64,000 nucleotides of DNA from a virus (lineage: Duplodnaviria; Caudoviricetes), in the IMG/VR virus record IMGVR_UViG_3300037189_004920, positions 816 through 64,815 of that record; one strand, written 5' to 3'. A model generated the notes under the pieces. It was given only the letters and a program-made list of their open reading frames with translations, was not told the DNA's origin and did no database searches. Made by a program: the position numbers and the translations under genes. Below, piece after piece: positions 1 to 64,000 of this stretch (the first letter of the stretch is position 1; each line of letters opens with the position of its first letter).

Positions 1-2
1 GT

Positions 3-851
3 GACGACAAGTTTGCTCCTGATAAGAGAAGCTGGTATGAAAAGCCATTTAAAGATGCAGAAGGTTCAATCAAGTTAAATCTTAAAGAGCCAGCGGCAAC
101 TACTACAACTGCTCCAGTTAGTAGATCAGTTGCATTAGGAAGAGCGGCACCAAAACCTGACGGCTCTCCACAAACTATTACTGTTAGTGATAATGGCGGC
201 AAACCAGACACATCTGCTAAGGAAGGACCAGTTGATCGCACAAACCCTGCAGTTAAAGACGCATTAGGTGCAAATCGTAATGGCGCACAAGAATCAAGCG
301 ATTGGCCAATGAAAACTATCAATGGTGTGAGAACTTTTGATCCGTTAAACATTGGTCGTTCTGATCCAAAAGAAAATATTGAATTACATGAAATGTCCAC
401 ACAGCTTAACTTGCTAGCGGAAGAATTAACTGAATGGAGCATGAGTGATAGAATTCACAAAGATGTTCCATATTCATATTCAGACGCCGCAACTGATGCA
501 GGCATTGCAGGTCTAGGAGCACTAGCCACTTATGCTACAGGCGGATTGGCAGCTCCAATTGCAGGTGCAGCCACTGTGGCACGTGGTGGTCGTTTAGCAA
601 ACATGCTAAACAAGGCCTACCAAGGTTCAAAAAATGTAGCTAAAGGTGCTAAAGAAATTGCAACTAATCCAGAAGTTAGAGCAGTGGCAAATAAAAACTT
701 ACCAGGAGTTGCGGCAACTGGTGTAAAAACTGGTACTGCTAGTGCTGGCGTGACTACAGGATTAAATGCTGCCAGTGATGCGTTAGATGAAACTAATGTT
801 GATAATACAACCACTGAACTTGAAAGAATAAAGAAACTGTCCAAAGGATAA
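3..851 (+). CDS. 5'-partial hypothetical protein, probable head-internal protein
   Basis: Frame of ORF 309..851 is open back to position 3; ends ELERIKKLSKG, a motif shared with neighbouring proteins. Confidence 0.6.
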   Translation, partial: DDKFAPDKRSWYEKPFKDAEGSIKLNLKEPAATTTTAPVSRSVALGRAAPKPDGSPQTITVSDNGGKPDTSAKEGPVDRTNPAVKDALGANRNGAQESSDWPMKTINGVRTFDPLNIGRSDPKENIELHEMSTQLNLLAEELTEWSMSDRIHKDVPYSYSDAATDAGIAGLGALATYATGGLAAPIAGAATVARGGRLANMLNKAYQGSKNVAKGAKEIATNPEVRAVANKNLPGVAATGVKTGTASAGVTTGLNAASDALDETNVDNTTTELERIKKLSKG

Positions 852-855
852 AATT

Positions 856-2121
856 ATGAAAATGCATGATATTACAAATGAAAACAAGCTCACTTCGGCA
901 GGTGAACTTGCGACAAAATTAGGCGGCAAAGCATGGTCTGGCGCTAAAGATATAGCTGGTAAAGTGTTTAACTGGAATGAGAAAAATGTTTATTCAAAAC
1001 CAGTACAAAAATCAGCAGATGACATTGCAGGGAAAAATGCAGATCGAGCCGCAAGAAGAGAACCATCAGAGCTAGCAGTTAAAAATGCTGAAAATGAATT
1101 GGCTAGAATTGCAGCCACTAAATCAGATGTACATGCAGTTGTTCCTGCAGGCAGTAAAATGCCGGTACCAAAAGATGAATATGTTAATAAATTGAATACA
1201 ACAATTGCTACTAACAATCCAATTATTAATAAAAATTCACCAATTAAACCTCCAGATTTTGACAAAGTGAGTAAATTAAGATACACATTACCTGTAGCAA
1301 CTGCTGATTTAGCGTTAGGTAAAGCAACTTCATCTACAGATGATCCTGAAGGCTACTCTGCTATTAGAGGCCTTGCAGGTCTTGCGAAAGATGCCGCAGT
1401 TGGGACCGCACAGCTTCCTGGAAAAGTTTTGACTGGATTAGACAAAGGCAATATATCAGCAGACCCAGAAGACGGCCCAAGTACAAGTGCAAAAGAAGTG
1501 GACCCAAATAAACCACAACTTGAAGAAAATATAAATGATATATTAAAATTATCTGGTGTTAAGCGTATTACCAGTAGAGACAATACATCGGGTTTAACTA
1601 AAGTAAAGGAAGTTACTACATTGAATGAATCAAAACAAATAGACGAGTGCGGAATGGGCATGCCGTCAAATAGTTCAACTCCTGCAACATTGAGCATTAA
1701 TGCTACAGCATCTAGTGGAGAAGAAGTGGCCAACATGTTAAAGAGCATTATGGACCTAGCAGGAGTTAAGCCAGTAACAGCAGACATGTTAGGCGGACCA
1801 GTTGCTCCAATGCCTATGGTCAAAGCTATTGACATTGTTAGTACGCCAGATCACGACCATGATCATGATAGCATGGAACCACAAGAAGATGAATTAAATC
1901 AAAAGCCATTAACTGGCAGTATGGAAGAAGAGTATGCAAATACTCCAGAAGATCCAACTGATGTTCCAAAATATGATCCTGAAAAAATGGTATTCCGTCC
2001 TAATCAACCAGGACAAGGGGATAGAATGGATGGTACAATGCCCAAGGGTAATCCAGGATTAGGAGAAGGCCTAGCACAATCTCTACTCAAAGAGTACGAA
2101 GCTTTCAAAAATGGTCAATAA
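856..2121 (+). CDS. hypothetical protein, probable prohead core/internal protein
   Basis: 421 aa, low complexity, several hydrophobic-x-E motifs (QLEE, TLNE, QIDE) resembling T4 prohead protease sites; next to terminase. Confidence 0.5.
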   Translation: MKMHDITNENKLTSAGELATKLGGKAWSGAKDIAGKVFNWNEKNVYSKPVQKSADDIAGKNADRAARREPSELAVKNAENELARIAATKSDVHAVVPAGSKMPVPKDEYVNKLNTTIATNNPIINKNSPIKPPDFDKVSKLRYTLPVATADLALGKATSSTDDPEGYSAIRGLAGLAKDAAVGTAQLPGKVLTGLDKGNISADPEDGPSTSAKEVDPNKPQLEENINDILKLSGVKRITSRDNTSGLTKVKEVTTLNESKQIDECGMGMPSNSSTPATLSINATASSGEEVANMLKSIMDLAGVKPVTADMLGGPVAPMPMVKAIDIVSTPDHDHDHDSMEPQEDELNQKPLTGSMEEEYANTPEDPTDVPKYDPEKMVFRPNQPGQGDRMDGTMPKGNPGLGEGLAQSLLKEYEAFKNGQ

Positions 2122-2142
2122 ATATTCCTAACAGGAACAAAT

Positions 2143-2167
2143 AAAGCCTGCCCAGCGCAGGCTTTTT
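2143..2167 (+). terminator. intrinsic terminator-like hairpin
   Basis: AAAGCCTGC-CCAGC-GCAGGCTTT followed by TT. Confidence 0.6.
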
Positions 2168-2177
2168 AATCAAACAT

Positions 2178-3749
2178 ATGGCAAAAAGTTTAGACGGCGT
2201 ATTAATTAAAAAAGCTCACGTTCGACAAAAGTGGACCGAAGCTGAAATAGAACAAATGCTCAAATGTTCAGATCCTGTCACGGGTCCGGATTATTTTTTA
2301 AGAAACTTTTTCTACATACAGCATCCAACAAAAGGACAAATGTTATTTGAACCTTTTGAGTATCAAATGCGTTTGTTAGACAGCTATCATAATTACAGAT
2401 TTAATGTAAACATGATGCCACGTCAAACAGGTAAAACAACCACTGCGGCTGGTTACTTGCTTTGGTATGCCATGTTTAATCCAGACAGTACTATTCTTAT
2501 TGCGGCACACAAGTACACTGGCGCACAGGAAATTATGCAACGTGTTCGTTATGCTTACGAAATGTGTCCAGATTTTCTACGTGCAGGTGTTACTAGTTAT
2601 AATAAGGGCAGTGTTGAATTTGACAACGGATCACGTATAGTAAGTCAAACAACTACAGCTAACACTGGTCGTGGTATGTCTATTACACTACTCTACGCTG
2701 ACGAGTTTGCTTTCGTTCCACCTAACATAGCCAGTGAGTTTTGGACTTCTATATCTCCTACTTTGTCAACTGGTGGTAAAGCTATTATTACTAGCACACC
2801 AAACAGTGACGAAGATCAGTTTGCACAAATATGGAAAGAAGCAAACAAACGATTTGATGAATATGGTAATGAGCAAGATGTTGGCACAAACGGATTCCAT
2901 CCATTTAAAGCACATTGGAGTGAACATCCTGACAGAGATGAAAAATGGGCCAATGAAGAACGCTCACGCATTGGTGAAGAAAGATTCCGTCGTGAACACG
3001 AATGTGAATTTATTATCTTTGATGAGACATTGATTAGTGCATTATTCCTTGCAGAAATGGAAGGGGTAGAACCAATCATGCGTGTAGGTCAGGTGCGCTG
3101 GTATAGCAAAATACAAAAGAATAAAAATTATCTAGTCAGTTTAGATCCTAGTTTAGGAACTGGCGGTGACTACAGTGCTGTTGAAGTATTTGAAATACCT
3201 GGAATGAAACAGGTGGCTGAATGGCATCATAATATGACTCCAGTTCAAGCACAGGTTAGAATATTAAAAGAAATTTGCAAATATATAACTGAAGAATCAG
3301 GTGGCGGGGACAATGCTCCTAAAGTATATTACAGTGTGGAAAATAACACCGTAGGAGAAGCCGCTCTAGTTTCTATTAATGAAATTGGAGAGGAAAATAT
3401 ACCAGGATTGTTTATCAGTGAACCCATACGCAAAGGACACGTTCGCAAGTTCCGTAAGGGATTTAACACTACCCATAATAGTAAAATTTCTGCTTGCGCC
3501 AAGCTAAAACAACTGATTGAAACTAAATCAATTGACATTAAAAGTAAAGCACTTATTAGCCAACTCAAGGCATTTATTGCTTCTGGAACCAGTTTTGGGG
3601 CTAAACAAGGGGAGCATGATGACCTTGTAATGAGTATGTTAGTAGCAGTACGTATGCTAGGAGTACTCAGTGATTGGGATCCACAAGTATATGATCTTCT
3701 AAGAAAGGGCGAAGATGTGGTCATGCCAATGCCCATATTCATGAGCTAA
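2178..3749 (+). CDS. terL: terminase large subunit (T4 gp17-like)
   Basis: Walker A PRQTGKTT, Walker B LLYADEFAF, STPN motif, nuclease motifs SLDPSLGTGGDYS and HDDLVM. Confidence 0.95.
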   Translation: MAKSLDGVLIKKAHVRQKWTEAEIEQMLKCSDPVTGPDYFLRNFFYIQHPTKGQMLFEPFEYQMRLLDSYHNYRFNVNMMPRQTGKTTTAAGYLLWYAMFNPDSTILIAAHKYTGAQEIMQRVRYAYEMCPDFLRAGVTSYNKGSVEFDNGSRIVSQTTTANTGRGMSITLLYADEFAFVPPNIASEFWTSISPTLSTGGKAIITSTPNSDEDQFAQIWKEANKRFDEYGNEQDVGTNGFHPFKAHWSEHPDRDEKWANEERSRIGEERFRREHECEFIIFDETLISALFLAEMEGVEPIMRVGQVRWYSKIQKNKNYLVSLDPSLGTGGDYSAVEVFEIPGMKQVAEWHHNMTPVQAQVRILKEICKYITEESGGGDNAPKVYYSVENNTVGEAALVSINEIGEENIPGLFISEPIRKGHVRKFRKGFNTTHNSKISACAKLKQLIETKSIDIKSKALISQLKAFIASGTSFGAKQGEHDDLVMSMLVAVRMLGVLSDWDPQVYDLLRKGEDVVMPMPIFMS

Positions 3750-3767
3750 GAAAGCATAAATATCATT

Positions 3768-6245
3768 ATGATTAATCAAGACATTATCGCACAAGACTTG
3801 TTCTATAAAATCCGTAGCAGATTTCCCAAGATGGAAATGGGCGACGGTGATGGACAACCTACATTTGAAGCTACTAAGGGCAGATTGTTTGATTTTGATG
3901 CTGTATTTGAAGGTACTAATTTAGGCACCGTTAGTATCAGTATCAACGAACCTGGTAGTTTAAAAATTTACTTCAACAGAAATATCTTAGAAGATGTAGA
4001 TCCAATTATATCAAAAACATGGTATAATTTTTTAAAAGAAATGAGAAAGTTTGCCATGAAGCGATTAATGAGCTTTGACACAAGAGATATTTCTAAAACA
4101 AATTTAGACAAAAGAGATTACGGTTATTTGGCCAAAAAGGAATCAGTTATGAATGAATCACTTATGAAAGGCACTAGTCGCACTAGTTATAAGCCTTTGG
4201 AAAAGACACGTTTAATTATTAGACACAGCAAAACAGTAGATGAGTCTATTCCAGGAGCACGTAGCAGAAACATCGAAGCATTGTTTATTGAAAATGCTAT
4301 TGGTGAAAGATACAAGTATCCATTCAATCATAAAGTTGGTGCAGAAGCAATGCAACGACACGTGGCCAATGGCGGACTACCACATGACCCAATAGGCAAA
4401 AAAATTATTGAAATGAGTGAAGACATTGCTAAACTAAAATCATTCAAACATTATGTTCAAAAAGAAGATTTAATGAACACTCAGAATAACCACATAGTGG
4501 AACGAGCAACTGCAAAACTAGAATCCTTAAAAGGTACCATGGCCAAGTTGAGTCGTCAACATCATTACGAAGAATTTAAAAACAGTTTTGGCACAGCAGT
4601 GTCCAGTGACGAACAGCCACTAATGGATCAAATTACATTAGAAGATTACAAAGACAAGTTTACTGTTAAAAGTTTTAAAGAAGATATCGCTGACATTTTT
4701 CCATTGATACATCGTATTATGCAGGAAAACAGTGATATTGATTTAGAAGAAGTCGCACAATTAGAAGACACTACAGAAGAAGTTAATTTAGAAGACCTAG
4801 TGTCTGAAAGTCCAGATCATCAATTTGACACATGGACTACAACACTAATTGAAACAAGACTGACTCCTGAAGAAATAAATTCATTAAAAGGTCTATTGAG
4901 TGAACACTTCCCTGTTGGCATCAATGGCGACAGTGCTACAGGTGCGTTAGAAGAATTAGGCATCAACTTATCCAATAAAGTGAAACAAGACTTAGCACAA
5001 CTAGCAGAATCAGAAGGTCCAGATTCAGATGCAAAAGATCTAGTAATTGAATATCTAAGCAAATACGAACCAGAAGTGTATGGAGCACTGGATATTCAAA
5101 TGGCTGAAAGTAATGAAGTCAATGAAGGACAGTCCTCAGTTGAACTCAATGGAAAAGCAGTCGATGTTCAAAGTTTAGAAATTGACGGTGTAGATACACG
5201 TGACTATCCAGATTTTGCTGATGCATATTTTAGTGCAGGGTCATTTGAAGATGGCACAGAATTATCAGATCAAGATTTAGAACAACTTAGAGATCAACAC
5301 GGTGACTTGCTTCACGAACTAGTGTTTGATAGTTTACATGAAAATTTAAAAGTAGTACCAAATCCAAGTGGTGCATCAAGTGCTGATGATGCCAAACGAT
5401 TAGGGGCATTGATGCCAGCTAATGCTGGTGAAAAAGATCCTATTGCTACTAAGGAAAATACAGGAGATCAAACTCCTGAAGAAAGAAAAGCTGCCGCAGA
5501 GTATACTGCCAAAGTAGCAATGGCTATACGCAAAGGTGAAATTAAACCAGAAGACATTGAAAGTGAATTTTTTAATACACTACCAATGATGGGTGTGAGT
5601 GACGAAAGAACTTATGCCGCTTGGGATAGAATAACCAATCACAGCGGTGAACAAAAACCTAAAGCCGCAATGAGCGACAAAGATATAGATGCACAGTTAA
5701 AGGGCATTGATAACGAAGAAGACGATGACGCCCAATTTATTGCCAATCTAAAGAATCAAGCCAAGAGTGGCGGCATTAAACAAGACAACACAGGCTTTGG
5801 TGCAGAAGTCAACGAAAGAGAAGGCGCCGCACAAGAGGGCAAAGGCGATAACTCAAATATGAAAAAGATTGCAGAGTTTATCATGGGATTCTATGATCGT
5901 AACACTGGCAACTTCCCATTAGGTGAAACAGGTGTTGCTATCAAAGTACAAAAAGAATTTGGCGATAAAGCAGGCGAGCTAGCAGAACGATTAATTCAAA
6001 AAATGGCAAATCAAAATCAAGTTGAACAAACTAGTCAACAAATGTTTGAAGATCTAAAGAAACTAAGTGGGCAAATTAAGTCTAGCGGTCTAACTGCTAT
6101 AAACAAATCACCAACTACAACTAAAAAGATTAATGAAGGCACTGACCACACTGAATTACAAAGATTGGCAGGAATAGGCACAAAGACAAAAGCAACTGGT
6201 AAATCCAGTGAAGTATTTGATTTGAAAAAGTTAGCCGGAATCTAA
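3768..6245 (+). CDS. large acidic hypothetical protein, probable virion/head component
   Basis: 825 aa; TAAATA 5 nt before ATG; many x-x-E motifs and repeated LKKLSG/LQRLAG/LKKLAG. Confidence 0.5.
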   Translation: MINQDIIAQDLFYKIRSRFPKMEMGDGDGQPTFEATKGRLFDFDAVFEGTNLGTVSISINEPGSLKIYFNRNILEDVDPIISKTWYNFLKEMRKFAMKRLMSFDTRDISKTNLDKRDYGYLAKKESVMNESLMKGTSRTSYKPLEKTRLIIRHSKTVDESIPGARSRNIEALFIENAIGERYKYPFNHKVGAEAMQRHVANGGLPHDPIGKKIIEMSEDIAKLKSFKHYVQKEDLMNTQNNHIVERATAKLESLKGTMAKLSRQHHYEEFKNSFGTAVSSDEQPLMDQITLEDYKDKFTVKSFKEDIADIFPLIHRIMQENSDIDLEEVAQLEDTTEEVNLEDLVSESPDHQFDTWTTTLIETRLTPEEINSLKGLLSEHFPVGINGDSATGALEELGINLSNKVKQDLAQLAESEGPDSDAKDLVIEYLSKYEPEVYGALDIQMAESNEVNEGQSSVELNGKAVDVQSLEIDGVDTRDYPDFADAYFSAGSFEDGTELSDQDLEQLRDQHGDLLHELVFDSLHENLKVVPNPSGASSADDAKRLGALMPANAGEKDPIATKENTGDQTPEERKAAAEYTAKVAMAIRKGEIKPEDIESEFFNTLPMMGVSDERTYAAWDRITNHSGEQKPKAAMSDKDIDAQLKGIDNEEDDDAQFIANLKNQAKSGGIKQDNTGFGAEVNEREGAAQEGKGDNSNMKKIAEFIMGFYDRNTGNFPLGETGVAIKVQKEFGDKAGELAERLIQKMANQNQVEQTSQQMFEDLKKLSGQIKSSGLTAINKSPTTTKKINEGTDHTELQRLAGIGTKTKATGKSSEVFDLKKLAGI

Positions 6246-6258
6246 ATATTAATTTCAG

Positions 6259-6287
6259 TTGACTTGCTAAATAAAAGCGTATACAAT
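6259..6287 (+). promoter_or_regulatory. sigma70-type promoter with embedded TAAATA box upstream of SSB
   Basis: TTGACT-N17-TACAAT; TAAATA at 6268-6273; overlapping inverted repeat 6274-6303. Confidence 0.65.
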
Positions 6288-6368
6288 AACATGTATGCGC
6301 TTTTTGTTTTGTGTAGTGGCACATTACAAAGTAAGGCAAACTAAAGGCATATTATAAGGAGAAACATT

Positions 6369-7364
6369 ATGGCATCTTTAGCAGAAATTAGAGCAAAACT
6401 TCAAGAACAAAACAGCCGCACCCAAAGCGGTGGTCAAACAGGTGGCGACAACGCCATTTTCCCTCACTGGAACATTGCAGAAGGACAAGAAGTAACTGTC
6501 CGTTTCATTCCAGACAGCGATCCAAATAACACATTTTTCTGGGCAGAACGTGCCATGATCAAACTACCATTTGCTGGTATCAAAGGTCAAACAGATTCAC
6601 GTCCAGTTACTGTACAAGTTCCTTGTATGGAAATGTGGGGAGAAACTTGTCCTATTCTAACTGAGGTACGTCCTTGGTTTAAAGACAAGAGTTTGGAAGA
6701 CATGGGTCGTAAGTATTGGAAGAAAAAGTCTTACGTTTTCCAAGGGTTTGTGGTTGACGCTGGCAAGTTCAAAGAAGATAGAACTCCAGAAAATCCAATC
6801 CGTCGTTTCATTATTGGTCCTCAGATTTTTAACATTATCAAGGCCGCATTGATGGACAATGAGATTGAAGAAATGCCAACTGACTATGTTCGTGGTCTTG
6901 ACTTCAAAATTGTTAAAACTACTAAGGGTGGCTACGCTGACTATAGCACAAGCAAATGGTCACGCAGAGAAACAAGCATCACACAAGAACAACAAGATGC
7001 TATCAAAGCAAACGGGTTGTTCAATCTAAGGGATTTCCTTCCTAAGAAGCCAACTGATGTTGAACTCAAAGTCATCAAAGAAATGTTTGAAGCAAGCGTT
7101 GATGGCGAAGCATTTGACATGGATCGTTGGGGACAATACTACAAACCAGCTGGCGCAACAGGCAGTGGTCGTGGTGGCGATGCTGAAGCAGATGTTGGAG
7201 CAGTTGATGTTGCTACACCTGTGGCAATTGCACAACCAGCAGTTAGAACAGAATCTGTTGCTCAAACAACAGCACCTGCACAAGAAGCTGGCAAATCACC
7301 AAGTAGTGAAAGAGCGCAAGATATTCTTGCCGCAATTCGCGCACGTCAAAATAAATCAGAATAA
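6369..7364 (+). CDS. single-stranded DNA-binding protein (T4 gp32-like)
   Basis: VRFIP, C-x7-CP zinc-site remnant, GLDFKIVK, YADYSTSKW; AGGAG RBS; directly upstream of UvsX. Confidence 0.85.
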   Translation: MASLAEIRAKLQEQNSRTQSGGQTGGDNAIFPHWNIAEGQEVTVRFIPDSDPNNTFFWAERAMIKLPFAGIKGQTDSRPVTVQVPCMEMWGETCPILTEVRPWFKDKSLEDMGRKYWKKKSYVFQGFVVDAGKFKEDRTPENPIRRFIIGPQIFNIIKAALMDNEIEEMPTDYVRGLDFKIVKTTKGGYADYSTSKWSRRETSITQEQQDAIKANGLFNLRDFLPKKPTDVELKVIKEMFEASVDGEAFDMDRWGQYYKPAGATGSGRGGDAEADVGAVDVATPVAIAQPAVRTESVAQTTAPAQEAGKSPSSERAQDILAAIRARQNKSE

Positions 7365-7381
7365 TTTAGGAGGGTTTACGA

Positions 7382-8446
7382 ATGGGAAAGGCATTTGATG
7401 TCTCTAAGTTTCGTAAAACCCTCACTAAGTCTATTGATGGGCTTGGTGTTGGTTTTAACGATCCTACAGACTGGATTAGTACAGGAAACTTTGCACTCAA
7501 TTACTTGATCAGTGGTGACTTTAACAAGGGTATTCCTTTGGGCAAGGTCACTGTGTTCGCAGGTGAAAGTGGTGCAGGTAAAAGTTATATTTGCTCAGGC
7601 AATATTGTAAGACATGCACAAGAGCAAGGAATTTTTGTTGTCCTAGTAGACAGCGAAAATGCACTTGATGAAAAATGGTTGCATGCCTTAGGTGTTGATA
7701 CTAGTGAAAACAAACTACTTAAACTTAACATGGCTATGATTGATGACGTGGCAAAAACTATCCACGAATTCATGAAAGAGTATAAAACAATGCCAGATGG
7801 CGAACGTCCAAAAGTATTGTTTGTCATTGACAGTTTAGGTATGCTATTGACTCCTACTGACATTAATCAGTTTGAAGCAGGTGATTTGAAAGGTGACATG
7901 GGCCGTAAGCCTAAAGCACTTACAGCACTTGTTCGTAACTGTGTAAACATGTTTGGTAGTTACAATGTTGGTCTAGTAGCAACTAATCATACATACGCAA
8001 GTCAAGACATGTTTGATCCTGATGACAAGATCTCAGGCGGACAAGGCTTTATCTATGCGTCTAGTATTGTTGTGGCCATGCGTAAGTTGAAGTTGAAAAC
8101 AGACGCAGATGGTAACAAAACTACTACAGTTAATGGTATTCGTGCCGCTTGTAAAATTATGAAAACACGCTATGCAAAACCTTTTGAAAGCGTTCAAGTT
8201 GAAATTCCTTACGAAGCTGGTATGAGTCCTTTTAGTGGTCTAGTCGATCTTGCTGAAGCAAAAGGTCTTCTTAAGAAAGAAGGCAACAGTCTTGTTTATG
8301 TTACACCAGATGGTGAGATCATTAAACAATTCCGAAAGGCTTGGCAAAATAACGAAAAAGACGGTCTTACAATTATTATGGCTAATTACAATACTTCATT
8401 GGCAAAAGTAGAAGCAAGTGAAGCAATTGTAGAGGAAACTGAATAA
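7382..8446 (+). CDS. uvsX: RecA-like recombinase (UvsX)
   Basis: ISTG, GESGAGKS, DSENA, VIDSLG, ISGG motifs. Confidence 0.92.
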   Translation: MGKAFDVSKFRKTLTKSIDGLGVGFNDPTDWISTGNFALNYLISGDFNKGIPLGKVTVFAGESGAGKSYICSGNIVRHAQEQGIFVVLVDSENALDEKWLHALGVDTSENKLLKLNMAMIDDVAKTIHEFMKEYKTMPDGERPKVLFVIDSLGMLLTPTDINQFEAGDLKGDMGRKPKALTALVRNCVNMFGSYNVGLVATNHTYASQDMFDPDDKISGGQGFIYASSIVVAMRKLKLKTDADGNKTTTVNGIRAACKIMKTRYAKPFESVQVEIPYEAGMSPFSGLVDLAEAKGLLKKEGNSLVYVTPDGEIIKQFRKAWQNNEKDGLTIIMANYNTSLAKVEASEAIVEETE

Positions 8447-8448
8447 TC

Positions 8449-8697
8449 ATGGAAGAGCATTTAATCATTGAAGTTTGGGATTTATTTAAAGAGTATATTC
8501 CAGGTAAGAATATCGACATTGCTGCCAATCATTTTGTTGACTTTTTAGTTGACAAAGATGTTGACATAAAAACTTTAGAAAGTCTGCAAGGATTAGATAG
8601 TCATTTAGACGAAGCAATCAAAGCCCTACTTCGCGAGGAGCAGGGTTATGATGATGCAGATGAAGATGAAGAATCTTACGAAGACGAGGACTATTAA
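8449..8697 (+). CDS. small acidic hypothetical protein
   Basis: 82 aa, GAGG RBS, coupled to flanking genes. Confidence 0.7.
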   Translation: MEEHLIIEVWDLFKEYIPGKNIDIAANHFVDFLVDKDVDIKTLESLQGLDSHLDEAIKALLREEQGYDDADEDEESYEDEDY

Positions 8698-9149
8698 TGT
8701 GGTACAACAAGGTAAGTAAGGACCTCGGCGAGCTTCCCGCTTGCCTTGAGTACTATTATGACCAAATGGTTCTAGCACAGCAGGAATGTAAGATTTATGG
8801 TAGTTTGGAAAAAGCAAGCTCAATGTTGCCTGGCATTGTTGAGCTTCGCTTTAACCAATTACAAGAGATTGAAGCAATACTAGAATACCTAAATATTGAA
8901 TTACGAAGATTACGTAGTAAAACTTTTAGAAAATACTTAGAAAACTATCAACGTGCATTGAGTAGTCGAGATGTTGAAAAGTACGTAGACGGTGAAGCTG
9001 ATGTTGTAGACTTTGAAAAACTAATAAACGAGTTTGCATTGATTAGAAACAAGTGGCTTGGTATTATCAAAGCTCTTGATATTAAACAATGGCAAATGAG
9101 TAATATTATTAAGCTAAGAACTGCAGGAATGGAGGATGTAACTGTATGA
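8697..9149 (+). CDS. uvsY: recombination mediator (UvsY-like)
   Basis: 150 aa helical protein with DVEKYVDGE and WQMSNIIKLRTAG C-terminus; near UvsX and UvsW. Confidence 0.75.
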   Translation: MWYNKVSKDLGELPACLEYYYDQMVLAQQECKIYGSLEKASSMLPGIVELRFNQLQEIEAILEYLNIELRRLRSKTFRKYLENYQRALSSRDVEKYVDGEADVVDFEKLINEFALIRNKWLGIIKALDIKQWQMSNIIKLRTAGMEDVTV

Positions 9150-9571
9150 CCAGAAAAATTTACATAGGTGACATTAATGGAACCGCTGATTCCTGTCTAG
9201 ATAAAATTAAACGTACCAGTGAAGAAAGTTTACATTTCCATATTATTAAAAAAAGTGATTTGGTCAAACATGAATTGACCAAAGATGCAGGGTCTGATGT
9301 TTTTCAGTTCTTTGTACCATTTTTTAATCAGTATCAAGGTCTTGCATTATATGTTACTGATCAATTTGTATCAAAATTTGATGTAGATAAATTCTTTAGC
9401 AGTGTAGTGCATCAAAACTTAGGTTCAATTGTTTATTTTTCTCAGCATGATGCTTGGTTATTCAATTGTGACGACCCAGCAATAAGAATACTCACTCCTG
9501 ATTATGTCAATAGTGCAACTAATCAGCAAATTAAAGAAACCATTTCAATAACTGTAATACAAGATATTTGA
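9146..9571 (+). CDS. hypothetical protein, possibly degenerate glycosyltransferase-like
   Basis: FFVPFFNQYQGLALY and LFNC...LTPDYVN resemble phage glycosyltransferases, but no DxD is visible. Confidence 0.35.
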   Translation: MTRKIYIGDINGTADSCLDKIKRTSEESLHFHIIKKSDLVKHELTKDAGSDVFQFFVPFFNQYQGLALYVTDQFVSKFDVDKFFSSVVHQNLGSIVYFSQHDAWLFNCDDPAIRILTPDYVNSATNQQIKETISITVIQDI

Positions 9572-9596
9572 CTTCACCATATTTTTCATGTATAAT
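9568..9596 (+). promoter_or_regulatory. sigma70-type promoter, predicted leaderless transcript
   Basis: TTGACT-N17-TATAAT with ATG 7 nt downstream. Confidence 0.75.
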
Positions 9597-9603
9597 TTAA
9601 AAT

Positions 9604-10782
9604 ATGAAGTATATTGAAGATTTTGTACAACTCTTTGCCATTGGCCAAATACACCTAAGCACATTTGATGAAAAAATTGCTAGTAGCCTTGGCTGGCAAT
9701 GTGTTGAGAACAAAGCATTTACTCAAAAACAGGCAGAAATTGCATTACGGTTGCTGAAAAAATATAAAAAGCAATTTCTTGCACTTGGTCATCAAAATAT
9801 TGAACTTTTTATTGACACTCCTGTGTACAAACATGCACTTAGAGTGATTGATAATCAAAGTGCAGTCACCCTTGATTACAAAGATCAAAAATTTAGAGTT
9901 AAATTTCCGTTTAACCAAGAATTAGTCACAAAAATTCGCCAATTTTCGTCAAAAACACATTTGACGAAACCTAATTGGGATCCTGAAACTAAAACTTGGC
10001 AGTTTGATCTAAATGAAAAAAGTTTAGAATTTATTTTTAATGAACTACTTCCTTTAAAATTTGAAGTTACTGATGAAATATCAGAAATATTGGAAAAATA
10101 CCAAAAAATTAAGGAAAATTTTGAAGATTATGTTCCCATGCTAATCAAGCATCATGACACTTATTGTTTTAAAAATATAAAATCTAATTTTAGTTCCACT
10201 GACTTGACTAGTGCATTAATTGAAAGTGTAAAATTAGCAGTAAGTGTTTACGATGACCAAATTTATGAAGAAATTGGCGTAGTTGGCACTGAATATCCAA
10301 TATACAATATTTTTAAGCAACACGAAAAACAAAATTTTGTGTTACCAAAAGAAAAATATTCACGCACACAAATTTTGCACTTCATGAAAGATATGGACAC
10401 AATCAATGTAATTTTCCTTCATGAAAATGCCACCGCAGAAACGCTAAAAAACTGGATTTTTGACCTAGAATCGTGTGGTATAAGTTTAAGTGATGTCGCT
10501 GTTTTGTTTAGACAAAATAACGAAGGTCAGGGTGTTGAATTCAACAGCGTAGTAAAAAGTTATAACCTAAATAAGTCTACACAAGACAATGTAAAGTGGA
10601 TATTTTTAGGTGGGAAATACCCAAAAAGTTTAGTAAAAAATGAAAAAATTGCAAATATTTGTTTGTTTGAAAACCAGTATGTGTACACACATCATACCAT
10701 ACAAAGTGTCATGAAAAACTCAATTTTTAATTTTGCTCACAACGAACATACAAAACAAGGAGATGGATTTGTCGTCTTGTAA
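9604..10782 (+). CDS. hypothetical protein with possible HARP-like domain
   Basis: VKFPFNQELVTKIR...WDPETKTWQF resembles HARP domains; overlaps helicase start. Confidence 0.45.
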   Translation: MKYIEDFVQLFAIGQIHLSTFDEKIASSLGWQCVENKAFTQKQAEIALRLLKKYKKQFLALGHQNIELFIDTPVYKHALRVIDNQSAVTLDYKDQKFRVKFPFNQELVTKIRQFSSKTHLTKPNWDPETKTWQFDLNEKSLEFIFNELLPLKFEVTDEISEILEKYQKIKENFEDYVPMLIKHHDTYCFKNIKSNFSSTDLTSALIESVKLAVSVYDDQIYEEIGVVGTEYPIYNIFKQHEKQNFVLPKEKYSRTQILHFMKDMDTINVIFLHENATAETLKNWIFDLESCGISLSDVAVLFRQNNEGQGVEFNSVVKSYNLNKSTQDNVKWIFLGGKYPKSLVKNEKIANICLFENQYVYTHHTIQSVMKNSIFNFAHNEHTKQGDGFVVL

Positions 10783-12223
10783 AATAGTATTAAAAGATGA
10801 AGTCAACGTAAAAATTGAAGGTTTAGATTTAGACACTAGGAAAAAATTAGTGTCAATGTTTAAGTACGAGTTGCCCTATGCAAGACACATGCCTGCTTTT
10901 AAATTAGGCAGATGGGATGGTACTGTTAGCTTTTTTGGTCTAGGCGGAACTACATATCTAAGCATGTTAGATAGGGTATTACCTGAGTTAGAAAGCAGAG
11001 GATTTGACATTGATTTAGAAGACTTACGTAATCCAACTAAACTTGAATTTGAAAAAGTCACTGAGACATATTGGGCAGACAAAGGAAAAGTTTGGCCTAA
11101 AGGTCACGTTAAAGAAGGTGAGCCAATTTTATTGCGTGACTATCAACCAGATGCAATTAATAGATTTTTAGAAAATCCGCAAAGCATACAAGAACTAGCA
11201 ACTGGTGCTGGTAAAACAATTATGACTGCTACCATGAGTCATATGTGTGAAAAATATGGACGCACAATTGTTATTGTTCCAAACAAAGGACTTGTTGAGC
11301 AAACTGAAGAAGATTATATCAACGTTGGATTAGATGTTGGTGTATACTATGGTGATAGAAAAGATTTAGACAAGACGCATACGATTTGTACTTGGCAAAG
11401 TCTTAATATACTTGAGAAAAAAGGCAAAGAACTTGACGATGCAATGAAATTGATTGAGTTCATTGAAGGTGTAGTGTGCGTTATTGTTGACGAAGTACAC
11501 ATGGCTAAAGCAGATGTGTTAAAAAATTTGCTAACAGGAGCATTTGCACATTGCCCAATACGTTGGGGACTAACTGGCACAGTTCCTAAAGAAGATTTTG
11601 AATTTGAAGGTATCAAATGTAGTTTAGGCCCAGTGGTTGGTGGTATTTCTGCTCATGCATTACAGGAAGCAGGTCACTTGGCCAATTGCCACGTTAACAT
11701 AATTCAAACTCAAGAATGGAAAGAGTTTGGTGGTTATGCTGAAGAATTAAAATATCTAGTCACTGATAGCGACCGATTAACTTATGTTGCTAATCTTATT
11801 AGAGTAATGTCTGAAACTGGAAATACCCTAGTATTAGTTGACAGGATTGAATGTGGCAAGCAATTGAGTGCTCACTTAGATTGTGTGTTTATTAATGGCA
11901 ACGTTAAGACCACTGATAGGAAAGAACACTATGATGAAGTTCGAGAATCAGATGATAAGATTATTGTTGCCACATATGGTGTAGCTGCCGTAGGTATTAA
12001 CATTCCAAGAATCTTTAATCTAGTTTTAATTGAACCTGGAAAGAGTTTTGTTCGAGTTATTCAAAGTATTGGTCGTGGCATTAGAAAAGCTGAAGACAAA
12101 GACTTTGTACAAATTTGGGACATAACTGCAAGTACCAAATACGCAAAAAGACATTTAACGGAGCGTAAAAAATACTACAAAGAAGCAAAATATCCGTTTA
12201 CAATAGACAAGGTGAAATATTAA
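10763..12223 (+). CDS. uvsW: SF2 DNA helicase (UvsW-like)
   Basis: LRDYQ, ATGAGKT, DEVH, LTGT, GINIP, QSIGRGIR; start could be TTG at 10769. Confidence 0.9.
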   Translation: MDLSSCKIVLKDEVNVKIEGLDLDTRKKLVSMFKYELPYARHMPAFKLGRWDGTVSFFGLGGTTYLSMLDRVLPELESRGFDIDLEDLRNPTKLEFEKVTETYWADKGKVWPKGHVKEGEPILLRDYQPDAINRFLENPQSIQELATGAGKTIMTATMSHMCEKYGRTIVIVPNKGLVEQTEEDYINVGLDVGVYYGDRKDLDKTHTICTWQSLNILEKKGKELDDAMKLIEFIEGVVCVIVDEVHMAKADVLKNLLTGAFAHCPIRWGLTGTVPKEDFEFEGIKCSLGPVVGGISAHALQEAGHLANCHVNIIQTQEWKEFGGYAEELKYLVTDSDRLTYVANLIRVMSETGNTLVLVDRIECGKQLSAHLDCVFINGNVKTTDRKEHYDEVRESDDKIIVATYGVAAVGINIPRIFNLVLIEPGKSFVRVIQSIGRGIRKAEDKDFVQIWDITASTKYAKRHLTERKKYYKEAKYPFTIDKVKY

Positions 12224-12225
12224 TA

Positions 12226-12732
12226 ATGCAAATACTGACTTTAAAAGATGAAACATTTTACTTAAATGATCTTCCAGAAGAAGTTGATGAAGACTGTAGA
12301 TTCGCTGTGTTAGATAACAGCGATCCTAAAGAGCCCGATTACTTTTTCCAACCACTTATATTCTTAGAATCATTTACGTGCCCAGCGGCTGTATTACAAA
12401 TTGGTCCTTGGCAAGTCCAAATGCCTTTAGATTGGTGTATGATTGTTGGTGACCCAGAAAGTACAGGTGACATGGAAGTATTGCCATTAACCAGTTTAAA
12501 TGATCGAGGTTTTAGCGCCTACACATTTAATCCAATTAGTAGTTTCAAACCACAATTTTATCCAGTAGACATTATTAATGTTTATCAAGATGTAAAATGG
12601 TATTTTCCTAAAATGCGATTGGGACAACTACTTGCGACTCCTTTGCACGGTGGTGAAGCACCTACGTGTGCATACTTCGTTAAAGAAGTTAGTCGTCAAA
12701 GTGAGTTAGTTGATTATTCAAAATGTTGGTGA
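12226..12732 (+). CDS. hypothetical phage protein
   Basis: 168 aa ORF tightly packed in operon. Confidence 0.7.
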   Translation: MQILTLKDETFYLNDLPEEVDEDCRFAVLDNSDPKEPDYFFQPLIFLESFTCPAAVLQIGPWQVQMPLDWCMIVGDPESTGDMEVLPLTSLNDRGFSAYTFNPISSFKPQFYPVDIINVYQDVKWYFPKMRLGQLLATPLHGGEAPTCAYFVKEVSRQSELVDYSKCW

Positions 12733-12736
12733 TATT

Positions 12737-13030
12737 ATGGGACAACTTAAACCTGGTGTAAAATTAATATACGAACGACATGATAATGTCGTGTATGCTA
12801 GAGAGTTTGGATCTGATCCAAGTACTAGACAAGTTCATGGATGGGATTATAATAAAGAGAATCCAAATTTTGATCCAAGAACAAGTGATGGTAGACCATT
12901 GCGTGACCACATAATGGAAGACAAAATGTGGGGTGAAATTCGCAGAGAAGCTCGAACAAATGAAGCATTGCATCATGCTTTAGAACAGTGTATACTAATA
13001 TATAACTTGAGTAAAGAACATGGCGCTTGA
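12737..13030 (+). CDS. hypothetical phage protein
   Basis: Start reassigned to ATG 12737; overlaps next gene. Confidence 0.65.
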   Translation: MGQLKPGVKLIYERHDNVVYAREFGSDPSTRQVHGWDYNKENPNFDPRTSDGRPLRDHIMEDKMWGEIRREARTNEALHHALEQCILIYNLSKEHGA

Positions 13031-13475
13031 TATCAAAAAAGAATTGCACGGTGTTGACATGCGAGATAAAGACATGTACAACAACCTTACAGAAGAAGAA
13101 CGTAAGTCATTTAGTCCTTACATACTAATGCGATATGTTAGTAATGTGCAAGGTGATAATGATGTTCAAGAATGGTTTGTTGAAATGACTAACGAGCTGG
13201 TCAACAAGCATCATTGGAAACTTAGTAAGAATCACAAAGGTTTACTATGGAAATTGTTTGCTGGATGTGGTACTGGTGCAAAGGCATATCATCCATATCT
13301 AGCTGCCGGCAAAAAAGAAAAAGCAGTTAAAATTGAAAAATTAATTGCTGAACTTAATCCAGCAATGAAGATGGATGAAGTAAAATTATTGACAAGTTTA
13401 ATGACTAAGGATGACATTGAAAATCTGTTTAACCAGTTGGGGTACGACAAAAAGCAACGCAAGGAATATGAGTAA
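13020..13475 (+). CDS. putative clamp loader small subunit (gp62-like)
   Basis: KSFSPYILMRYVS...EMTNELVN pattern, size and replication context. Confidence 0.5.
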   Translation: MALDIKKELHGVDMRDKDMYNNLTEEERKSFSPYILMRYVSNVQGDNDVQEWFVEMTNELVNKHHWKLSKNHKGLLWKLFAGCGTGAKAYHPYLAAGKKEKAVKIEKLIAELNPAMKMDEVKLLTSLMTKDDIENLFNQLGYDKKQRKEYE

Positions 13476-14148
13476 CTATACGTGTGTTCACTGTGGCAAG
13501 GGATATACCAAAGAAGCAACTTTGGTGGCCCATATGTGTGAGCAAAAACGTAGGGCATTGCAACGAGATGAGAAAAGAGTGCAAGCTGGATTTATGACTT
13601 ATAATAGATTTTATAAGTTGACTCAAAATTCTAAAAAAGATAAAACGTATGAAGATTTTTGCAAAAGCCCATACTACAATGCGTTCGTTAAGTTTGGTAG
13701 TTTTGTTAATAACGTTAATCCTATCTATCCTGACAAGTTTGTTGATTACGTTATCAAAAGTGGAGTTAAGCTCGATCACTGGTGTAGAGATGAATTATAT
13801 TATACCTATCTATCCGAAATGATTAAAATTGAGCCAGTAGACTCTGCAATACAAAGATCACTTAACACTATGATGGAATGGGGTGATGAGCAAGATGCAA
13901 ATTTTGCACATTACTTTAACTATGTTAACATTAATCGTTCAGTTAGACACATTGCTGATGGATTGATTAGTCCTTGGCTGTTATTAAATTGTAACAGTGG
14001 AAAAGATATGCTGGCTAAATTTAACGACGAGCAATTGAACATTGTGTCTGATATTATAGATCCTACATATTGGATGAAAAGATTTAAAACATATCCTAGT
14101 GAAATTGCACTTGTAAAAGAAATTTGTAAAGAAGCAGGAATAACATAA
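13468..14148 (+). CDS. zinc-finger hypothetical protein
   Basis: N-terminal CVHC-x12-HMC; AAGGA before ATG 13468. Confidence 0.6.
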   Translation: MSNYTCVHCGKGYTKEATLVAHMCEQKRRALQRDEKRVQAGFMTYNRFYKLTQNSKKDKTYEDFCKSPYYNAFVKFGSFVNNVNPIYPDKFVDYVIKSGVKLDHWCRDELYYTYLSEMIKIEPVDSAIQRSLNTMMEWGDEQDANFAHYFNYVNINRSVRHIADGLISPWLLLNCNSGKDMLAKFNDEQLNIVSDIIDPTYWMKRFKTYPSEIALVKEICKEAGIT

Positions 14149-14735
14149 TGCCAGATATTGACATAGACTTTTTTGATAGAGATTCAGCACTAAAGCTAAT
14201 CAAGCACGTGCCAGCGAGTCGTATTGAAAATGGTACTGTTAAAAAGCACAATACTGGAGTATATTGTACTTCTATCCCGTACGATTCTGTAACAGGACTT
14301 GCCAGTATAGATTATGAAGAAGCTGAAGATCGTGGCTATTTTAAAATAGATTTTTTGAATGTGTCAATTTATAAAGACATTACTAGTGAACAAGAAATTG
14401 ATCAATTACTGGCTGTTGAACCTCTTTGGGACTTGTTAGAACAAAAAGAGTTTTGTGATTTGATATTTCATATCAATGGATATCATTCATTAGTTGCTCA
14501 GGTAAAACCTAAAAATATAGAGCAGTTGGCCATGTTATTGGCACTGATTAGACCTGGAAAGCGTCACCTTGTTTCAAAGGTAGAACGTGAGGGTTGGGAT
14601 AGTATTAAAGATGAGATTTGGGTTAAAACTGAAGATGAATATAGTTTTAAGAAAAGCCACGCAATTGCCTATGCACATGCTATTGTGGTACAAATGAATA
14701 ATATTTGTAAAGCAATTAGTTACGGATTTTCCTAA
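14148..14735 (+). CDS. minimal DNA polymerase III alpha (DnaE) catalytic-core protein
   Basis: PDIDIDF, KHNTGVY, GYFKIDFL, ALIRPG, YSFKKSHAIAY in DnaE order within 195 aa. Confidence 0.85.
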   Translation: MPDIDIDFFDRDSALKLIKHVPASRIENGTVKKHNTGVYCTSIPYDSVTGLASIDYEEAEDRGYFKIDFLNVSIYKDITSEQEIDQLLAVEPLWDLLEQKEFCDLIFHINGYHSLVAQVKPKNIEQLAMLLALIRPGKRHLVSKVEREGWDSIKDEIWVKTEDEYSFKKSHAIAYAHAIVVQMNNICKAISYGFS

Positions 14736-15102
14736 CACTACGAACAAGTTGAATACTTTTTCGTTTAACTCTTTTTTCTGCTATTTCATTTAGATTAACA
14801 ATTGGCCCAAATACTAAAACAATATCCTTGCTATTAATTGTTTTGATATATCTTCGGTAGTTTTCAAGCTCACCTTTTAAGAATATATTGATAGGTATTT
14901 TTCGATTGCTTTCCCACCACCATTGTTCGCCAAGATCCAGAAGACCTTGTTTTTCAATGTCGTTGTGAATTGCGCCCAGATCATAGATGCTTAGGACGCT
15001 GTCGTTTTGATTGATAACTATGCCCACTATCTCCAGTTCGTTGCAACGAACGCAGGTTAAAAATGGGAATGTCTGTTGTAATGTATTTGTTATGTCGTTC
15101 AC
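14716..15102 (-). CDS. hypothetical protein
   Basis: 128 aa with WWWESNRKIPINIFL; fills the gap between two + genes. Confidence 0.65.
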   Translation of the reverse strand: MNDITNTLQQTFPFLTCVRCNELEIVGIVINQNDSVLSIYDLGAIHNDIEKQGLLDLGEQWWWESNRKIPINIFLKGELENYRRYIKTINSKDIVLVFGPIVNLNEIAEKRVKRKSIQLVRSVRKIRN

Positions 15103-15115
15103 TATAAATATGGGT

Positions 15116-16102
15116 ATGTTGAATTTACCAGTCTATTTATATACACCAGCCATCCGAGTTTTCATAGATTTGGAAAATAATTCCGTTATGGGGGTAGATG
15201 ATATGTTTCATGGCTATGCTAATATTGCAAAAGGGATCAAAAACACGATCCGATTTAATTTTTTAAATGGTGAACAACGCACTGTTAATATCAGTGATAA
15301 AAGTTTTAGGTTCAATCTATATGACCAAAGTACAAATAAAAGAGTGCTTTCCAAAGGAATCACAGTTCTAGATGACACTGTGTCTAAAACTATTGCCACT
15401 GCTCAAACTGCTGTAGGAAGCACCATTACATTGAACAATGCCACTAATGTGAGTGTTGGTCAAAGCGTATATGGCATTGGCATAACAAAAAATACAACGG
15501 TGCAGTCTATTAATGGAGCACAGGTAACTTTGAGTTCACCCACTACTGCACTAGCCCCTTTAGGTAGTGTAATTAAATTTGTTACCTACAATCTAAGGGG
15601 TTCAGCTGAGTTAACATTGGTTGGCAGAGACACTGTTAATTTAAACTCAGGAAAATACAATTATTCAATCTATTTGGAAGATTTGGCAACGAACGAATTA
15701 AGTCCAGTATTTGTTGATGGTGCAAGCAGTATGACCGGAGTTGCTGAACTTATTGACAGTGTCAATCCTAAATTTATTGATAGTGAAACTTTAAACTTTA
15801 ATCAGATGCCTGATAACAAGTTTACTTCTGGCAAAGTAGCTGCCAACCGAGATGGTAAAGGTAATGCCGACTTACATACTGCGGCAATTTATTTCAATAA
15901 TTTTACCGGTAATTTTAAAATCTACGGCTCACTAAACAACAGTATAGATGGCGACGCAGGCAATTGGGCGTTATTAAGTTCAACTGATCATACCAACAAA
16001 AATGTCATTGAATATGCCAACCTATATGGTGCTTTTAACTTCTTCAAGTTTGAGTATAGTAAGACAGCCGGATCCATTGACAAAGTCCTATATAGAAGCT
16101 AA
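15116..16102 (+). CDS. probable virion structural protein (beta-rich)
   Basis: TAAATA 5 nt before ATG 15116; VSVGQSVYGIGI repeat type shared with the 38352 fibre. Confidence 0.5.
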   Translation: MLNLPVYLYTPAIRVFIDLENNSVMGVDDMFHGYANIAKGIKNTIRFNFLNGEQRTVNISDKSFRFNLYDQSTNKRVLSKGITVLDDTVSKTIATAQTAVGSTITLNNATNVSVGQSVYGIGITKNTTVQSINGAQVTLSSPTTALAPLGSVIKFVTYNLRGSAELTLVGRDTVNLNSGKYNYSIYLEDLATNELSPVFVDGASSMTGVAELIDSVNPKFIDSETLNFNQMPDNKFTSGKVAANRDGKGNADLHTAAIYFNNFTGNFKIYGSLNNSIDGDAGNWALLSSTDHTNKNVIEYANLYGAFNFFKFEYSKTAGSIDKVLYRS

Positions 16103-16105
16103 AAT
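16077..16105 (+). promoter_or_regulatory. sigma70-type promoter of primase, predicted leaderless
   Basis: TTGACA-N17-TAAAAT with ATG 6 nt downstream. Confidence 0.7.
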
Positions 16106-16111
16106 AGTAGT

Positions 16112-17095
16112 ATGAGTCTTTTACAGACAGAACTACTATCATACCTACCTTTTAAAAGAAAACAAACGTCCAGTGGTTGGACTAGTTTTGATGCTCCTTG
16201 CTGTGTTTATAATGGCGAGAGTGCAGACACTAGACAGCGTGGTGGATTTATCAGTCACGGCGGTGGTGGATTCAGTTATCATTGTTTTAACTGTGGGTTC
16301 AAGACCAGTTGGCAACCAGGCAGACAGATTAGTGGCAAAAATAAAAAGTTTTTCAAATGGGTTAATGTACCTAGTAGTAAAGTCAACGAATGGAGTTTAG
16401 AAGCTCTTAAACTTTTAGACAATGGGTCAACCAATCAAGTTACATTCAAGGACTTTGAAGAAGTTGCTCCTCCTTTAGATTCAATGCCATTAGCAGAAGC
16501 AATATTAGAACACGACGAAGCAATCAAATGCTTAGAGTATCTATTAGAGCGTGGACACACTTTAGAAGATTACAATTGGTTGTACAGTCCAATGCCAGGC
16601 TATAAAGATAGATTGGTCATACCCTTTTATCATAGTAAGAAGTGTGTGGGCTACACTGCTAGGAAAGTTGTACCAGGTAGTCCAAAATACCTAAGTGAAA
16701 ATCAAACAGGCTATGTGTTTAATGTTGATAATCAAAAATACACTAGCAAGGTGGTTTTTGTAACAGAAGGCCCATTTGATGCTCTAGCCATTGGTGGTGT
16801 AGCCATACTCACAAACTTGCCAAATGAACAACAAAAAGCTATAATTAATAGTCTAGGCAAGACAGTAGTAGTAGTTCCTGACAGAGATCATACTGGCATG
16901 GGATTTGTTAAAGAAGCTATGGAAATGGGATGGCTTGTGGCAATACCTGAATGGGAAGAAGATATCAAAGATGCTAGTGAAGCATTTAAGCGTTATGGCA
17001 GACTGTTTACCATAAAGACAATTTTAGATACAGCTACAGATAACAAAGTAAAATTGGAACTACTGATGAAACGTTATCCAAAGGAAATTAAATGA
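16112..17095 (+). CDS. DNA primase (gp61/DnaG-like)
   Basis: Zn ribbon PCC...HCFNCG, RLVIPF, PKYL, TOPRIM TEGPFDA and PDRD. Confidence 0.9.
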   Translation: MSLLQTELLSYLPFKRKQTSSGWTSFDAPCCVYNGESADTRQRGGFISHGGGGFSYHCFNCGFKTSWQPGRQISGKNKKFFKWVNVPSSKVNEWSLEALKLLDNGSTNQVTFKDFEEVAPPLDSMPLAEAILEHDEAIKCLEYLLERGHTLEDYNWLYSPMPGYKDRLVIPFYHSKKCVGYTARKVVPGSPKYLSENQTGYVFNVDNQKYTSKVVFVTEGPFDALAIGGVAILTNLPNEQQKAIINSLGKTVVVVPDRDHTGMGFVKEAMEMGWLVAIPEWEEDIKDASEAFKRYGRLFTIKTILDTATDNKVKLELLMKRYPKEIK

Positions 17096-17289
17096 ATACT
17101 CAAGTAACAGCAGGAAGCGTGTGGGAATCAAATAGCAAAAAATTTATGGTAATCCATGTGGTCGAACTAGACGGGCATACTTGGGTACACTATAGAGAAA
17201 ACTTAATGAACAAGGCAACAAGCGACTGTAAAGAATACAGTTGCTACTTAGAAAGCTTCCTTTCAAGATTTAATAAATTACCAGACTAA
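17092..17289 (+). CDS. hypothetical protein
   Basis: 65 aa, coupled between primase and helicase. Confidence 0.6.
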   Translation: MNTQVTAGSVWESNSKKFMVIHVVELDGHTWVHYRENLMNKATSDCKEYSCYLESFLSRFNKLPD

Positions 17290-17291
17290 AC

Positions 17292-18743
17292 ATGCAAAAA
17301 ACAAACTATACTACTGAAATGCAACGACTTTACTTGGAAATGTTTCTAAGTGATGCAGAGACTTTTGTACGTTGCCAAAACATTTTTGATGCTGAAAACT
17401 TTGACCGCAAACTTAAAGATGCAGCCGAGTTCATTAACGGCTATGTGGACAAGTATAAGGTCATGCCTGAACTGGACATTGTTAATACCAGTTGCAGTAC
17501 AGACTTTAAAGATGTGACTGGATTGCCAGTAGAAAACTATGATTGGTTGTTAGATGAATTTGAACAGTTTAGTAGACACAAAGCTCTAGAACGAGCAATT
17601 ATTAAAAGTGCTGACATGCTGGAAAAAGGAGACTTTGGTCCAGTAGAAGCCATGATTAAGGCAGCGGTACAAATTAGTCTTAACAAAGACATGGGTACAG
17701 ATTACTTTGAAGATCCTAAAGGTCGCTTGATGGGACTCAAAGATAAGAACGGGCAAGTCAGTACTGGCTGGCCCACATTTGATAAAAAATTATTTGGTGG
17801 ATTTAATAGAGGCGAGCTGAATATATTTGCAGGTGGTTCAGGTGCAGGTAAGAGTTTGTTTTTACAAAATTTAGCCATAAACTTCAGTCAAGGCGGACTA
17901 AACGTATTGTACGTTAGTTTGGAATTGAGCGAACAATTGGTAGCCATGCGTTTGGACAGTATGATGACTGGCTTGCCCACTAGAGAAATTTTTAAGAACA
18001 TCGATGACGTAGAACTCAAAGTTAAAGTTGCAGGTAAAAGTCAAGGAGCCATACAGGTCAAATACTTGCCATCGGGCAAGAACGTTAATGACCTTAGAGC
18101 CTACATAAAAGAATATCAAGTGAAAAAAGGTCACAAGCCTGATGTTGTGCTCATTGACTATTTGGATCTAATGATGCCGATCAGTGTCAAGATCAGTGCA
18201 GAAAACTTGTTTGTCAAAGACAAGTATGTGAGTGAAGAAATTCGTAACTTTGCCATGGATACCAAGTGTGTATGTGTAACAGCGTCACAGTTGAATCGTA
18301 GTGCTGTGGAAGAAATTGAATTTGATCACAGTCATATTTCAGGTGGATTATCTAAAATCCAAACAGCTGACAACGTGATTGGCATCTTTACAAGTCGTGC
18401 TATGCGTGAACGTGGACGCTATCAAATACAGTTTATGAAGACACGTTCAAGCAGTGCTGTGGGACAGAAAATTGACTTGGACTATAACTTGGACAGTTTA
18501 CGCATTACAGATCCAGGTGAAGAGGGAGATGCCCCACAAGCCAGCTTTGGTCAGGGTGGTGGTCGTGCGCCTAGTACAGGGGCAACTAGCATATTAGATG
18601 GATTGAAAAAGACTTCTACTGTGATGTCTAACGAAGAAGCTCGTGAACCCGATGACGGCATTGCTGTGGGTAAGGTACGTGCTAAAACTGATACCAGCCG
18701 CATTAGAGACATGCTGGCTAATTTGAACAGCGAACGAGATTAA
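17292..18743 (+). CDS. replicative DnaB-like helicase (gp41-like)
   Basis: STGW, GGSGAGKS, SLELSE, IDYLDL, TASQLNR, KTR motifs. Confidence 0.92.
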   Translation: MQKTNYTTEMQRLYLEMFLSDAETFVRCQNIFDAENFDRKLKDAAEFINGYVDKYKVMPELDIVNTSCSTDFKDVTGLPVENYDWLLDEFEQFSRHKALERAIIKSADMLEKGDFGPVEAMIKAAVQISLNKDMGTDYFEDPKGRLMGLKDKNGQVSTGWPTFDKKLFGGFNRGELNIFAGGSGAGKSLFLQNLAINFSQGGLNVLYVSLELSEQLVAMRLDSMMTGLPTREIFKNIDDVELKVKVAGKSQGAIQVKYLPSGKNVNDLRAYIKEYQVKKGHKPDVVLIDYLDLMMPISVKISAENLFVKDKYVSEEIRNFAMDTKCVCVTASQLNRSAVEEIEFDHSHISGGLSKIQTADNVIGIFTSRAMRERGRYQIQFMKTRSSSAVGQKIDLDYNLDSLRITDPGEEGDAPQASFGQGGGRAPSTGATSILDGLKKTSTVMSNEEAREPDDGIAVGKVRAKTDTSRIRDMLANLNSERD

Positions 18744-19300
18744 CTCATCCAGTCGCTGACTGCGCTACGGGCACTGAGCTCCACGCTGGCCCGCCAAAGA
18801 TCCATGCCAGTTAGACCAAAGAGTACTTCATGGTCTGCTGGCGCCACTAGCCAACTGTGTTCTTTGTTCCAAGGCTCTTGCCCAGATATTTCGCCCTCCA
18901 GCTGACCCGGTGCCCAACTGCAAGTGCCCAGTATGAGCCTATACTGTTTGGGTATGTTGCCTGCCATGAGCTCACTGATAAAGCCCATGTCACTGCTCAC
19001 AGACAAGCCTGTACCACTGTGCTGTGTTTCCATGGTACTGACATCAGGGGTGTGTAAAAAATGCAAGCTGGTACTGTTAATAGGACCCCCGGCATGCACT
19101 TCCCCAGGCAAGTCCAATTCAATGTTGACCCTCTTGAGTATGTCAGTATTGGTCACGCTCACAATGGGCTTGTTGACCACCATGCCCCATGCTCCTGTGC
19201 TGGTATGGCTGTTGATATAGATCACGGTGTTGTTGAATCTGCGGTCCAATATCTTGGGTGGTGCTACTAGCAGTTGTCCAGTTAGGTTTTGTATGTTCAT
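18740..19300 (-). CDS. YqgE/AlgH (DUF179) family protein
   Basis: LLVAPP..D..F..TVIY, GAWGMVVNKP, GGP, GTCSWAPGQLEGEI. Confidence 0.88.
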   Translation of the reverse strand: MNIQNLTGQLLVAPPKILDRRFNNTVIYINSHTSTGAWGMVVNKPIVSVTNTDILKRVNIELDLPGEVHAGGPINSTSLHFLHTPDVSTMETQHSGTGLSVSSDMGFISELMAGNIPKQYRLILGTCSWAPGQLEGEISGQEPWNKEHSWLVAPADHEVLFGLTGMDLWRASVELSARSAVSDWMS

Positions 19301-19329
19301 ATGGATATTTAACAGGTAAATAACTTACC

Positions 19330-20028
19330 ATGCAAATACTAGAGTTTATCAGCCCCATAATGCTACACACCACACTGAACCCTCAGTTGTGGAACGGCGA
19401 CCAAATTAAAGAACCTGTGAGGCTCAAATTACTAGCACATGCTCGTGAATTCATAAAATCATGGGATTTGGACCAAGTGCCACTTAGGGACATAGTGCTC
19501 ACGGGCAGTCAGACCAATTTGACCTATACCCCAGCCAGTGACCTAGACCTACACATCATAGTGGACATGGACAAGATTTACGGGGGTGGATCTTTAGTAG
19601 AAAACTTCTTGGATGCCAAGCGCCGTTTGTGGAACAAGACCTATGATGTAGAGCTCTACGGCACTCCAGTAGAAGTCTACGTGGAAGACGATGATGAAAC
19701 TGTGCGTGGCAACAAGTACAGTTTGATTTCTAATGAGTGGTTGGTGCGTGAACCCCTAAAGGACACACAGTATGATGACCGCAGTGTTAGGGCCAAGTAT
19801 GGCTATCTCACACGTCATTTGACCCGTATCTTGGATCGTGCGGACAGTGTGGATGACCTAGACAGAGTCATGCGCAAGCTCAAGCAGTATAGACAAAGTG
19901 GCTTGGATCAGCATGGGGAATTCAGCACGGAAAACCTAGTGTTCAAGGCATTGAGAAATAATGGTTGGTTAGAACGCATACAAGAGCTCAGGGTAACACT
20001 AACGAACAAATCCTTGAGCCTGGATTAA
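19330..20028 (+). CDS. Pol-beta superfamily nucleotidyltransferase
   Basis: LTGS-x9-SDLDL and VEVYVED catalytic pattern. Confidence 0.7.
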   Translation: MQILEFISPIMLHTTLNPQLWNGDQIKEPVRLKLLAHAREFIKSWDLDQVPLRDIVLTGSQTNLTYTPASDLDLHIIVDMDKIYGGGSLVENFLDAKRRLWNKTYDVELYGTPVEVYVEDDDETVRGNKYSLISNEWLVREPLKDTQYDDRSVRAKYGYLTRHLTRILDRADSVDDLDRVMRKLKQYRQSGLDQHGEFSTENLVFKALRNNGWLERIQELRVTLTNKSLSLD

Positions 20029-20147
20029 AAACTAGGCATTTTTTAACAGAACCAGTCAATATTGATTAAAAAATTAACAATTATTGACAAGTTTTAAATA
20101 AAAACAGAGTCTTTTTAACAACGAGAACAAAAGGTATAGCATAACAT

Positions 20148-20372
20148 ATGACACGTGAACAATTAACCCAACAATTTCAAACTCTAACTGAAGAGTGTAC
20201 CGCCCTATTAGAACAAGTGCGCCAAACTGAAGATGTAGAATCCAAAAAGGCATTGACTTGGCAAGCTGACGAACTAAGACGTCAAATCAATCTAGTGCAA
20301 GCTGACATAATCAAGCTGGACCAAGAACAAGTCAATAGCCTGCATCAACAACAAGCTCAGGGCAGATACTGA
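20148..20372 (+). CDS. small coiled-coil protein
   Basis: 74 aa Q/L/E-rich heptads. Confidence 0.5.
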   Translation: MTREQLTQQFQTLTEECTALLEQVRQTEDVESKKALTWQADELRRQINLVQADIIKLDQEQVNSLHQQQAQGRY

Positions 20373-20417
20373 TTCAAAAGACTACCTACCCAAACCAGCA
20401 GGAGTTTAAATAATTCC

Positions 20418-20747
20418 ATGCAAGTAGAACGAATCCCCGGCGATAACTATTTCCTCACATATAGCCCTGAAGCTGTCCAAGCCATTACGGCCATTGGCAA
20501 GACCAAACCACAGGGCTGGTTCCGTATTAGATGTATTGTGCTAGCCGACAGAACTGACATTGAATTTGCTTGGGACGACGTTGCCACTGATGACGACTTC
20601 CTAATTCCCATACCCAACTGCACTTATGAACTGATCATGGATGCTGTGAGCATAAGTTATATACTGGACGAATACTCACTCACACACGATGGCATTCGAT
20701 TCATCCTAAGCAAGAATCCTAAGGGCCCACTCCGCCATCAGAAGTAG
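20418..20747 (+). CDS. HesB/IscA-like fold protein lacking canonical cysteines
   Basis: SPEAV...FRI...DDVATDDDF...LIMDAVSISYI...F..KNP follows the HesB pattern. Confidence 0.45.
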   Translation: MQVERIPGDNYFLTYSPEAVQAITAIGKTKPQGWFRIRCIVLADRTDIEFAWDDVATDDDFLIPIPNCTYELIMDAVSISYILDEYSLTHDGIRFILSKNPKGPLRHQK

Positions 20748-20793
20748 CCGTTAAGAGCGCGAAGCGCGATTGCGAAGCAACAGCGGTAAACGG
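20748..20793. other. branched hairpin with two GCGAAGC mini-hairpins
   Basis: CCGTT...GCGC-GAA-GCGC-GA-TTGC-GAA-GCAA...AACGG between convergent genes. Confidence 0.6.
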
Positions 20794-20819
20794 TTTTTAC
20801 CATTCATTAACTACCCACA

Positions 20820-21026
20820 TTATTTGTCAACCCTTCCCCACGCAATGCCCGACCATACTCGATCGTACAAGTAGTAACTGGTCATCCAAACCATGTTAAT
20901 AATGATGGTGGGGACTAGTGCTTGAGTCAGACTTTGCCCAGTGACCAAGAGCATGACATAAGTGCTCGCAATGACCCAAATCCTATATATAACAGTTTTA
21001 ACCAAAGTTCTTGTTCTAGTTTCCAT
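20820..21026 (-). CDS. DUF2061-like membrane protein
   Basis: ETRTRTLVKTVIYR...YYLYDRVWSGIAWG. Confidence 0.7.
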   Translation of the reverse strand: METRTRTLVKTVIYRIWVIASTYVMLLVTGQSLTQALVPTIIINMVWMTSYYLYDRVWSGIAWGRVDK

Positions 21027-21034
21027 TATAGTCC

Positions 21035-21232
21035 TTATAGTGAGAGATCATTGACATCTACTGGCTTACACACATCAGCCCAGCGTAGTAAGAATTCTGT
21101 TAGTAGTGGGCCTTCTGGGATCCAAAAGCGTGTACGGTTTAAGTGTACTTCATGCTTGATCTTATTGTGGGCAATCCATTGGCCCACTGTGATGTAGTGT
21201 AAGTCGCGGGTTAAAACATAGTATTGATGCAT
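21035..21232 (-). CDS. hypothetical protein
   Basis: 65 aa with a FLLRW motif similar to ORF 35292. Confidence 0.55.
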   Translation of the reverse strand: MHQYYVLTRDLHYITVGQWIAHNKIKHEVHLNRTRFWIPEGPLLTEFLLRWADVCKPVDVNDLSL

Positions 21233-21280
21233 ACTAGTATATAGCTGGGAGTGAGTAAACTCACTCGTCCTTTCGGACCG

Positions 21281-21350
21281 AGCTTTATAGGGGATTATAG
21301 ACTATTATAGTTGTCTATGGTGAATTATAGTTGTTTATAGTGTTCTATAG
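21281..21350. repeat. 10-bp-period tandem array (NNNNNTATAG x7)
   Basis: agctttatag gggattatag actattatag ttgtctatgg tgaattatag ttgtttatag tgttctatag. Confidence 0.85.
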
Positions 21351-21545
21351 TGGTCATACCAGAAAGGGTCTTACACTAGCAAAAAATTGGTGCGCAGTTT
21401 TTTTAAAAGTAGAATTATAGGTTGCCCACCACTTCTTAACCACTGGGTAGACGATTTTGGGGAATATTGACAGAAGAATTGGCATGCGCACTGTTGCAAA
21501 AAAACAACAGTTGCGCATATAAGCCACCACCCACCTATCTAACTG

Positions 21546-21872
21546 TCATGCCACCTGGTAGCCACAACCTCTCACATCAGTGTTCAACTCGGGCTTCATC
21601 AGTGCTATAAGCTCTCGCTCACGAGCATGAGCAGCCGCCTTGCCTCTAACAATCTCTAAGGGACGGATGTCTATCTCATGCTTGCTAGCCAGTGTGCGCA
21701 AGGCTGCACACAATCCCCATGTGCGCTGTTCTACTGTAGCTCTATAGTAGTGCTTATGTGCCCTACGCTGTAGGCTATGCAGTACAGTCTTGTCCTTGTA
21801 GGTAATGCCAATGTAACGCTGGCCTTCTACAGTGATCTGGTATATGATATGATTGCGTAGTTTGATGCTCAT
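21546..21872 (-). CDS. GIY-YIG-like domain protein
   Basis: IIYQI...RYIGIT...R...ERELI...PELN. Confidence 0.65.
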   Translation of the reverse strand: MSIKLRNHIIYQITVEGQRYIGITYKDKTVLHSLQRRAHKHYYRATVEQRTWGLCAALRTLASKHEIDIRPLEIVRGKAAAHARERELIALMKPELNTDVRGCGYQVA

Positions 21873-21992
21873 CTAGTGCTCCTGCTTGCTTAGTGTATGT
21901 CTACATTGTACACTAGGTTTTGCCTATTGTCAAGAGGGGAGGGAGAGCTCTTCTACTAGGGACACTACCCCCCAAGCTCTCCCGGAGCAACC

Positions 21993-22316
21993 TTAGTCTA
22001 AACGACTGCCTGCGTAGGCCTTTAGACCCAATGTGTTTAGGTAGTTGGCATAGGCCCAAGCACCTGCTTCTTTAATGTCTATGTTCTGTACTGGGAGTCC
22101 ACCTGGATTCCACATGCTCAAACACCGGGGCTTGTAGTCCTTCTTAAAGCCTGCCTTCAGTAGCTCTTGTGCCTGCTTTGAGTTAGTGCGATCCACATAG
22201 ACCTCAACCCAAGCAAAGCCACAGCAACCTCTGTCCCCGCCCCACTTGGCGTACTCGGCTTGGCTTGCTTGCTCTGCGAAGACCTTGCCTGCTGTAATGA
22301 ATTCTGCTGTTACCAT
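21993..22316 (-). CDS. early hypothetical protein
   Basis: CGFAWV...AYAGSRLD; own promoter and AGGAG RBS. Confidence 0.8.
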   Translation of the reverse strand: MVTAEFITAGKVFAEQASQAEYAKWGGDRGCCGFAWVEVYVDRTNSKQAQELLKAGFKKDYKPRCLSMWNPGGLPVQNIDIKEAGAWAYANYLNTLGLKAYAGSRLD

Positions 22317-22369
22317 TTGTCTGCTCCTTTGTGTTAGTGTCTAAAGTATACTAGGTTTTACCTAACTTG

Positions 22370-22747
22370 TCAACCCTCTACGCAGATATATTTCTTGTCC
22401 CAGCTACCAATCTGCATGTGTGTATAGAACGCAGTGTGGAAGTAATCGGTCATGGCATCGCTCTCATCAAAGTAAACACGACCGCCCGCACGACCCGGAG
22501 CATTGTGCATGATCTCATCAATCTTGATCAGGGCCGCTTGGTCATCTGCATCCTGCCAGTGGTCCTTGATCCAGTAGTTGTTGACCTGTGCATAGTCCTT
22601 GCCTTCGAATGCGCAAGTGCCCTGCATGATGTTCACGTCCACGCTAAGGCTACCACTGCCCTTGCGAACGCTGAACTTCCACTTGGGGAATGCCTGCTTG
22701 AGTTCTGCGCGGATTGCTTGGACGTCTTCTTTGCTAATGTATGCCAT
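22370..22747 (-). CDS. early protein, LPD29-like
   Basis: IRAELKQAFPKWKFSVR resembles large polyvalent protein domain 29; stop TGA lies inside next TTGACA. Confidence 0.55.
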   Translation of the reverse strand: MAYISKEDVQAIRAELKQAFPKWKFSVRKGSGSLSVDVNIMQGTCAFEGKDYAQVNNYWIKDHWQDADDQAALIKIDEIMHNAPGRAGGRVYFDESDAMTDYFHTAFYTHMQIGSWDKKYICVEG

Positions 22748-22809
22748 TGTCAGCTCCTGTGTGTTAGTGTATGTGTTACATTATACACGGTTTTACCGGA
22801 ATGTCAAGC

Positions 22810-23007
22810 CTATTGAGCAAATATTTCTCGGCTAAGGATCTCGTCTTCAACCAGCTGGTTACAGGCATTCAGGGTAAACATTAGCACTAGGTTGGCATTG
22901 GCCTGCTCTTTGCTGGGCAAGTGCGCAATGAAGTCCTGGACTTCGGCTAGGGTTGGAGTGGTGAACAAGTTACTCTTGGGGATGGGGTTTTGAACGATAT
23001 CGTACAT
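22810..23007 (-). CDS. early hypothetical protein
   Basis: Own promoter and AGGAG RBS. Confidence 0.7.
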   Translation of the reverse strand: MYDIVQNPIPKSNLFTTPTLAEVQDFIAHLPSKEQANANLVLMFTLNACNQLVEDEILSREIFAQ

Positions 23008-23051
23008 GCTTGCTCCTGTGTGTTAGTGTGTTAATTATACAACCGGTTTTA

Positions 23052-23231
23052 TCAGTTGTCAAGTCTTTTTATGCCCAAGGTGCCCACCCACATGATGAGC
23101 AGGCCCACACCACTGACCAGGACTCCTGTGGCCAATGTGGCATTGTCCATGCTGAGCTCTACGCTACCCACACCGCCCAAGGTCAAGAGTAGACCCACGG
23201 TGAAACAGAACATGCTTTCATTCTCAGTCAT
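23052..23231 (-). CDS. small two-TM membrane protein (59 aa, not in ORF track)
   Basis: MTENESMFCFTVGLLLTLGGVG...LIMWVGTLGIKRLDN; AGGAG RBS. Confidence 0.65.
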   Translation of the reverse strand: MTENESMFCFTVGLLLTLGGVGSVELSMDNATLATGVLVSGVGLLIMWVGTLGIKRLDN

Positions 23232-23413
23232 TATGCATACTCCTTAGGTGCAAACATCTTCTCGCCTGCTTCCATGAACACGAAGTAGGCCCGCAGTTCT
23301 TCCAGTGTGTAGTTGTGACTGTTGGTCTTGATGTCCATGAGCACTTCTAGGACTCCTGTATCCCGACCATATGCCTTGGCCTGGATGATCTTACATGCCT
23401 TTGCTATATCCAT
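23231..23413 (-). CDS. early hypothetical protein
   Basis: Start MDIAKAC after AGGAGCAGGA. Confidence 0.7.
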   Translation of the reverse strand: MDIAKACKIIQAKAYGRDTGVLEVLMDIKTNSHNYTLEELRAYFVFMEAGEKMFAPKEYA

Positions 23414-23469
23414 TTCCTGCTCCTTTTGTTTAGTGTATGTGTACATTGTACACTCGGTTTTACCAAATG

Positions 23470-23724
23470 TCAACCTAATACCACTACACGGCGTGTGGAC
23501 TCGTCAACAATTTCGTTGCCCTCGTCATCAAAGTCACCCTCGCCATCGTCTTCCACCATCTTGTCCATGCGGTGGTACTCACTGTACACTACTGCGCCTT
23601 CAAACACTTCACCCACCTTAGGGGCTACCTGTGTGCGCCAATGGTCACCGTAATTGTATGCAAAATGGACTTCTGCATCCTTGTCCATGTAGCCCAACTG
23701 CTCGATAAGTTCTTGTACTGTCAT
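23470..23724 (-). CDS. early acidic hypothetical protein
   Basis: MTVQELIEQL N-terminus; stop in next -35. Confidence 0.75.
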   Translation of the reverse strand: MTVQELIEQLGYMDKDAEVHFAYNYGDHWRTQVAPKVGEVFEGAVVYSEYHRMDKMVEDDGEGDFDDEGNEIVDESTRRVVVLG

Positions 23725-23781
23725 TTAGTGCTCCTGCTTTGTTAGTGTATGTGTCTAGTATAGCACAGGTTTTACCGGCTG

Positions 23782-23982
23782 TCAACCTTCTATCCAACAA
23801 TCCCTGGCTGACTGTATGGTTGTTTCCTGCCCGCCAATGTAGCCACCCTCAAAGCCATTTGGGCCTGCCTCTAGGTACAGCCTGTCCCCTTCGATCCGGG
23901 TGATGCGACCTGACTGCTCGATGTCACACTTAAAGCTGACGTAGTCCCCTACCTTGACCACTTGACCATCTACCTTTGCCAT
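23782..23982 (-). CDS. early small SH3/KOW-like protein
   Basis: VKVGDYVSF...GRITRI; stop in next -35. Confidence 0.65.
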   Translation of the reverse strand: MAKVDGQVVKVGDYVSFKCDIEQSGRITRIEGDRLYLEAGPNGFEGGYIGGQETTIQSARDCWIEG

Positions 23983-24033
23983 GTTGCGCTCCTTGTTAGT
24001 GTATGTGTATAATAACACAAAAGGAAAAACCTG

Positions 24034-24258
24034 TCAACCGTAGTACTTGTATAACCCTGCTAGCCCTATGGTTATTGCTACAACGTTAACCAGTAGCTGA
24101 GGCTTGTTGCGCACACGCAAGGTCCAGGCAAGATAGAATATGCCACCTGCCACGCCTGCTACAATGTTATAGGGGTGCAGGTGAGGAAAGAAAGACATTA
24201 GCACGTACATGGTGAGGAGGCACACCGTGCCTGCCCACTGCAACATGTTATTAATCAA
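24034..24258 (-). CDS. small membrane protein
   Basis: Three hydrophobic segments; stop in next -35. Confidence 0.7.
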   Translation of the reverse strand: MINNMLQWAGTVCLLTMYVLMSFFPHLHPYNIVAGVAGGIFYLAWTLRVRNKPQLLVNVVAITIGLAGLYKYYG

Positions 24259-24482
24259 AATGTCTCCAAGTCAAATTCCATGTCAGCAACCACAAGCTCT
24301 AGCATGTCTGCTAGTCGCATCTTGTCTGCCTTGCTCAGTGTCTCCACCTCGTCATCATAAAAGTACTGCATCAAGTCTGCGTCTAGTCCCACATGCCCGT
24401 CCATGTAGTCTAAGCCTGCATCACCTCTGTCGTATATTTTACCAAATGCATCTGCAATTCTTTTGTTTAGTGCTTTACTCAT
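24255..24482 (-). CDS. early acidic hypothetical protein
   Basis: AAGGA RBS; overlaps next gene. Confidence 0.65.
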   Translation of the reverse strand: MSKALNKRIADAFGKIYDRGDAGLDYMDGHVGLDADLMQYFYDDEVETLSKADKMRLADMLELVVADMEFDLETF

Positions 24483-24491
24483 TTTACTTCC

Positions 24492-24647
24492 TTAATCTAC
24501 GTAATAATCTACTGCTTCTGTTAGTTTGTGCAATGCACCTTCTAACTCTGCAAAGCAGTCCATCTCTGCTAGTTGCTCGCCGTCTAGCGTAGCCTCCATC
24601 AGCATGTCGTCTATCTCTGCTAGCTTTGCAAGTATAGCATCTCTCAT
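24492..24647 (-). CDS. early acidic helical protein
   Basis: Start MRDAIL after AGGAG. Confidence 0.65.
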   Translation of the reverse strand: MRDAILAKLAEIDDMLMEATLDGEQLAEMDCFAELEGALHKLTEAVDYYVD

Positions 24648-24722
24648 CTTACGCTCCTTCTTAGTGTATGCGCTAATTATACAATCGGTTTTGCCGTTTG
24701 TCAATCTGTGCCGTTAATACCC

Positions 24723-24938
24723 TTACGCTGTGTAAGTGTATCCTTCTTCGCCTGCTAGTGCGCAGTCCATCCATTCTTCAAAACAGTCTTCTGCGTATTC
24801 TTCTTCCCAAATCAAAATCTGATCGCATGTTACAAACTCTTTGCCGCGTTGCAGTGTCACCTTTACAGTGCTTCCGCTAGCATATTCGCTCTTGTAGTAA
24901 CCTGCGTCTTCTATGTTTACAACTTTTACCTTTTGCAT
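24723..24938 (-). CDS. early hypothetical protein
   Basis: Start MQKVKV after AGGAG. Confidence 0.65.
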   Translation of the reverse strand: MQKVKVVNIEDAGYYKSEYASGSTVKVTLQRGKEFVTCDQILIWEEEYAEDCFEEWMDCALAGEEGYTYTA

Positions 24939-25038
24939 CTTTGCTCCTATTGCTTTAGTGTATGTGTACATTGTAGCATAGGTTTTTCCTTTTGTCAATC
25001 TGCTGTGCAAATAACCCTACTGTGTGTAGGGTTATTGC

Positions 25039-25254
25039 TTATGCTACAATGACAAAGTCTTCTGCACTAAGGGAGGCAACTGCCTTGCTAATAAGCATAG
25101 GGAGGTCTTCCTCCAAACAGTCCCCGGAGGTGTATACTGCATTTTTGCTGTTGACTTTTTGCGTAGTGTTGAACGCAATGTAAAAACGACTGCATTTGAC
25201 TGCGTGTTTGTTGGGGGATTTTACTACACGGACTTGCGCTGTGCTTGCTTGCAT
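25039..25254 (-). CDS. early hypothetical protein
   Basis: Own promoter and AGGAG. Confidence 0.65.
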   Translation of the reverse strand: MQASTAQVRVVKSPNKHAVKCSRFYIAFNTTQKVNSKNAVYTSGDCLEEDLPMLISKAVASLSAEDFVIVA

Positions 25255-25439
25255 TGTTTAGCTCCTTTTGTTTAGTGTGTAAGTATAATAACACAGGTTT
25301 TACCACCTGTCAACCGGTCTTGGCAATACCCACACTAACATCAAGGTCTTTCACTCAAAGTGACAGGGAAGACCACTAACAATCTTCCCTGTCGGGTGCC
25401 TACGGGAGCGAATCGCAGGGCTTTTCCTCTAGGCGAGGA

Positions 25440-25730
25440 TTAAAGGGTAATACCTAGGCTTTGTGCCTTGTAGCCCAGTGCGGTCAATTTGCGTGACGCC
25501 TCACCATGGCGGTATTCTGTAACTTCAACATTGTTACCAGCAACACGGCTCTTGCTGTATACAGCATAACCACGTTGACGAATAACTGAGATAGTGGCAG
25601 TAGGATTCTTAATACCAAAACGCTTGGCGATCTGTGCCTCTGTCAATGTCTCCTTGTCCAATACCAATGCCTTGAACAATTTGCCTTGTTTTGTTTCTAA
25701 ATCGAAACGCTTGAGTTTAGTTGCTTTCAT
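25440..25730 (-). CDS. winged helix-turn-helix DNA-binding protein
   Basis: LTEAQIAKRFGIKNPTATISVIRQRGYAV helix-turn-helix plus wing. Confidence 0.65.
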   Translation of the reverse strand: MKATKLKRFDLETKQGKLFKALVLDKETLTEAQIAKRFGIKNPTATISVIRQRGYAVYSKSRVAGNNVEVTEYRHGEASRKLTALGYKAQSLGITL

Positions 25731-25947
25731 TTTTTGTTTCCTCTATATAAAGTGGCTGTCTTTATCACAGCATGTCACTATTATATAGGGGAATTGATTA
25801 TATTGCAAGAGTCAATTTGCCCAAATTAGGCGCCGTTGTAAGGACTATACTCTTCAAGGTCTTCTTCTTGAGTTTGATCCTCTTGTGAGCGTTGACGAAT
25901 CATTTGGTCCATGACCTTTTGCAGTTCGGTAAAATCGTATGCCATGT

Positions 25948-26175
25948 TTATTCCTTAAAAGAGTTAATCAAATCCACAGTGGAATCTTCCACACTATCTA
26001 CTTCATCAATGCAAGCCAATATCATTAGCTCACATACCACTTGCGCCTGTTCCCTATCCTTCTTAGGCAGTGAACGAATAAAGGTCGTAACCTGATCAGT
26101 GCTGTCCAAACTCCACATAATGTCTGCGAACAGACGTTGCTTCTTTGACAGACCTTCTATAACGATGTTAGACAT
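25948..26175 (-). CDS. early hypothetical protein
   Basis: 75 aa ORF in operon. Confidence 0.65.
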   Translation of the reverse strand: MSNIVIEGLSKKQRLFADIMWSLDSTDQVTTFIRSLPKKDREQAQVVCELMILACIDEVDSVEDSTVDLINSFKE

Positions 26176-26176
26176 A

Positions 26177-26353
26177 TTAGCTTTCCCAATCAGTTGGAGT
26201 TAAATCTACCACACCTTCAATCTCAGTCCACAAGTCGTAGACCTTAGCACTCAATTGTTTCTTCACAGCTGGGTTTAAATGTAGTTCCAGTATCAAGGCA
26301 TCCACATCATCCAACAGCGAATCAATTTGGGCCAGTGTATCTTCAGTCTTCAT
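26177..26353 (-). CDS. early hypothetical protein
   Basis: Start MKTED directly after upstream stop. Confidence 0.6.
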   Translation of the reverse strand: MKTEDTLAQIDSLLDDVDALILELHLNPAVKKQLSAKVYDLWTEIEGVVDLTPTDWES

Positions 26354-26354
26354 A

Positions 26355-26603
26355 TTACACCCAACTCTTCTTGTCACCGCACTCTTCGTTGTATGCGTAA
26401 CCTGCCTTGTAAGCCTCAACCTGTTCCTCAGTCATTACTGGTGGGGTCAGCTTGGGTGCATTACCTGTGCCATTTGGATAGTAATGCGGATCAAGACCAC
26501 GACCATAATAGCTGTCTGCACTACCACGATCAAATGGGCTACCATGCTTCTGCAGATAGCTCTTGCCCTTATACTCTACCATGCTCTCTTGCTCTATAAA
26601 CAT
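26355..26603 (-). CDS. early hypothetical protein
   Basis: HGSPFDRGSADSYYGR; AGGAG RBS. Confidence 0.75.
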   Translation of the reverse strand: MFIEQESMVEYKGKSYLQKHGSPFDRGSADSYYGRGLDPHYYPNGTGNAPKLTPPVMTEEQVEAYKAGYAYNEECGDKKSWV

Positions 26604-26765
26604 TGTCGCTCCTTTGTTTAACTTAGCCACTAGTATAGCACCGGTTATACCACCTGTCAACCTGTTTATCCAAAGACCATATGAGCAATAAGGTTACCAG
26701 CCACGATGAGCGACACTGCAATGAATAGACAATTCACCACCACCAGTGCTACAATGATCCATTCC

Positions 26766-26978
26766 TCAGTCGTCATAAGCCTCTTCACCCAGCTCAGTCA
26801 CAGTCTCCTCCACCACATGGAGATCAATGATGCGAGCTGTTTGATCTTCATTGCTCACACCTTGGAACGCTGTCCTGAAGCTTTGGTTCTCTGCAAGGAA
26901 GTCAAACACATCCATGCGGTCCCAACCCTCTGGGACCTCCAACTCTTGATTGATGATTGTGGTAACAAGAACTTTCAT
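26766..26978 (-). CDS. early acidic hypothetical protein
   Basis: AGGAG RBS. Confidence 0.7.
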   Translation of the reverse strand: MKVLVTTIINQELEVPEGWDRMDVFDFLAENQSFRTAFQGVSNEDQTARIIDLHVVEETVTELGEEAYDD

Positions 26979-26987
26979 GTCAGCTCC

Positions 26988-27245
26988 TTAGGCGTATTCG
27001 TAAAACTTAACGGAAGGATCCAACTGCTTCAACTCTTTAGCCACTTGTGTCAGCTCACGGTAGCGTGACTGCACTTGACCACGTGACAGCTCTCCATCAC
27101 AGGTAAGGTTCTCCGGACTCAATGCACTGTCCACAATCTCTGCAATGCGTTGACGGTCCGCCGCCACTGTAAGGTCCAAGTCCTTGATACCAAACACGCT
27201 GTTGAATTGGTTACGCTGTTTAACGAACTGTGCTAGTGCTTTCAT
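26988..27245 (-). CDS. early hypothetical protein
   Basis: LSPENLTCDGE; own promoter and RBS. Confidence 0.75.
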   Translation of the reverse strand: MKALAQFVKQRNQFNSVFGIKDLDLTVAADRQRIAEIVDSALSPENLTCDGELSRGQVQSRYRELTQVAKELKQLDPSVKFYEYA

Positions 27246-27394
27246 CTATCGCTCCTTTTGTTTAACTTAGCCTATAGTATAGCAGAGTCGGTATTACCTG
27301 TCAAGCTCTTTCTGCCATTAAGAAAGGGTGTTGTATTTCTACAACACCCCGGCACTCAGCGTCTTACGTATACGCTACAGCGGGAAAGCACGGT

Positions 27395-27757
27395 TTAGAA
27401 AGGGGCGTCTTCAAGATCGGCGAGAGATGCCTTAGCTTTGGCTTGTGACATCACAGTGTCTGCTACTGTGGTCTTCTTAGCCTTAGTGGGCTTGGCTGCT
27501 TGCAACTCTACCTTACGTTTAGTTGCTTCACGTTGAATGGCTTCAGCCTTCTCAACGTTACCATCGGAGAAGTCAATTGCTAGCAAGTAGCTGACCACTT
27601 CTGACTTGGTCATAGCACGTGGCAGTTCAAGAAGGTCAATGTTGTCGTGTCCGCCTTTAACTAGTACTTTGACACGTGTCATATCATTAGCAAAACGAAC
27701 TTTGGTACTGCCGTTAACTTTAGAAGTACCGGCTACAGTGAACAGTTTATCAGTCAT
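27395..27757 (-). CDS. hypothetical protein with K/A-rich tail
   Basis: FTVAGTS...KVRFAND; own promoter, GGAG RBS. Confidence 0.75.
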   Translation of the reverse strand: MTDKLFTVAGTSKVNGSTKVRFANDMTRVKVLVKGGHDNIDLLELPRAMTKSEVVSYLLAIDFSDGNVEKAEAIQREATKRKVELQAAKPTKAKKTTVADTVMSQAKAKASLADLEDAPF

Positions 27758-27840
27758 TTAAATCTCCAAGTGTGAATGTGTGTGTTAGAACAATCTCTAA
27801 CTATTAATAGTATACTACCTTTTGAGCAGCTTGTCAACCG

Positions 27841-27966
27841 TTATTTGGTTGCTTCTTTTGTAACTGATTGTACCTTGGTCACGGCACTGTCACCAATCTT
27901 GGCAATGCCACCAAAGCCTACAGTTGCAATCACAATACCAAAAATTACTGCAATGATATATCCCAT
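27841..27966 (-). CDS. small single-TM protein
   Basis: MGYIIAVIFGIVIATVGF after AGGAG. Confidence 0.6.
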   Translation of the reverse strand: MGYIIAVIFGIVIATVGFGGIAKIGDSAVTKVQSVTKEATK

Positions 27967-27989
27967 CTCTATCTCCTTCTGTGTGTAAT

Positions 27990-28067
27990 TGGTGGGCCCT
28001 GTGTGAGTCGAACACACCACCAATGGATTATGAGTCCACTGCTCTAACCAACATGAGCTAAGGGCCC
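27990..28067 (-). tRNA. tRNA with CAU anticodon, probably tRNA-Ile2
   Basis: GGGCCCT/AGGGCCC acceptor, GCTC/GAGC D stem, GTGGA-CTCATAA-TCCAT, TTCGA loop, encoded CCA; resembles enterobacterial ileX. Confidence 0.9.
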
Positions 28068-28075
28068 GTTAATCT

Positions 28076-28510
28076 TTACGCTGTTTCCTTCTCTGTACAA
28101 AAGTCAAAGAACTCCATGACCGTGCCATCAAAGATCGCTTCGTTCTTGTCAGACATAGTAAGTCCAAACATATTGCATCCGCGATCCGTAATACGCACTC
28201 GCAACCCTTGTGCATCTTTGTAAACGTGATATTCGTAGTCCTGACCACAGTCAGTAGCTGTTGCTGGGTACAGGTAAAACTGTCCAGCTTCGCCTACTTT
28301 GAAGTTGCTGACCATCTGTGCAGCCAAGCAACCCATGCCATTGGCAACCTTGCGTGTTTCGTTAACACCTAGTCCATTGACCATAGTGAACTGTGCAAGG
28401 AACTCTGCCAGCTCTAAGCCATGACCACTAGGGTAGCCATCGTACTGGCGGTACATGTTGATGATGACGTCTTGCTCGTCGTATACGAAAGTGAGTGAAC
28501 GTGTGCCCAT
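28076..28510 (-). CDS. conserved-looking phage hypothetical protein
   Basis: MGTRS...YRQYDGYP...EYHV motif; own promoter. Confidence 0.8.
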   Translation of the reverse strand: MGTRSLTFVYDEQDVIINMYRQYDGYPSGHGLELAEFLAQFTMVNGLGVNETRKVANGMGCLAAQMVSNFKVGEAGQFYLYPATATDCGQDYEYHVYKDAQGLRVRITDRGCNMFGLTMSDKNEAIFDGTVMEFFDFCTEKETA

Positions 28511-28566
28511 TTGTAGCTCCTTGCTGTGTTAGTGTGTGTTAATTATACAACCGAAACATTCAGTTG

Positions 28567-28839
28567 TCAAGCATTTTTAAAGTAAACAACCTGAATTTTG
28601 TTGTTTGCACGGTCTTCAACGAAGACATACTCTGTGCTTTCCTCGCGATTGGCAAGGGGATTGTTTAGTACTTTCTTAGCAATGATCTTAACGCTACGCT
28701 CGTTAACGCTGTCCGTTACATCGTAGCCTGGGCCAAAGTTCTTTGCGCCGTCTGCTGTGTAGCTGTACTTGCCATTGCAACCGCACATACAACCCAGCTT
28801 GCCGTTGTAGACCTTAACAATTTTGGAAATATCTAACAT
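28567..28839 (-). CDS. early protein with CxCxC motif
   Basis: GCMCGCNGKY; stop in next -35. Confidence 0.7.
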   Translation of the reverse strand: MLDISKIVKVYNGKLGCMCGCNGKYSYTADGAKNFGPGYDVTDSVNERSVKIIAKKVLNNPLANREESTEYVFVEDRANNKIQVVYFKNA

Positions 28840-28880
28840 GCCTGCTCCTTTAGTGTTTATGTGTGTAGTATAGCACGGTT

Positions 28881-29126
28881 TTACCATCTTGTCAAGTCAG
28901 TGTCTGCAATAACCTTACCACCTCTATGGGTAATGAACACCTTGGTGCTGTCAGTGCCACCTTCACACAGGAAGACTGCCATGTAGCAGATCTGTCCACC
29001 ATTGGTGATGCCTAGGAACTTGCATGAGCTGAAGGCTGGACCTGTGTAGCCATTGTCCTTGGCCAACTTGGTTAGCTCGGGGGCTCGGTAGTTGATAAGT
29101 GTGTTGAGGGTTTCTGCTGTGATCAT
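28881..29126 (-). CDS. early hypothetical protein
   Basis: AGGAG RBS; last codons TTG ACA AGA TGG TAA are the next promoter. Confidence 0.7.
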   Translation of the reverse strand: MITAETLNTLINYRAPELTKLAKDNGYTGPAFSSCKFLGITNGGQICYMAVFLCEGGTDSTKVFITHRGGKVIADTDLTRW

Positions 29127-29202
29127 TTGCTCTCCTAAGTGTCTATAGTATAGCACCGGTAAAACCAAATGTCAACCAGAATTTTGTTGTATTTTTACAA
29201 CA

Positions 29203-29454
29203 TTAATCGTCTATCTGTCCGTTGGCTCGGAACCAGGTCTTGATGACCTTAACGATGGCATCAGCTTCAGCATCGCGTAGGGGCTTTTCGCTTTCAGGTA
29301 CTTGGGCTCTAGGAAACTCACAACGATCTTCTATAAGGTCAATGCAAGCACGAGCCGTGACCACCATCAACTCCCATAGGCGGGGATCTTGGCACTCCTC
29401 TTCTGAGTACCCTGCATGTTTCTTTAAGTCGTCTTGCCATTTGTATTCTGTCAT
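29203..29454 (-). CDS. hypothetical protein
   Basis: AGGAGG RBS; preceded by terminator-like hairpin. Confidence 0.65.
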   Translation of the reverse strand: MTEYKWQDDLKKHAGYSEEECQDPRLWELMVVTARACIDLIEDRCEFPRAQVPESEKPLRDAEADAIVKVIKTWFRANGQIDD

Positions 29455-29477
29455 ATGCTCTCCTCCTTGTAGTTATC

Positions 29478-29506
29478 AAAAAGAAAGGGCACACCAGGTA
29501 CCCTTT
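29478..29506 (-). terminator. intrinsic terminator
   Basis: AAAGGGTAC-CTGGT-GTGCCCTTT then CTTTTT on minus strand. Confidence 0.65.
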
Positions 29507-29618
29507 GTAAAGTAACCCATTGCAGGTTACGGAGCAAAGTTGGGTGGGGAGTGGGCCTGCGTTTTGTTGACTCCCCATTAAGGTATTACCTAGGACTGCC
29601 CTTACCACCCGTAAACTG

Positions 29619-30206
29619 TTATTTCGATTCTTTCTCTTCTTCCTCTTCAGCGTTCTCTTCTTCCCATTCAGCCATATATTCACTGATGCAGAACATTTCG
29701 TCTAAGACTGCGGGCAGTTCTTCTCGGACCTGCTCACTGGTCATACCACTAAGGTCATAGTAGTCATCTTCAAAGTCTTCCCAAATACCAGCAAAGCACA
29801 TGCCACCTTCATAGTAGTAGGCACGAACGCTGAAGCCCAAGTCAACCAACTTCTCGTATGCCTGGATAGGTGGTGACCACGCACTGTCAAAGGATGTGCT
29901 AATGCGACCATTCTCAATCTCGCAGGTCATGCCATCGCCACCGACGTCCCACTTGGTGCCCCACTCGTTGACACAATAGTCATACCAGTTGCCATAGCCA
30001 TGAACTTCCATGTTGCGTTTGGTATCTTCTTCGAGCTTCTTCTGCTCTGCTTCATCACTTACCATGCCTGCTACAATGTGCAAACTCTCTGGCACTGGGA
30101 TGAATTCATTTAGGAACTCTCCGCGATTCAGTGCATCACGAGCACGCTCAAGCATTGCTGGATCTTCGTGGGCCAGCTCGACCACATTGTTACACCAATT
30201 TGGCAT
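29619..30206 (-). CDS. DUF1281/YubB ferredoxin-like family protein
   Basis: MPNWCNN, WYDY..NEWGTKWD, FDSAWSPP, YYEGG..FAG. Confidence 0.75.
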   Translation of the reverse strand: MPNWCNNVVELAHEDPAMLERARDALNRGEFLNEFIPVPESLHIVAGMVSDEAEQKKLEEDTKRNMEVHGYGNWYDYCVNEWGTKWDVGGDGMTCEIENGRISTSFDSAWSPPIQAYEKLVDLGFSVRAYYYEGGMCFAGIWEDFEDDYYDLSGMTSEQVREELPAVLDEMFCISEYMAEWEEENAEEEEEKESK

Positions 30207-30359
30207 TGTCAATCTCCTTCAGTTGTTCGTCAAGTTCTAGTGAGTCTGCAAGACAATTGGCAGTGCTTGCCAGCACTCGCAGGACCTTCATGCGTTCTTC
30301 AACGGTCAAGACTTCTTCAAGTCTCTTCATGCACCGTTGCATCAATGCTACTTGACCCA

Positions 30360-30632
30360 TCATACTGGGCTCAGCATGTTAGCAGGAACACGCCACATGC
30401 CTTGTGGCGTAGCCACTGTGACATACTTACGACCTACCTTGTTCACAGTGCCCTTATAGGTCATGCCATTCCGTGTGCTAGTGAACTGAACATTAGAACC
30501 AGTCCGCATGCTAAAGATGTTCTTCTGTGCAATACGGCTACGGGCAAACTTCACAGCGTCCATGATGCTATCCAGCTGTTCGTTAGTAAAGGCACCTTGC
30601 AGGATCTCTGCATTGATAGTTTGAATTGACAT
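30360..30632 (-). CDS. early hypothetical protein with SH3-like C-terminus
   Basis: GTVNKVGRKYVTV...WRVP. Confidence 0.7.
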   Translation of the reverse strand: MSIQTINAEILQGAFTNEQLDSIMDAVKFARSRIAQKNIFSMRTGSNVQFTSTRNGMTYKGTVNKVGRKYVTVATPQGMWRVPANMLSPV

Positions 30633-30710
30633 ACTCGCTCCTTTTGTTTAACTTAGCCTATAGTATAGCACCGGTAAAACCATTTGTCAAGCCTTTTTGG
30701 TGTTGTATTT

Positions 30711-31004
30711 TTACAACACTCCTTCTTGCTCTAGCTCAGCAACCGCTTCATTGAACAAGTTCTCCAACTCTTCAATAGACAAGGTGTTGTGTTTTTGCAA
30801 CGGAGCGGCACTCCTGCCCTTGACCAAAGCAGACCCTTTGACATACATTCGAGCATAGTGTTCGGCACAATAGCTCTTGCCCTTGACCACCTTGCAACCA
30901 CAGTAGGTCACTGGACTGGTCCTTGGATCCTGATTAGGGCCCAGCCACTGACAGCCCCAATCCTTCTCGATCATCCGTTGCATGACGCTGTCAGTCAAGT
31001 TCAT
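30711..31004 (-). CDS. GcrA C-terminal-domain-like zinc-binding protein
   Basis: CQWLG...YCG...SYCAEHYARMY matches the GcrA CRWP...FCG...YCxxH..AY pattern. Confidence 0.6.
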   Translation of the reverse strand: MNLTDSVMQRMIEKDWGCQWLGPNQDPRTSPVTYCGCKVVKGKSYCAEHYARMYVKGSALVKGRSAAPLQKHNTLSIEELENLFNEAVAELEQEGVL

Positions 31005-31005
31005 A

Positions 31006-31857
31006 TTAGGCCCTCTTCATGCAAGTAAGAGCAGCCACACTCTGCCATTTGTCAGGCATTGCCGCACGAAGGTCTGCAACCTTGATGACCATACGCAATG
31101 ACAGCTCACGCATCTTGTCCTTGTTCACATCAATGAACTGTACCACTTCAGCCTTCTGCTCTTCAGTCAGGTCGTATACATCCAGCATGCCATCGTTCAC
31201 AATCTGCTTGATACGAAGGATCTTCTCACGAGCTGTGTCAATGGTGAGGTCCAAGTAGTGACAGCGTGACTCTAGTGCATCCAAGTGGTCACGGAGCTTC
31301 TTACTGCGCACATGCTCGAACTTGATGTTAGTAATAAAGATGGCACTGCCTGCGAACTCAAACGAATTGGGGATACCTTCTGCTCGCAACACACGGCTGT
31401 CTGTGTTCCAAGAGATAGTGCGCTTCTTGCTAGAGTCAAGAGCAGCCTTCAAAATATTAAGACTCAGCTCGTCCAGCAATACGCTGTCACAGTCGTCAAA
31501 CACCAAGACACTGCCTTTCTTGCTGTACTCATAGAGCTTGCTGTACAAGCCAATGGCACTCATTGCACCCTTGAGGATTTCATAGCGTGGCTTGCGGTCA
31601 CCCATCTTGTCAAACAGGTCGTCTTTGGTCAGTACTGCTTCAACACCAAAGCTCTTGCCCACACCTGGGGGGCCTGAAACGATCATGGCACGGACATCAC
31701 CTTTGCGCACACCCTTGGTCATGTCTTCAAGGATAGTGAATCGTTCTTTAATACGAGTGATGATCTCTTCATCAGTCTCACGGGCCACTGCCTTCTCACG
31801 GGCCTTGATAGCTTCTTGATCAAAGTCCAAAAGGTTAGTTGCGGGTGCTTTTGCCAT
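31006..31857 (-). CDS. AAA+ family ATPase
   Basis: GPPGVGKS, LVFDDCD, IFITN, ALESR. Confidence 0.85.
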   Translation of the reverse strand: MAKAPATNLLDFDQEAIKAREKAVARETDEEIITRIKERFTILEDMTKGVRKGDVRAMIVSGPPGVGKSFGVEAVLTKDDLFDKMGDRKPRYEILKGAMSAIGLYSKLYEYSKKGSVLVFDDCDSVLLDELSLNILKAALDSSKKRTISWNTDSRVLRAEGIPNSFEFAGSAIFITNIKFEHVRSKKLRDHLDALESRCHYLDLTIDTAREKILRIKQIVNDGMLDVYDLTEEQKAEVVQFIDVNKDKMRELSLRMVIKVADLRAAMPDKWQSVAALTCMKRA

Positions 31858-31932
31858 TCTATGCTCCTGTGTGTGTTTAAAGTGTAATTATACTGCCGGA
31901 AGTTTCATTTGTCAACCCCCGGCCCTGCCTAT

Positions 31933-32322
31933 TTACCACCAACTGTCGTAGTAAACGGCATCGCCCACTGCCAGTACTTCGCGGCACTCTGCAATGAAGC
32001 GCAGGTCTTCAGTGTCGCTGTCCTCGTCTGGAGGATTGTCTCCAAAGAAGAAACCACTAGTACTAGGCAATTGTCTAGCCTTAATGTCCAACTCCAAGGC
32101 CAAGAGGTCTACCTCATTGAGGCGAACGGGCACACAATTGAAGCTGTCAGCTTCGCCACCCTTGGCATAGTACAGCCGCTCCATCCAACCATGGAGGTTG
32201 TGATGCTTGCGCCAGTAGTGCATCTCTTCTACCTTGCCACGACCTTCTTCGTCCTTGGCAATAGTAAAGTCATCAATGGCATCCTCTGCCTTGACTCGCC
32301 ACGCATACATGTCTAAACCCAT
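31933..32322 (-). CDS. conserved-looking phage hypothetical protein
   Basis: MGLDMY, YWRKH..LHGW, YYDSWW. Confidence 0.8.
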   Translation of the reverse strand: MGLDMYAWRVKAEDAIDDFTIAKDEEGRGKVEEMHYWRKHHNLHGWMERLYYAKGGEADSFNCVPVRLNEVDLLALELDIKARQLPSTSGFFFGDNPPDEDSDTEDLRFIAECREVLAVGDAVYYDSWW

Positions 32323-32377
32323 TGCTCGCTCCTTCTTATTAACTTAGCCTATAGTATACTGGAAAAACCGGCCCTTG

Positions 32378-33091
32378 TCAAGCCTGTTGCATAAAGACCA
32401 CAAAGCCTGAACGGTCTTTCTTAGCACGGCCCTTAGCCTTAAGACCTAGCACCACGCCCCTAGGATCAAGGAAGCGAAGGTCTGTATCATCTGCATTGAA
32501 TACAGTCTTGCCCTTGTACTCTGCAGGGATCTTGTCAAACACAACGGTCACGTTCATGTTCTTGCTGATGGCCCAGTTGGCATCCTTCTCATTGCCGTCT
32601 GCTTGGCTGAACGTGAGGTGATAGTTCTTAATGCCGTCTACCTTGCGCTTGGGCACCTTGGTGTAGTCATAAAACTGTACTTGGGGGAAGGCTTCAAAGA
32701 TGTTAGTGTAGCCCGCTACCTCATACTTCTCCCAGCTCAAGTCGCTAGTACCATTCAAACGGAACACAGGAGTCAAGCCCTTGCGCTCTGCGAACTTGAT
32801 GGCCTTCTGGATGTCTTTGTAGAGATCAGCCATAAAGCCTGCACGGTCTTCAAAGAAGTACTTGGCCTTGCGGATACGTGCCTTCTGGATAGTGTTGGTG
32901 GTCTCACCTTTCTTGAACATACCACCACGACCGGCAGTGTTCAAGCATGCCGCCTTACAACCAGCCGTGGCCTTGGGGCAGGTATTGTAGCCGCTCACAT
33001 CAGCAGGGGCAAGGTGAAGGATAAAGCTCAAGTAGCCTTGCTTGGTACCCTTTTGGATTTTTGGGTTGGCAGTACTTAACAGTTTGAACAT
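32378..33091 (-). CDS. GP88-family protein (Cys cluster)
   Basis: CPKATAGCKAAC, RLNGTSD, FYDYTK; stop in next -35. Confidence 0.7.
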   Translation of the reverse strand: MFKLLSTANPKIQKGTKQGYLSFILHLAPADVSGYNTCPKATAGCKAACLNTAGRGGMFKKGETTNTIQKARIRKAKYFFEDRAGFMADLYKDIQKAIKFAERKGLTPVFRLNGTSDLSWEKYEVAGYTNIFEAFPQVQFYDYTKVPKRKVDGIKNYHLTFSQADGNEKDANWAISKNMNVTVVFDKIPAEYKGKTVFNADDTDLRFLDPRGVVLGLKAKGRAKKDRSGFVVFMQQA

Positions 33092-33213
33092 GCTAGCTCC
33101 TTTGTGTAGTGTATGTCATAATTATACTGCCGGTTTTACCGATTGTCAACCATTTTCTTTGTTGTATTTTTACAACACTATCTGACCTGCCCGGCACTCA
33201 CGCCCACTGGACC

Positions 33214-33325
33214 GCCCAAGCTACCAGGTCTTGGTTCATCTAGGAAGGCACATGAATAGATCACTTGACCTATCACATAGGCCAAGGCTAGATGTAAGAC
33301 TAGTCTACTCCAACGGATCTTGGGC
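33214..33325 (-). ncRNA. candidate structured RNA
   Basis: Four nested stems plus a possible pseudoknot; mismatches read as G-U on minus strand. Confidence 0.45.
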
Positions 33326-33327
33326 AA

Positions 33328-33615
33328 TCACATGCTCCAGTAGAGTTCACTTGATGGATCACATGCTCGTGGGGTGTCATGTGGGATCTCCATGTCCCGC
33401 CCCGTCATCAAGTTCTTCACAGTCTTCATAGTGGGCACGAACTCTATGCGATAGCCTAACCGTGTGGGCCACAGTTCATACTGGAGTTCACGCACCTCAC
33501 GACGCATCTCTGCCTCGTCCCTGTTCTGCCATACTGTAGTGCTTACAAGTCGTTCGCCCCGTTTGGTACGACGATCCGCCTTGTAGATGTACATGGTGTG
33601 AGAGGTCTTCATCAT
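33328..33615 (-). CDS. early hypothetical protein
   Basis: VKNLMTG...TP..CDPSSELYWSM C-terminus. Confidence 0.75.
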   Translation of the reverse strand: MMKTSHTMYIYKADRRTKRGERLVSTTVWQNRDEAEMRREVRELQYELWPTRLGYRIEFVPTMKTVKNLMTGRDMEIPHDTPRACDPSSELYWSM

Positions 33616-33848
33616 TCGTCTCCGTAGTAGCCGTAGTCTTCGTCCGTGCCAAAGCCAGCAGAGGCAAGGGCATCACCATCGTCCTCGTAGTCTGGTTCGT
33701 AGTCTTCTTCCTGCTCCATCATGTCAGCAAAGATCTCCTCCACAGTGGATTGTGGCACATCGTATCGCTCGGCAATCTCTGCAAAGCTCAAGTCGCCCGA
33801 GTTCAGCTCGTCTTGGATATCAAAAATTACGTCTTTTAGTGCGCCCAT
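33612..33848 (-). CDS. early acidic protein with HTH-like N-terminus
   Basis: LSFAEIAERYDV; acidic tail DALASAGFGTDEDYG. Confidence 0.7.
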   Translation of the reverse strand: MGALKDVIFDIQDELNSGDLSFAEIAERYDVPQSTVEEIFADMMEQEEDYEPDYEDDGDALASAGFGTDEDYGYYGDE

Positions 33849-33953
33849 ACAGTCAGCTCCTTAGTGTGTAAGTCTAAATTATATGATAAAACCTAGCCTT
33901 TGTCAAGAGCCTTTTGAAAGACCACACAAAGAGTCTGGCTTCTCCGCCACCGG

Positions 33954-33982
33954 TTGACAAAACGGTTTTTCCATTGTATACT
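33954..33982 (+). promoter_or_regulatory. sigma70 promoter divergent from the early array, facing the DnaA boxes
   Basis: TTGACA-N17-TATACT. Confidence 0.8.
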
Positions 33983-34109
33983 AGTGGCATAATAAGAAAA
34001 CGGGAAGACCGGCCATGTGTTCGAACAGTCATACTGGGGATGGACGTGGAGGCTGGGCGTCTGATTCTGGTGGTGGCAAAATAAAAAGAGCCCGCCCAAA
34101 AGCTCAAAG

Positions 34110-34213
34110 TTATCCACAGGTTGTTCACAGGGTGTGGATATCTTTCAGGTTATCCACAGCTTATCCGCCAGTTATCCACAACCAATTCTGGACTTATCCA
34201 CAGGTTATCCACA
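34110..34213 (+). promoter_or_regulatory. DnaA-box cluster
   Basis: TTATCCACA at 34110, 34150, 34172, 34194, 34205; variants TTGTTCACA 34121, TGTGGATAT 34133, TTATCCGCC 34161. Confidence 0.88.
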
Positions 34214-34215
34214 AG

Positions 34216-34533
34216 TTATTTCTTTAGGATTTCTCTGCAAAAGTCCTTACCATTGTCAGGGTTACTACGACAATAGCTGATCATTTCCACCTGTTCCCAA
34301 TTTCTTTTCTCGGCAAAAGCTCTTGTGTCCACTTCTTTGACCGCTCCCCATTGTGGTTCAGGTCTTGATCTAGAACGACATTCCTCATCACCAGCGCGGT
34401 ATTTTGCTTGATGGCCCACACAATCTCTCCAGTATGTCATACTCATACTATATGTGGTTATACTCATACTAGGACCTGTTGCACACCCAGTCATACCTAT
34501 ACACGCTGTACATGCTAGTATAAGAGTTCTCAT
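34216..34533 (-). CDS. putative lipoprotein
   Basis: MRTLILACTACIGMTG-C lipobox-like N-terminus; promoter at 34566-34594. Confidence 0.5.
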   Translation of the reverse strand: MRTLILACTACIGMTGCATGPSMSITTYSMSMTYWRDCVGHQAKYRAGDEECRSRSRPEPQWGAVKEVDTRAFAEKRNWEQVEMISYCRSNPDNGKDFCREILKK

Positions 34534-34796
34534 GCCGTAGTCTTCCTCGTTCACTATATGAGTATAGTATACAGGATCACATCGGTTTTGTCAAGAGTGT
34601 TCTATACTGGATATAGAGTGAAAAACCGCCCATTTTCAGGGTCAAGGAGCCCTAGAATACCACCGTAGATCCCATCTTTTGAACAGATTTGGGCGAAAAT
34701 ACCTAAGAAATCCTAGTAAAAATTTTTGGCAGGGTCGTGGTCCAATCGGGTAATGACCAAATACTTTTTACCATTCTACCTAAAATACCTGTATAT

Positions 34797-35057
34797 GCTA
34801 CAGCGGGACTTTTAGCTCTTGACCCCCCACACGCTACAGCGGGAATGCTAGGTATTATGTATATACGCTAACCTTTCACTAGTATGAGTATACAGTATGA
34901 GCCCTTGTGTAAGTGTGTGAGACCTTTCCTTAGTATGAGTATGAGTGCGTGTGTGCAGTATGCGTTGAGTGTTATATTTGTCTACAGCTACAGCGGGAAT
35001 GTAGGGTTAGAAGGTTTTATCTAATTTGACGTATATGTGCTAGTAGCTACAGCGGGA
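34797..35057 (+). repeat. GCTACAGCGGGA direct repeats
   Basis: Exact copies at 34797, 34833, 34987, 35046; another at 27374. Confidence 0.85.
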
Positions 35058-35098
35058 ATGTGCTCAGTGTAAATACTCATACTAGTGTATATACTCAT

Positions 35099-35308
35099 AT
35101 GAAGCCATACTCATTAATACATTGTTATTTGACATCAGCAGAAGATTCAGTTCAGGAACAGATGTGGCTGTACATACAAAGGTATAAGGGTTGGATCAGT
35201 ACTCATCCCCTAGGACTTTTAGTCTACATTCCCGAGAGATACAGTGCCATCATACTCATGTTAGATCCTCTGGCTCAGCGACAACATCGGCATGACTACA
35301 TTGCTTAA
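35099..35308 (+). CDS. hypothetical protein
   Basis: ATG at 35099; overlaps next ORF. Confidence 0.5.
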   Translation: MKPYSLIHCYLTSAEDSVQEQMWLYIQRYKGWISTHPLGLLVYIPERYSAIILMLDPLAQRQHRHDYIA

Positions 35309-35513
35309 AGCCGAAATTGCTTGGCCTGAGATTGGCCAGGACCATCATCAGCTGGATTGGATTGACCACATGTTTGCTGTGGAAGTGTGGTTGATATCTA
35401 ATGTGGGCAGGGAAGGTGAGTTGTGGCGCTGGCGGGACGCCCTAGGGGGCGGACTTGCAGTCCAGTTTGAAAGGCCTCAGGATCTTGCATGGTTCATGCT
35501 CAAGTGGGGCTAA
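35292..35513 (+). CDS. hypothetical protein
   Basis: Ends F..PQDLAWFMLKWG. Confidence 0.6.
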   Translation: MTTLLKAEIAWPEIGQDHHQLDWIDHMFAVEVWLISNVGREGELWRWRDALGGGLAVQFERPQDLAWFMLKWG

Positions 35514-35549
35514 TGGTAAATACACAGTATATTATACTAGGACCTTTTC

Positions 35550-36299
35550 ATGATTACCCTACAACGAGTTTATAACAGCTACGATCCCTTGACCAGTCAA
35601 CTCTTGGTTGATGTCACACAGGAGTTTGTGCCCGATAATGACCCACAGGCCACCCCCGAGGTCATAGCCTCATGGACCATAATGGTACACTTGCCCGTGG
35701 ACAGTTCGGGTCAGGTCACACAGGATGCCAGCTTGATTGAAAGTCTAGTACAAGAGCGCATACAACAGCGCCTGGCGCCATTTACACAACAGACCAGTCA
35801 AATACCCCTGGGCGGTGTGGTCAATCCTCAAGCTATCTATGCCTTGACTGCCACGGCCGAAGTAGACAGTTTGCCCTTGGGCAGTTTCTATGTCAAGTTG
35901 ACCGCAGACCCTGACAGTGAAACTGCACCTGCATCAGGCATGTTCACACGTTCAATCATGCAGTTGATCACTACAAGAACCAATTTGAGCCGTCCCTACA
36001 ACGTGGCCTATGATCAGTTTGAAACCTTGGACAATGGCAACATTGTAGCCAGTGGGGGCTTGACTCTTGTGGAATCAGCAGGTGTGGCCACTGTACAAGC
36101 AGGACCATTTGCTATCACTGCGGCCAATGACAACACTGACACCTTGCCCGTGGACTCATGGGTCTACTCCGTGGCTCCCGGCTATGTGGACAACCAGTTG
36201 CCTGATGCTTGGGCTCAAGGCTATGACTTTTACCAAGTCTACATAGAGCATGATGCCCTAGAGATTGTGGGCACTGCCACAGCCATTTTCAGCTACTAA
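35550..36299 (+). CDS. hypothetical protein
   Basis: 249 aa; TAAATA upstream and AGGA RBS. Confidence 0.65.
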   Translation: MITLQRVYNSYDPLTSQLLVDVTQEFVPDNDPQATPEVIASWTIMVHLPVDSSGQVTQDASLIESLVQERIQQRLAPFTQQTSQIPLGGVVNPQAIYALTATAEVDSLPLGSFYVKLTADPDSETAPASGMFTRSIMQLITTRTNLSRPYNVAYDQFETLDNGNIVASGGLTLVESAGVATVQAGPFAITAANDNTDTLPVDSWVYSVAPGYVDNQLPDAWAQGYDFYQVYIEHDALEIVGTATAIFSY

Positions 36300-36346
36300 G
36301 TCATTTTTATGTGAGCTAGCTCTGGTCAAGAGCTAATTACTTGACT

Positions 36347-36700
36347 ATGACTTTAGAACAAATTATCTGGGCACAAGTGGCCTTTGTAGTAGCAATTGGA
36401 GTAGTATACACTCACAGTAATTGGCGCAAGATCCGTGAGTGCTATGGCATGTGGTTCACACGTGAATACTGGACAGACTATAACGTAGTAGAGTTTGCAT
36501 CATGGGCCGCCAAGGCCTTGATCATTGTGCCTGGACTTATATTTGGCATTCAAATATGGTGGCTGTTCTTTTTAACCCTGTTTACCAGCTTGACATTAAT
36601 ATGGGCCAGTAACAAGAAGTTGTTGCCCACATTGGTTGGTTTCAATACCATATGGGTTTGGATCAGCTGTATGGTTCTAGCTCAACACCTAGTCAAGTAG
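36347..36700 (+). CDS. membrane protein
   Basis: Several hydrophobic helices. Confidence 0.65.
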   Translation: MTLEQIIWAQVAFVVAIGVVYTHSNWRKIRECYGMWFTREYWTDYNVVEFASWAAKALIIVPGLIFGIQIWWLFFLTLFTSLTLIWASNKKLLPTLVGFNTIWVWISCMVLAQHLVK

Positions 36701-37226
36701 GGTTATATTCACTTTCCATGAGCCAGTTGATGCCTATGCTCATGCGCCAATCCCCTAGGTCAGGAGCCAAGGCTTCATGTTCAATACCACTGTTAAACAC
36801 CACCAGTCTATGTGGTTGGAACGGGACTTGTTGTTCGTCTAGGGGTTCATAAAATTTCAAATCGCCCGAGTGGCCCAGTAAGAAGTAGACCCCAGTCCAG
36901 TATCTAGGATCATGGTCAAAGTCTGTGTGTACCCCTGGAGCCATACCCCCTGTCTGACCATTGACTATGACACGTTCAAAGCCCAAGAACTTGGCCTGGG
37001 GGTCCAGTTGCTGAATCAAGTCCGTGCGTATGTAATCGCATAGGGCTGTGACAAAGTATGGAGGCTCTTGATTGACCCCAGTCCTTCTATTAAACAAACA
37101 TCGGCCAAAGAATGCGGGGTTATGGTTGTGCGTGTGATGATTGTACTCCATGGGGAACCTATAGAACTGTTCCTCGCCCACTTGCTCTAGCCACTGGGGC
37201 AGTGGGTGGTCAATGGTTTTTATCAT
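36693..37226 (-). CDS. 2OG-Fe(II) oxygenase
   Basis: HTD...H..AP...RMS; start reassigned to ATG at 37226. Confidence 0.8.
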   Translation of the reverse strand: MIKTIDHPLPQWLEQVGEEQFYRFPMEYNHHTHNHNPAFFGRCLFNRRTGVNQEPPYFVTALCDYIRTDLIQQLDPQAKFLGFERVIVNGQTGGMAPGVHTDFDHDPRYWTGVYFLLGHSGDLKFYEPLDEQQVPFQPHRLVVFNSGIEHEALAPDLGDWRMSIGINWLMESEYNPT

Positions 37227-37287
37227 AAGTGTTGATCTCGGACAAATAAAATTATAACTATACTTAATTATCACAAAGAAATTGACA

Positions 37288-37875
37288 ATGCTTACACTCT
37301 GGTTCCCCACAGCAATACTTGATGCAGAATACCCACAGCATGAAAAGCTCAAACAGCATCTTGAACCACTCGTGCTAGCCCGTGTGGGTAAGAATCCCAC
37401 AACACAAGATTGGATAGGCAACGTGCCCAACAGTTTTAATCTTTGGAACCCCTTGAACACTGATGACGGCCCAGTGCAGGAGTTTGCCCATTGGGTTGAA
37501 GAACAAACTAACGAGCTGGCATTTAAAATGGGCAGTATGAATCAGTTTATGATTGGGGAGGCTTGGGCCAATGTGTATGGTCCAGGAGATTTTCAAGAAA
37601 GTCACTATCACCCAGGGTGGCATTTTAGTGCTGTTTACTTTTTAACAGCGCCTGAAGGTAGTGGCAGTCTAAAGTTTGAAAGTCCCCTACTACCAGACAT
37701 GTTGCCCTTGGACACTATGACACACAATGAACTCAGTAATCAATCAGCTTCATACACACCCCTTGAAGGTAGTCTAGTGGTATTTAGAAGTAGCCTGCGT
37801 CATGGAGTATACCCCAACCAATCCCAGTTGCCTAGAATATCGCTAGCCATGAATTTATGCAAGGTTAGACGCTAA
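37288..37875 (+). CDS. 2OG-Fe(II) oxygenase, TIGR02466-like
   Basis: WAN...HYHP..SAVYF...FRSSLRHGV...RISLAMN. Confidence 0.85.
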   Translation: MLTLWFPTAILDAEYPQHEKLKQHLEPLVLARVGKNPTTQDWIGNVPNSFNLWNPLNTDDGPVQEFAHWVEEQTNELAFKMGSMNQFMIGEAWANVYGPGDFQESHYHPGWHFSAVYFLTAPEGSGSLKFESPLLPDMLPLDTMTHNELSNQSASYTPLEGSLVVFRSSLRHGVYPNQSQLPRISLAMNLCKVRR

Positions 37876-37895
37876 ATATTGAAAAGGAGATCACG

Positions 37896-38090
37896 ATGAC
37901 CGAATATAGAATTATTGCTAAAGATGTCAAGAACGGCACCAGGATCGTTAGACAAAGTCTAATCAATGCAGGCATGTATGACAAACATATTGCACAAGAT
38001 GAAGCCAATGCTTTTGCCGAACAGCAGAGCAAAAAGACCAGAAGAGAGTGGGTAGGGGTCATCGAAGAAGTGCGTAAACGTTCTTGGTAA
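37896..38090 (+). CDS. small hypothetical protein
   Basis: TAAATA box, AGGAG RBS, downstream terminator. Confidence 0.65.
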   Translation: MTEYRIIAKDVKNGTRIVRQSLINAGMYDKHIAQDEANAFAEQQSKKTRREWVGVIEEVRKRSW

Positions 38091-38100
38091 TATAAAAAGA

Positions 38101-38123
38101 AAAGGCTCGTAAGGGCCTTTTTT
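38101..38123 (+). terminator. intrinsic terminator
   Basis: AAAGGCTC-GTAA-GGGCCTTT-TTT. Confidence 0.75.
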
Positions 38124-38139
38124 ATTGGGTAAATATGGG

Positions 38140-38295
38140 GTGAACATATATTACCTAAAACAACGTCAAGCACAATGCCAAGTGTGCCCTGAGAATAAAA
38201 TGGGACGTTGCCAACAATGCAAATGCATCATATCTGCCTTGATCATGTGGCCTTTCAGCAAGTGTCCCTTGGGCCGTTGGCACGGAGTCAAATAA
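38140..38295 (+). CDS. small Cys-rich protein (51 aa, not in ORF track)
   Basis: GTG start; R...CQVC...CQQCKC...CPLGRW; TAAATA 4 nt upstream. Confidence 0.6.
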   Translation: MNIYYLKQRQAQCQVCPENKMGRCQQCKCIISALIMWPFSKCPLGRWHGVK

Positions 38296-38351
38296 TATTT
38301 GGTAAATATACAATAATGAATGGCCAACTTGCTGGTTAGAGGAAACGATAA

Positions 38352-41300
38352 ATGTCTAAAAGTGTAAAAATTCGTAGGGGTAGTAGTCTAGATCATCAAC
38401 AGTTCACAGGCGCCGAGGGCGAAATAACGGTTGATATCACTTTAGATACTCTCAGAGTACATGATGGGGTCACTGTAGGTGGATACCCATTGCTCAACAC
38501 CATTAAAAACTCTCAAGTAACTGCTGAAGAGTTCATAGCAAATAAAATATTATACAAAAACAGTTATGCCAGTCTATCGGCATTCCCCAATGCAGTTACC
38601 TATCCAGGTATGTTGGCCTACGCACAACTGGAAGACAAAGCATATATTAGTAATGGAACCACATGGACATCTTTTACTCAGCCATCAGACCTTACCAATT
38701 TCGTAGTAGGCAGTATCAACACTGCCAACACTGTATTAGACTTTGGAGTTACAGCTCCTAAAGTTGGTACTAATCTAAGCTTCAAAACTCTTAGAGCTGG
38801 AACTAACATCAGCATGTCAGCTGATGCATCTAGTATTACCATAGTTGGTGCTAGTTATACTGGAGAGAACGTACAAGATAGTAGTGGTGGACAAACAGTC
38901 TATAAAACTACAAGTGGTACCAGTTTACAATTTAAAACACTACGTCCAGGCACTGGTATTACCATGTCAACTAGTGTTAGCGGTAATGAAATAAATTTAG
39001 ACACCCCACTCAAACAAGCATACAACACAGTGACAGTTGACACTACTGATATTCCAACCAATACAGTAAACAACACCATAACATTTACTTCAGGCTCAGG
39101 CATCACCCTAACACCAAACACTGTGAGTAAGAGTGTGAACGTGGCTGTGAATCTATCAGCCACCAATAACTCTAGTCAAACAGGCAGTAATGTATTAGGC
39201 AGTTACAGTGCAGGTACATTTGTTTTCAATAAAATTACTGGCGGAACTGGTATTACATTGACCACAGGACCAAATGGTGAAGTTAATATTGATAACGACT
39301 ATGCAGGTACAATTACTGGTGCAATACCAATGTTGCCACCGACACCAACATCTTTGGCAGTGTTCAATGATGTAACTGGCGCAGGAGTACTGCGTTTCTT
39401 TAACATAGCGGCTGGTGATGGAATATCGTTGAGCAATGATGGTAACTCAGTGGTCATAACCAGTACTGGCGCAGGCGGTGGCGGAGCAGGTGTTGGTATC
39501 ATTAACTCTGGTACACTAAATGCTTTGGCATTTTATCCAGGCCCTGGCACAGTAATAAGTCCTACAGCTAGCCCTGTCAAATATGATTCTGTTGATCAAT
39601 TATTGATCACTGATATTGATGGAACTGTAAGTGACATAAGCAACCATACAACTGATGCACTATCAGAAGGAACAACCAATGTCTATTGGACTCAAACTAG
39701 ATTCAATACAGCATTTGGTTTAAAGAATTCAGGAGACCTTGTAGAAGGCGGTTTGAATTTGTATTTTACCAATGAGCGAGCACAGGATGCTGTATCATTA
39801 ATGTTACTTAATGGTAATCCAACGCCATCCAGCATAACAGCAACAACTACGGCATCAAGTACCAGCCTTGCCACAGTGACTGTTGGAAGCACTAGTGGTA
39901 TTACAGCGGGAATGACCGTAACAGGTGCAGGCTTTGGTGCAGGAGTTACCGTTCAATCTGTAGTTAATGCTACAACATTTTTAGTAAGCCCAGCCATATT
40001 TGCGCCAACTGGTACCAGCATTACTTTAACTGGTGTGTCGTCACTAGTTATAAACACTACTGCAAATACAACCAGCAGTGCAACATTTGTTGTTGATAGC
40101 ACAGCAGGTATTACTACTGGATTGTCAGTTATTGGTACAGGTATACTTGGTTCAGTAACAGTGTCTTCAGTGACTAACTCTACATCCTTTATTGTAAGCC
40201 CAGGGTATAACGTCACAGTGGGCAGTGGTGTTGCACTAACAGTTAGAGCACTAGCCGCAACAGGCATAACAAGTGCATATAGTGACCCATCAAATACCTA
40301 TACATACAATTTAGATTATGCAGTAGTTGGTCAACAGATTAGAAACAGTTTGAGTGTTATTGCTGGACAAGGTCTAAGCTATGATCCCGTAAGTGGACGC
40401 TTTGGACTGAGTGGAGCAGTAACCAGTGTAAACGGACTATCAGGAGCGGTGCAGTTGACTGTTGGCGACATAACAGGTGCGGCACCACTTGCAAGTCCAA
40501 CATTTACAGGAACTGCTAGAGTATCAACTCCTACAGCAGGAAGTCCTACACTACAAATTGCCAACAAAGACTATGTGGATCAAGCTAGACTTGCAGTAAC
40601 AGGTAACCCACTAAGTGGATTGGCCACAATACAAGCTCTTGGTAACGCCATTAATGGTGACACATTGTTCTTCCAAACTGTTAACACTAGTCTTGCAGGC
40701 AAGTTAAACACAGCAGGCGGAACACTAAATGGTGTATTGAATTTAAACTACACAATCAATTCTGGTTCAGACCCACTAACTGCTGTTAACAAACAATATG
40801 TTGATGGCGTTGCTCTTGTACAAACAGTTAATAGCAAACAGGGTAACGTGGTATTGGTCACTGATGATATTGCTGAAAGAGTAAGTCCAACAGCTACTAG
40901 ATTATATTTTACTCAAGCTCGTGCAAGAGGTGCAATAAGTTTAACAAGTGCAGATTCAGATATCTTAAGTTACAACATAGGAACTGGTGCATTTACATTT
41001 AACATGCCAGACACTGATAAGATTGTTGAAGGAACTAATCAGTATTGGACCACAACACGCAGTCGTGGAGCAATGGGCATCAACGTAACTGGAAATACTT
41101 CTTTTGCCAGTTATAATGCAGGCACTGGAATTTACACATTTAATGCAACCACTGACAATTTGTCACAAGGTACAACTAACAAGTTCTACGATGATGCTCT
41201 AGTAAGACAAGCAATTACTTTGAGTACAAGTAATAGTCAAGTGGGCCTATTAACATATAATACCAGTACTGGTCAATTTACTGTTGCGGCTCAGACATCA

Positions 41301-42566
41301 AACATATCAGAAGGTGCCGCTGGTCCTTACTACTTTACAGGCACAAGAGTTAACTCTGCACTTGCGGTAAGCGTTACACAGTTAAACAACGTGGCGGCAT
41401 CACAAGTTTTAACATCAGCGTTTAACCCTGCTACATCCGTAACAACATTTACATTTAATGCTAACACAAACAGTATTACAGAAGGCACAAACAACTTGTA
41501 CTTCACAGATACTAGATCTAGAACAGCTATCACTTTAAGTAGTGATGATACAACTGTACTAGCATATAACACAGCTACTGGCGCATTTACCTTTAACAAG
41601 CCTAGCACAACAAAGATTGCTGAAGGTACAAACCTTTACTATACTGATGCTCGTGTAAGATTGGCGCTTGGTGTTAATGTAACTCAAACCACCGGGGTAT
41701 CAATAGCTAATGCTCTTACTTACAGCACATCAACTGGTGTGTTTACATTTAATGCTAACTTAGATAACTTTGCTGACGGTGCAACAAACAGATTTGCTAG
41801 CGTTGGTAGAGTTGCTGGAATTATAAGTTTAAACACAACTACTGCTGACGGCGCTGTTCCAGGAGCACTGCTTGCCTACAACAATTTAACAGGTGCATTT
41901 ACATTTAACAATAGTACTGATAGCTTGCGTGAAGGTTCAGTTAACAAGTGGGCCAGTGCCGCAACTGTTCGAGGACATGTAACTGCATCAGCAACAACAC
42001 CAACAGTAAACAATAGTCAGTTTGCTTTACGCTTTGGTGGAAGTGCTGGTATAGGTGGCACAAATGCTGTAAGTGCTGGTGATATTAATCTTGCTTTCTA
42101 TACTAGTCCAAGTATTGTTTGGACTCCGCAAGCTGATGGTAATACAACATTCCACTTGCGTACAGCACAAGAAATAACAACTACATCTACACCTTTGTTC
42201 AAATACATTACCAAGGCAACTAATCCAGCAGCCGCTGCCTCTGGAACTAGAATTGCAATTGGTGGTCTTGGAGATGTAACGTTTAACTGTTCAGTGGCTA
42301 GCTATCATGAAGTTAACAGAAATGCAAGTATTTCGTCACTGTCATTTACTAACGTTCCAGCAAGTGGACAATATTTTGAAGTGACTGTTGTATTCTATTG
42401 CAATTCAACTGGTTTAAATTTTACAAATAGCAATACCGCAGTTAAGTTTGCTGGTGGCGCACCTCCTACTATGTCTAATAGTATAGGATATAGAGACATA
42501 TTTAAATTTTATACTATTGACGGCGCAAACTTCTATGAGCTAAGTCGTAGTATTGCTGTGAGATAA
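38352..42566 (+). CDS. large tail fibre/virion structural protein
   Basis: IRRG...GEITVD...VHDG N-terminus, T/G/S-rich, about ten TDxxxEGxxNxYxT repeats. Confidence 0.8.
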   Translation: MSKSVKIRRGSSLDHQQFTGAEGEITVDITLDTLRVHDGVTVGGYPLLNTIKNSQVTAEEFIANKILYKNSYASLSAFPNAVTYPGMLAYAQLEDKAYISNGTTWTSFTQPSDLTNFVVGSINTANTVLDFGVTAPKVGTNLSFKTLRAGTNISMSADASSITIVGASYTGENVQDSSGGQTVYKTTSGTSLQFKTLRPGTGITMSTSVSGNEINLDTPLKQAYNTVTVDTTDIPTNTVNNTITFTSGSGITLTPNTVSKSVNVAVNLSATNNSSQTGSNVLGSYSAGTFVFNKITGGTGITLTTGPNGEVNIDNDYAGTITGAIPMLPPTPTSLAVFNDVTGAGVLRFFNIAAGDGISLSNDGNSVVITSTGAGGGGAGVGIINSGTLNALAFYPGPGTVISPTASPVKYDSVDQLLITDIDGTVSDISNHTTDALSEGTTNVYWTQTRFNTAFGLKNSGDLVEGGLNLYFTNERAQDAVSLMLLNGNPTPSSITATTTASSTSLATVTVGSTSGITAGMTVTGAGFGAGVTVQSVVNATTFLVSPAIFAPTGTSITLTGVSSLVINTTANTTSSATFVVDSTAGITTGLSVIGTGILGSVTVSSVTNSTSFIVSPGYNVTVGSGVALTVRALAATGITSAYSDPSNTYTYNLDYAVVGQQIRNSLSVIAGQGLSYDPVSGRFGLSGAVTSVNGLSGAVQLTVGDITGAAPLASPTFTGTARVSTPTAGSPTLQIANKDYVDQARLAVTGNPLSGLATIQALGNAINGDTLFFQTVNTSLAGKLNTAGGTLNGVLNLNYTINSGSDPLTAVNKQYVDGVALVQTVNSKQGNVVLVTDDIAERVSPTATRLYFTQARARGAISLTSADSDILSYNIGTGAFTFNMPDTDKIVEGTNQYWTTTRSRGAMGINVTGNTSFASYNAGTGIYTFNATTDNLSQGTTNKFYDDALVRQAITLSTSNSQVGLLTYNTSTGQFTVAAQTSNISEGAAGPYYFTGTRVNSALAVSVTQLNNVAASQVLTSAFNPATSVTTFTFNANTNSITEGTNNLYFTDTRSRTAITLSSDDTTVLAYNTATGAFTFNKPSTTKIAEGTNLYYTDARVRLALGVNVTQTTGVSIANALTYSTSTGVFTFNANLDNFADGATNRFASVGRVAGIISLNTTTADGAVPGALLAYNNLTGAFTFNNSTDSLREGSVNKWASAATVRGHVTASATTPTVNNSQFALRFGGSAGIGGTNAVSAGDINLAFYTSPSIVWTPQADGNTTFHLRTAQEITTTSTPLFKYITKATNPAAAASGTRIAIGGLGDVTFNCSVASYHEVNRNASISSLSFTNVPASGQYFEVTVVFYCNSTGLNFTNSNTAVKFAGGAPPTMSNSIGYRDIFKFYTIDGANFYELSRSIAVR

Positions 42567-42574
42567 TTAATATT

Positions 42575-42808
42575 ATGAGACTAAACGAATTTACCGATCA
42601 AGAGTTAGAAGAACGTTGGGTAGCGGCCCACACTTGTAAGAGCCCAAAACATTTGGGTAATAGCGATCAAAGCCAATGTGTGGCTCGTGGGTTACGTCCA
42701 AGACATGATCACAAAGTATTAAAAGGCAAACAAGTGTATGGTCGCAAGATCAAACATACCAAATACGGTGGCCCACTTGGCGGCGACCCAAACGGCAAGG
42801 GCAAGTAA
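42575..42808 (+). CDS. small basic protein, possible head-internal protein
   Basis: MRLNEF...LEE N-terminus, K/R/H-rich. Confidence 0.55.
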   Translation: MRLNEFTDQELEERWVAAHTCKSPKHLGNSDQSQCVARGLRPRHDHKVLKGKQVYGRKIKHTKYGGPLGGDPNGKGK

Positions 42809-42851
42809 TCAATTTTTATTGACTGATTGATTACATTTCTTAAATAGTTTC

Positions 42852-43097
42852 ATGCTATATAAAGAACTTGCTAACAAACATATCAAACTACCAAGTAAAG
42901 GACAAGTGGAAATTGACGCTGGAGATGGCGTTATTCTTGTCCCTTTGAACGACGGTAAAATATTCCTAAATTGGCTCAATGACAAAGGGCAGATTATAGC
43001 TACACATACTTTAAGATTCAGTACTCAAATTGAACGCCGTGTTCGAATTATTAATTCTGAATCTAAAGAAATAACGCTATTGCAAATTACTCTATGA
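42852..43097 (+). CDS. hypothetical protein
   Basis: TAAATA 5 nt before ATG. Confidence 0.6.
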   Translation: MLYKELANKHIKLPSKGQVEIDAGDGVILVPLNDGKIFLNWLNDKGQIIATHTLRFSTQIERRVRIINSESKEITLLQITL

Positions 43098-43609
43098 TAG
43101 AGTCTATATATCTAACGCAAGTAAAAGATTTAAATTTACTTGAAGACCTGTGTCAAGAATTACTATCAATACTTGATCAAGACTTATCTAGAACTCCTGT
43201 TGATCATCCTATTACATTTAACAATAGTGATATTTTTATAATGGATAGTACAATTATAAAAAAGTTTATCAAAGAAGTTGTTGAGCCTGAATTTGAAAAA
43301 TATGTAGATGTGCATTACAATAAAAAACTTAGTGAACTTAAACACTATTATAAGTCTTGGGTAGCAATGTATACCAATGGTAGACATCAGCCTATTCATA
43401 ATCATCCTAGCAGTACCATAAGTTCAGTGATATACCTATTGTCTAATAATGAAGGTGGTGAGATAGAATTTATAGAAGATACCGCAACATTATTACATGC
43501 CCCTGTTACAGGAGACTTTGTAATATTCCCTAGTAGACTTCATCATGAAGTAAAAAAGTACAACGGCAGACTGCGTTTGGCATTGCCTGTTGATTTATAT
43601 ATTATATGA
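43094..43609 (+). CDS. 2OG-Fe(II) oxygenase, TIGR02466-like
   Basis: SW...HNHP...SSVIYL...FPSRLHHEV...R. Confidence 0.8.
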   Translation: MIESIYLTQVKDLNLLEDLCQELLSILDQDLSRTPVDHPITFNNSDIFIMDSTIIKKFIKEVVEPEFEKYVDVHYNKKLSELKHYYKSWVAMYTNGRHQPIHNHPSSTISSVIYLLSNNEGGEIEFIEDTATLLHAPVTGDFVIFPSRLHHEVKKYNGRLRLALPVDLYII

Positions 43610-44235
43610 TTAACCTAGAAAACTATTTTGAAAAGGGATTTGATATTACACAGTTAACTCCTGACTTTGTGACCAAGTTGTGGCAAATAGTTTATACGAC
43701 AGAATGGATAAACGATGAGTCAGGGTATAAGGCCAAACCAGACTGGTATCAAACTAAAGATATTTCTAATGTTAATAACAGTCGCATTTACCAAGGCAAA
43801 ATAGAACGAGAGTACGGTAAAGAATTATTAAACAACAGTCCAACAGCTATAACAGACATTGCTCAAGATGTCATAAATTCCAATTTTTTTAGTCCGTTGA
43901 GAGTTTTTAAAACCAATACTGAACTAAAATACGTTCATCTTTGGAATGGTGCAGAGGACATATCTTGGCACAGTGATGCAATTGATGGTTCAGATATGTT
44001 AATACTCGTATATCTAACTGAAGAAATAAAATGGGATAATAACTGGGGTGGCTGTATTGAAATTGCCAAAGATATTAATAATGAAAAACGTTATCAAACA
44101 ATGGTACAACCATTAAGTGGTAATATGGTTGTGATAAACAATGCCAATCCACTAGTCAAACATCGAGTTCACGCACTCACTAATCAAACAGTTAACCGAT
44201 ACACATTCAACATGTGTTTCAATTGGTTAAGTTGA
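43606..44235 (+). CDS. 2OG-Fe(II) oxygenase (prolyl-hydroxylase-like)
   Basis: WHSD, VYL..W...WGG, HRV, RYT. Confidence 0.8.
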   Translation: MINLENYFEKGFDITQLTPDFVTKLWQIVYTTEWINDESGYKAKPDWYQTKDISNVNNSRIYQGKIEREYGKELLNNSPTAITDIAQDVINSNFFSPLRVFKTNTELKYVHLWNGAEDISWHSDAIDGSDMLILVYLTEEIKWDNNWGGCIEIAKDINNEKRYQTMVQPLSGNMVVINNANPLVKHRVHALTNQTVNRYTFNMCFNWLS

Positions 44236-44257
44236 TCATAATTTGATAAAACCAGTC

Positions 44258-44286
44258 TTGACAACTGTTCAAAAATCCACTATAAT
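44258..44286 (+). promoter_or_regulatory. sigma70 promoter of ligase operon
   Basis: TTGACA-N17-TATAAT. Confidence 0.8.
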
Positions 44287-44318
44287 AATACACATAGACA
44301 CTATTTAGGAAAAATCAA

Positions 44319-45635
44319 ATGCACAAAATTATTGCGGCTCTAGAAGCAGACAACAGTCGTCTTGCCAAAGAAGCAATTATCTCTGCGGAGATGGAAAAGG
44401 ATAATAAAGAATTTTTTGAAGGAGCACTACTTTGTCTAAGTCCCTTCATTACGTTTGGTGTTAAGAAAGTTCCCACACATGGCGGCCCAGATGGTCAAGG
44501 ATTGCCTTGGTCAGTCTTTAAAGACTTGGCAGACAAACTAGCCAAACGTGAACTTACAGGGCATGACGCTCGTGACGCAATTGAACTGTGTTTGAAAACT
44601 GCCAAACAAGACGAATGGAATGGCTGGTACAAACGCATTCTTACCAAAGACTTTAAAGCAGGCTTTGGCGAAAGCACAATCAATAACTGTGCAAAGAAAC
44701 TAAAAAACAAAGAGTTTGGCATTCCATTGTTTGAATGTCAGCTGGCACACGACAGCGCCAAACACGAAAAGAAAGTAACAGGCAAGAAGCTTATTGAAGT
44801 TAAGCTGGATGGTGTGCGTGTTATTACCATTGTTCATCCCAACGGCATTGTCAATATGTACAGCCGTAACGGCAAAGAGCTAGTTAACTTCCCTCACATT
44901 GCAGAACAGTTCGCCAAGTATGCTGGCAACTTAAAAGAAGCCACTGTGTTTGATGGTGAAGTAATGTCTAGTTCATTCCAAGACCTTATGAAGCAGGTGC
45001 ATCGTAAGAGCAACGTGCAGGCTAACGATGCTGTACTGCATTTGTTTGACTACTTGCCACTTAAAAACTTTCAAAAGGGCGGATGGGATATGCCACAAAC
45101 ATATCGCATTGCACAATTGAACAAATGGAAAGAGTCTACTGGAGAGTTTGCTCCTAACATCCAGTGTTTGGATTACGAAGAAGTAGACTTGGACACGATG
45201 GTTGGTCAAGTGCGTTATAAAGAAATTAACGCACAAGCCATTGCTGGTGGCTATGAAGGCATCATGCTCAAAGATCCAGAAGCTGGTTATGAGTGCAAAC
45301 GTAGTGTTGCATGGCTTAAACTTAAACCATTTATTGAAGTTAGTCTCACCGTTGTTGGTGTTGAAGAAGGTACTGCTGGCACCAAGAATGAAAACAATTT
45401 GGGTGCATTAATTTGTGAAGGTGAAGATGATGGAAAATTTATCCGTGTTAATGTGGGTGGCGGGTACAGTGATGATCTGCGTCGTGAGCTATGGGACAAT
45501 AAAGATACGCTTGTGGGACAGATTGTTGAAGTACGTGCAGATGCGGCAACTAAAGCACAAGATGGCGAAACTTGGAGCCTTCGATTCCCTAGATTCCTTC
45601 GTTTCCGCGGCTTCGAAGTTGGCGAGAAAATTTGA
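44319..45635 (+). CDS. ATP-dependent DNA ligase
   Basis: EVKLDGVR, FDGE, EGIMLK, WLKLKP, SLRFPRF. Confidence 0.93.
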   Translation: MHKIIAALEADNSRLAKEAIISAEMEKDNKEFFEGALLCLSPFITFGVKKVPTHGGPDGQGLPWSVFKDLADKLAKRELTGHDARDAIELCLKTAKQDEWNGWYKRILTKDFKAGFGESTINNCAKKLKNKEFGIPLFECQLAHDSAKHEKKVTGKKLIEVKLDGVRVITIVHPNGIVNMYSRNGKELVNFPHIAEQFAKYAGNLKEATVFDGEVMSSSFQDLMKQVHRKSNVQANDAVLHLFDYLPLKNFQKGGWDMPQTYRIAQLNKWKESTGEFAPNIQCLDYEEVDLDTMVGQVRYKEINAQAIAGGYEGIMLKDPEAGYECKRSVAWLKLKPFIEVSLTVVGVEEGTAGTKNENNLGALICEGEDDGKFIRVNVGGGYSDDLRRELWDNKDTLVGQIVEVRADAATKAQDGETWSLRFPRFLRFRGFEVGEKI

Positions 45636-45648
45636 GAGGGCTCCAATT

Positions 45649-45894
45649 ATGATGGATAAGACAGCAATCAAGGATACTCTATATGGAGGTATCCATGAAA
45701 TGATGAATAACAGTAAATACTTTTACTATAGTAGTGTAGGACACAACTATTGTCATTGGACAGATGAAGGAGTGAAGGCACTGACGGAATACCTCAAACT
45801 CATGACTCCTATAATGTTGACCAATGAAAGAGAGATGCTCGATAAACGAGCAAAGCAACTTGTTCTTGATGGACTGAAAGGAGATGTGAAGTAA
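45649..45894 (+). CDS. hypothetical protein
   Basis: ATG after GAGG, between ligase and IF-1. Confidence 0.6.
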   Translation: MMDKTAIKDTLYGGIHEMMNNSKYFYYSSVGHNYCHWTDEGVKALTEYLKLMTPIMLTNEREMLDKRAKQLVLDGLKGDVK

Positions 45895-45895
45895 A

Positions 45896-46111
45896 GTGAG
45901 TAAAGAAGACGTTATCGTCATGGAAGGAGAAGTCATTGAAGTTCTCCCCAACGCAACATTCAAAGTAGTACTTGATAATAAAGTGGCAATTAACGCATAC
46001 ACTTCAGGAAGAATGCGTCAAAATAAAATACAGGTTCTGTTAGGCGACAGAGTTCAAATTGAACTAAGCCCGTATGATCTCAGTAAAGGTCGTGTAAGTC
46101 GAAGACTTTAA
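45896..46111 (+). CDS. infA: translation initiation factor IF-1
   Basis: SKEDVIVMEGEVIEVLPNATFKV...SGRMR...GDRV.IELSPYDLSKGR. Confidence 0.93.
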   Translation: MSKEDVIVMEGEVIEVLPNATFKVVLDNKVAINAYTSGRMRQNKIQVLLGDRVQIELSPYDLSKGRVSRRL

Positions 46112-46386
46112 TCCCAAGAAAGTTTAACATCAGGAGTGTTGGCTGAAAGCCATTCACCCATATCCCTGCATGTCTTGTGAAACTCATCACGTTTAATACT
46201 CACAGCGGCAGGATTGGGCCTACCACCATCTCTAGGATCTAATAGCAAGTCCAACTGCTCAGCAGAAATCAACATGGTGTTGTATATTTTCCTACCACTA
46301 GATTGAGCAAACTCATCAACACTGTCTAGAGCCTGCTCAATCTGTAGCTTGTGCTGTAAAAACTTAGGGTTTTTACTTAATTTCAT
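46108..46386 (-). CDS. hypothetical protein
   Basis: Coupled to HNH stop. Confidence 0.55.
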   Translation of the reverse strand: MKLSKNPKFLQHKLQIEQALDSVDEFAQSSGRKIYNTMLISAEQLDLLLDPRDGGRPNPAAVSIKRDEFHKTCRDMGEWLSANTPDVKLSWD

Positions 46387-46895
46387 AACAAATATTGTTC
46401 CCAACTTGGATGAGCAAGATAGAAAGGCATCTTCTTGCGCTTTTCAACCAGTTCCCAATAGCTTGGTTTATATGGTTGACGCTTAGGTTTAATGCGTTTA
46501 TCGTTGCCTTTGTTGGCATTACATTTTGAACAAGCACACGTAGCATTTTCCCACACGCTTTTACCGCCGTGTGATGTTGGCAACACATGGTCTAAGGTTG
46601 CTGTTTTCTTGTTGACTTGTGCGCCGCAGTACTGGCATTTAAAATCATCGCGGAGAAAAACATTCTGCTTGCTGTAACGAACATACGATTTTGCCTTTTG
46701 ATAATCCCTTAACACCATAACGGCAGGAATCTTGGTTTCCCAAGACGAGCTACGCACCACTCGGTCTTCGTGCCATTCCAAAGGAACAGCCTTGTCCAAA
46801 ACGAGATAAGTGATAGCGTCCTGCCAAGATATAGTACTCAAAGGGAGTACACTAACTGGTTGGCAGTCTGCATTTAGGATTAGACATTCTGACAT
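46383..46895 (-). CDS. HNH endonuclease
   Basis: RD.FKCQYCG...TLDHVLP.S.GG...WEN...C..CN..K. Confidence 0.9.
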   Translation of the reverse strand: MSECLILNADCQPVSVLPLSTISWQDAITYLVLDKAVPLEWHEDRVVRSSSWETKIPAVMVLRDYQKAKSYVRYSKQNVFLRDDFKCQYCGAQVNKKTATLDHVLPTSHGGKSVWENATCACSKCNANKGNDKRIKPKRQPYKPSYWELVEKRKKMPFYLAHPSWEQYLL

Positions 46896-46989
46896 TAAAA
46901 CCTCACTTAAAACAATATTTACCTTGAGATTATAGCACGAAACTGCCAAAAGAGCAAGGTACAACATACTTAAACGAATAATTAATTTT

Positions 46990-47409
46990 ATGAAAAAACT
47001 ATTTTGGAAACTACTTGGATTTATAAGTTTGGGCTTGGCCTATATTGGGGTTATTACCCCTGGAATGCCATATTCTATCTTTGTTGTATTCGCAGCCTAT
47101 TGTTTTGCCAAAGGTTCACCAAAAATGCATGCCTGGCTGTACAATCACAAGTTGTTTGGGCCGTTCCTAACCAATTGGGGTGAAAAGCGTGTGTTCCCAA
47201 CTAAAATGAAATACTTTATGTTGGTCATGATGACCAGTAGTTTGATCATCATGTATTTTACAGGAGTAAAACCAATTGGAATTATTAGTACTGCAATTTT
47301 TATGGGGCTTGTTGCTATTTGGGCTTGGAGGTTTCCTGGCTCTGTTGCCCATTATGATCAGCGCATCGCTAAAGGCAAAAAAGTAGGTTGGTTTAATAAC
47401 AACTTTTGA
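46990..47409 (+). CDS. YbaN (DUF454) membrane protein
   Basis: LGLAYIGVITPG.P...F...AAYCFAKGS...HAWL..H..FGP...W. Confidence 0.85.
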   Translation: MKKLFWKLLGFISLGLAYIGVITPGMPYSIFVVFAAYCFAKGSPKMHAWLYNHKLFGPFLTNWGEKRVFPTKMKYFMLVMMTSSLIIMYFTGVKPIGIISTAIFMGLVAIWAWRFPGSVAHYDQRIAKGKKVGWFNNNF

Positions 47410-47444
47410 ATATAAATAAATTTATAATTTCAAAGGAGCCACAG

Positions 47445-47828
47445 ATGGCAGATTTATATTCAACATTAGGTACTAACGCTAAGAAAACATTCGATAGCAC
47501 ACAGTTTGGTACTCGTGATTTAGTATTTTTACAGATTGATGCACAGCAAGATATTGAAACTAACTACACAGCATCAAACAGCGTTTTTACTGAATTAATC
47601 CAATGTCTACAACAAAGAGTTGAGATTTACGGCGTTGGCATTCCAGACGGACAAGAAGTCACTGTTGTAGTCAGCAGACAATCTGTCCCATTCACTGACA
47701 ATGAAGAAGCAGATGCAGGCGGTAATGTCAGCGTTTTACAAGACATGATCAATGCAAGTGCTACATTTAGTGGTGTTAATGTGTTCCACGGTAAGATGAA
47801 CGGTTGGTCAATCCAAAACGATTGCTAA
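47445..47828 (+). CDS. hypothetical late protein
   Basis: TATAAATA upstream, AGGAG RBS, terminator downstream. Confidence 0.7.
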   Translation: MADLYSTLGTNAKKTFDSTQFGTRDLVFLQIDAQQDIETNYTASNSVFTELIQCLQQRVEIYGVGIPDGQEVTVVVSRQSVPFTDNEEADAGGNVSVLQDMINASATFSGVNVFHGKMNGWSIQNDC

Positions 47829-47843
47829 TCTAATCTAGCAAAC

Positions 47844-47873
47844 AAAGCCCAGATTAAGCCCTGGGCTTTTTTT
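47844..47873 (+). terminator. intrinsic terminator
   Basis: AAAGCCCAG...CTGGGCTTT followed by T run. Confidence 0.75.
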
Positions 47874-47891
47874 ACGGCTGTAAATACCTGT

Positions 47892-48551
47892 ATGAAAATT
47901 AGACGAAATAGTGAGCGTGGCTATATTCCTCACAGCAGACTAGGCGAAGATAACTTTGAAAGCTATCGTAGTTTTAGTTTTGAAGGCTACCAAGATCCCA
48001 AGTACGATTGCTGGGGTCCTATTAGAACAATTAACGATGATAGAGCACAACCTGGATTTATTACCAGCCATCACGAACATGTGGGTTTAGATATTCTAAG
48101 TTATGTAGTACGAGGTCAGGTGCATCATAAGGATAACTTGGGCAACGAACTTCAAGCACAAGAAGGACAAGTACAATGGATGAGTTGTGGTACAGGCATT
48201 TGGCACACAGAAGGAAACACTAGTGACAAGCCTAACCGTTACTTACAAATATGGATCATGCCCAATAAGATTGCTCCAGTGTGGCAACCTAAATATGAAT
48301 TAATAACTCGACCAGCTGGGTTTGCCAAGTTGCCTTTACAGTTACAAAACACAGAGCTAGAAGTGTGGGCTGGCAACTTAGATTGTTACATGGATATTGT
48401 TAACAGTTATCTATTGGTATTAGAAGGAAGCATTCGTGTAGGAGATACTATACTTACAGAAGGAGATAGTATTGATACAGAAGGCGACTATGTTACTGTG
48501 GAGCCAATAGGAACACCACACCTACTACTGTTTGAACTACACTACAATTAA
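47892..48551 (+). CDS. pirin family protein
   Basis: SFSF..Y...INDD...H.H...I.SYV..G...H.D...VQWM..GTGIWH.E...LQIW. Confidence 0.9.
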
Positions 48552-49738
48552 AACATTGTTTTAAGAGCTTTAACCAAATCCTCAATCATTCCATCATCGT
48601 GAAACGGAGTAGGCGCAAAACGTAAACGCTCTGTCCCCACAGCCACAGTAGGATAGTTGATTGGCTGCACATATATGTTGTGCTCGTTTAGTAATGCATC
48701 ACTCATGGCTTTACACTTCTTAGCATCTCCCACTAGCACAGGAACAATATGTTCTGTAGCACAACTCATAACTTCAATACCAGCAACACCTAAACGATGT
48801 TTTAGTTTACGAGCACGTTCTTGATGCTTCTCACGTATCTCATTGTGATCTTTAAGATACTTAACAGCCGCTAGAGCGCCTGCACAACTAACTGGGCTCA
48901 TACTGGTAGTAAAGATAAAGCCAGCTGCCACACTACGAATCGCATCACACACTACGGAGTCGGCAGCAATATAGCCGCCCTGTACTCCAAATGCCTTGCC
49001 CAGTGTACCATTTATGATATCTATTTCAGATTCTAGTCCAAGCTCTTCAACTTTGCCACCGCCATGTTGTCCATATAAACCAACAGCGTGAACTTCATCA
49101 ATATAGGTAATGGCTTTGTATTTTTTAGCAAGGCGGCATATTTCTTTAATGGGACTAACATCGCCATCCATGCTGTAGACACTTTCAAAAGCAATGCATG
49201 GTGTATTTCCTTGTGCAAAACTAATTTTAAGTTTCTGTTCTAAATCTTCTAAGTCGTTGTGTTTGAATACAACTTTCTTGGCTCGACTATGACTCATGCC
49301 CACAATCATACTGTTGTGGTTATTTTCATCACTGATATATTCTATGTTGGGTATAATTTTAGCAAGAGCAATAAACGTCCATTCATTAGCAACATAGGCA
49401 CTACTGAAAAGCAGTGCTTTGGGTTTCTTATGTAACTGAGCAAGTTCGTATTCAAGGGCCACGTGATAGTGACTGGTCCCGCCAATATTGCGGGTGCCGC
49501 CTGATCCTGCCCCAGTATGATCTAAGGCGGTGTGCATGGCATCTAGCACAACTTTGTGCTGTCCCATGCCCAAATAATCATTTGAACACCAATTAACTAT
49601 GTTTTTAATGTTGTAAGGCCCGTACCAAATGGCTGTGGGGAATTTGCCCGCCTCACGCACAATGTCATTAAACACGCGGTATTTGCCCGTTTCTTTTAGG
49701 CTTTCTATCAGGTCTTGAAAAGGTTGCTTGTTAATCAT
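48548..49738 (-). CDS. hemA: 5-aminolevulinate synthase (C4 pathway)
   Basis: [60 protein letters not shown]. Confidence 0.92.
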
Positions 49739-49779
49739 ATAGCCTTATTTAAACTAAATATTGATAGAGGGCGACTAAA

Positions 49780-50052
49780 ATGAGCAGACAACTAATCAAT
49801 TTGGGCAATGAAAACGCTGGCAATGGCGACCCATTACGCATTGCCTTTGAAAAGGTCAATGACAACTTTACTGAGGTATATGCGTTGTTAGGAGGCCCAG
49901 CAACTGATTTACAAGAACTAGCACAAGATTACGCGGCAGAAATGCTGACTACAGTAACACATAATGGTATCATTACCTCATATAATAATTCTACAAATAA
50001 ATTGACTTTAACAGTAGTGATTGATGGCGGCACTGCTTCAACAGTGTTTTAA
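49780..50052 (+). CDS. baseplate/fibre attachment-domain protein
   Basis: GDPLRIAFEKVNDNFTEVY, a T4 gp9/gp10-type N-terminal motif. Confidence 0.7.
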   Translation: MSRQLINLGNENAGNGDPLRIAFEKVNDNFTEVYALLGGPATDLQELAQDYAAEMLTTVTHNGIITSYNNSTNKLTLTVVIDGGTASTVF

Positions 50053-50064
50053 GGATAAAAGAAT

Positions 50065-53000
50065 ATGGCAACGCAGATTAAATTAAGAAGGGACACGTAT
50101 CAGAATTGGTTTGATAATAATCCAGTTCTAGGACTAGCTGAACCTGGCTATGATACCACTAACAAAAAACTAAAAATTGGTGATGGAGTCACTACTTGGC
50201 GCCTACTTCCTTATTTTGATGATAAGGAAACGGATCTTAGTGCAGTTGCACAAAATATTGTCCCAAGTGTAGACAGCAACGGTACTACAGGGTATACACT
50301 AGGAAGTCCAAGTTTTAAATGGAAAGAATTATTTGTATCTAATGGATCAATTTATATTGGTGATGTTAAACTATCTAACGTTGCTGGTAAACTTGTTGCT
50401 ACAAAGGTTGTTAATCCTGGAGAAGATGACGAAGCTGAAGATCCTGATGATTCAGATGCAGCTAGCGAAATTGGTAACGGCGGGGGAATACAATTACCTT
50501 CACAAAGTGGACAAGAAGGAAAATTTTTAACAACAGATGGTGATGAATTAAGTTGGGCCACAGTAACTGGCGGCGATGCTGACTTAGGGTCGTTTACTAT
50601 CGAAAGTAACATACTAAGTGTAAACTCTGGCACAGATATCTACATCGAAACATACGAAACTGATGGTGACGGTGAAAGCAGATTGATATTAAAGCCACAA
50701 GAGGATGACGATGGTGACAACCCAACTCGAATAGAAGGTTCATACGGTGTAGGCATTTGGGCCAATACTACCGGCACAGCGAAGAAATGGTTGTTTGGCT
50801 CAGATGGTGATCTAAAACTACCAGCAGGTGGAGACATTGTTGACAGCAGTGGCAACTCAGTATTAGGTGGAGGCGGTGGCGGTGCTGTTGTAGATCGTGC
50901 GGTTAGTTTTCCCAACGGTGAAGCTGGCGACACAGAGGGTACCTTGGCCAACGACAATGGTGTATTGTATTTCTGTACAGCAGACTATGTTGATTTCAAT
51001 CAATATATTGACACACCATTCAGCCTAGAAACCAACCAAGATTTTCTAGTTGGGCAAACAGGCAACTTACTAAATGTAGCAACTATATCGCGAGAATCTA
51101 ACGCTTTTGTTTTATTCATACTAGAGAACGGTGGTACTACTGCCAGCGACTGGTCTATCACAATGACTGACGGCGACTTTGGCGGAGCACAGACCTGTAC
51201 TGCTGTAGGATTTAATGTCGATGACGATATTAACTTTTTATGGACACACCGCAATGACGATCCAAACAGTATCCCAGAAGGTTCTACGTTTACTGTAACA
51301 TATACAGGCACATTAAATCGCCCAGCAATTTGGGAAAGAATTAGTGGCGGTGGCAATCTTATTGAATACTATGACGAAGTATTAGATTATACCAGTTCAG
51401 TTGAACTGACAGGAGATTTTAGAGTAGATGTAGATGATGCTCATTTAGAAGTAGACGGAGACGGATATTGGTCGTTGGGTAGTAATAACTACGACACTAA
51501 AATATTCTCAACGAGCCGCACAGGGCCTGATCCAGTGGATATCACCATCCGAGCCAACGACAATGATTGGGTTTTTAAAAGTGATGGTGGCTTGGCATTC
51601 CCAGATGGCACACTACAGACCACAGCCTATACTGGACAGTCGGGCGGCGTTACTAGCAGACGATTTGTTGCTGTAAGTAGAGATGGTAAAGTCTACGGTT
51701 CCACAGACGGTGAGAACTGGACATCATATGTCAGCCCAATAACTAACATTAGTGAGGTTGCTGTTGGCCCTAATCGAATTGTTTATGTTGCGGCCAATAG
51801 CAATGACCTTGAAAGCCGATCACTATGGTATGCTACCGCTTATAACTCTACTCCTACAGAAGTGGCACCTCCTGAAAATGTACTAGAATATTACGAGAGA
51901 GTATACTATTTCAGCAGTATCGAAAAATATGTAGCAGTGGGATATGTTGCCGAAGGCAATGACTTTCCAATATTACTACACAGCAGTGATGGTATTACTT
52001 GGACTCGTTCATATGTCTCTGAGGAATTGATAACAGAACTTGGCGTTAGCGGCAGTGTGAGGTTCGAAGATATCGCAGAAAATGATCTAGGATTTTTCGT
52101 TGTTTCAGATGATAGTGACCTAGGTGGATTCTTCCTTGAAAACATCACAGATCCGTTAGACAGCACAACCCATGTTGATCAGACAACCGATTTTGATCAC
52201 GTAGTTTGGGTAGAAACTGCCAACAGCAATCTCGGAGGCTGGCACGCTTTTGAAAGTGCTGAAGAATGGTATCACAATCCAAATCCTGATCCTCGTCAGG
52301 GAACATTTGCGAATTTTGCTCTTGAAGATGACATAGATGATATCACTGAGTCACAATTAGGTGTCAGCGTGGACATTAGAGAAACGGCAGTGGGTGTACA
52401 CAACGGTGTAACAACTCTTGTATTGTCCACACAAAGAGGACACATCCTGTACTGGCCGGTATCAAATGCCTTGCCAACTGTGGTAATTCCCGAACCCTAC
52501 ACATCTAGTATTAGTGACATTATTCGCGGAACAATTACAGAGATCGAATGGACTGGTGACTATGAGCCAGAAGAGAGCGGTGAAAAGATTGTTATCACAG
52601 GAGTGACCACTCAACAAGGCGAGCCAGGGACTACTAACCAAAGTTATAATGGTATCAAGTATATTAAGAATAACGGTGGCATTTATGAACTCTATACAGA
52701 CCAAGCATTAACTACGCCGTGGAACACTACCACATATTGGCCAGTTAATACCAATACTGGTACACTGACTTGGAGTCACGGTGCGGACATTGATGCCCTA
52801 CACTATGACGATGGTGTGTTCTATATTGGCAACGATAATCACCAACTGTTTAGATCAACTACTGGTGGAGCAACTTGGACTCAACTTGGTACAGATGAAG
52901 GTACGGCAGATTTTGAATATATTTCTTCCTATGGTACAGTAGTTGCTGACACTACCACAGTGGTCAGTCAGGACACAGCACCCACAGCGGACAATGGCTC

Positions 53001-54009
53001 ACTATGGTTTAACACAGCAGAAGGAAGACTCTACATCAAGTACAGCGATGCTTGGATTGATGCGGCTCCTCTAGTTCAACCGCCACCAGACACTGACATT
53101 GATGTTAACTCAATTACATTTGCAGATGCTTCAGTATTAACTTCTGTGGCGGACCTAACTCCCAACAAGTTGGTTAACGGTGATAATGAACTAGTGCTTG
53201 CCACAGATGGTACACTGACATTCCCTGGTGGCAATATCAGCGTAGGTAGCATTCAAGGACAAGAAGTCATTATAGGAAGTACTAACGCTACTATAAATGT
53301 AATAGCACAGGGCGCAACTGGCGTGGCCAGTCTCGGATGGGCTGAAGACGGAATTGATAGTGTTATTGTTGGATCAAACGTTGCGGCTGTAACCGTTAAC
53401 AGTCCAGGCAACAGTTCCCCAGGCACAGTTGAGATAACGACAGGTAATAGTGGTATTGGCACAAACATCTGGGAGTTTAGACCAGATGGTACTACAAAGT
53501 TTCCTAACGGTGTTATCAGACCACCGTTAGGTGATAATACTACCACAATAGAGTCCGAAAACGGCCTAACTAGTCTTGAAGTTGCTAATGGTTCAGTTGT
53601 TATAACCGCACAAACTTCTACAGAAAATACCTGGACATTTGGCACCAATGGTAGTTTAACTTTCCCAGATAACACAGTACAGACTACTGCTTATACTGGG
53701 TCAAATGTACAGGGTGAATACATATACGCATTTAACGGTACAAACACAGAATTAACTATTACTAACGTTAACTTCAACTTGTTATTTTGTACAGTAGCAA
53801 ACGCATACGCAGGATCAGCAACGCACACCGTAAACTTGCCTGCGGGAACTCCTGGACAACGATTAGTAGTTATAAACTCAACTACACTTTGTACTCTAGT
53901 AGTCTCAGGTGCTGGTGAGGGCGATTCCTCTGTCACTGTTAACAGCGGCCCAGCAGAATACATCTACACTACTAATGAGGGTTGGTTTGCGATGTACGGC
54001 ACAGTATAA
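50065..54009 (+). CDS. tail fibre/receptor-binding protein
   Basis: IKLRRDT...NPVL..AEPGYD...KIGDG N-terminus; BNR-like S.DG..W repeats; W.F..DG.L.FP repeats. Confidence 0.8.
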   Translation: MATQIKLRRDTYQNWFDNNPVLGLAEPGYDTTNKKLKIGDGVTTWRLLPYFDDKETDLSAVAQNIVPSVDSNGTTGYTLGSPSFKWKELFVSNGSIYIGDVKLSNVAGKLVATKVVNPGEDDEAEDPDDSDAASEIGNGGGIQLPSQSGQEGKFLTTDGDELSWATVTGGDADLGSFTIESNILSVNSGTDIYIETYETDGDGESRLILKPQEDDDGDNPTRIEGSYGVGIWANTTGTAKKWLFGSDGDLKLPAGGDIVDSSGNSVLGGGGGGAVVDRAVSFPNGEAGDTEGTLANDNGVLYFCTADYVDFNQYIDTPFSLETNQDFLVGQTGNLLNVATISRESNAFVLFILENGGTTASDWSITMTDGDFGGAQTCTAVGFNVDDDINFLWTHRNDDPNSIPEGSTFTVTYTGTLNRPAIWERISGGGNLIEYYDEVLDYTSSVELTGDFRVDVDDAHLEVDGDGYWSLGSNNYDTKIFSTSRTGPDPVDITIRANDNDWVFKSDGGLAFPDGTLQTTAYTGQSGGVTSRRFVAVSRDGKVYGSTDGENWTSYVSPITNISEVAVGPNRIVYVAANSNDLESRSLWYATAYNSTPTEVAPPENVLEYYERVYYFSSIEKYVAVGYVAEGNDFPILLHSSDGITWTRSYVSEELITELGVSGSVRFEDIAENDLGFFVVSDDSDLGGFFLENITDPLDSTTHVDQTTDFDHVVWVETANSNLGGWHAFESAEEWYHNPNPDPRQGTFANFALEDDIDDITESQLGVSVDIRETAVGVHNGVTTLVLSTQRGHILYWPVSNALPTVVIPEPYTSSISDIIRGTITEIEWTGDYEPEESGEKIVITGVTTQQGEPGTTNQSYNGIKYIKNNGGIYELYTDQALTTPWNTTTYWPVNTNTGTLTWSHGADIDALHYDDGVFYIGNDNHQLFRSTTGGATWTQLGTDEGTADFEYISSYGTVVADTTTVVSQDTAPTADNGSLWFNTAEGRLYIKYSDAWIDAAPLVQPPPDTDIDVNSITFADASVLTSVADLTPNKLVNGDNELVLATDGTLTFPGGNISVGSIQGQEVIIGSTNATINVIAQGATGVASLGWAEDGIDSVIVGSNVAAVTVNSPGNSSPGTVEITTGNSGIGTNIWEFRPDGTTKFPNGVIRPPLGDNTTTIESENGLTSLEVANGSVVITAQTSTENTWTFGTNGSLTFPDNTVQTTAYTGSNVQGEYIYAFNGTNTELTITNVNFNLLFCTVANAYAGSATHTVNLPAGTPGQRLVVINSTTLCTLVVSGAGEGDSSVTVNSGPAEYIYTTNEGWFAMYGTV

Positions 54010-54037
54010 AACCGATAAATATGAATAGGACACTTAA

Positions 54038-54241
54038 ATGGCAATAACATTTCCAACATCGCCCACAATAGGGCAAGAATACGTAGCAGATAACTCTGCC
54101 ACTTATCAATGGACGGGCAGTCAGTGGAGCACACAAGTTCCTTGGCTAGCAGGTAGAGCACAATATGTAGCAGGCGGCGGGGTTGCCGACCAGACTTACA
54201 ACGAAGATTTAGATAACACCCTTGGTGGAGGCGGAGCATAA
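54038..54241 (+). CDS. small tail-associated protein
   Basis: FPTSPTIGQ.Y...YQWTG..W module; AGGA RBS. Confidence 0.65.
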   Translation: MAITFPTSPTIGQEYVADNSATYQWTGSQWSTQVPWLAGRAQYVAGGGVADQTYNEDLDNTLGGGGA

Positions 54242-54242
54242 A

Positions 54243-57200
54243 ATGACAACAAGAATTAAATTACGTAGAGATACGGCGGCAAACTGGACAACAGCAAATC
54301 CAATCCTGGCTGCTGGTGAACCTGGTTTAGAATCAGACACTGGCAAGATCAAGTATGGTGACGGTGAAACTGCTTGGACCAGTTTAGACTATAACGGTGG
54401 CGGCGGAGACTCATTATCTGATGACGGCTCAGTTGTGGTCACAGCAGGTTCAACAGAGCACTGGATTGCCACACAGCGTAGAGATAATCAAAACGTTTAC
54501 CCTAAAGCCCTGCGTTATGACAGTCTAGGTAATTTGTATTCGTTGACTGACTCATATGACGGTCAAGATAATATTACTATTCTTACCAAATATACAGCCG
54601 CTGGTGCCATAGCATGGCAAAAATCATTCACTGGCTTTGATCCACATTCTTTGGCTATAGACAGCAGTGACCGTGCTTATATCACTTACACCGATGGTGG
54701 TGACATGTCGCCTCCCTATATTGGAGTATACAAGTTTGAAACCACAGGCGGCGTACTGTGGCAGAAAGAATATGACATGTCCGTAACGGCGTCATGGGAC
54801 GCCTTCATCGAAGAAAAGAGTGCTACCACATTGGCATTGGTATGTAGCGCCAGCGATGAAGCCCCAGGTCCAAACATGATCATAGCAATGGAAATCAGTG
54901 CTTCAACTGGAGCAGTTGAGATTAAACGACGAATCGCATTTGACGCTTTAGATGCAACAGTTTTTGTTACAGGTCTTGATGTTGACCCTGATGAAAATGT
55001 GTTTATCACAGGCTCACACTATAATAGTGCTGACAGTGTTACCAACATGTTTGTTGAAAAACTAGATCAGAATTTAGGTCGTGTATGGTCCAAGACTATT
55101 GATGTTGGTGCTACATTCAGTCAGACTGGTGGTGACTGTGCTAGTGACGCACTGGGCAATATCTATGCTGTGGGAGCATATATAGTTCGAACAATAAACA
55201 GCGGTAATGGTACTGGTGACACTGACGAACAATCTGCTGGTATTCTAGTCAAACTAAACTCTAGTGGTGTACTACAATGGACACGCAGACTTGGGCCAGG
55301 ACCTTGTGGTAGTTTTATCGCAGGCCTAACAGCCACAGCCACAGGCGATGTTTATCTATCAGCGGCCACTTTTGCTATCAGCACTGACAGTCAGACAGTT
55401 GAAAACGGTCAAAGTGCTCAAGAAGACCTTGGCGATAACAAAATGATTGTAGTTCGTTACACTACCACAGGTGATGTTGTTTGGCAACGCTATGTTGATG
55501 TAGCACATTTAGAAGAAATACCAAACAATCTAGCGGATGGCGACAGTCGCGGACAGGCCATAGCAGTATTTGAGGACAAGTTTGCTGTAGACGGATACGG
55601 CAATACTTGGAATACCACACCTTATGACGAAGGTTACTCACATGACAATGAATATGATTACTTTGTGGTACAGTTGCCCACAGCAGGCACAGACTTGACC
55701 ATTGGTGATCTACACTTTACAGAAAGCCGTGTTCCAGGTCGTTTCATTACACCTGAAACTGTTAGCACTCCGTTGGTTAACATTGCCTATCCTGAAACAA
55801 TTTCAGCAGAAACCGTTACAATAAACGCAGACGCAGTTGCTCGTGTTGCTAATGATATCGTTAACAGCGACACTTATGATTATACATTTGGTGCTGATGG
55901 TACACTGACTATTCCCAACGATGGCGATATTCGACTAACACAAAGTCAAGTAGGCTACATGATGTCCATAGGCAGTACTAATAATCTCGATCCAAGTGTT
56001 TATTATGCTACGCTAACAGTAGACGCAGATGGTTACACGTATGTAGGCGGAGAAGAAGGTAATGGCAGTAACGCAAGTATAACCAAGATTAGCCCAACAG
56101 GTGAAAGATTGTGGGGTGTGAATATTATTGAAGACAGCGAAGGATGGGAGAACAGAGTTAACGGACTTGTGGTAAATCCTGAAAATAACTCAGTGACCGC
56201 AATTCTTAGAATTTACACGGGCGACGATTGGTACGGTGCTGTAGTTACTCTAGATAAAGACACTGGTCGTATTTTAGATAACACAGAATACAAAGACTTG
56301 GGCAGTAACATTTACCTAAATGGTATTACTCTTGACAGCAACAACGACCCAATCATAGTGGGTGAAAAGAGTGGTGAGTTCGTTGCTCCAATCGTTGTTA
56401 CACCAGAAACTGGCAGCGGCACTGGTGTCATTAAAATCTTAAGAAGTGCTATTCCAAACACTGACGCTGAGAGTTGGGATATTGGCGGTACTGGCATTAC
56501 TGGATATGAAGCCATTCTTTATGTAGAACGCTACACAGGATTAACTGGCACAGTGCGTCAAGGCTCAGGTGCTACATTTGACATTATCGACAACGGTAAT
56601 GGCAGTTATAGTGCCGCGGTTGTTAATGGCGGTACAAATTATCTAGCAGGACACAAGATCAAGATTCTAGGTACTAGCCTAGGTGGTGCTACACCTGCCA
56701 ACGATATCACTATCACAGTACAAACTGTAAATGAAAACGGTGTTATTCAAGGAGGTGGTGTAGGCAATACAGGAACGGCCGCTGGCACTGAAACTGCTAC
56801 CTACACAGCATTATCGGGTGCTAACTTTGAAACAGGTTCTGGATTTGAATTTACACTACGAGGTTCAAGATACAGCAATAATTATAATGATTACAATGGT
56901 CTTAACGTTGATAATCCTGGCACAAACTATGTAGAAAATGACCGTATTGTTATTCCAGGCACAAGTCTAGGCGGCACTAGCCCTACTAACGACTTAACAA
57001 TAACAGTTGGAGTTAATGCTGGAGGAGTTAACACATGGTACAATCTAGCAGGTACAAGCCAATCAACTACTTGGAAACTAGAAACAACCACACAGGTTGA
57101 TTTTGCTGGTACAGGCTCTTGGTCTATTCAATATCCATTAAGTCAAGAAAGTCTGTTGATCACTAGTGGTTGGTCACGCACATTTGGCACTGATGCCAAT

Positions 57201-58430
57201 AAGACAGATTATATAACGGCTGTGGCTAGGGACTCTGGCAACAACATTATTGCCGTTGGTCGTGGTAATGGTGAAACCAGTACCGGCAATGATGATGACC
57301 TTGCCATTGTCTACAAGTTTAGCAGTACTGGCACACTACTATGGACCCGTAAACTAAACGACGAAAGTGACGATTGCGAGGCTCATAGTGTAACAACCAT
57401 TGGCACAGACATCTATGTTACACACGAAAACGACAGTGGCGAAACAATAATCAGCAAACTAGACGCTAGTGGCACAGTCAAGTGGCAACGCATTACTGAA
57501 AGCGGCAACGATCACCGTTCATCAATTGCTGCCACAGCAGATGGCAACTTGTTGGTAGTGGTAGAAGACGATAACAATGATATCGATAATGATGCTGTCA
57601 AAGTGTTCTTGTTGTCATCCGCAGGTGAAGTCATCTACAAGCGTTGGTTAATGGCTAGTACTGACAGTACTACACGTCTTGATGAACGTCGATGCCTAGC
57701 AGTAGTTGGGGACAGTTTTTACGTTAGTTGTAGTTACAACACCAATAATAATCAATCACAATTTGTGGCTCGACTACCTGTAGATGGTTCAGGCACAGGT
57801 GAGTACGGTTCATTCCGTTATGTGGATGTTCATGCTGAAGCAGGTCTGGGCTTTGGCAACAATAACGCACAGGATAATACTAACTACATTGTTTCTGAAC
57901 TTGATTTAGACGGTGTGGACAACTATGCTGGTCCATTGGCTGCGGGTGAAGAAGTTTATATCAAGAGTACTGACACTTATACAACTGGTACAGGTGATTA
58001 CCGTGTAGAAAGTTACTTCCCAAGCATAGTTGTTGAAACTGTGCGTGATACAGATGGCGGCAGTATCATATTCCCAGATGGTACTAAGCAAACTACTAGT
58101 GCTACAGAATGGCCACAAACTCGTTTCTTTGGACAAAAGTACACAGTGGGTATGAAGGATCGTGGAGGCCATATTTTGTGCTATGACTCTACTGATTCAA
58201 TATTATTGCCTTATAACTCTCGTGTTGAACTGCCAATAGGCACAGTGGTACGTGTGGTTAACACAACAAGTAGTAGTATTGCGATCAACGTTGAAGGTGG
58301 CGGAACTAGTATGATTGTGGCAGGCCAAGGTTATTATAGTACCGGATATGTACTCCCATACGGTCTAGCCACACTATTAAAAGTTGCTCGTGACGAATGG
58401 CATATATCTGGTAACGTGGATGTAAACTAA
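54243..58430 (+). CDS. tail fibre/receptor-binding protein with beta-propeller repeats
   Basis: Same N-terminal domain as 50065; many DS.GN.Y and K...G...W.R repeats. Confidence 0.8.
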   Translation: MTTRIKLRRDTAANWTTANPILAAGEPGLESDTGKIKYGDGETAWTSLDYNGGGGDSLSDDGSVVVTAGSTEHWIATQRRDNQNVYPKALRYDSLGNLYSLTDSYDGQDNITILTKYTAAGAIAWQKSFTGFDPHSLAIDSSDRAYITYTDGGDMSPPYIGVYKFETTGGVLWQKEYDMSVTASWDAFIEEKSATTLALVCSASDEAPGPNMIIAMEISASTGAVEIKRRIAFDALDATVFVTGLDVDPDENVFITGSHYNSADSVTNMFVEKLDQNLGRVWSKTIDVGATFSQTGGDCASDALGNIYAVGAYIVRTINSGNGTGDTDEQSAGILVKLNSSGVLQWTRRLGPGPCGSFIAGLTATATGDVYLSAATFAISTDSQTVENGQSAQEDLGDNKMIVVRYTTTGDVVWQRYVDVAHLEEIPNNLADGDSRGQAIAVFEDKFAVDGYGNTWNTTPYDEGYSHDNEYDYFVVQLPTAGTDLTIGDLHFTESRVPGRFITPETVSTPLVNIAYPETISAETVTINADAVARVANDIVNSDTYDYTFGADGTLTIPNDGDIRLTQSQVGYMMSIGSTNNLDPSVYYATLTVDADGYTYVGGEEGNGSNASITKISPTGERLWGVNIIEDSEGWENRVNGLVVNPENNSVTAILRIYTGDDWYGAVVTLDKDTGRILDNTEYKDLGSNIYLNGITLDSNNDPIIVGEKSGEFVAPIVVTPETGSGTGVIKILRSAIPNTDAESWDIGGTGITGYEAILYVERYTGLTGTVRQGSGATFDIIDNGNGSYSAAVVNGGTNYLAGHKIKILGTSLGGATPANDITITVQTVNENGVIQGGGVGNTGTAAGTETATYTALSGANFETGSGFEFTLRGSRYSNNYNDYNGLNVDNPGTNYVENDRIVIPGTSLGGTSPTNDLTITVGVNAGGVNTWYNLAGTSQSTTWKLETTTQVDFAGTGSWSIQYPLSQESLLITSGWSRTFGTDANKTDYITAVARDSGNNIIAVGRGNGETSTGNDDDLAIVYKFSSTGTLLWTRKLNDESDDCEAHSVTTIGTDIYVTHENDSGETIISKLDASGTVKWQRITESGNDHRSSIAATADGNLLVVVEDDNNDIDNDAVKVFLLSSAGEVIYKRWLMASTDSTTRLDERRCLAVVGDSFYVSCSYNTNNNQSQFVARLPVDGSGTGEYGSFRYVDVHAEAGLGFGNNNAQDNTNYIVSELDLDGVDNYAGPLAAGEEVYIKSTDTYTTGTGDYRVESYFPSIVVETVRDTDGGSIIFPDGTKQTTSATEWPQTRFFGQKYTVGMKDRGGHILCYDSTDSILLPYNSRVELPIGTVVRVVNTTSSSIAINVEGGGTSMIVAGQGYYSTGYVLPYGLATLLKVARDEWHISGNVDVN

Positions 58431-58432
58431 CT

Positions 58433-58888
58433 GTGATAGCAACGCATACTAATCCCGTTAGGTGCGTTCAATTAGCAGTACCCGAAGGTCTTGCGGCACG
58501 TATTCAACAACAGCGTGAATTGACGCCGCGAGATCGTGATGGCAGAGGCTGGCAAAGTTATCCAACTACTGACCAGCCTTTTGTTTGGTTTGACTCAGTA
58601 TATCAAGCAGTGGAGGCTGAACACGGTGCCATAGACACTTGGTGGTTTAATGTAAACACACTGGGCGAATACACCAACTGGCACGCTCACCATCGCTGGG
58701 CCAAGGTAGCAGTATTGTATGTTACTGTGCCTGGCGGTGATATAGAGTTTAGGCAGGGCGGAGCATATTGGCGTGAAACTCCTCAAGCAGGGGACTTATT
58801 TGTTTTCTCTGGAGAGTTAGATCATAGAGTCTTGCCCAACCCTAGCGAACAAGTTAGGATCAGCGTAGCATTTAACTTTAAGAATTAG
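58433..58888 (+). CDS. 2OG-Fe(II) oxygenase, TIGR02466-like
   Basis: WFN...HAH...VLY...H.V...RISVAFN. Confidence 0.8.
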   Translation: MIATHTNPVRCVQLAVPEGLAARIQQQRELTPRDRDGRGWQSYPTTDQPFVWFDSVYQAVEAEHGAIDTWWFNVNTLGEYTNWHAHHRWAKVAVLYVTVPGGDIEFRQGGAYWRETPQAGDLFVFSGELDHRVLPNPSEQVRISVAFNFKN

Positions 58889-59475
58889 CGTATTGCCTGT
58901 TCACGTAGTTTAACACACGTATCGCACTTCCCACAAGGTGCGATATTTTTTTCACTGTACACCGGACGCCTACAACTCCAAAATATATTACGCAATGTAT
59001 CTGGTAAGCTATCGTAGATTTCACGCTTGGTCATTGTCATTACTGGATAGATTTTACCCACATCAGTAAATGCCGCTAATATTTTGTCAGCACGTTTACG
59101 GCGGTCTTCTAGTGCTAGATTATAATCATTTGCCTGCATGCCTAGAGCAACTTTTACTATATCAGGATTCGCAGAACAAATATAGCCAGCAAAGAAGTTA
59201 AGTGTATCTGAATCAAAAAGAAACTTGTTGCCGTAAGGTTGTGTGCCTATTTCGCTTTCACTATAGTCAAAAGTAAAACCCAATCGTTTGAGTTCTTTTA
59301 GAGCCATGTCAACAGCAATCTTTTCTGCCTGTGCCCTATTCTCCACATTACGATTGTGTATGTGATGTATGTGTAACCGATAGTCTCGGTATTCAGGATC
59401 TGTAAGCAACTTGTACGTCATGCCTAGGCTGTCAAGTCCGCCCGAGTACATGGCTAAGATTGTTTGTTGTTCCAT
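58885..59475 (-). CDS. QueC-like PP-loop ATPase
   Basis: SGGLDS, P...MTK, WSC...PCGKCDTC. Confidence 0.75.
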   Translation of the reverse strand: MEQQTILAMYSGGLDSLGMTYKLLTDPEYRDYRLHIHHIHNRNVENRAQAEKIAVDMALKELKRLGFTFDYSESEIGTQPYGNKFLFDSDTLNFFAGYICSANPDIVKVALGMQANDYNLALEDRRKRADKILAAFTDVGKIYPVMTMTKREIYDSLPDTLRNIFWSCRRPVYSEKNIAPCGKCDTCVKLREQAIR

Positions 59476-59912
59476 ATGTAAAATGTATAAACTTCGTTGA
59501 CAGGGTGTTCTTCAGGTTGCGGAGTTAGTTCTTCAGCACGGGGGAAATACACAGCATACTTTGTGGGCCAGCTGGGATTAAGAAATGCACGAGCAACAAA
59601 ACGATCACAGTGTTTGAGCACTTTGGGTAATAATGTTTTACAGTATTCTTCGCCCAGTGCTAGTGCGCCATCTACTATAATAGTATCCCAGTGTTTGTCT
59701 AATGTAAGCCAATCCCGGTTCTTGATCTTAACGTCATCGTACTTGGGTTCTAAATCCCATGCTTCTGTACACAAAGGTAATAGCAGTTTTGTGCTACCCA
59801 ACAGTAATACACGCCCTGTACAATACTGCTCAAATACACGATAATCGTCTAGATTAGGCGCCGCAGGCCATGTTAATCCAGTCCAATAGTCTTTATCTGC
59901 ATGTATATTCAT
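59454..59912 (-). CDS. hypothetical protein, possible class I methyltransferase-like fold
   Basis: RVLLLGST, WDTIIVDGAL; start at ATG 59912 with TAAATA 5 nt upstream. Confidence 0.45.
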   Translation of the reverse strand: MNIHADKDYWTGLTWPAAPNLDDYRVFEQYCTGRVLLLGSTKLLLPLCTEAWDLEPKYDDVKIKNRDWLTLDKHWDTIIVDGALALGEEYCKTLLPKVLKHCDRFVARAFLNPSWPTKYAVYFPRAEELTPQPEEHPVNEVYTFYIWNNKQS

Positions 59913-59938
59913 CAGGGTATTTATAGTATAAATACACC

Positions 59939-60643
59939 ATGGAACTAATATTAATAACTCTCTTAATGACACACATAACGATAGTGTCAGTCACACTGTA
60001 CCTACATCGTTGCCAAGCACATAGGGGAGTTGAATTTCACCCCGTAATTAGCCACTTTATGCGTTTCTGGTTATGGCTCACAACTGGCATGACAACTAAG
60101 CAATGGGTTGCAGTACATCGAAAACATCATCAGACCACCGACGTTGAAGGTGATCCACACAGTCCGCATATATTTGGCATTAAGACTGTAATGACTACAG
60201 GTTGGTTATTATACAACACTGCATGTAAGGATGCCGACTTTGTCATGAAATACGGCATGGGCACACCTAAAGACTGGATTGAACGCAAACTATATCAACC
60301 ACATCATAAGTTAGGTATTCTTTTAATGTTGGCTATTAATCTAGCATTGTTTGGACCGTGGGGATTGCTAGTATGGGGAGTGCAGATGGTCTGGATTCCA
60401 TTCTGGGCCGCTGGTATGATTAACGGACTAGCACATTGGTGGGGATATCGCAATGGAGAAACTAAAGACTTTAGTCGTAACATTAGCCCTATTGGTATTG
60501 TGGTAGGAGGCGAGGAACTGCATAACAATCATCATTTAGACCCAGCAAGTCCAAAATTTAGCCGTAAGTGGTTTGAATTTGACATAGGTTGGATGTATAT
60601 CACTGTCTTATGTAAATTAAGATTGGCAAAATTAAAAGGTTAA
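59939..60643 (+). CDS. membrane fatty acid desaturase (delta-9 type)
   Basis: His boxes HRCQAH, HRKHH, HNNHH; DPHSP. Confidence 0.92.
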   Translation: MELILITLLMTHITIVSVTLYLHRCQAHRGVEFHPVISHFMRFWLWLTTGMTTKQWVAVHRKHHQTTDVEGDPHSPHIFGIKTVMTTGWLLYNTACKDADFVMKYGMGTPKDWIERKLYQPHHKLGILLMLAINLALFGPWGLLVWGVQMVWIPFWAAGMINGLAHWWGYRNGETKDFSRNISPIGIVVGGEELHNNHHLDPASPKFSRKWFEFDIGWMYITVLCKLRLAKLKG

Positions 60644-60651
60644 ATATTATT

Positions 60652-60864
60652 ATGGCCGCAAACGGAATATCAACATTAGCAACTAAAGAACTTAAACAGA
60701 AAGCCAAGCTAGACTTGGCTGCTACAGACAGAGCCGCTGTGGGCAATCCTAGAGCAACTTACGATATCACACAGTTGCCAACACAGTATGACGACAATGC
60801 TGTAGTTAACAACCCTAACATAGGCGGACTAGTTCAAGGCCGTCCTTGGACAACAACACCTTAA
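60652..60864 (+). CDS. small late hypothetical protein
   Basis: TAAATA 5 nt before ATG. Confidence 0.65.
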   Translation: MAANGISTLATKELKQKAKLDLAATDRAAVGNPRATYDITQLPTQYDDNAVVNNPNIGGLVQGRPWTTTP

Positions 60865-60877
60865 GGAAAATTGAATT

Positions 60878-61192
60878 ATGAAAATGGCAGACATATTAAG
60901 AAACTTAGCAGACAAACTGGACGGCATTGAACAAAGCAGTGATGAATCTAATCATCCAGCAAACATTGATCAGTCAGCGGTTGACTCACCTAAAGGTAAT
61001 CCTGAGTTGGACATGAATCCAGTTATGGTTCCGCCACTACAAGCCAAACTAGAATTGTTGAAGAAAGCTACTGGCGTTGATAGCGTTTATGATGACGACA
61101 GTTCGGATGAGCTCGGTGATATTAAAAAGCTAACTGGTATCAAAGCTGTTATAGCTCAAGAAGCTGGTGAAGACAACGACATAACAGGATAA
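60878..61192 (+). CDS. acidic hypothetical protein, possible head-internal protein
   Basis: LLKKATG and IKKLTGI motifs as in proteins near terminase. Confidence 0.6.
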   Translation: MKMADILRNLADKLDGIEQSSDESNHPANIDQSAVDSPKGNPELDMNPVMVPPLQAKLELLKKATGVDSVYDDDSSDELGDIKKLTGIKAVIAQEAGEDNDITG

Positions 61193-61196
61193 GCAG

Positions 61197-62792
61197 ATGG
61201 CCATTTATGATCTTTGGTTAAGCCGTAATAACGGTCCTACAGTTGCCGACTATGTCGGACACACCGGCCGCTTGTTTTACGATCCGGCAGAAAGAGTTCT
61301 ACGGATCAGCGATGGTACTACTGCTGGCGGAGAAGTGTTTAACGGTCTAGTGACGGTTGCCAACCTTGAACCTACTGATAACTTTCAAGGACAGATTTGG
61401 CTCAACCCAGAAGATTCTTCTCTCAGCGTTTATCACAATGGCGACTTTATTCCCACTATCGACGTAGCAACATCGACTAAACTAGGTGGTATCAAACTAG
61501 GTCCTGGCATTACAGTCAACGCAGAAGGTCAGCTTATTATTGATAGTGAAGGTTTGGATTTTTCGTTTGGTAACTTTGCTGCCACTGTTGGAACATATCC
61601 CTCGGATTATTTTGATGAGGATCGCCAAGACCAAGACTATGCGGTATTGAGCAGTATTGTAGCCAATGAAGATATTATCCTTGCCTCTAATGGCACAGGT
61701 GCTGTTAGGGTTGTGGGAGACTTCAGCGTTCGCCGTGCTAACGGTGACTTAGTCGGTGCTCTAGATGAACAACCAATCTTCCGTGTCAAATCAGATGGGC
61801 AGGTACAGATGTTAGTACCCGACGCTGACTCCTCAGAAGGAGCTGTGACTATTGTAGGTGGACTAGATGGAGTATTTCAGGCACCAGTTAATACTGGAGT
61901 TATGCTACACATCACAGGCATTGCTAGTAGTCCGGATCCAACCCCTTCTAGAATTTACAATGACGCACAAAATTCTTTCTCAGCCATTGTTAGTCGCCGC
62001 TATAATGGTACTGCGGCTGCTCCTACAGCAGTATTGGCCAATGAGGAGATTATGCGTCTCAGCGGCACAGCACACAATGGTACTCTAATTCCTGGCACAG
62101 GCAATCAGCGTATTGTCTATGTAACTCGAGGCAATCAAACAACCAGCAACCAAGGTGGTGCTATTGAGTTCTGGGCTACTCCACTAAACACTACTACACT
62201 TGGTAAAGTTGCTACGGTAGAAAGCACAGGTATCGCCCTTGAATCAGGCAAAGTACTAACAGGCAATGTGACTGGCAATGTCACAGGCGATGTTACAGGT
62301 AATGTGTCAGGCTCAGCAGGATCAGTAGCAGCCGCAAACATCACAGGCACAACACTAGCCAGCGGAGTAACAGCCAGTAGCCTAACAAGTGTGGGCACAC
62401 TGACTAACCTAGCCATTGCTACTGGTGGGACTATTACTACACCACGAGTTGTGATTAACGATGGCGGCATTAGATCTGTTAACAGCGGCACAGCATTGAC
62501 CATTGACTTTGCTACAGACAGTTTAATCTTATGGACTGCACCAAGTGGTACTGCTACAGTGACACTGAGCAACTACACAGCAGGCGCAACTGTTAAACTA
62601 ATCATTGCTCTAACAACCAGCCGTGATATCAACTTTGGTGTATCAGCCGGCACAAATAGTAGTACAGGATCGGCTTCGTGGAACGGAGCAGGCGGAGGCG
62701 CCATTGACATATCCAATACCGCAATGCATCTTGAATACACTTGCTTTACAGCATTGGCAGCAGGATGTTATGTTGCTGTAACAGCAAACTAA
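61197..62792 (+). CDS. tail fibre-like structural protein
   Basis: G.LFYD...LRISDG.T.GG, AT..KLGGIK.G, GNVTG repeats, SSLTSVGTL. Confidence 0.75.
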   Translation: MAIYDLWLSRNNGPTVADYVGHTGRLFYDPAERVLRISDGTTAGGEVFNGLVTVANLEPTDNFQGQIWLNPEDSSLSVYHNGDFIPTIDVATSTKLGGIKLGPGITVNAEGQLIIDSEGLDFSFGNFAATVGTYPSDYFDEDRQDQDYAVLSSIVANEDIILASNGTGAVRVVGDFSVRRANGDLVGALDEQPIFRVKSDGQVQMLVPDADSSEGAVTIVGGLDGVFQAPVNTGVMLHITGIASSPDPTPSRIYNDAQNSFSAIVSRRYNGTAAAPTAVLANEEIMRLSGTAHNGTLIPGTGNQRIVYVTRGNQTTSNQGGAIEFWATPLNTTTLGKVATVESTGIALESGKVLTGNVTGNVTGDVTGNVSGSAGSVAAANITGTTLASGVTASSLTSVGTLTNLAIATGGTITTPRVVINDGGIRSVNSGTALTIDFATDSLILWTAPSGTATVTLSNYTAGATVKLIIALTTSRDINFGVSAGTNSSTGSASWNGAGGGAIDISNTAMHLEYTCFTALAAGCYVAVTAN

Positions 62793-62795
62793 TCT

Positions 62796-63197
62796 ATGTA
62801 TAGAAAATATATCAACATAGTAGAAGCAGCCAACAAAGGATGTCCTATTGCCACACACGACCTAGAGGTCAATGTGAAAAACAGACAAACGGCTATTGAC
62901 ACGCATCATTACGGTCCTGCTAATCCTGACGAGCCAGGTAACTACTGGAAAGTAGCAGCCAAGCAATGGGGCATAGACGAAAAGACTGCTAAGACTATGC
63001 AATGTGCTAACTGTGCCGCTTTTAACATTACAGATAGTATGTACAAATGTATACACGATGGCATGGGCAAAGAAGCATACGAAGCAGAAAAGACTCGTGA
63101 AGCCGCAGACTTAGGCTACTGTAACCTATTACATTTTAAATGTGCAGGCACACGTAGTTGCGAGCTATGGGTCACAGGTGGTCCAATTATAAAATAA
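62796..63197 (+). CDS. Cys-rich protein, HiPIP-like motif
   Basis: CANCAAF...GYC...C....C..W. Confidence 0.45.
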   Translation: MYRKYINIVEAANKGCPIATHDLEVNVKNRQTAIDTHHYGPANPDEPGNYWKVAAKQWGIDEKTAKTMQCANCAAFNITDSMYKCIHDGMGKEAYEAEKTREAADLGYCNLLHFKCAGTRSCELWVTGGPIIK

Positions 63198-63198
63198 C

Positions 63199-63840
63199 AT
63201 GTCAATAGTTGCACTCACTGACAACAAATTAGATCCAAACGGTTACTGGTCGAATCCTGTAGAAAAAATAGTATATCTGCCCACAGCAGAAGATATTGCC
63301 TTATTTGATCAAAACGGATACGACCTTACTGATCTAGAAAAACACTATGCCTACAGCAACTGGACGAAACCTAAGAAGCATAGAGAACATCGCACTGCAC
63401 TTAAACAATCTTGGTTTACACAAGAACTTACAACAGTTGGCGCACATTTAAATCATAGCTTATTATTTGAACGTAAAGGTTATACAGGCGCAGCCTTAGA
63501 AGAACTAGAATATTGGGCAAGAACACTGCCATTAATACACAAAATTATTGCACTTCGACCCAAGTGGGGACTGGATTTCAGCATGGACTATGTTGACCAT
63601 GAGGGCAATGCTTTTGAAGTATTACACTGGGAATGGGACAGCTTTGACTACGATGAAATTGAGCAAGTTCGTAAAGATATGGAGCCAATATTATTGGGCA
63701 TTGATTGGCAAACTGCCGCGCAGGATTTGCTTAAATACAAACAGCAATGGCATCACTTGGACTTCTTTGCCCAAAGTGATTGGAAATGTAATTTCTTTGG
63801 AATTCCTAAAGAAAAATTTAAAATGGTTATTTGGAGATAA
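63199..63840 (+). CDS. hypothetical protein
   Basis: 213 aa aromatic-rich ORF in operon. Confidence 0.7.
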   Translation: MSIVALTDNKLDPNGYWSNPVEKIVYLPTAEDIALFDQNGYDLTDLEKHYAYSNWTKPKKHREHRTALKQSWFTQELTTVGAHLNHSLLFERKGYTGAALEELEYWARTLPLIHKIIALRPKWGLDFSMDYVDHEGNAFEVLHWEWDSFDYDEIEQVRKDMEPILLGIDWQTAAQDLLKYKQQWHHLDFFAQSDWKCNFFGIPKEKFKMVIWR

Positions 63841-63841
63841 G

Positions 63842-64000
63842 ATGAAAAAACTATTAGCACTACTACTGTTAGTTCCTACACTAGCACTGGCACAGGGCAA
63901 AATGCCAGCAAAATCAGCAACATACGATGCACAAGTTATTAGAGTGAGTGATGGCGATACTATTGTAATCGCCGCTCCCTTTCTCCCACAGCCCCTCAAG
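63842..64000 (+). CDS. thermonuclease (SNase-like), 3'-partial
   Basis: Signal peptide followed by VIRVSDGDTI. Confidence 0.75.
   Translation, partial: MKKLLALLLLVPTLALAQGKMPAKSATYDAQVIRVSDGDTIVIAAPFLPQPLK

Follow-up and report, generated by a model that had tools for sequence, protein, structure and literature searches.

A 195-residue DnaE-like protein of an uncultured phage as the C-terminal half of the predicted split, minimal DNA polymerase III alpha

The phage DNA analysed here, a stretch of 64,000 nucleotides (hereafter the window), encodes a protein of only 195 residues that carries the motifs of the bacterial replicative polymerase DnaE. The question that this locus raises is whether such a protein is a polymerase in its own right, one part of a polymerase or a degraded copy; its length is one sixth of that of DnaE. 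The window is a fragment, from a record that is about 18% complete. The open reading frame is intact, starts with ATG and displays PDIDIDF, KHNTGVY (residues 33-39), FKIDFL, LIRPGK and FKKSHAIAYA in the DnaE order, as an earlier note on this DNA had pointed out (with the fourth motif written as ALIRPG); the last motif is contained in YSFKKSHAIAYA, residues 164-175. The ATG (14148-14150) shares one base with the TAA of the upstream frame (14146-14148), in line with the proposed coupling to the upstream gene, and an AGGA is located 8 nt upstream of the ATG. No GxGRGS element, PHP domain, clamp-binding region or OB region was detected within the frame, again in agreement with the earlier note. 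The features of the gene are the following.

14136..14150, + strand: AGGA Shine-Dalgarno-like site and TAATG stop/start overlap with the upstream gene (sequence inspection)
14148..14735, + strand: 195-aa protein, C-terminal half of a minimal Pol III alpha encoded in two pieces (open reading frame, phrog_11778, AF2 model, VIA-align)
14151..14171, + strand: PDIDIDF (residues 2-8), the DxD strand with metal-binding D3 and D5, plus D7 (conservation, alignment)
14340..14357, + strand: FKIDFL (residues 65-70), which contains invariant K66 and D68, the last of the three catalytic aspartates (conservation, alignment)
14544..14561, + strand: LIRPGK finger motif (residues 133-138; conservation, alignment with E. 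coli alpha)
14643..14672, + strand: FKKSHAIAYA finger motif (residues 166-175; conservation, alignment with E. coli alpha and the DnaE of phage nickie)

Profile searches assign this protein (hereafter the C-half) to a large family related to DnaE. Residues 3-188 match positions 8-193 of the 197 positions of phrog_11778 (E 1.3e-66), and the DnaE-type profile phrog_405 (1190 positions) matches as well (E 1.2e-7), so that the resemblance to DnaE is beyond chance. When a profile built from 89 relatives was run against the PDB, each of the nine best matches was a Pol III alpha chain (E 6e-6 to 2e-4). The Pfam finger model (DNA_pol3_finger, PF17657) stays below its cut-off (18.5 bits, where 22 are required), and the Pfam search gave no match to PF07733 (DNA_pol3_alpha) in the C-half. 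Relatives were recovered among 7,929 of the 8,000 scored candidates at E<=1e-3, that is, in at least 7,929 clusters, and the family includes 442 representatives at 50% identity; most of the relatives are 187-212 aa long, and of the 120 cluster representatives listed, almost every one has close to 195 aa. Several sources annotate this family as 'DNA polymerase III alpha'.

The C-half contains the whole acidic triad (D3, D5 and D68) and the finger motifs. Among 89 representatives with 31-51% identity, K66, D68 and P136 are invariant, and each of D3, D5, D7, H34, G37, I134, R135, K138, K168, H171 and A176 reaches 90% conservation or more. Thus, the claim that the three catalytic aspartates are retained holds across the family. 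The KxD motif aligns with VKFDFL of E. coli alpha (K553/D555, residues counted in the printed alignment), LIRPGK with LFRPG (alpha 637-641), and FKKSHAIAYA with the FNKSHSAAYA that is found both in E. coli alpha (about 755-764) and in the DnaE of phage nickie, whereas PDIDIDF, a piece that is weak alone (domain E 0.35-0.8), is collinear with LPDVDLDF or MPDFDIDF of contiguous DnaE. R135, K138, K168 and H171 correspond to what we take to be the positions that touch the incoming dNTP and the template in DnaE. Judged from the codons of the relatives, the gene is under purifying selection (pN 0.18-0.29 vs pS 0.72-0.84), a comparison of homologues that the earlier note had proposed; synonymous sites are so saturated that 8 of the 10 pairs gave no dS value.

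The AF2 model of the C-half (pLDDT 96.4, pTM 0.88) shows the palm-thumb-fingers fold of the C-family core. With this model as the query, ranks 1-17 in Foldseek are all occupied by C-family polymerases (best E 2e-4), and so are ranks 1-7 in a VIA-align search of 48,161 chains (Z 6.6-9.7, with 186-192 of the 195 residues aligned; rank 8 has Z 4.5); neither search detected similarity to other nucleotidyltransferase families. The chains with Z 6.6-9.7 include bacterial Pol III alpha/DnaE of E. coli (2HNH, 5FKU, 5M1S), T. aquaticus (2HPI) and M. tuberculosis (5LEW), and PolC (3F2B), which share with the C-half the Pol-beta-like palm, the acidic residues of PDxDxD and KxD, and the RPG and KSH..YA fingers. 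Residues 1-193 of the model superpose on residues 401-784 of E. coli alpha and account for about half of them, and by our reading of the superposition the segments removed would comprise most of the thumb and about 100 finger residues. The C-half ends at the equivalent of E. coli alpha ~784, or nickie ~782-790 of 1130, and the parts of DnaE beyond this point are absent; in Pol III alpha these include what remains of the fingers, the beta-clamp motif, the OB fold and the tau-binding end. Accordingly reduced, the 195-residue protein is predicted to hold the palm's second part together with a vestigial thumb and short fingers.

If the C-half is one part of a divided enzyme, the element that it lacks should be encoded elsewhere. 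In the window, a six-frame scan found no GxG[RK]GS motif and tblastn with three N-terminal halves from relatives gave a best E of 0.5; a hidden Markov model of four such halves gave a best E of 2.6, and PF07733 yielded 0 candidates on the source record. The small GxGRGS frame for which the earlier note proposed a search was thus not found in the source record, which is about 18% complete, but it is found in relatives. There, the N-terminal half (N-half) is a separate frame of 161-177 aa that ends with GVGRGS...EFL[NKER] directly before the stop and matches positions ~18-98 of PF07733 above the cut-off. It is present in 3 of 3 isolate genomes and in 3 of 5 large IMG/VR contigs, one of them rated 100% complete, and was not seen in the other two (79% and 56% complete); the distance between the genes for the two halves is about 31-224 kb. 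The family of the N-half matches that of the C-half in size (7,940 of the 8,000 scored candidates), and in the phage collection the counts per genus are the same or nearly so for both halves (Escherichia 34/34, Erwinia 8/8, Salmonella 8/8, Xanthomonas 4/4, Yersinia 4/4, Klebsiella 10/11). A search for DnaE-type matches in the 3 isolates and 5 large contigs retrieved only the N-half piece and no full-length DnaE. For the source phage itself, we infer the pairing of the halves from relatives at no more than 60% identity, although two other relatives (L007 and L008) reach 75-76%. The C-terminus of the upstream C2H2 protein was considered as a source of the segment between GRGS and PDxD and was ruled out: the true N-halves carry this segment themselves, up to EFL[NKER].

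The N-half also resembles Pol III alpha in structure. In its model (pLDDT 84), residues 55-161 correspond to E. coli alpha 273-393; VIA-align places 7 C-family chains at Z 6.8-10.2, ahead of Z 3.0 for the next chain, and Foldseek ranks 1-12 are all Pol III alpha, yet no match reaches E<=1e-3. Residues 1-54 show no DnaE counterpart in the structure comparison, and phmmer with the first 51 residues found no match in the PDB at E<=10. Both half-profiles are collinear on contiguous DnaE (nickie), where the N-profile ends 6 residues before the start of the C-profile (410/417 in nickie, 390/396 in L102); this close junction agrees with the earlier observation that no intein is apparent. A natural fused form of 375 aa (P0157) exists as a singleton on one 2,415-bp contig and has no relatives in viral contigs. 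Two metagenome loci that extend across the junction encode DnaE of the ordinary long kind (at least 955 and at least 1134 aa), and a word-based search for longer fused relatives (343-2000 aa) found none at E<=1e-3, which is weak evidence given the method. A combined MAFFT alignment of the two halves on P0157 stacked the N-halves on the C-half columns and was discarded.

Co-folding of the C-half with the N-half of a relative, a check that had been suggested from the outset, gave ipSAE 0.91 in 3 of 3 runs, compared with 0.00 for the best of 3 controls; the pLDDT of the partners is at least 79, and the runs have at least 97% of contacts in common. The mark applied to ipSAE was reached by 58 of 80 solved complexes and by 2 of 110 mismatched pairs, a calibration that is only roughly valid here, where our own alignments were used. 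In the predicted interface, C-half residues 2-9 are placed against N-half residues 122-135, such that PDIDIDF touches the WGVGRGSS segment. The complex model supports the pairing of the two halves, while its passing score may reflect contiguous DnaE structures already known to the model.

A split form of this kind is less novel than the earlier note had assumed: it is already in print as a prediction. In their treatment of group 2.2 jumbo phages, Iyer et al. (Viruses 13:63, 2021; PMC7824862) describe a minimal, split DNA polymerase III alpha that consists of a C-terminal Mg2+- and DNA-template-binding unit and a distantly encoded N-terminal NTP-binding unit, and speculate that it reflects an ancestral, pre-PHP Pol III. 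The C-half is the C-terminal half of this predicted enzyme. It is the same stand-alone unit of about 195 aa, here in an uncultured metagenomic member of the same T4-like jumbo-phage lineage, the relatives of which encode the distant N-unit and a PolB, and with respect to that description nothing of substance differs. The present analysis adds to the published description the 6-residue junction, the extent of each half on DnaE, models of high confidence, a pairing prediction with controls, the fused singleton and the neighbourhood counts. In the literature searched, we found no experimental report on the activity of the split enzyme.

Other phage and bacterial systems resemble this arrangement in part. 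Unlike in Pol III alpha, the GS element of the split system belongs to another polypeptide and there is no PHP domain, the two halves beginning at alpha ~273 (N-half) and alpha 401 (C-half); the C-half lacks about half of alpha 401-784 and everything after ~784. The DnaE of Pseudomonas phage nickie (1130 aa) is also a phage-encoded C-family polymerase but is contiguous, host-like and about 1,100 aa long. In cyanobacteria, a dnaE homologue is encoded as two distant genes, the products of which (DnaE-n and DnaE-c) carry a split intein; the phage genes are likewise distant, but the halves are minimal and contain no intein fragments, so that assembly must be non-covalent. Full-length DnaE with a PHP domain is described by Iyer et al. 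(PMC7824862) for group 3.2 jumbo phages such as phage G. The split polymerase reported for chimalliviruses (PMC13648687), as described there, is another jumbo-phage polymerase made from separately encoded pieces, but belongs to an unrelated family (B rather than C) and to a different phage group (group 1).

The gene for the C-half is part of a conserved block of replication and recombination genes, the relevant members of which are the following.

10733..12223, + strand: UvsW-type helicase, head of the conserved block (ResIII E 5e-22; phrog_16 E 1.3e-74)
13468..14148, + strand: C2H2-type zinc-finger protein (phrog_11058 E 3.7e-63; zf-C2H2 sub-threshold)
14716..15102, - strand: convergent 128-aa frame, phrog_11637, with a 20-nt overlap with the 3' end of the C-half gene
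16112-17095, + strand: DnaG-type primase (phrog_47 E 2.9e-34)
inside 16112..18743, + strand: 65-aa frame between the primase and DnaB genes
17292-18743, + strand: DnaB-type helicase (phrog_19 E 7.3e-76; DnaB_C E 1.8e-20)

The UvsW-type helicase is present at 61 of 80 loci, the primase at 70 and DnaB at 59; the phrog_11637 frame lies downstream at all 74 loci where the flank extends for 500 nt or more. T4-like SSB, UvsX and UvsY are encoded in the window along with UvsW, the primase and DnaB. The earlier note envisaged cooperation with an adjacent zinc-finger protein and an adjacent clamp-loader-like protein. No frame adjacent to the C-half gene matches a clamp-loader family in Pfam or PHROG, and the zinc-finger gene, which is found upstream on the same strand at 77 of 78 loci, adjoins the C-half gene at only about 11 of the 77, so that the neighbourhood is conserved but the abutment is not; we rejected it as the coupled partner, the predicted partner being the far-away N-half. 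An Atlas search with the C2H2 protein retrieved only its own viral family; the mechanical start of its frame is 13411 and the likely start is M20 at 13468 (the Atlas record begins at residue 20).

This synteny of the C-half locus is common to Phosso, Atu_ph07, PAC2 and PBECO4. The C-half matches 96 phage records, all with less than 60% identity, and nearly all of the matching phages listed have genomes of more than 280 kb of the Rak2 / PBECO4 / Atu_ph07 / PA5oct type, the exceptions being partial records and one 142-kb phage. The search for a PolB gene that had been proposed succeeded in relatives only: frames of 887-901 aa above the cut-off are present in 4 of 5 large contigs and were not seen in the fifth, and none was found in the source record, which at about 18% completeness is uninformative on this point.

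Taken with the separate N-half in relatives, phrog_11778 membership and the fold, these data uphold the suggestion that the frame encodes one half of a split minimal C-family polymerase. Neither of the two observations that the earlier note named as refuting, full-length DnaE in relatives beside a decaying copy and poorly conserved catalytic Asp residues, was made. We consider it likely that the C-half is the part that binds metal and template in a minimal C-family nucleotidyltransferase built from two polypeptides and typical of group 2.2 jumbo phages, most likely an auxiliary polymerase. Under this mechanism, the C-half alone would lack the GxGRGS element that holds the triphosphate of the incoming nucleotide, and this element would be supplied by the end of the N-half of 161-177 aa, the gene for which would lie at a distance. 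The two chains would associate non-covalently, with the Asp strand packed on the GRGS segment to form a single Pol-beta-like palm, and the assembled enzyme of about 360 residues would be devoid of the PHP, proofreading, clamp-binding and OB parts. Most likely, it would add deoxynucleotides to a primer as an auxiliary to the T4-like family B polymerase, possibly in primer extension at the primosome or in repair or recombination synthesis. It is not certain that the enzyme would grip a primer-template, given the loss of most of its thumb and of some of its fingers.

The same reductions could be read to mean that the two-piece protein is an enzyme but not a templated DNA polymerase, that is, a repurposed Pol-beta-fold nucleotidyltransferase that might tail nucleic-acid ends, produce a nucleotide signal or modify a substrate in phage-host conflict. 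The near loss of the thumb and of about 100 finger residues, the lack of any clamp-binding, OB or proofreading part, the complete PolB already available in this phage group and the 54-residue N-terminal piece of the N-half without a DnaE counterpart all are compatible with such a role. We nevertheless regard it as improbable: the finger residues R135, K138, K168 and H171 have been kept under strong selection, the gene resides within a conserved replication/recombination block (UvsW, primase, DnaB), and other nucleotidyltransferase families were not matched in either fold search. Even less credible is a decaying DnaE fragment or catalytically dead remnant that would serve at most as a structural or regulatory subunit. 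The protein is one sixth of DnaE in length and its Pfam matches are below the cut-offs, as expected of a remnant, but a remnant would hardly combine a length of about 195 aa in nearly all of the 120 listed representatives, catalytic residues that are invariant or nearly so and pN far below saturated pS with the lack of full-length DnaE in the relatives searched.

A stand-alone miniature polymerase that does not need an N-terminal partner, which the location of all three acidic residues in the C-half chain and the high confidence of the model of this chain alone might suggest, is equally hard to credit, given that the GS element that defines the Pol-beta-like nucleotidyltransferase fold is absent from the C-half and is supplied by a co-occurring separate protein, against which the N-terminal Asp strand forms the main predicted interface. 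The great distance between the two dnaE-like halves recalls the cyanobacterial arrangement, in which a split intein joins the halves covalently; for the phage protein, covalent joining by this route is extremely unlikely, considering that there is no spare sequence, the halves meeting within 6 residues on contiguous DnaE and all 195 residues of the C-half falling on the DnaE fold.

Returning to the two-chain C-family enzyme, a more specific version is that the pair of about 360 residues is an active templated polymerase at the primosome that extends primase primers before handing off to PolB, in the manner in which DnaE extends primers for PolC in Bacillus. We put this forward tentatively, as a rather doubtful elaboration. 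If true, it would explain why the C-half gene lies throughout the lineage in a block with the primase, DnaB and UvsW, and the pair would be the smallest known C-family core and a working model of the ancestral, pre-PHP Pol III on which Iyer et al. (PMC7824862) speculate. The split family is very large in metagenomes, where both halves saturate the 8,000-candidate search, and is strongly selected; what it appears to represent is a bacterial replicative polymerase reduced to a bare palm and short fingers and divided over two non-neighbouring genes. Should the pair prove active, it would define the minimal catalytic core of C-family polymerases, and would place a bacterial-type and an archaeo-eukaryotic-type polymerase in one phage replisome, which bears on the origins of both replication systems.

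The ORF described here was read in an earlier note mainly as half of a minimal, split C-family polymerase, and this reading is borne out by the homology, fold and conservation of its product, by the co-occurrence in related phages of a separate small protein bearing the GxGRGS element (hereinafter N-half), and by the clean junction between the two. Translation of the ORF recovers, in the same order, the complete motif set listed in that note:

14148-14735, + strand: intact ORF of 195 aa (hereinafter C-half, the candidate C-terminal part)
C-half residues 2-8: PDIDIDF
C-half residues 33-39: KHNTGVY
C-half residues 65-70: FKIDFL
C-half residues 133-138: LIRPGK
C-half residues 164-175: YSFKKSHAIAYA

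The preceding ORF terminates in a TAA (14146-14148) that overlaps the C-half ATG by one base, and AGGA is located 8 nt 5' of this start. The surrounding genes comprise a T4-like replication and recombination module that includes SSB, UvsX, UvsY, a DnaG-type primase and two helicases, of the UvsW and DnaB types.

The only Pfam match to C-half is DNA_pol3_finger (18.5 bits vs a cut-off of 22), which by itself would not be convincing as an indication of DnaE kinship; the evidence outside Pfam is strong. Among the PHROGs, the 197-position profile of phrog_11778 'DNA polymerase' matches C-half over its full length (E 1.3e-66), with a weaker match to the DnaE-type phrog_405 (1190 positions, E 1.2e-7). 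When the profile of A1, an alignment of 89 diverse relatives with 31-51% identity to C-half, was searched against all PDB sequences, the best 9 matches were DNA polymerase III alpha chains only (E 6e-6 to 2e-4), with FKIDFL aligned with VKFDFL (K553/D555), LIRPG with LFRPG, and KKSHAIAYA with NKSHSAAYA of E. coli alpha. AlphaFold2 models C-half from A1 with very high confidence (mean pLDDT 96.4, pTM 0.88), and C-family polymerases occupy ranks 1-17 in a Foldseek search of this model against PDB (best E 2e-4). VIA-align, a fold search independent of Foldseek that covered 48,161 chains, places C-family polymerases in the top 7 positions, with Z scores of 9.7 for PolC (3F2B), 9.3 for both M. tuberculosis DnaE1 (5LEW) and the T. 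aquaticus enzyme (2HPI), and 8.1 for E. coli 5M1S and 5FKU, the next chain being at Z 4.5; 186-192 of the 195 residues are aligned with these seven chains at rmsd 3.1-4.1. Model residues 1-193 cover E. coli alpha 401-784 and, therefore, about half of that stretch is absent. Profile alignments show one gap after the PDxDxD strand and before the KHxxGV segment, where ~95 residues of the DnaE of phage nickie have no equivalent, and a second one of ~100 residues that separates the RPG motif from the KSH motif; from the E. coli domain boundaries, we take these gaps to be the thumb and part of the fingers.

Such a pruned protein could be a decaying gene copy, and the catalytic aspartates might not be conserved among its relatives. 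At least 7,929 of 8,000 scored candidates (107-342 aa) in a word-indexed search are C-half relatives at E<=1e-3, with lengths of 191-196 aa for almost every one of the 120 listed, and an exhaustive search of 50%-identity representatives detects 442 matches at E<=1e-3, of which 279 reach E<=1e-10 and 76 reach E<=1e-30. In A1, K66, D68 and P136 are invariant, and D3, D5, D7, A23, H34, G37, W94, P121, A128, I134, R135, K138, K168, H171 and A176 are conserved in at least 90% of the sequences. Non-synonymous differences from 10 relatives (0.18-0.29 per site) are well below the synonymous ones (0.72-0.84, saturated), and dN/dS is ~0.11-0.12 in the two pairs for which dS was computable. Given the uniform lengths, the residue conservation that includes the aspartates, and the low dN/dS, both possibilities fail.

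C-half lacks the GxGRGS element; a small ORF with this element, for which the earlier note proposed a search, was found in related phages but not in the IMG/VR source record, of whose 64,815 bases (~18% complete by CheckV) the window makes up 64,000. The G-x-G-[RK]-G-S motif is missing in all six frames of the window, where tblastn with three N-halves gives a best E of 0.5; against the record, an HMM of four N-halves reaches E 2.6 at best, and PF07733 has no match in the whole ~18%-complete sequence. By contrast, each of the three isolates covered (Sinorhizobium phage Phosso, Agrobacterium phage Atu_ph07 and Pseudomonas phage vB_Pa-PAC2) encodes an N-half-type ORF above the curated PF07733 cut-off (model positions ~18-98), of 169-177 aa, with the ending ...GVGRGS(S/C)V(A/S)SY...(D/K/S)EFL(N/K/E) before the stop. 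Among the five large IMG/VR contigs that carry C-half, three encode an N-half (161-176 aa), including G001 (364.5 kb, rated 100% complete); it is absent from G004 (79% complete), and G005 (56% complete) shows just a sub-threshold PF07733 match in another part of the model. In four of these five contigs, a family B polymerase match over the cut-off lies in an open frame of 887-901 aa; no such frame was found in G005.

The two genes are non-adjacent in every genome compared, at the following distances:

PBECO4: ~31 kb
PAC2 and PA5oct: ~43-44 kb
G001: ~180 kb
Atu_ph07: ~182 kb
Phosso: ~224 kb

In the phage collection, 96 records match C-half and 121 match N-half; among the rows listed, the surplus comes mostly from unrelated phages with a full-length DnaE gene, the GRGS region of which is matched, and the N-half/C-half counts are otherwise parallel by genus (Escherichia 34/34, Erwinia 8/8, Salmonella 8/8, Xanthomonas 4/4, Yersinia 4/4, Agrobacterium 2/2, Klebsiella 10/11). 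The N-half family equals that of C-half in size (at least 7,940 matches among 8,000 candidates scored), and almost every one of the 120 relatives listed carries a precomputed PF07733 assignment. In Phosso, PAC2 and Atu_ph07, the N-half gene is followed on its 3' side by ORFs of 113-153 aa and 108-116 aa (1195-2576 of the Phosso locus L004, 1216-2407 of the PAC2 locus L005, and 744-2040 of the Atu_ph07 locus L006), the second of which appears GroES-like by eye; judging from these ORFs, the N-half neighborhood is a non-replication one.

On contiguous DnaE proteins, the two half-profiles nearly meet. In the phage nickie DnaE (1,130 aa), the N-half profile extends to residue 410 (...FERFI) and that of C-half starts at 417 (LPDVDLDF); in a DnaE from a metagenome (at least 1,134 aa), the respective positions are 390 and 396 (...FERFLNPDRISMPDFDIDF). 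The PDxDxD piece of the C-half profile is weak by itself (domain E 0.35-0.8), yet collinear. Thus, the cut costs at most ~6 residues and leaves no space for intein fragments, in agreement with the lack of intein residues noted previously. For the N-half model from A3, an alignment of 39 sequences (pLDDT 84, pTM 0.64), VIA-align fits residues 55-161 onto E. coli alpha 273-393 (Z 6.8-10.2 to 7 C-family chains; next chain 3.0), whereas residues 1-54 have no DnaE counterpart; Foldseek finds nothing at E<=1e-3 for this model although ranks 1-12 are all Pol III alpha. Position 273 is the start of the palm, after the PHP domain. Judging from the models, the two halves would together amount to alpha 273-393 plus a pruned 401-784 and would thus consist of little more than the palm and shortened fingers, with the PHP domain absent.

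A predicted complex suggests that the halves pair physically. With the N-half of G001, a 60%-related complete contig, as a stand-in (A3) for the partner of C-half (A1), the co-folding proposed in the earlier note gives ipSAE 0.91 in all three runs, compared to 0.00 for the best of three controls, with partner pLDDT of at least 79 and at least 97% of the contacts common to the runs. Of 80 solved complexes, 58 reach the mark used, as do 2 of 110 mismatched pairs; this calibration is only rough for the present pair because custom alignments were used. In the predicted interface, the Asp strand of C-half (residues 2-9) lies against N-half residues 122-135 (VWGVGRGSS), the arrangement expected of a single Pol-beta-like palm. 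Because structures of contiguous DnaE have been solved, this result may reflect likeness to them rather than independent evidence.

The junction also appears in P0157, a protein of 375 aa in which N-half (...IKEFIK), a 9-residue linker and C-half (ADFDIDT...) are fused. The fusion may be a rare natural one or may have arisen in assembly: it is the sole fused case among the 150 representatives listed, a singleton from one ENA contig of 2,415 bp, and searches for longer relatives, in viral contigs and at metagenome loci detected no supporting fused relative. In another relative, P0245 (233 aa), C-half ends after ~residue 110 and unrelated sequence continues; this is probably a chimeric or frameshifted metagenomic call.

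The C-half neighborhood was compared across 80 loci (52-76% identity) retained from 598 confirmed stretches:

C2H2 protein, upstream, same strand: 77 of 78 loci whose upstream flank is 800 nt or longer
convergent 128-aa ORF, downstream: 74 of 74 loci whose downstream flank is 500 nt or longer
p151: 72 of 80
primase: 70 of 80
p168: 65 of 80
UvsW: 61 of 80
DnaB: 59 of 80

The gene order is also kept in PAC2, Phosso, Atu_ph07 and PBECO4 (39-52% identity). The stop/start overlap between the C2H2 gene and C-half is not general: by a rough estimate, the gap is <=0 in 11 of 77 loci, and most loci have 150-630 nt or a 1-3 kb insertion between the genes, with an extra small gene in PBECO4. The clamp-loader-like neighbor proposed previously was not recovered, no adjacent ORF having a clamp-loader family match in Pfam or PHROGs. 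The C2H2-type protein (ORF 13411-14148, + strand, family phrog_11058) probably starts at M20 (13468) rather than at 13411, as the Atlas record does, which would leave just an 8-nt overlap with the preceding 151-aa ORF. The convergent ORF (14716-15102, - strand, phrog_11637) overlaps the final 20 nt of the C-half gene. A 392-aa protein (9604-10782, + strand) with a sub-threshold HARP (HepA-related) domain (E 3e-5, 23.9 bits vs a cut-off of 25) and no PHROG match is encoded directly upstream of, and overlapping, the UvsW-type helicase gene, and is detected in just 18 of the 80 loci.

Elsewhere in the window, GC content is 0.34-0.38 with positive skew at 8000-18000 and 0.43-0.49 with negative skew at 18000-36000, where small ORFs are mostly on the minus strand; this sharp change near 18 kb may mark a differently evolving or acquired genome arm. 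Other features are:

18740-19300, - strand: AlgH-like (DUF179) protein, 186 aa (E 7e-30; no PHROG match), exactly at the GC boundary, next after the DnaB gene
27990-28067, - strand: tRNA-Met(CAT), the sole tRNA of the window
32378-33091, - strand: GP88-family protein (E 1e-42)
38352-42566, + strand: giant ORF, 1404 aa, opening with an Mtd_N (major tropism determinant N-terminal) domain (E 3.8e-9)
44319-45635, + strand: ATP-dependent DNA ligase (E 2e-18)
48548-49738, - strand: class I/II PLP-dependent aminotransferase (E 3.7e-66), likely an auxiliary metabolic gene
50065-54009, + strand: giant ORF, 1314 aa
54222-58430, + strand: giant ORF, 1402 aa

The three giant ORFs probably encode fiber or receptor-binding proteins. 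The AlgH-like family is mainly bacterial, so that this gene may be host-derived.

Proteins of this kind already bear the names 'DNA polymerase III alpha subunit' (JGI) and 'DnaE-like DNA polymerase III alpha' (phage Phosso), and the Sharanji paper has a 'DNA polymerase III DnaE' gene in a list. Searches of the openly accessible literature yielded no experimental test or other analysis of the split form. Since the kind has been described computationally, the novelty is low, and C-half is a new, uncultured member. Iyer et al. (2021, PMC7824862), who described the minimal split Pol III alpha in group 2.2 jumbo phages, propose that it may work with PolB, in one-strand synthesis or repair. The N-half and C-half pair would copy DNA templates in an auxiliary role alongside PolB, and the split Pol III alpha family is an attractive biochemical target.
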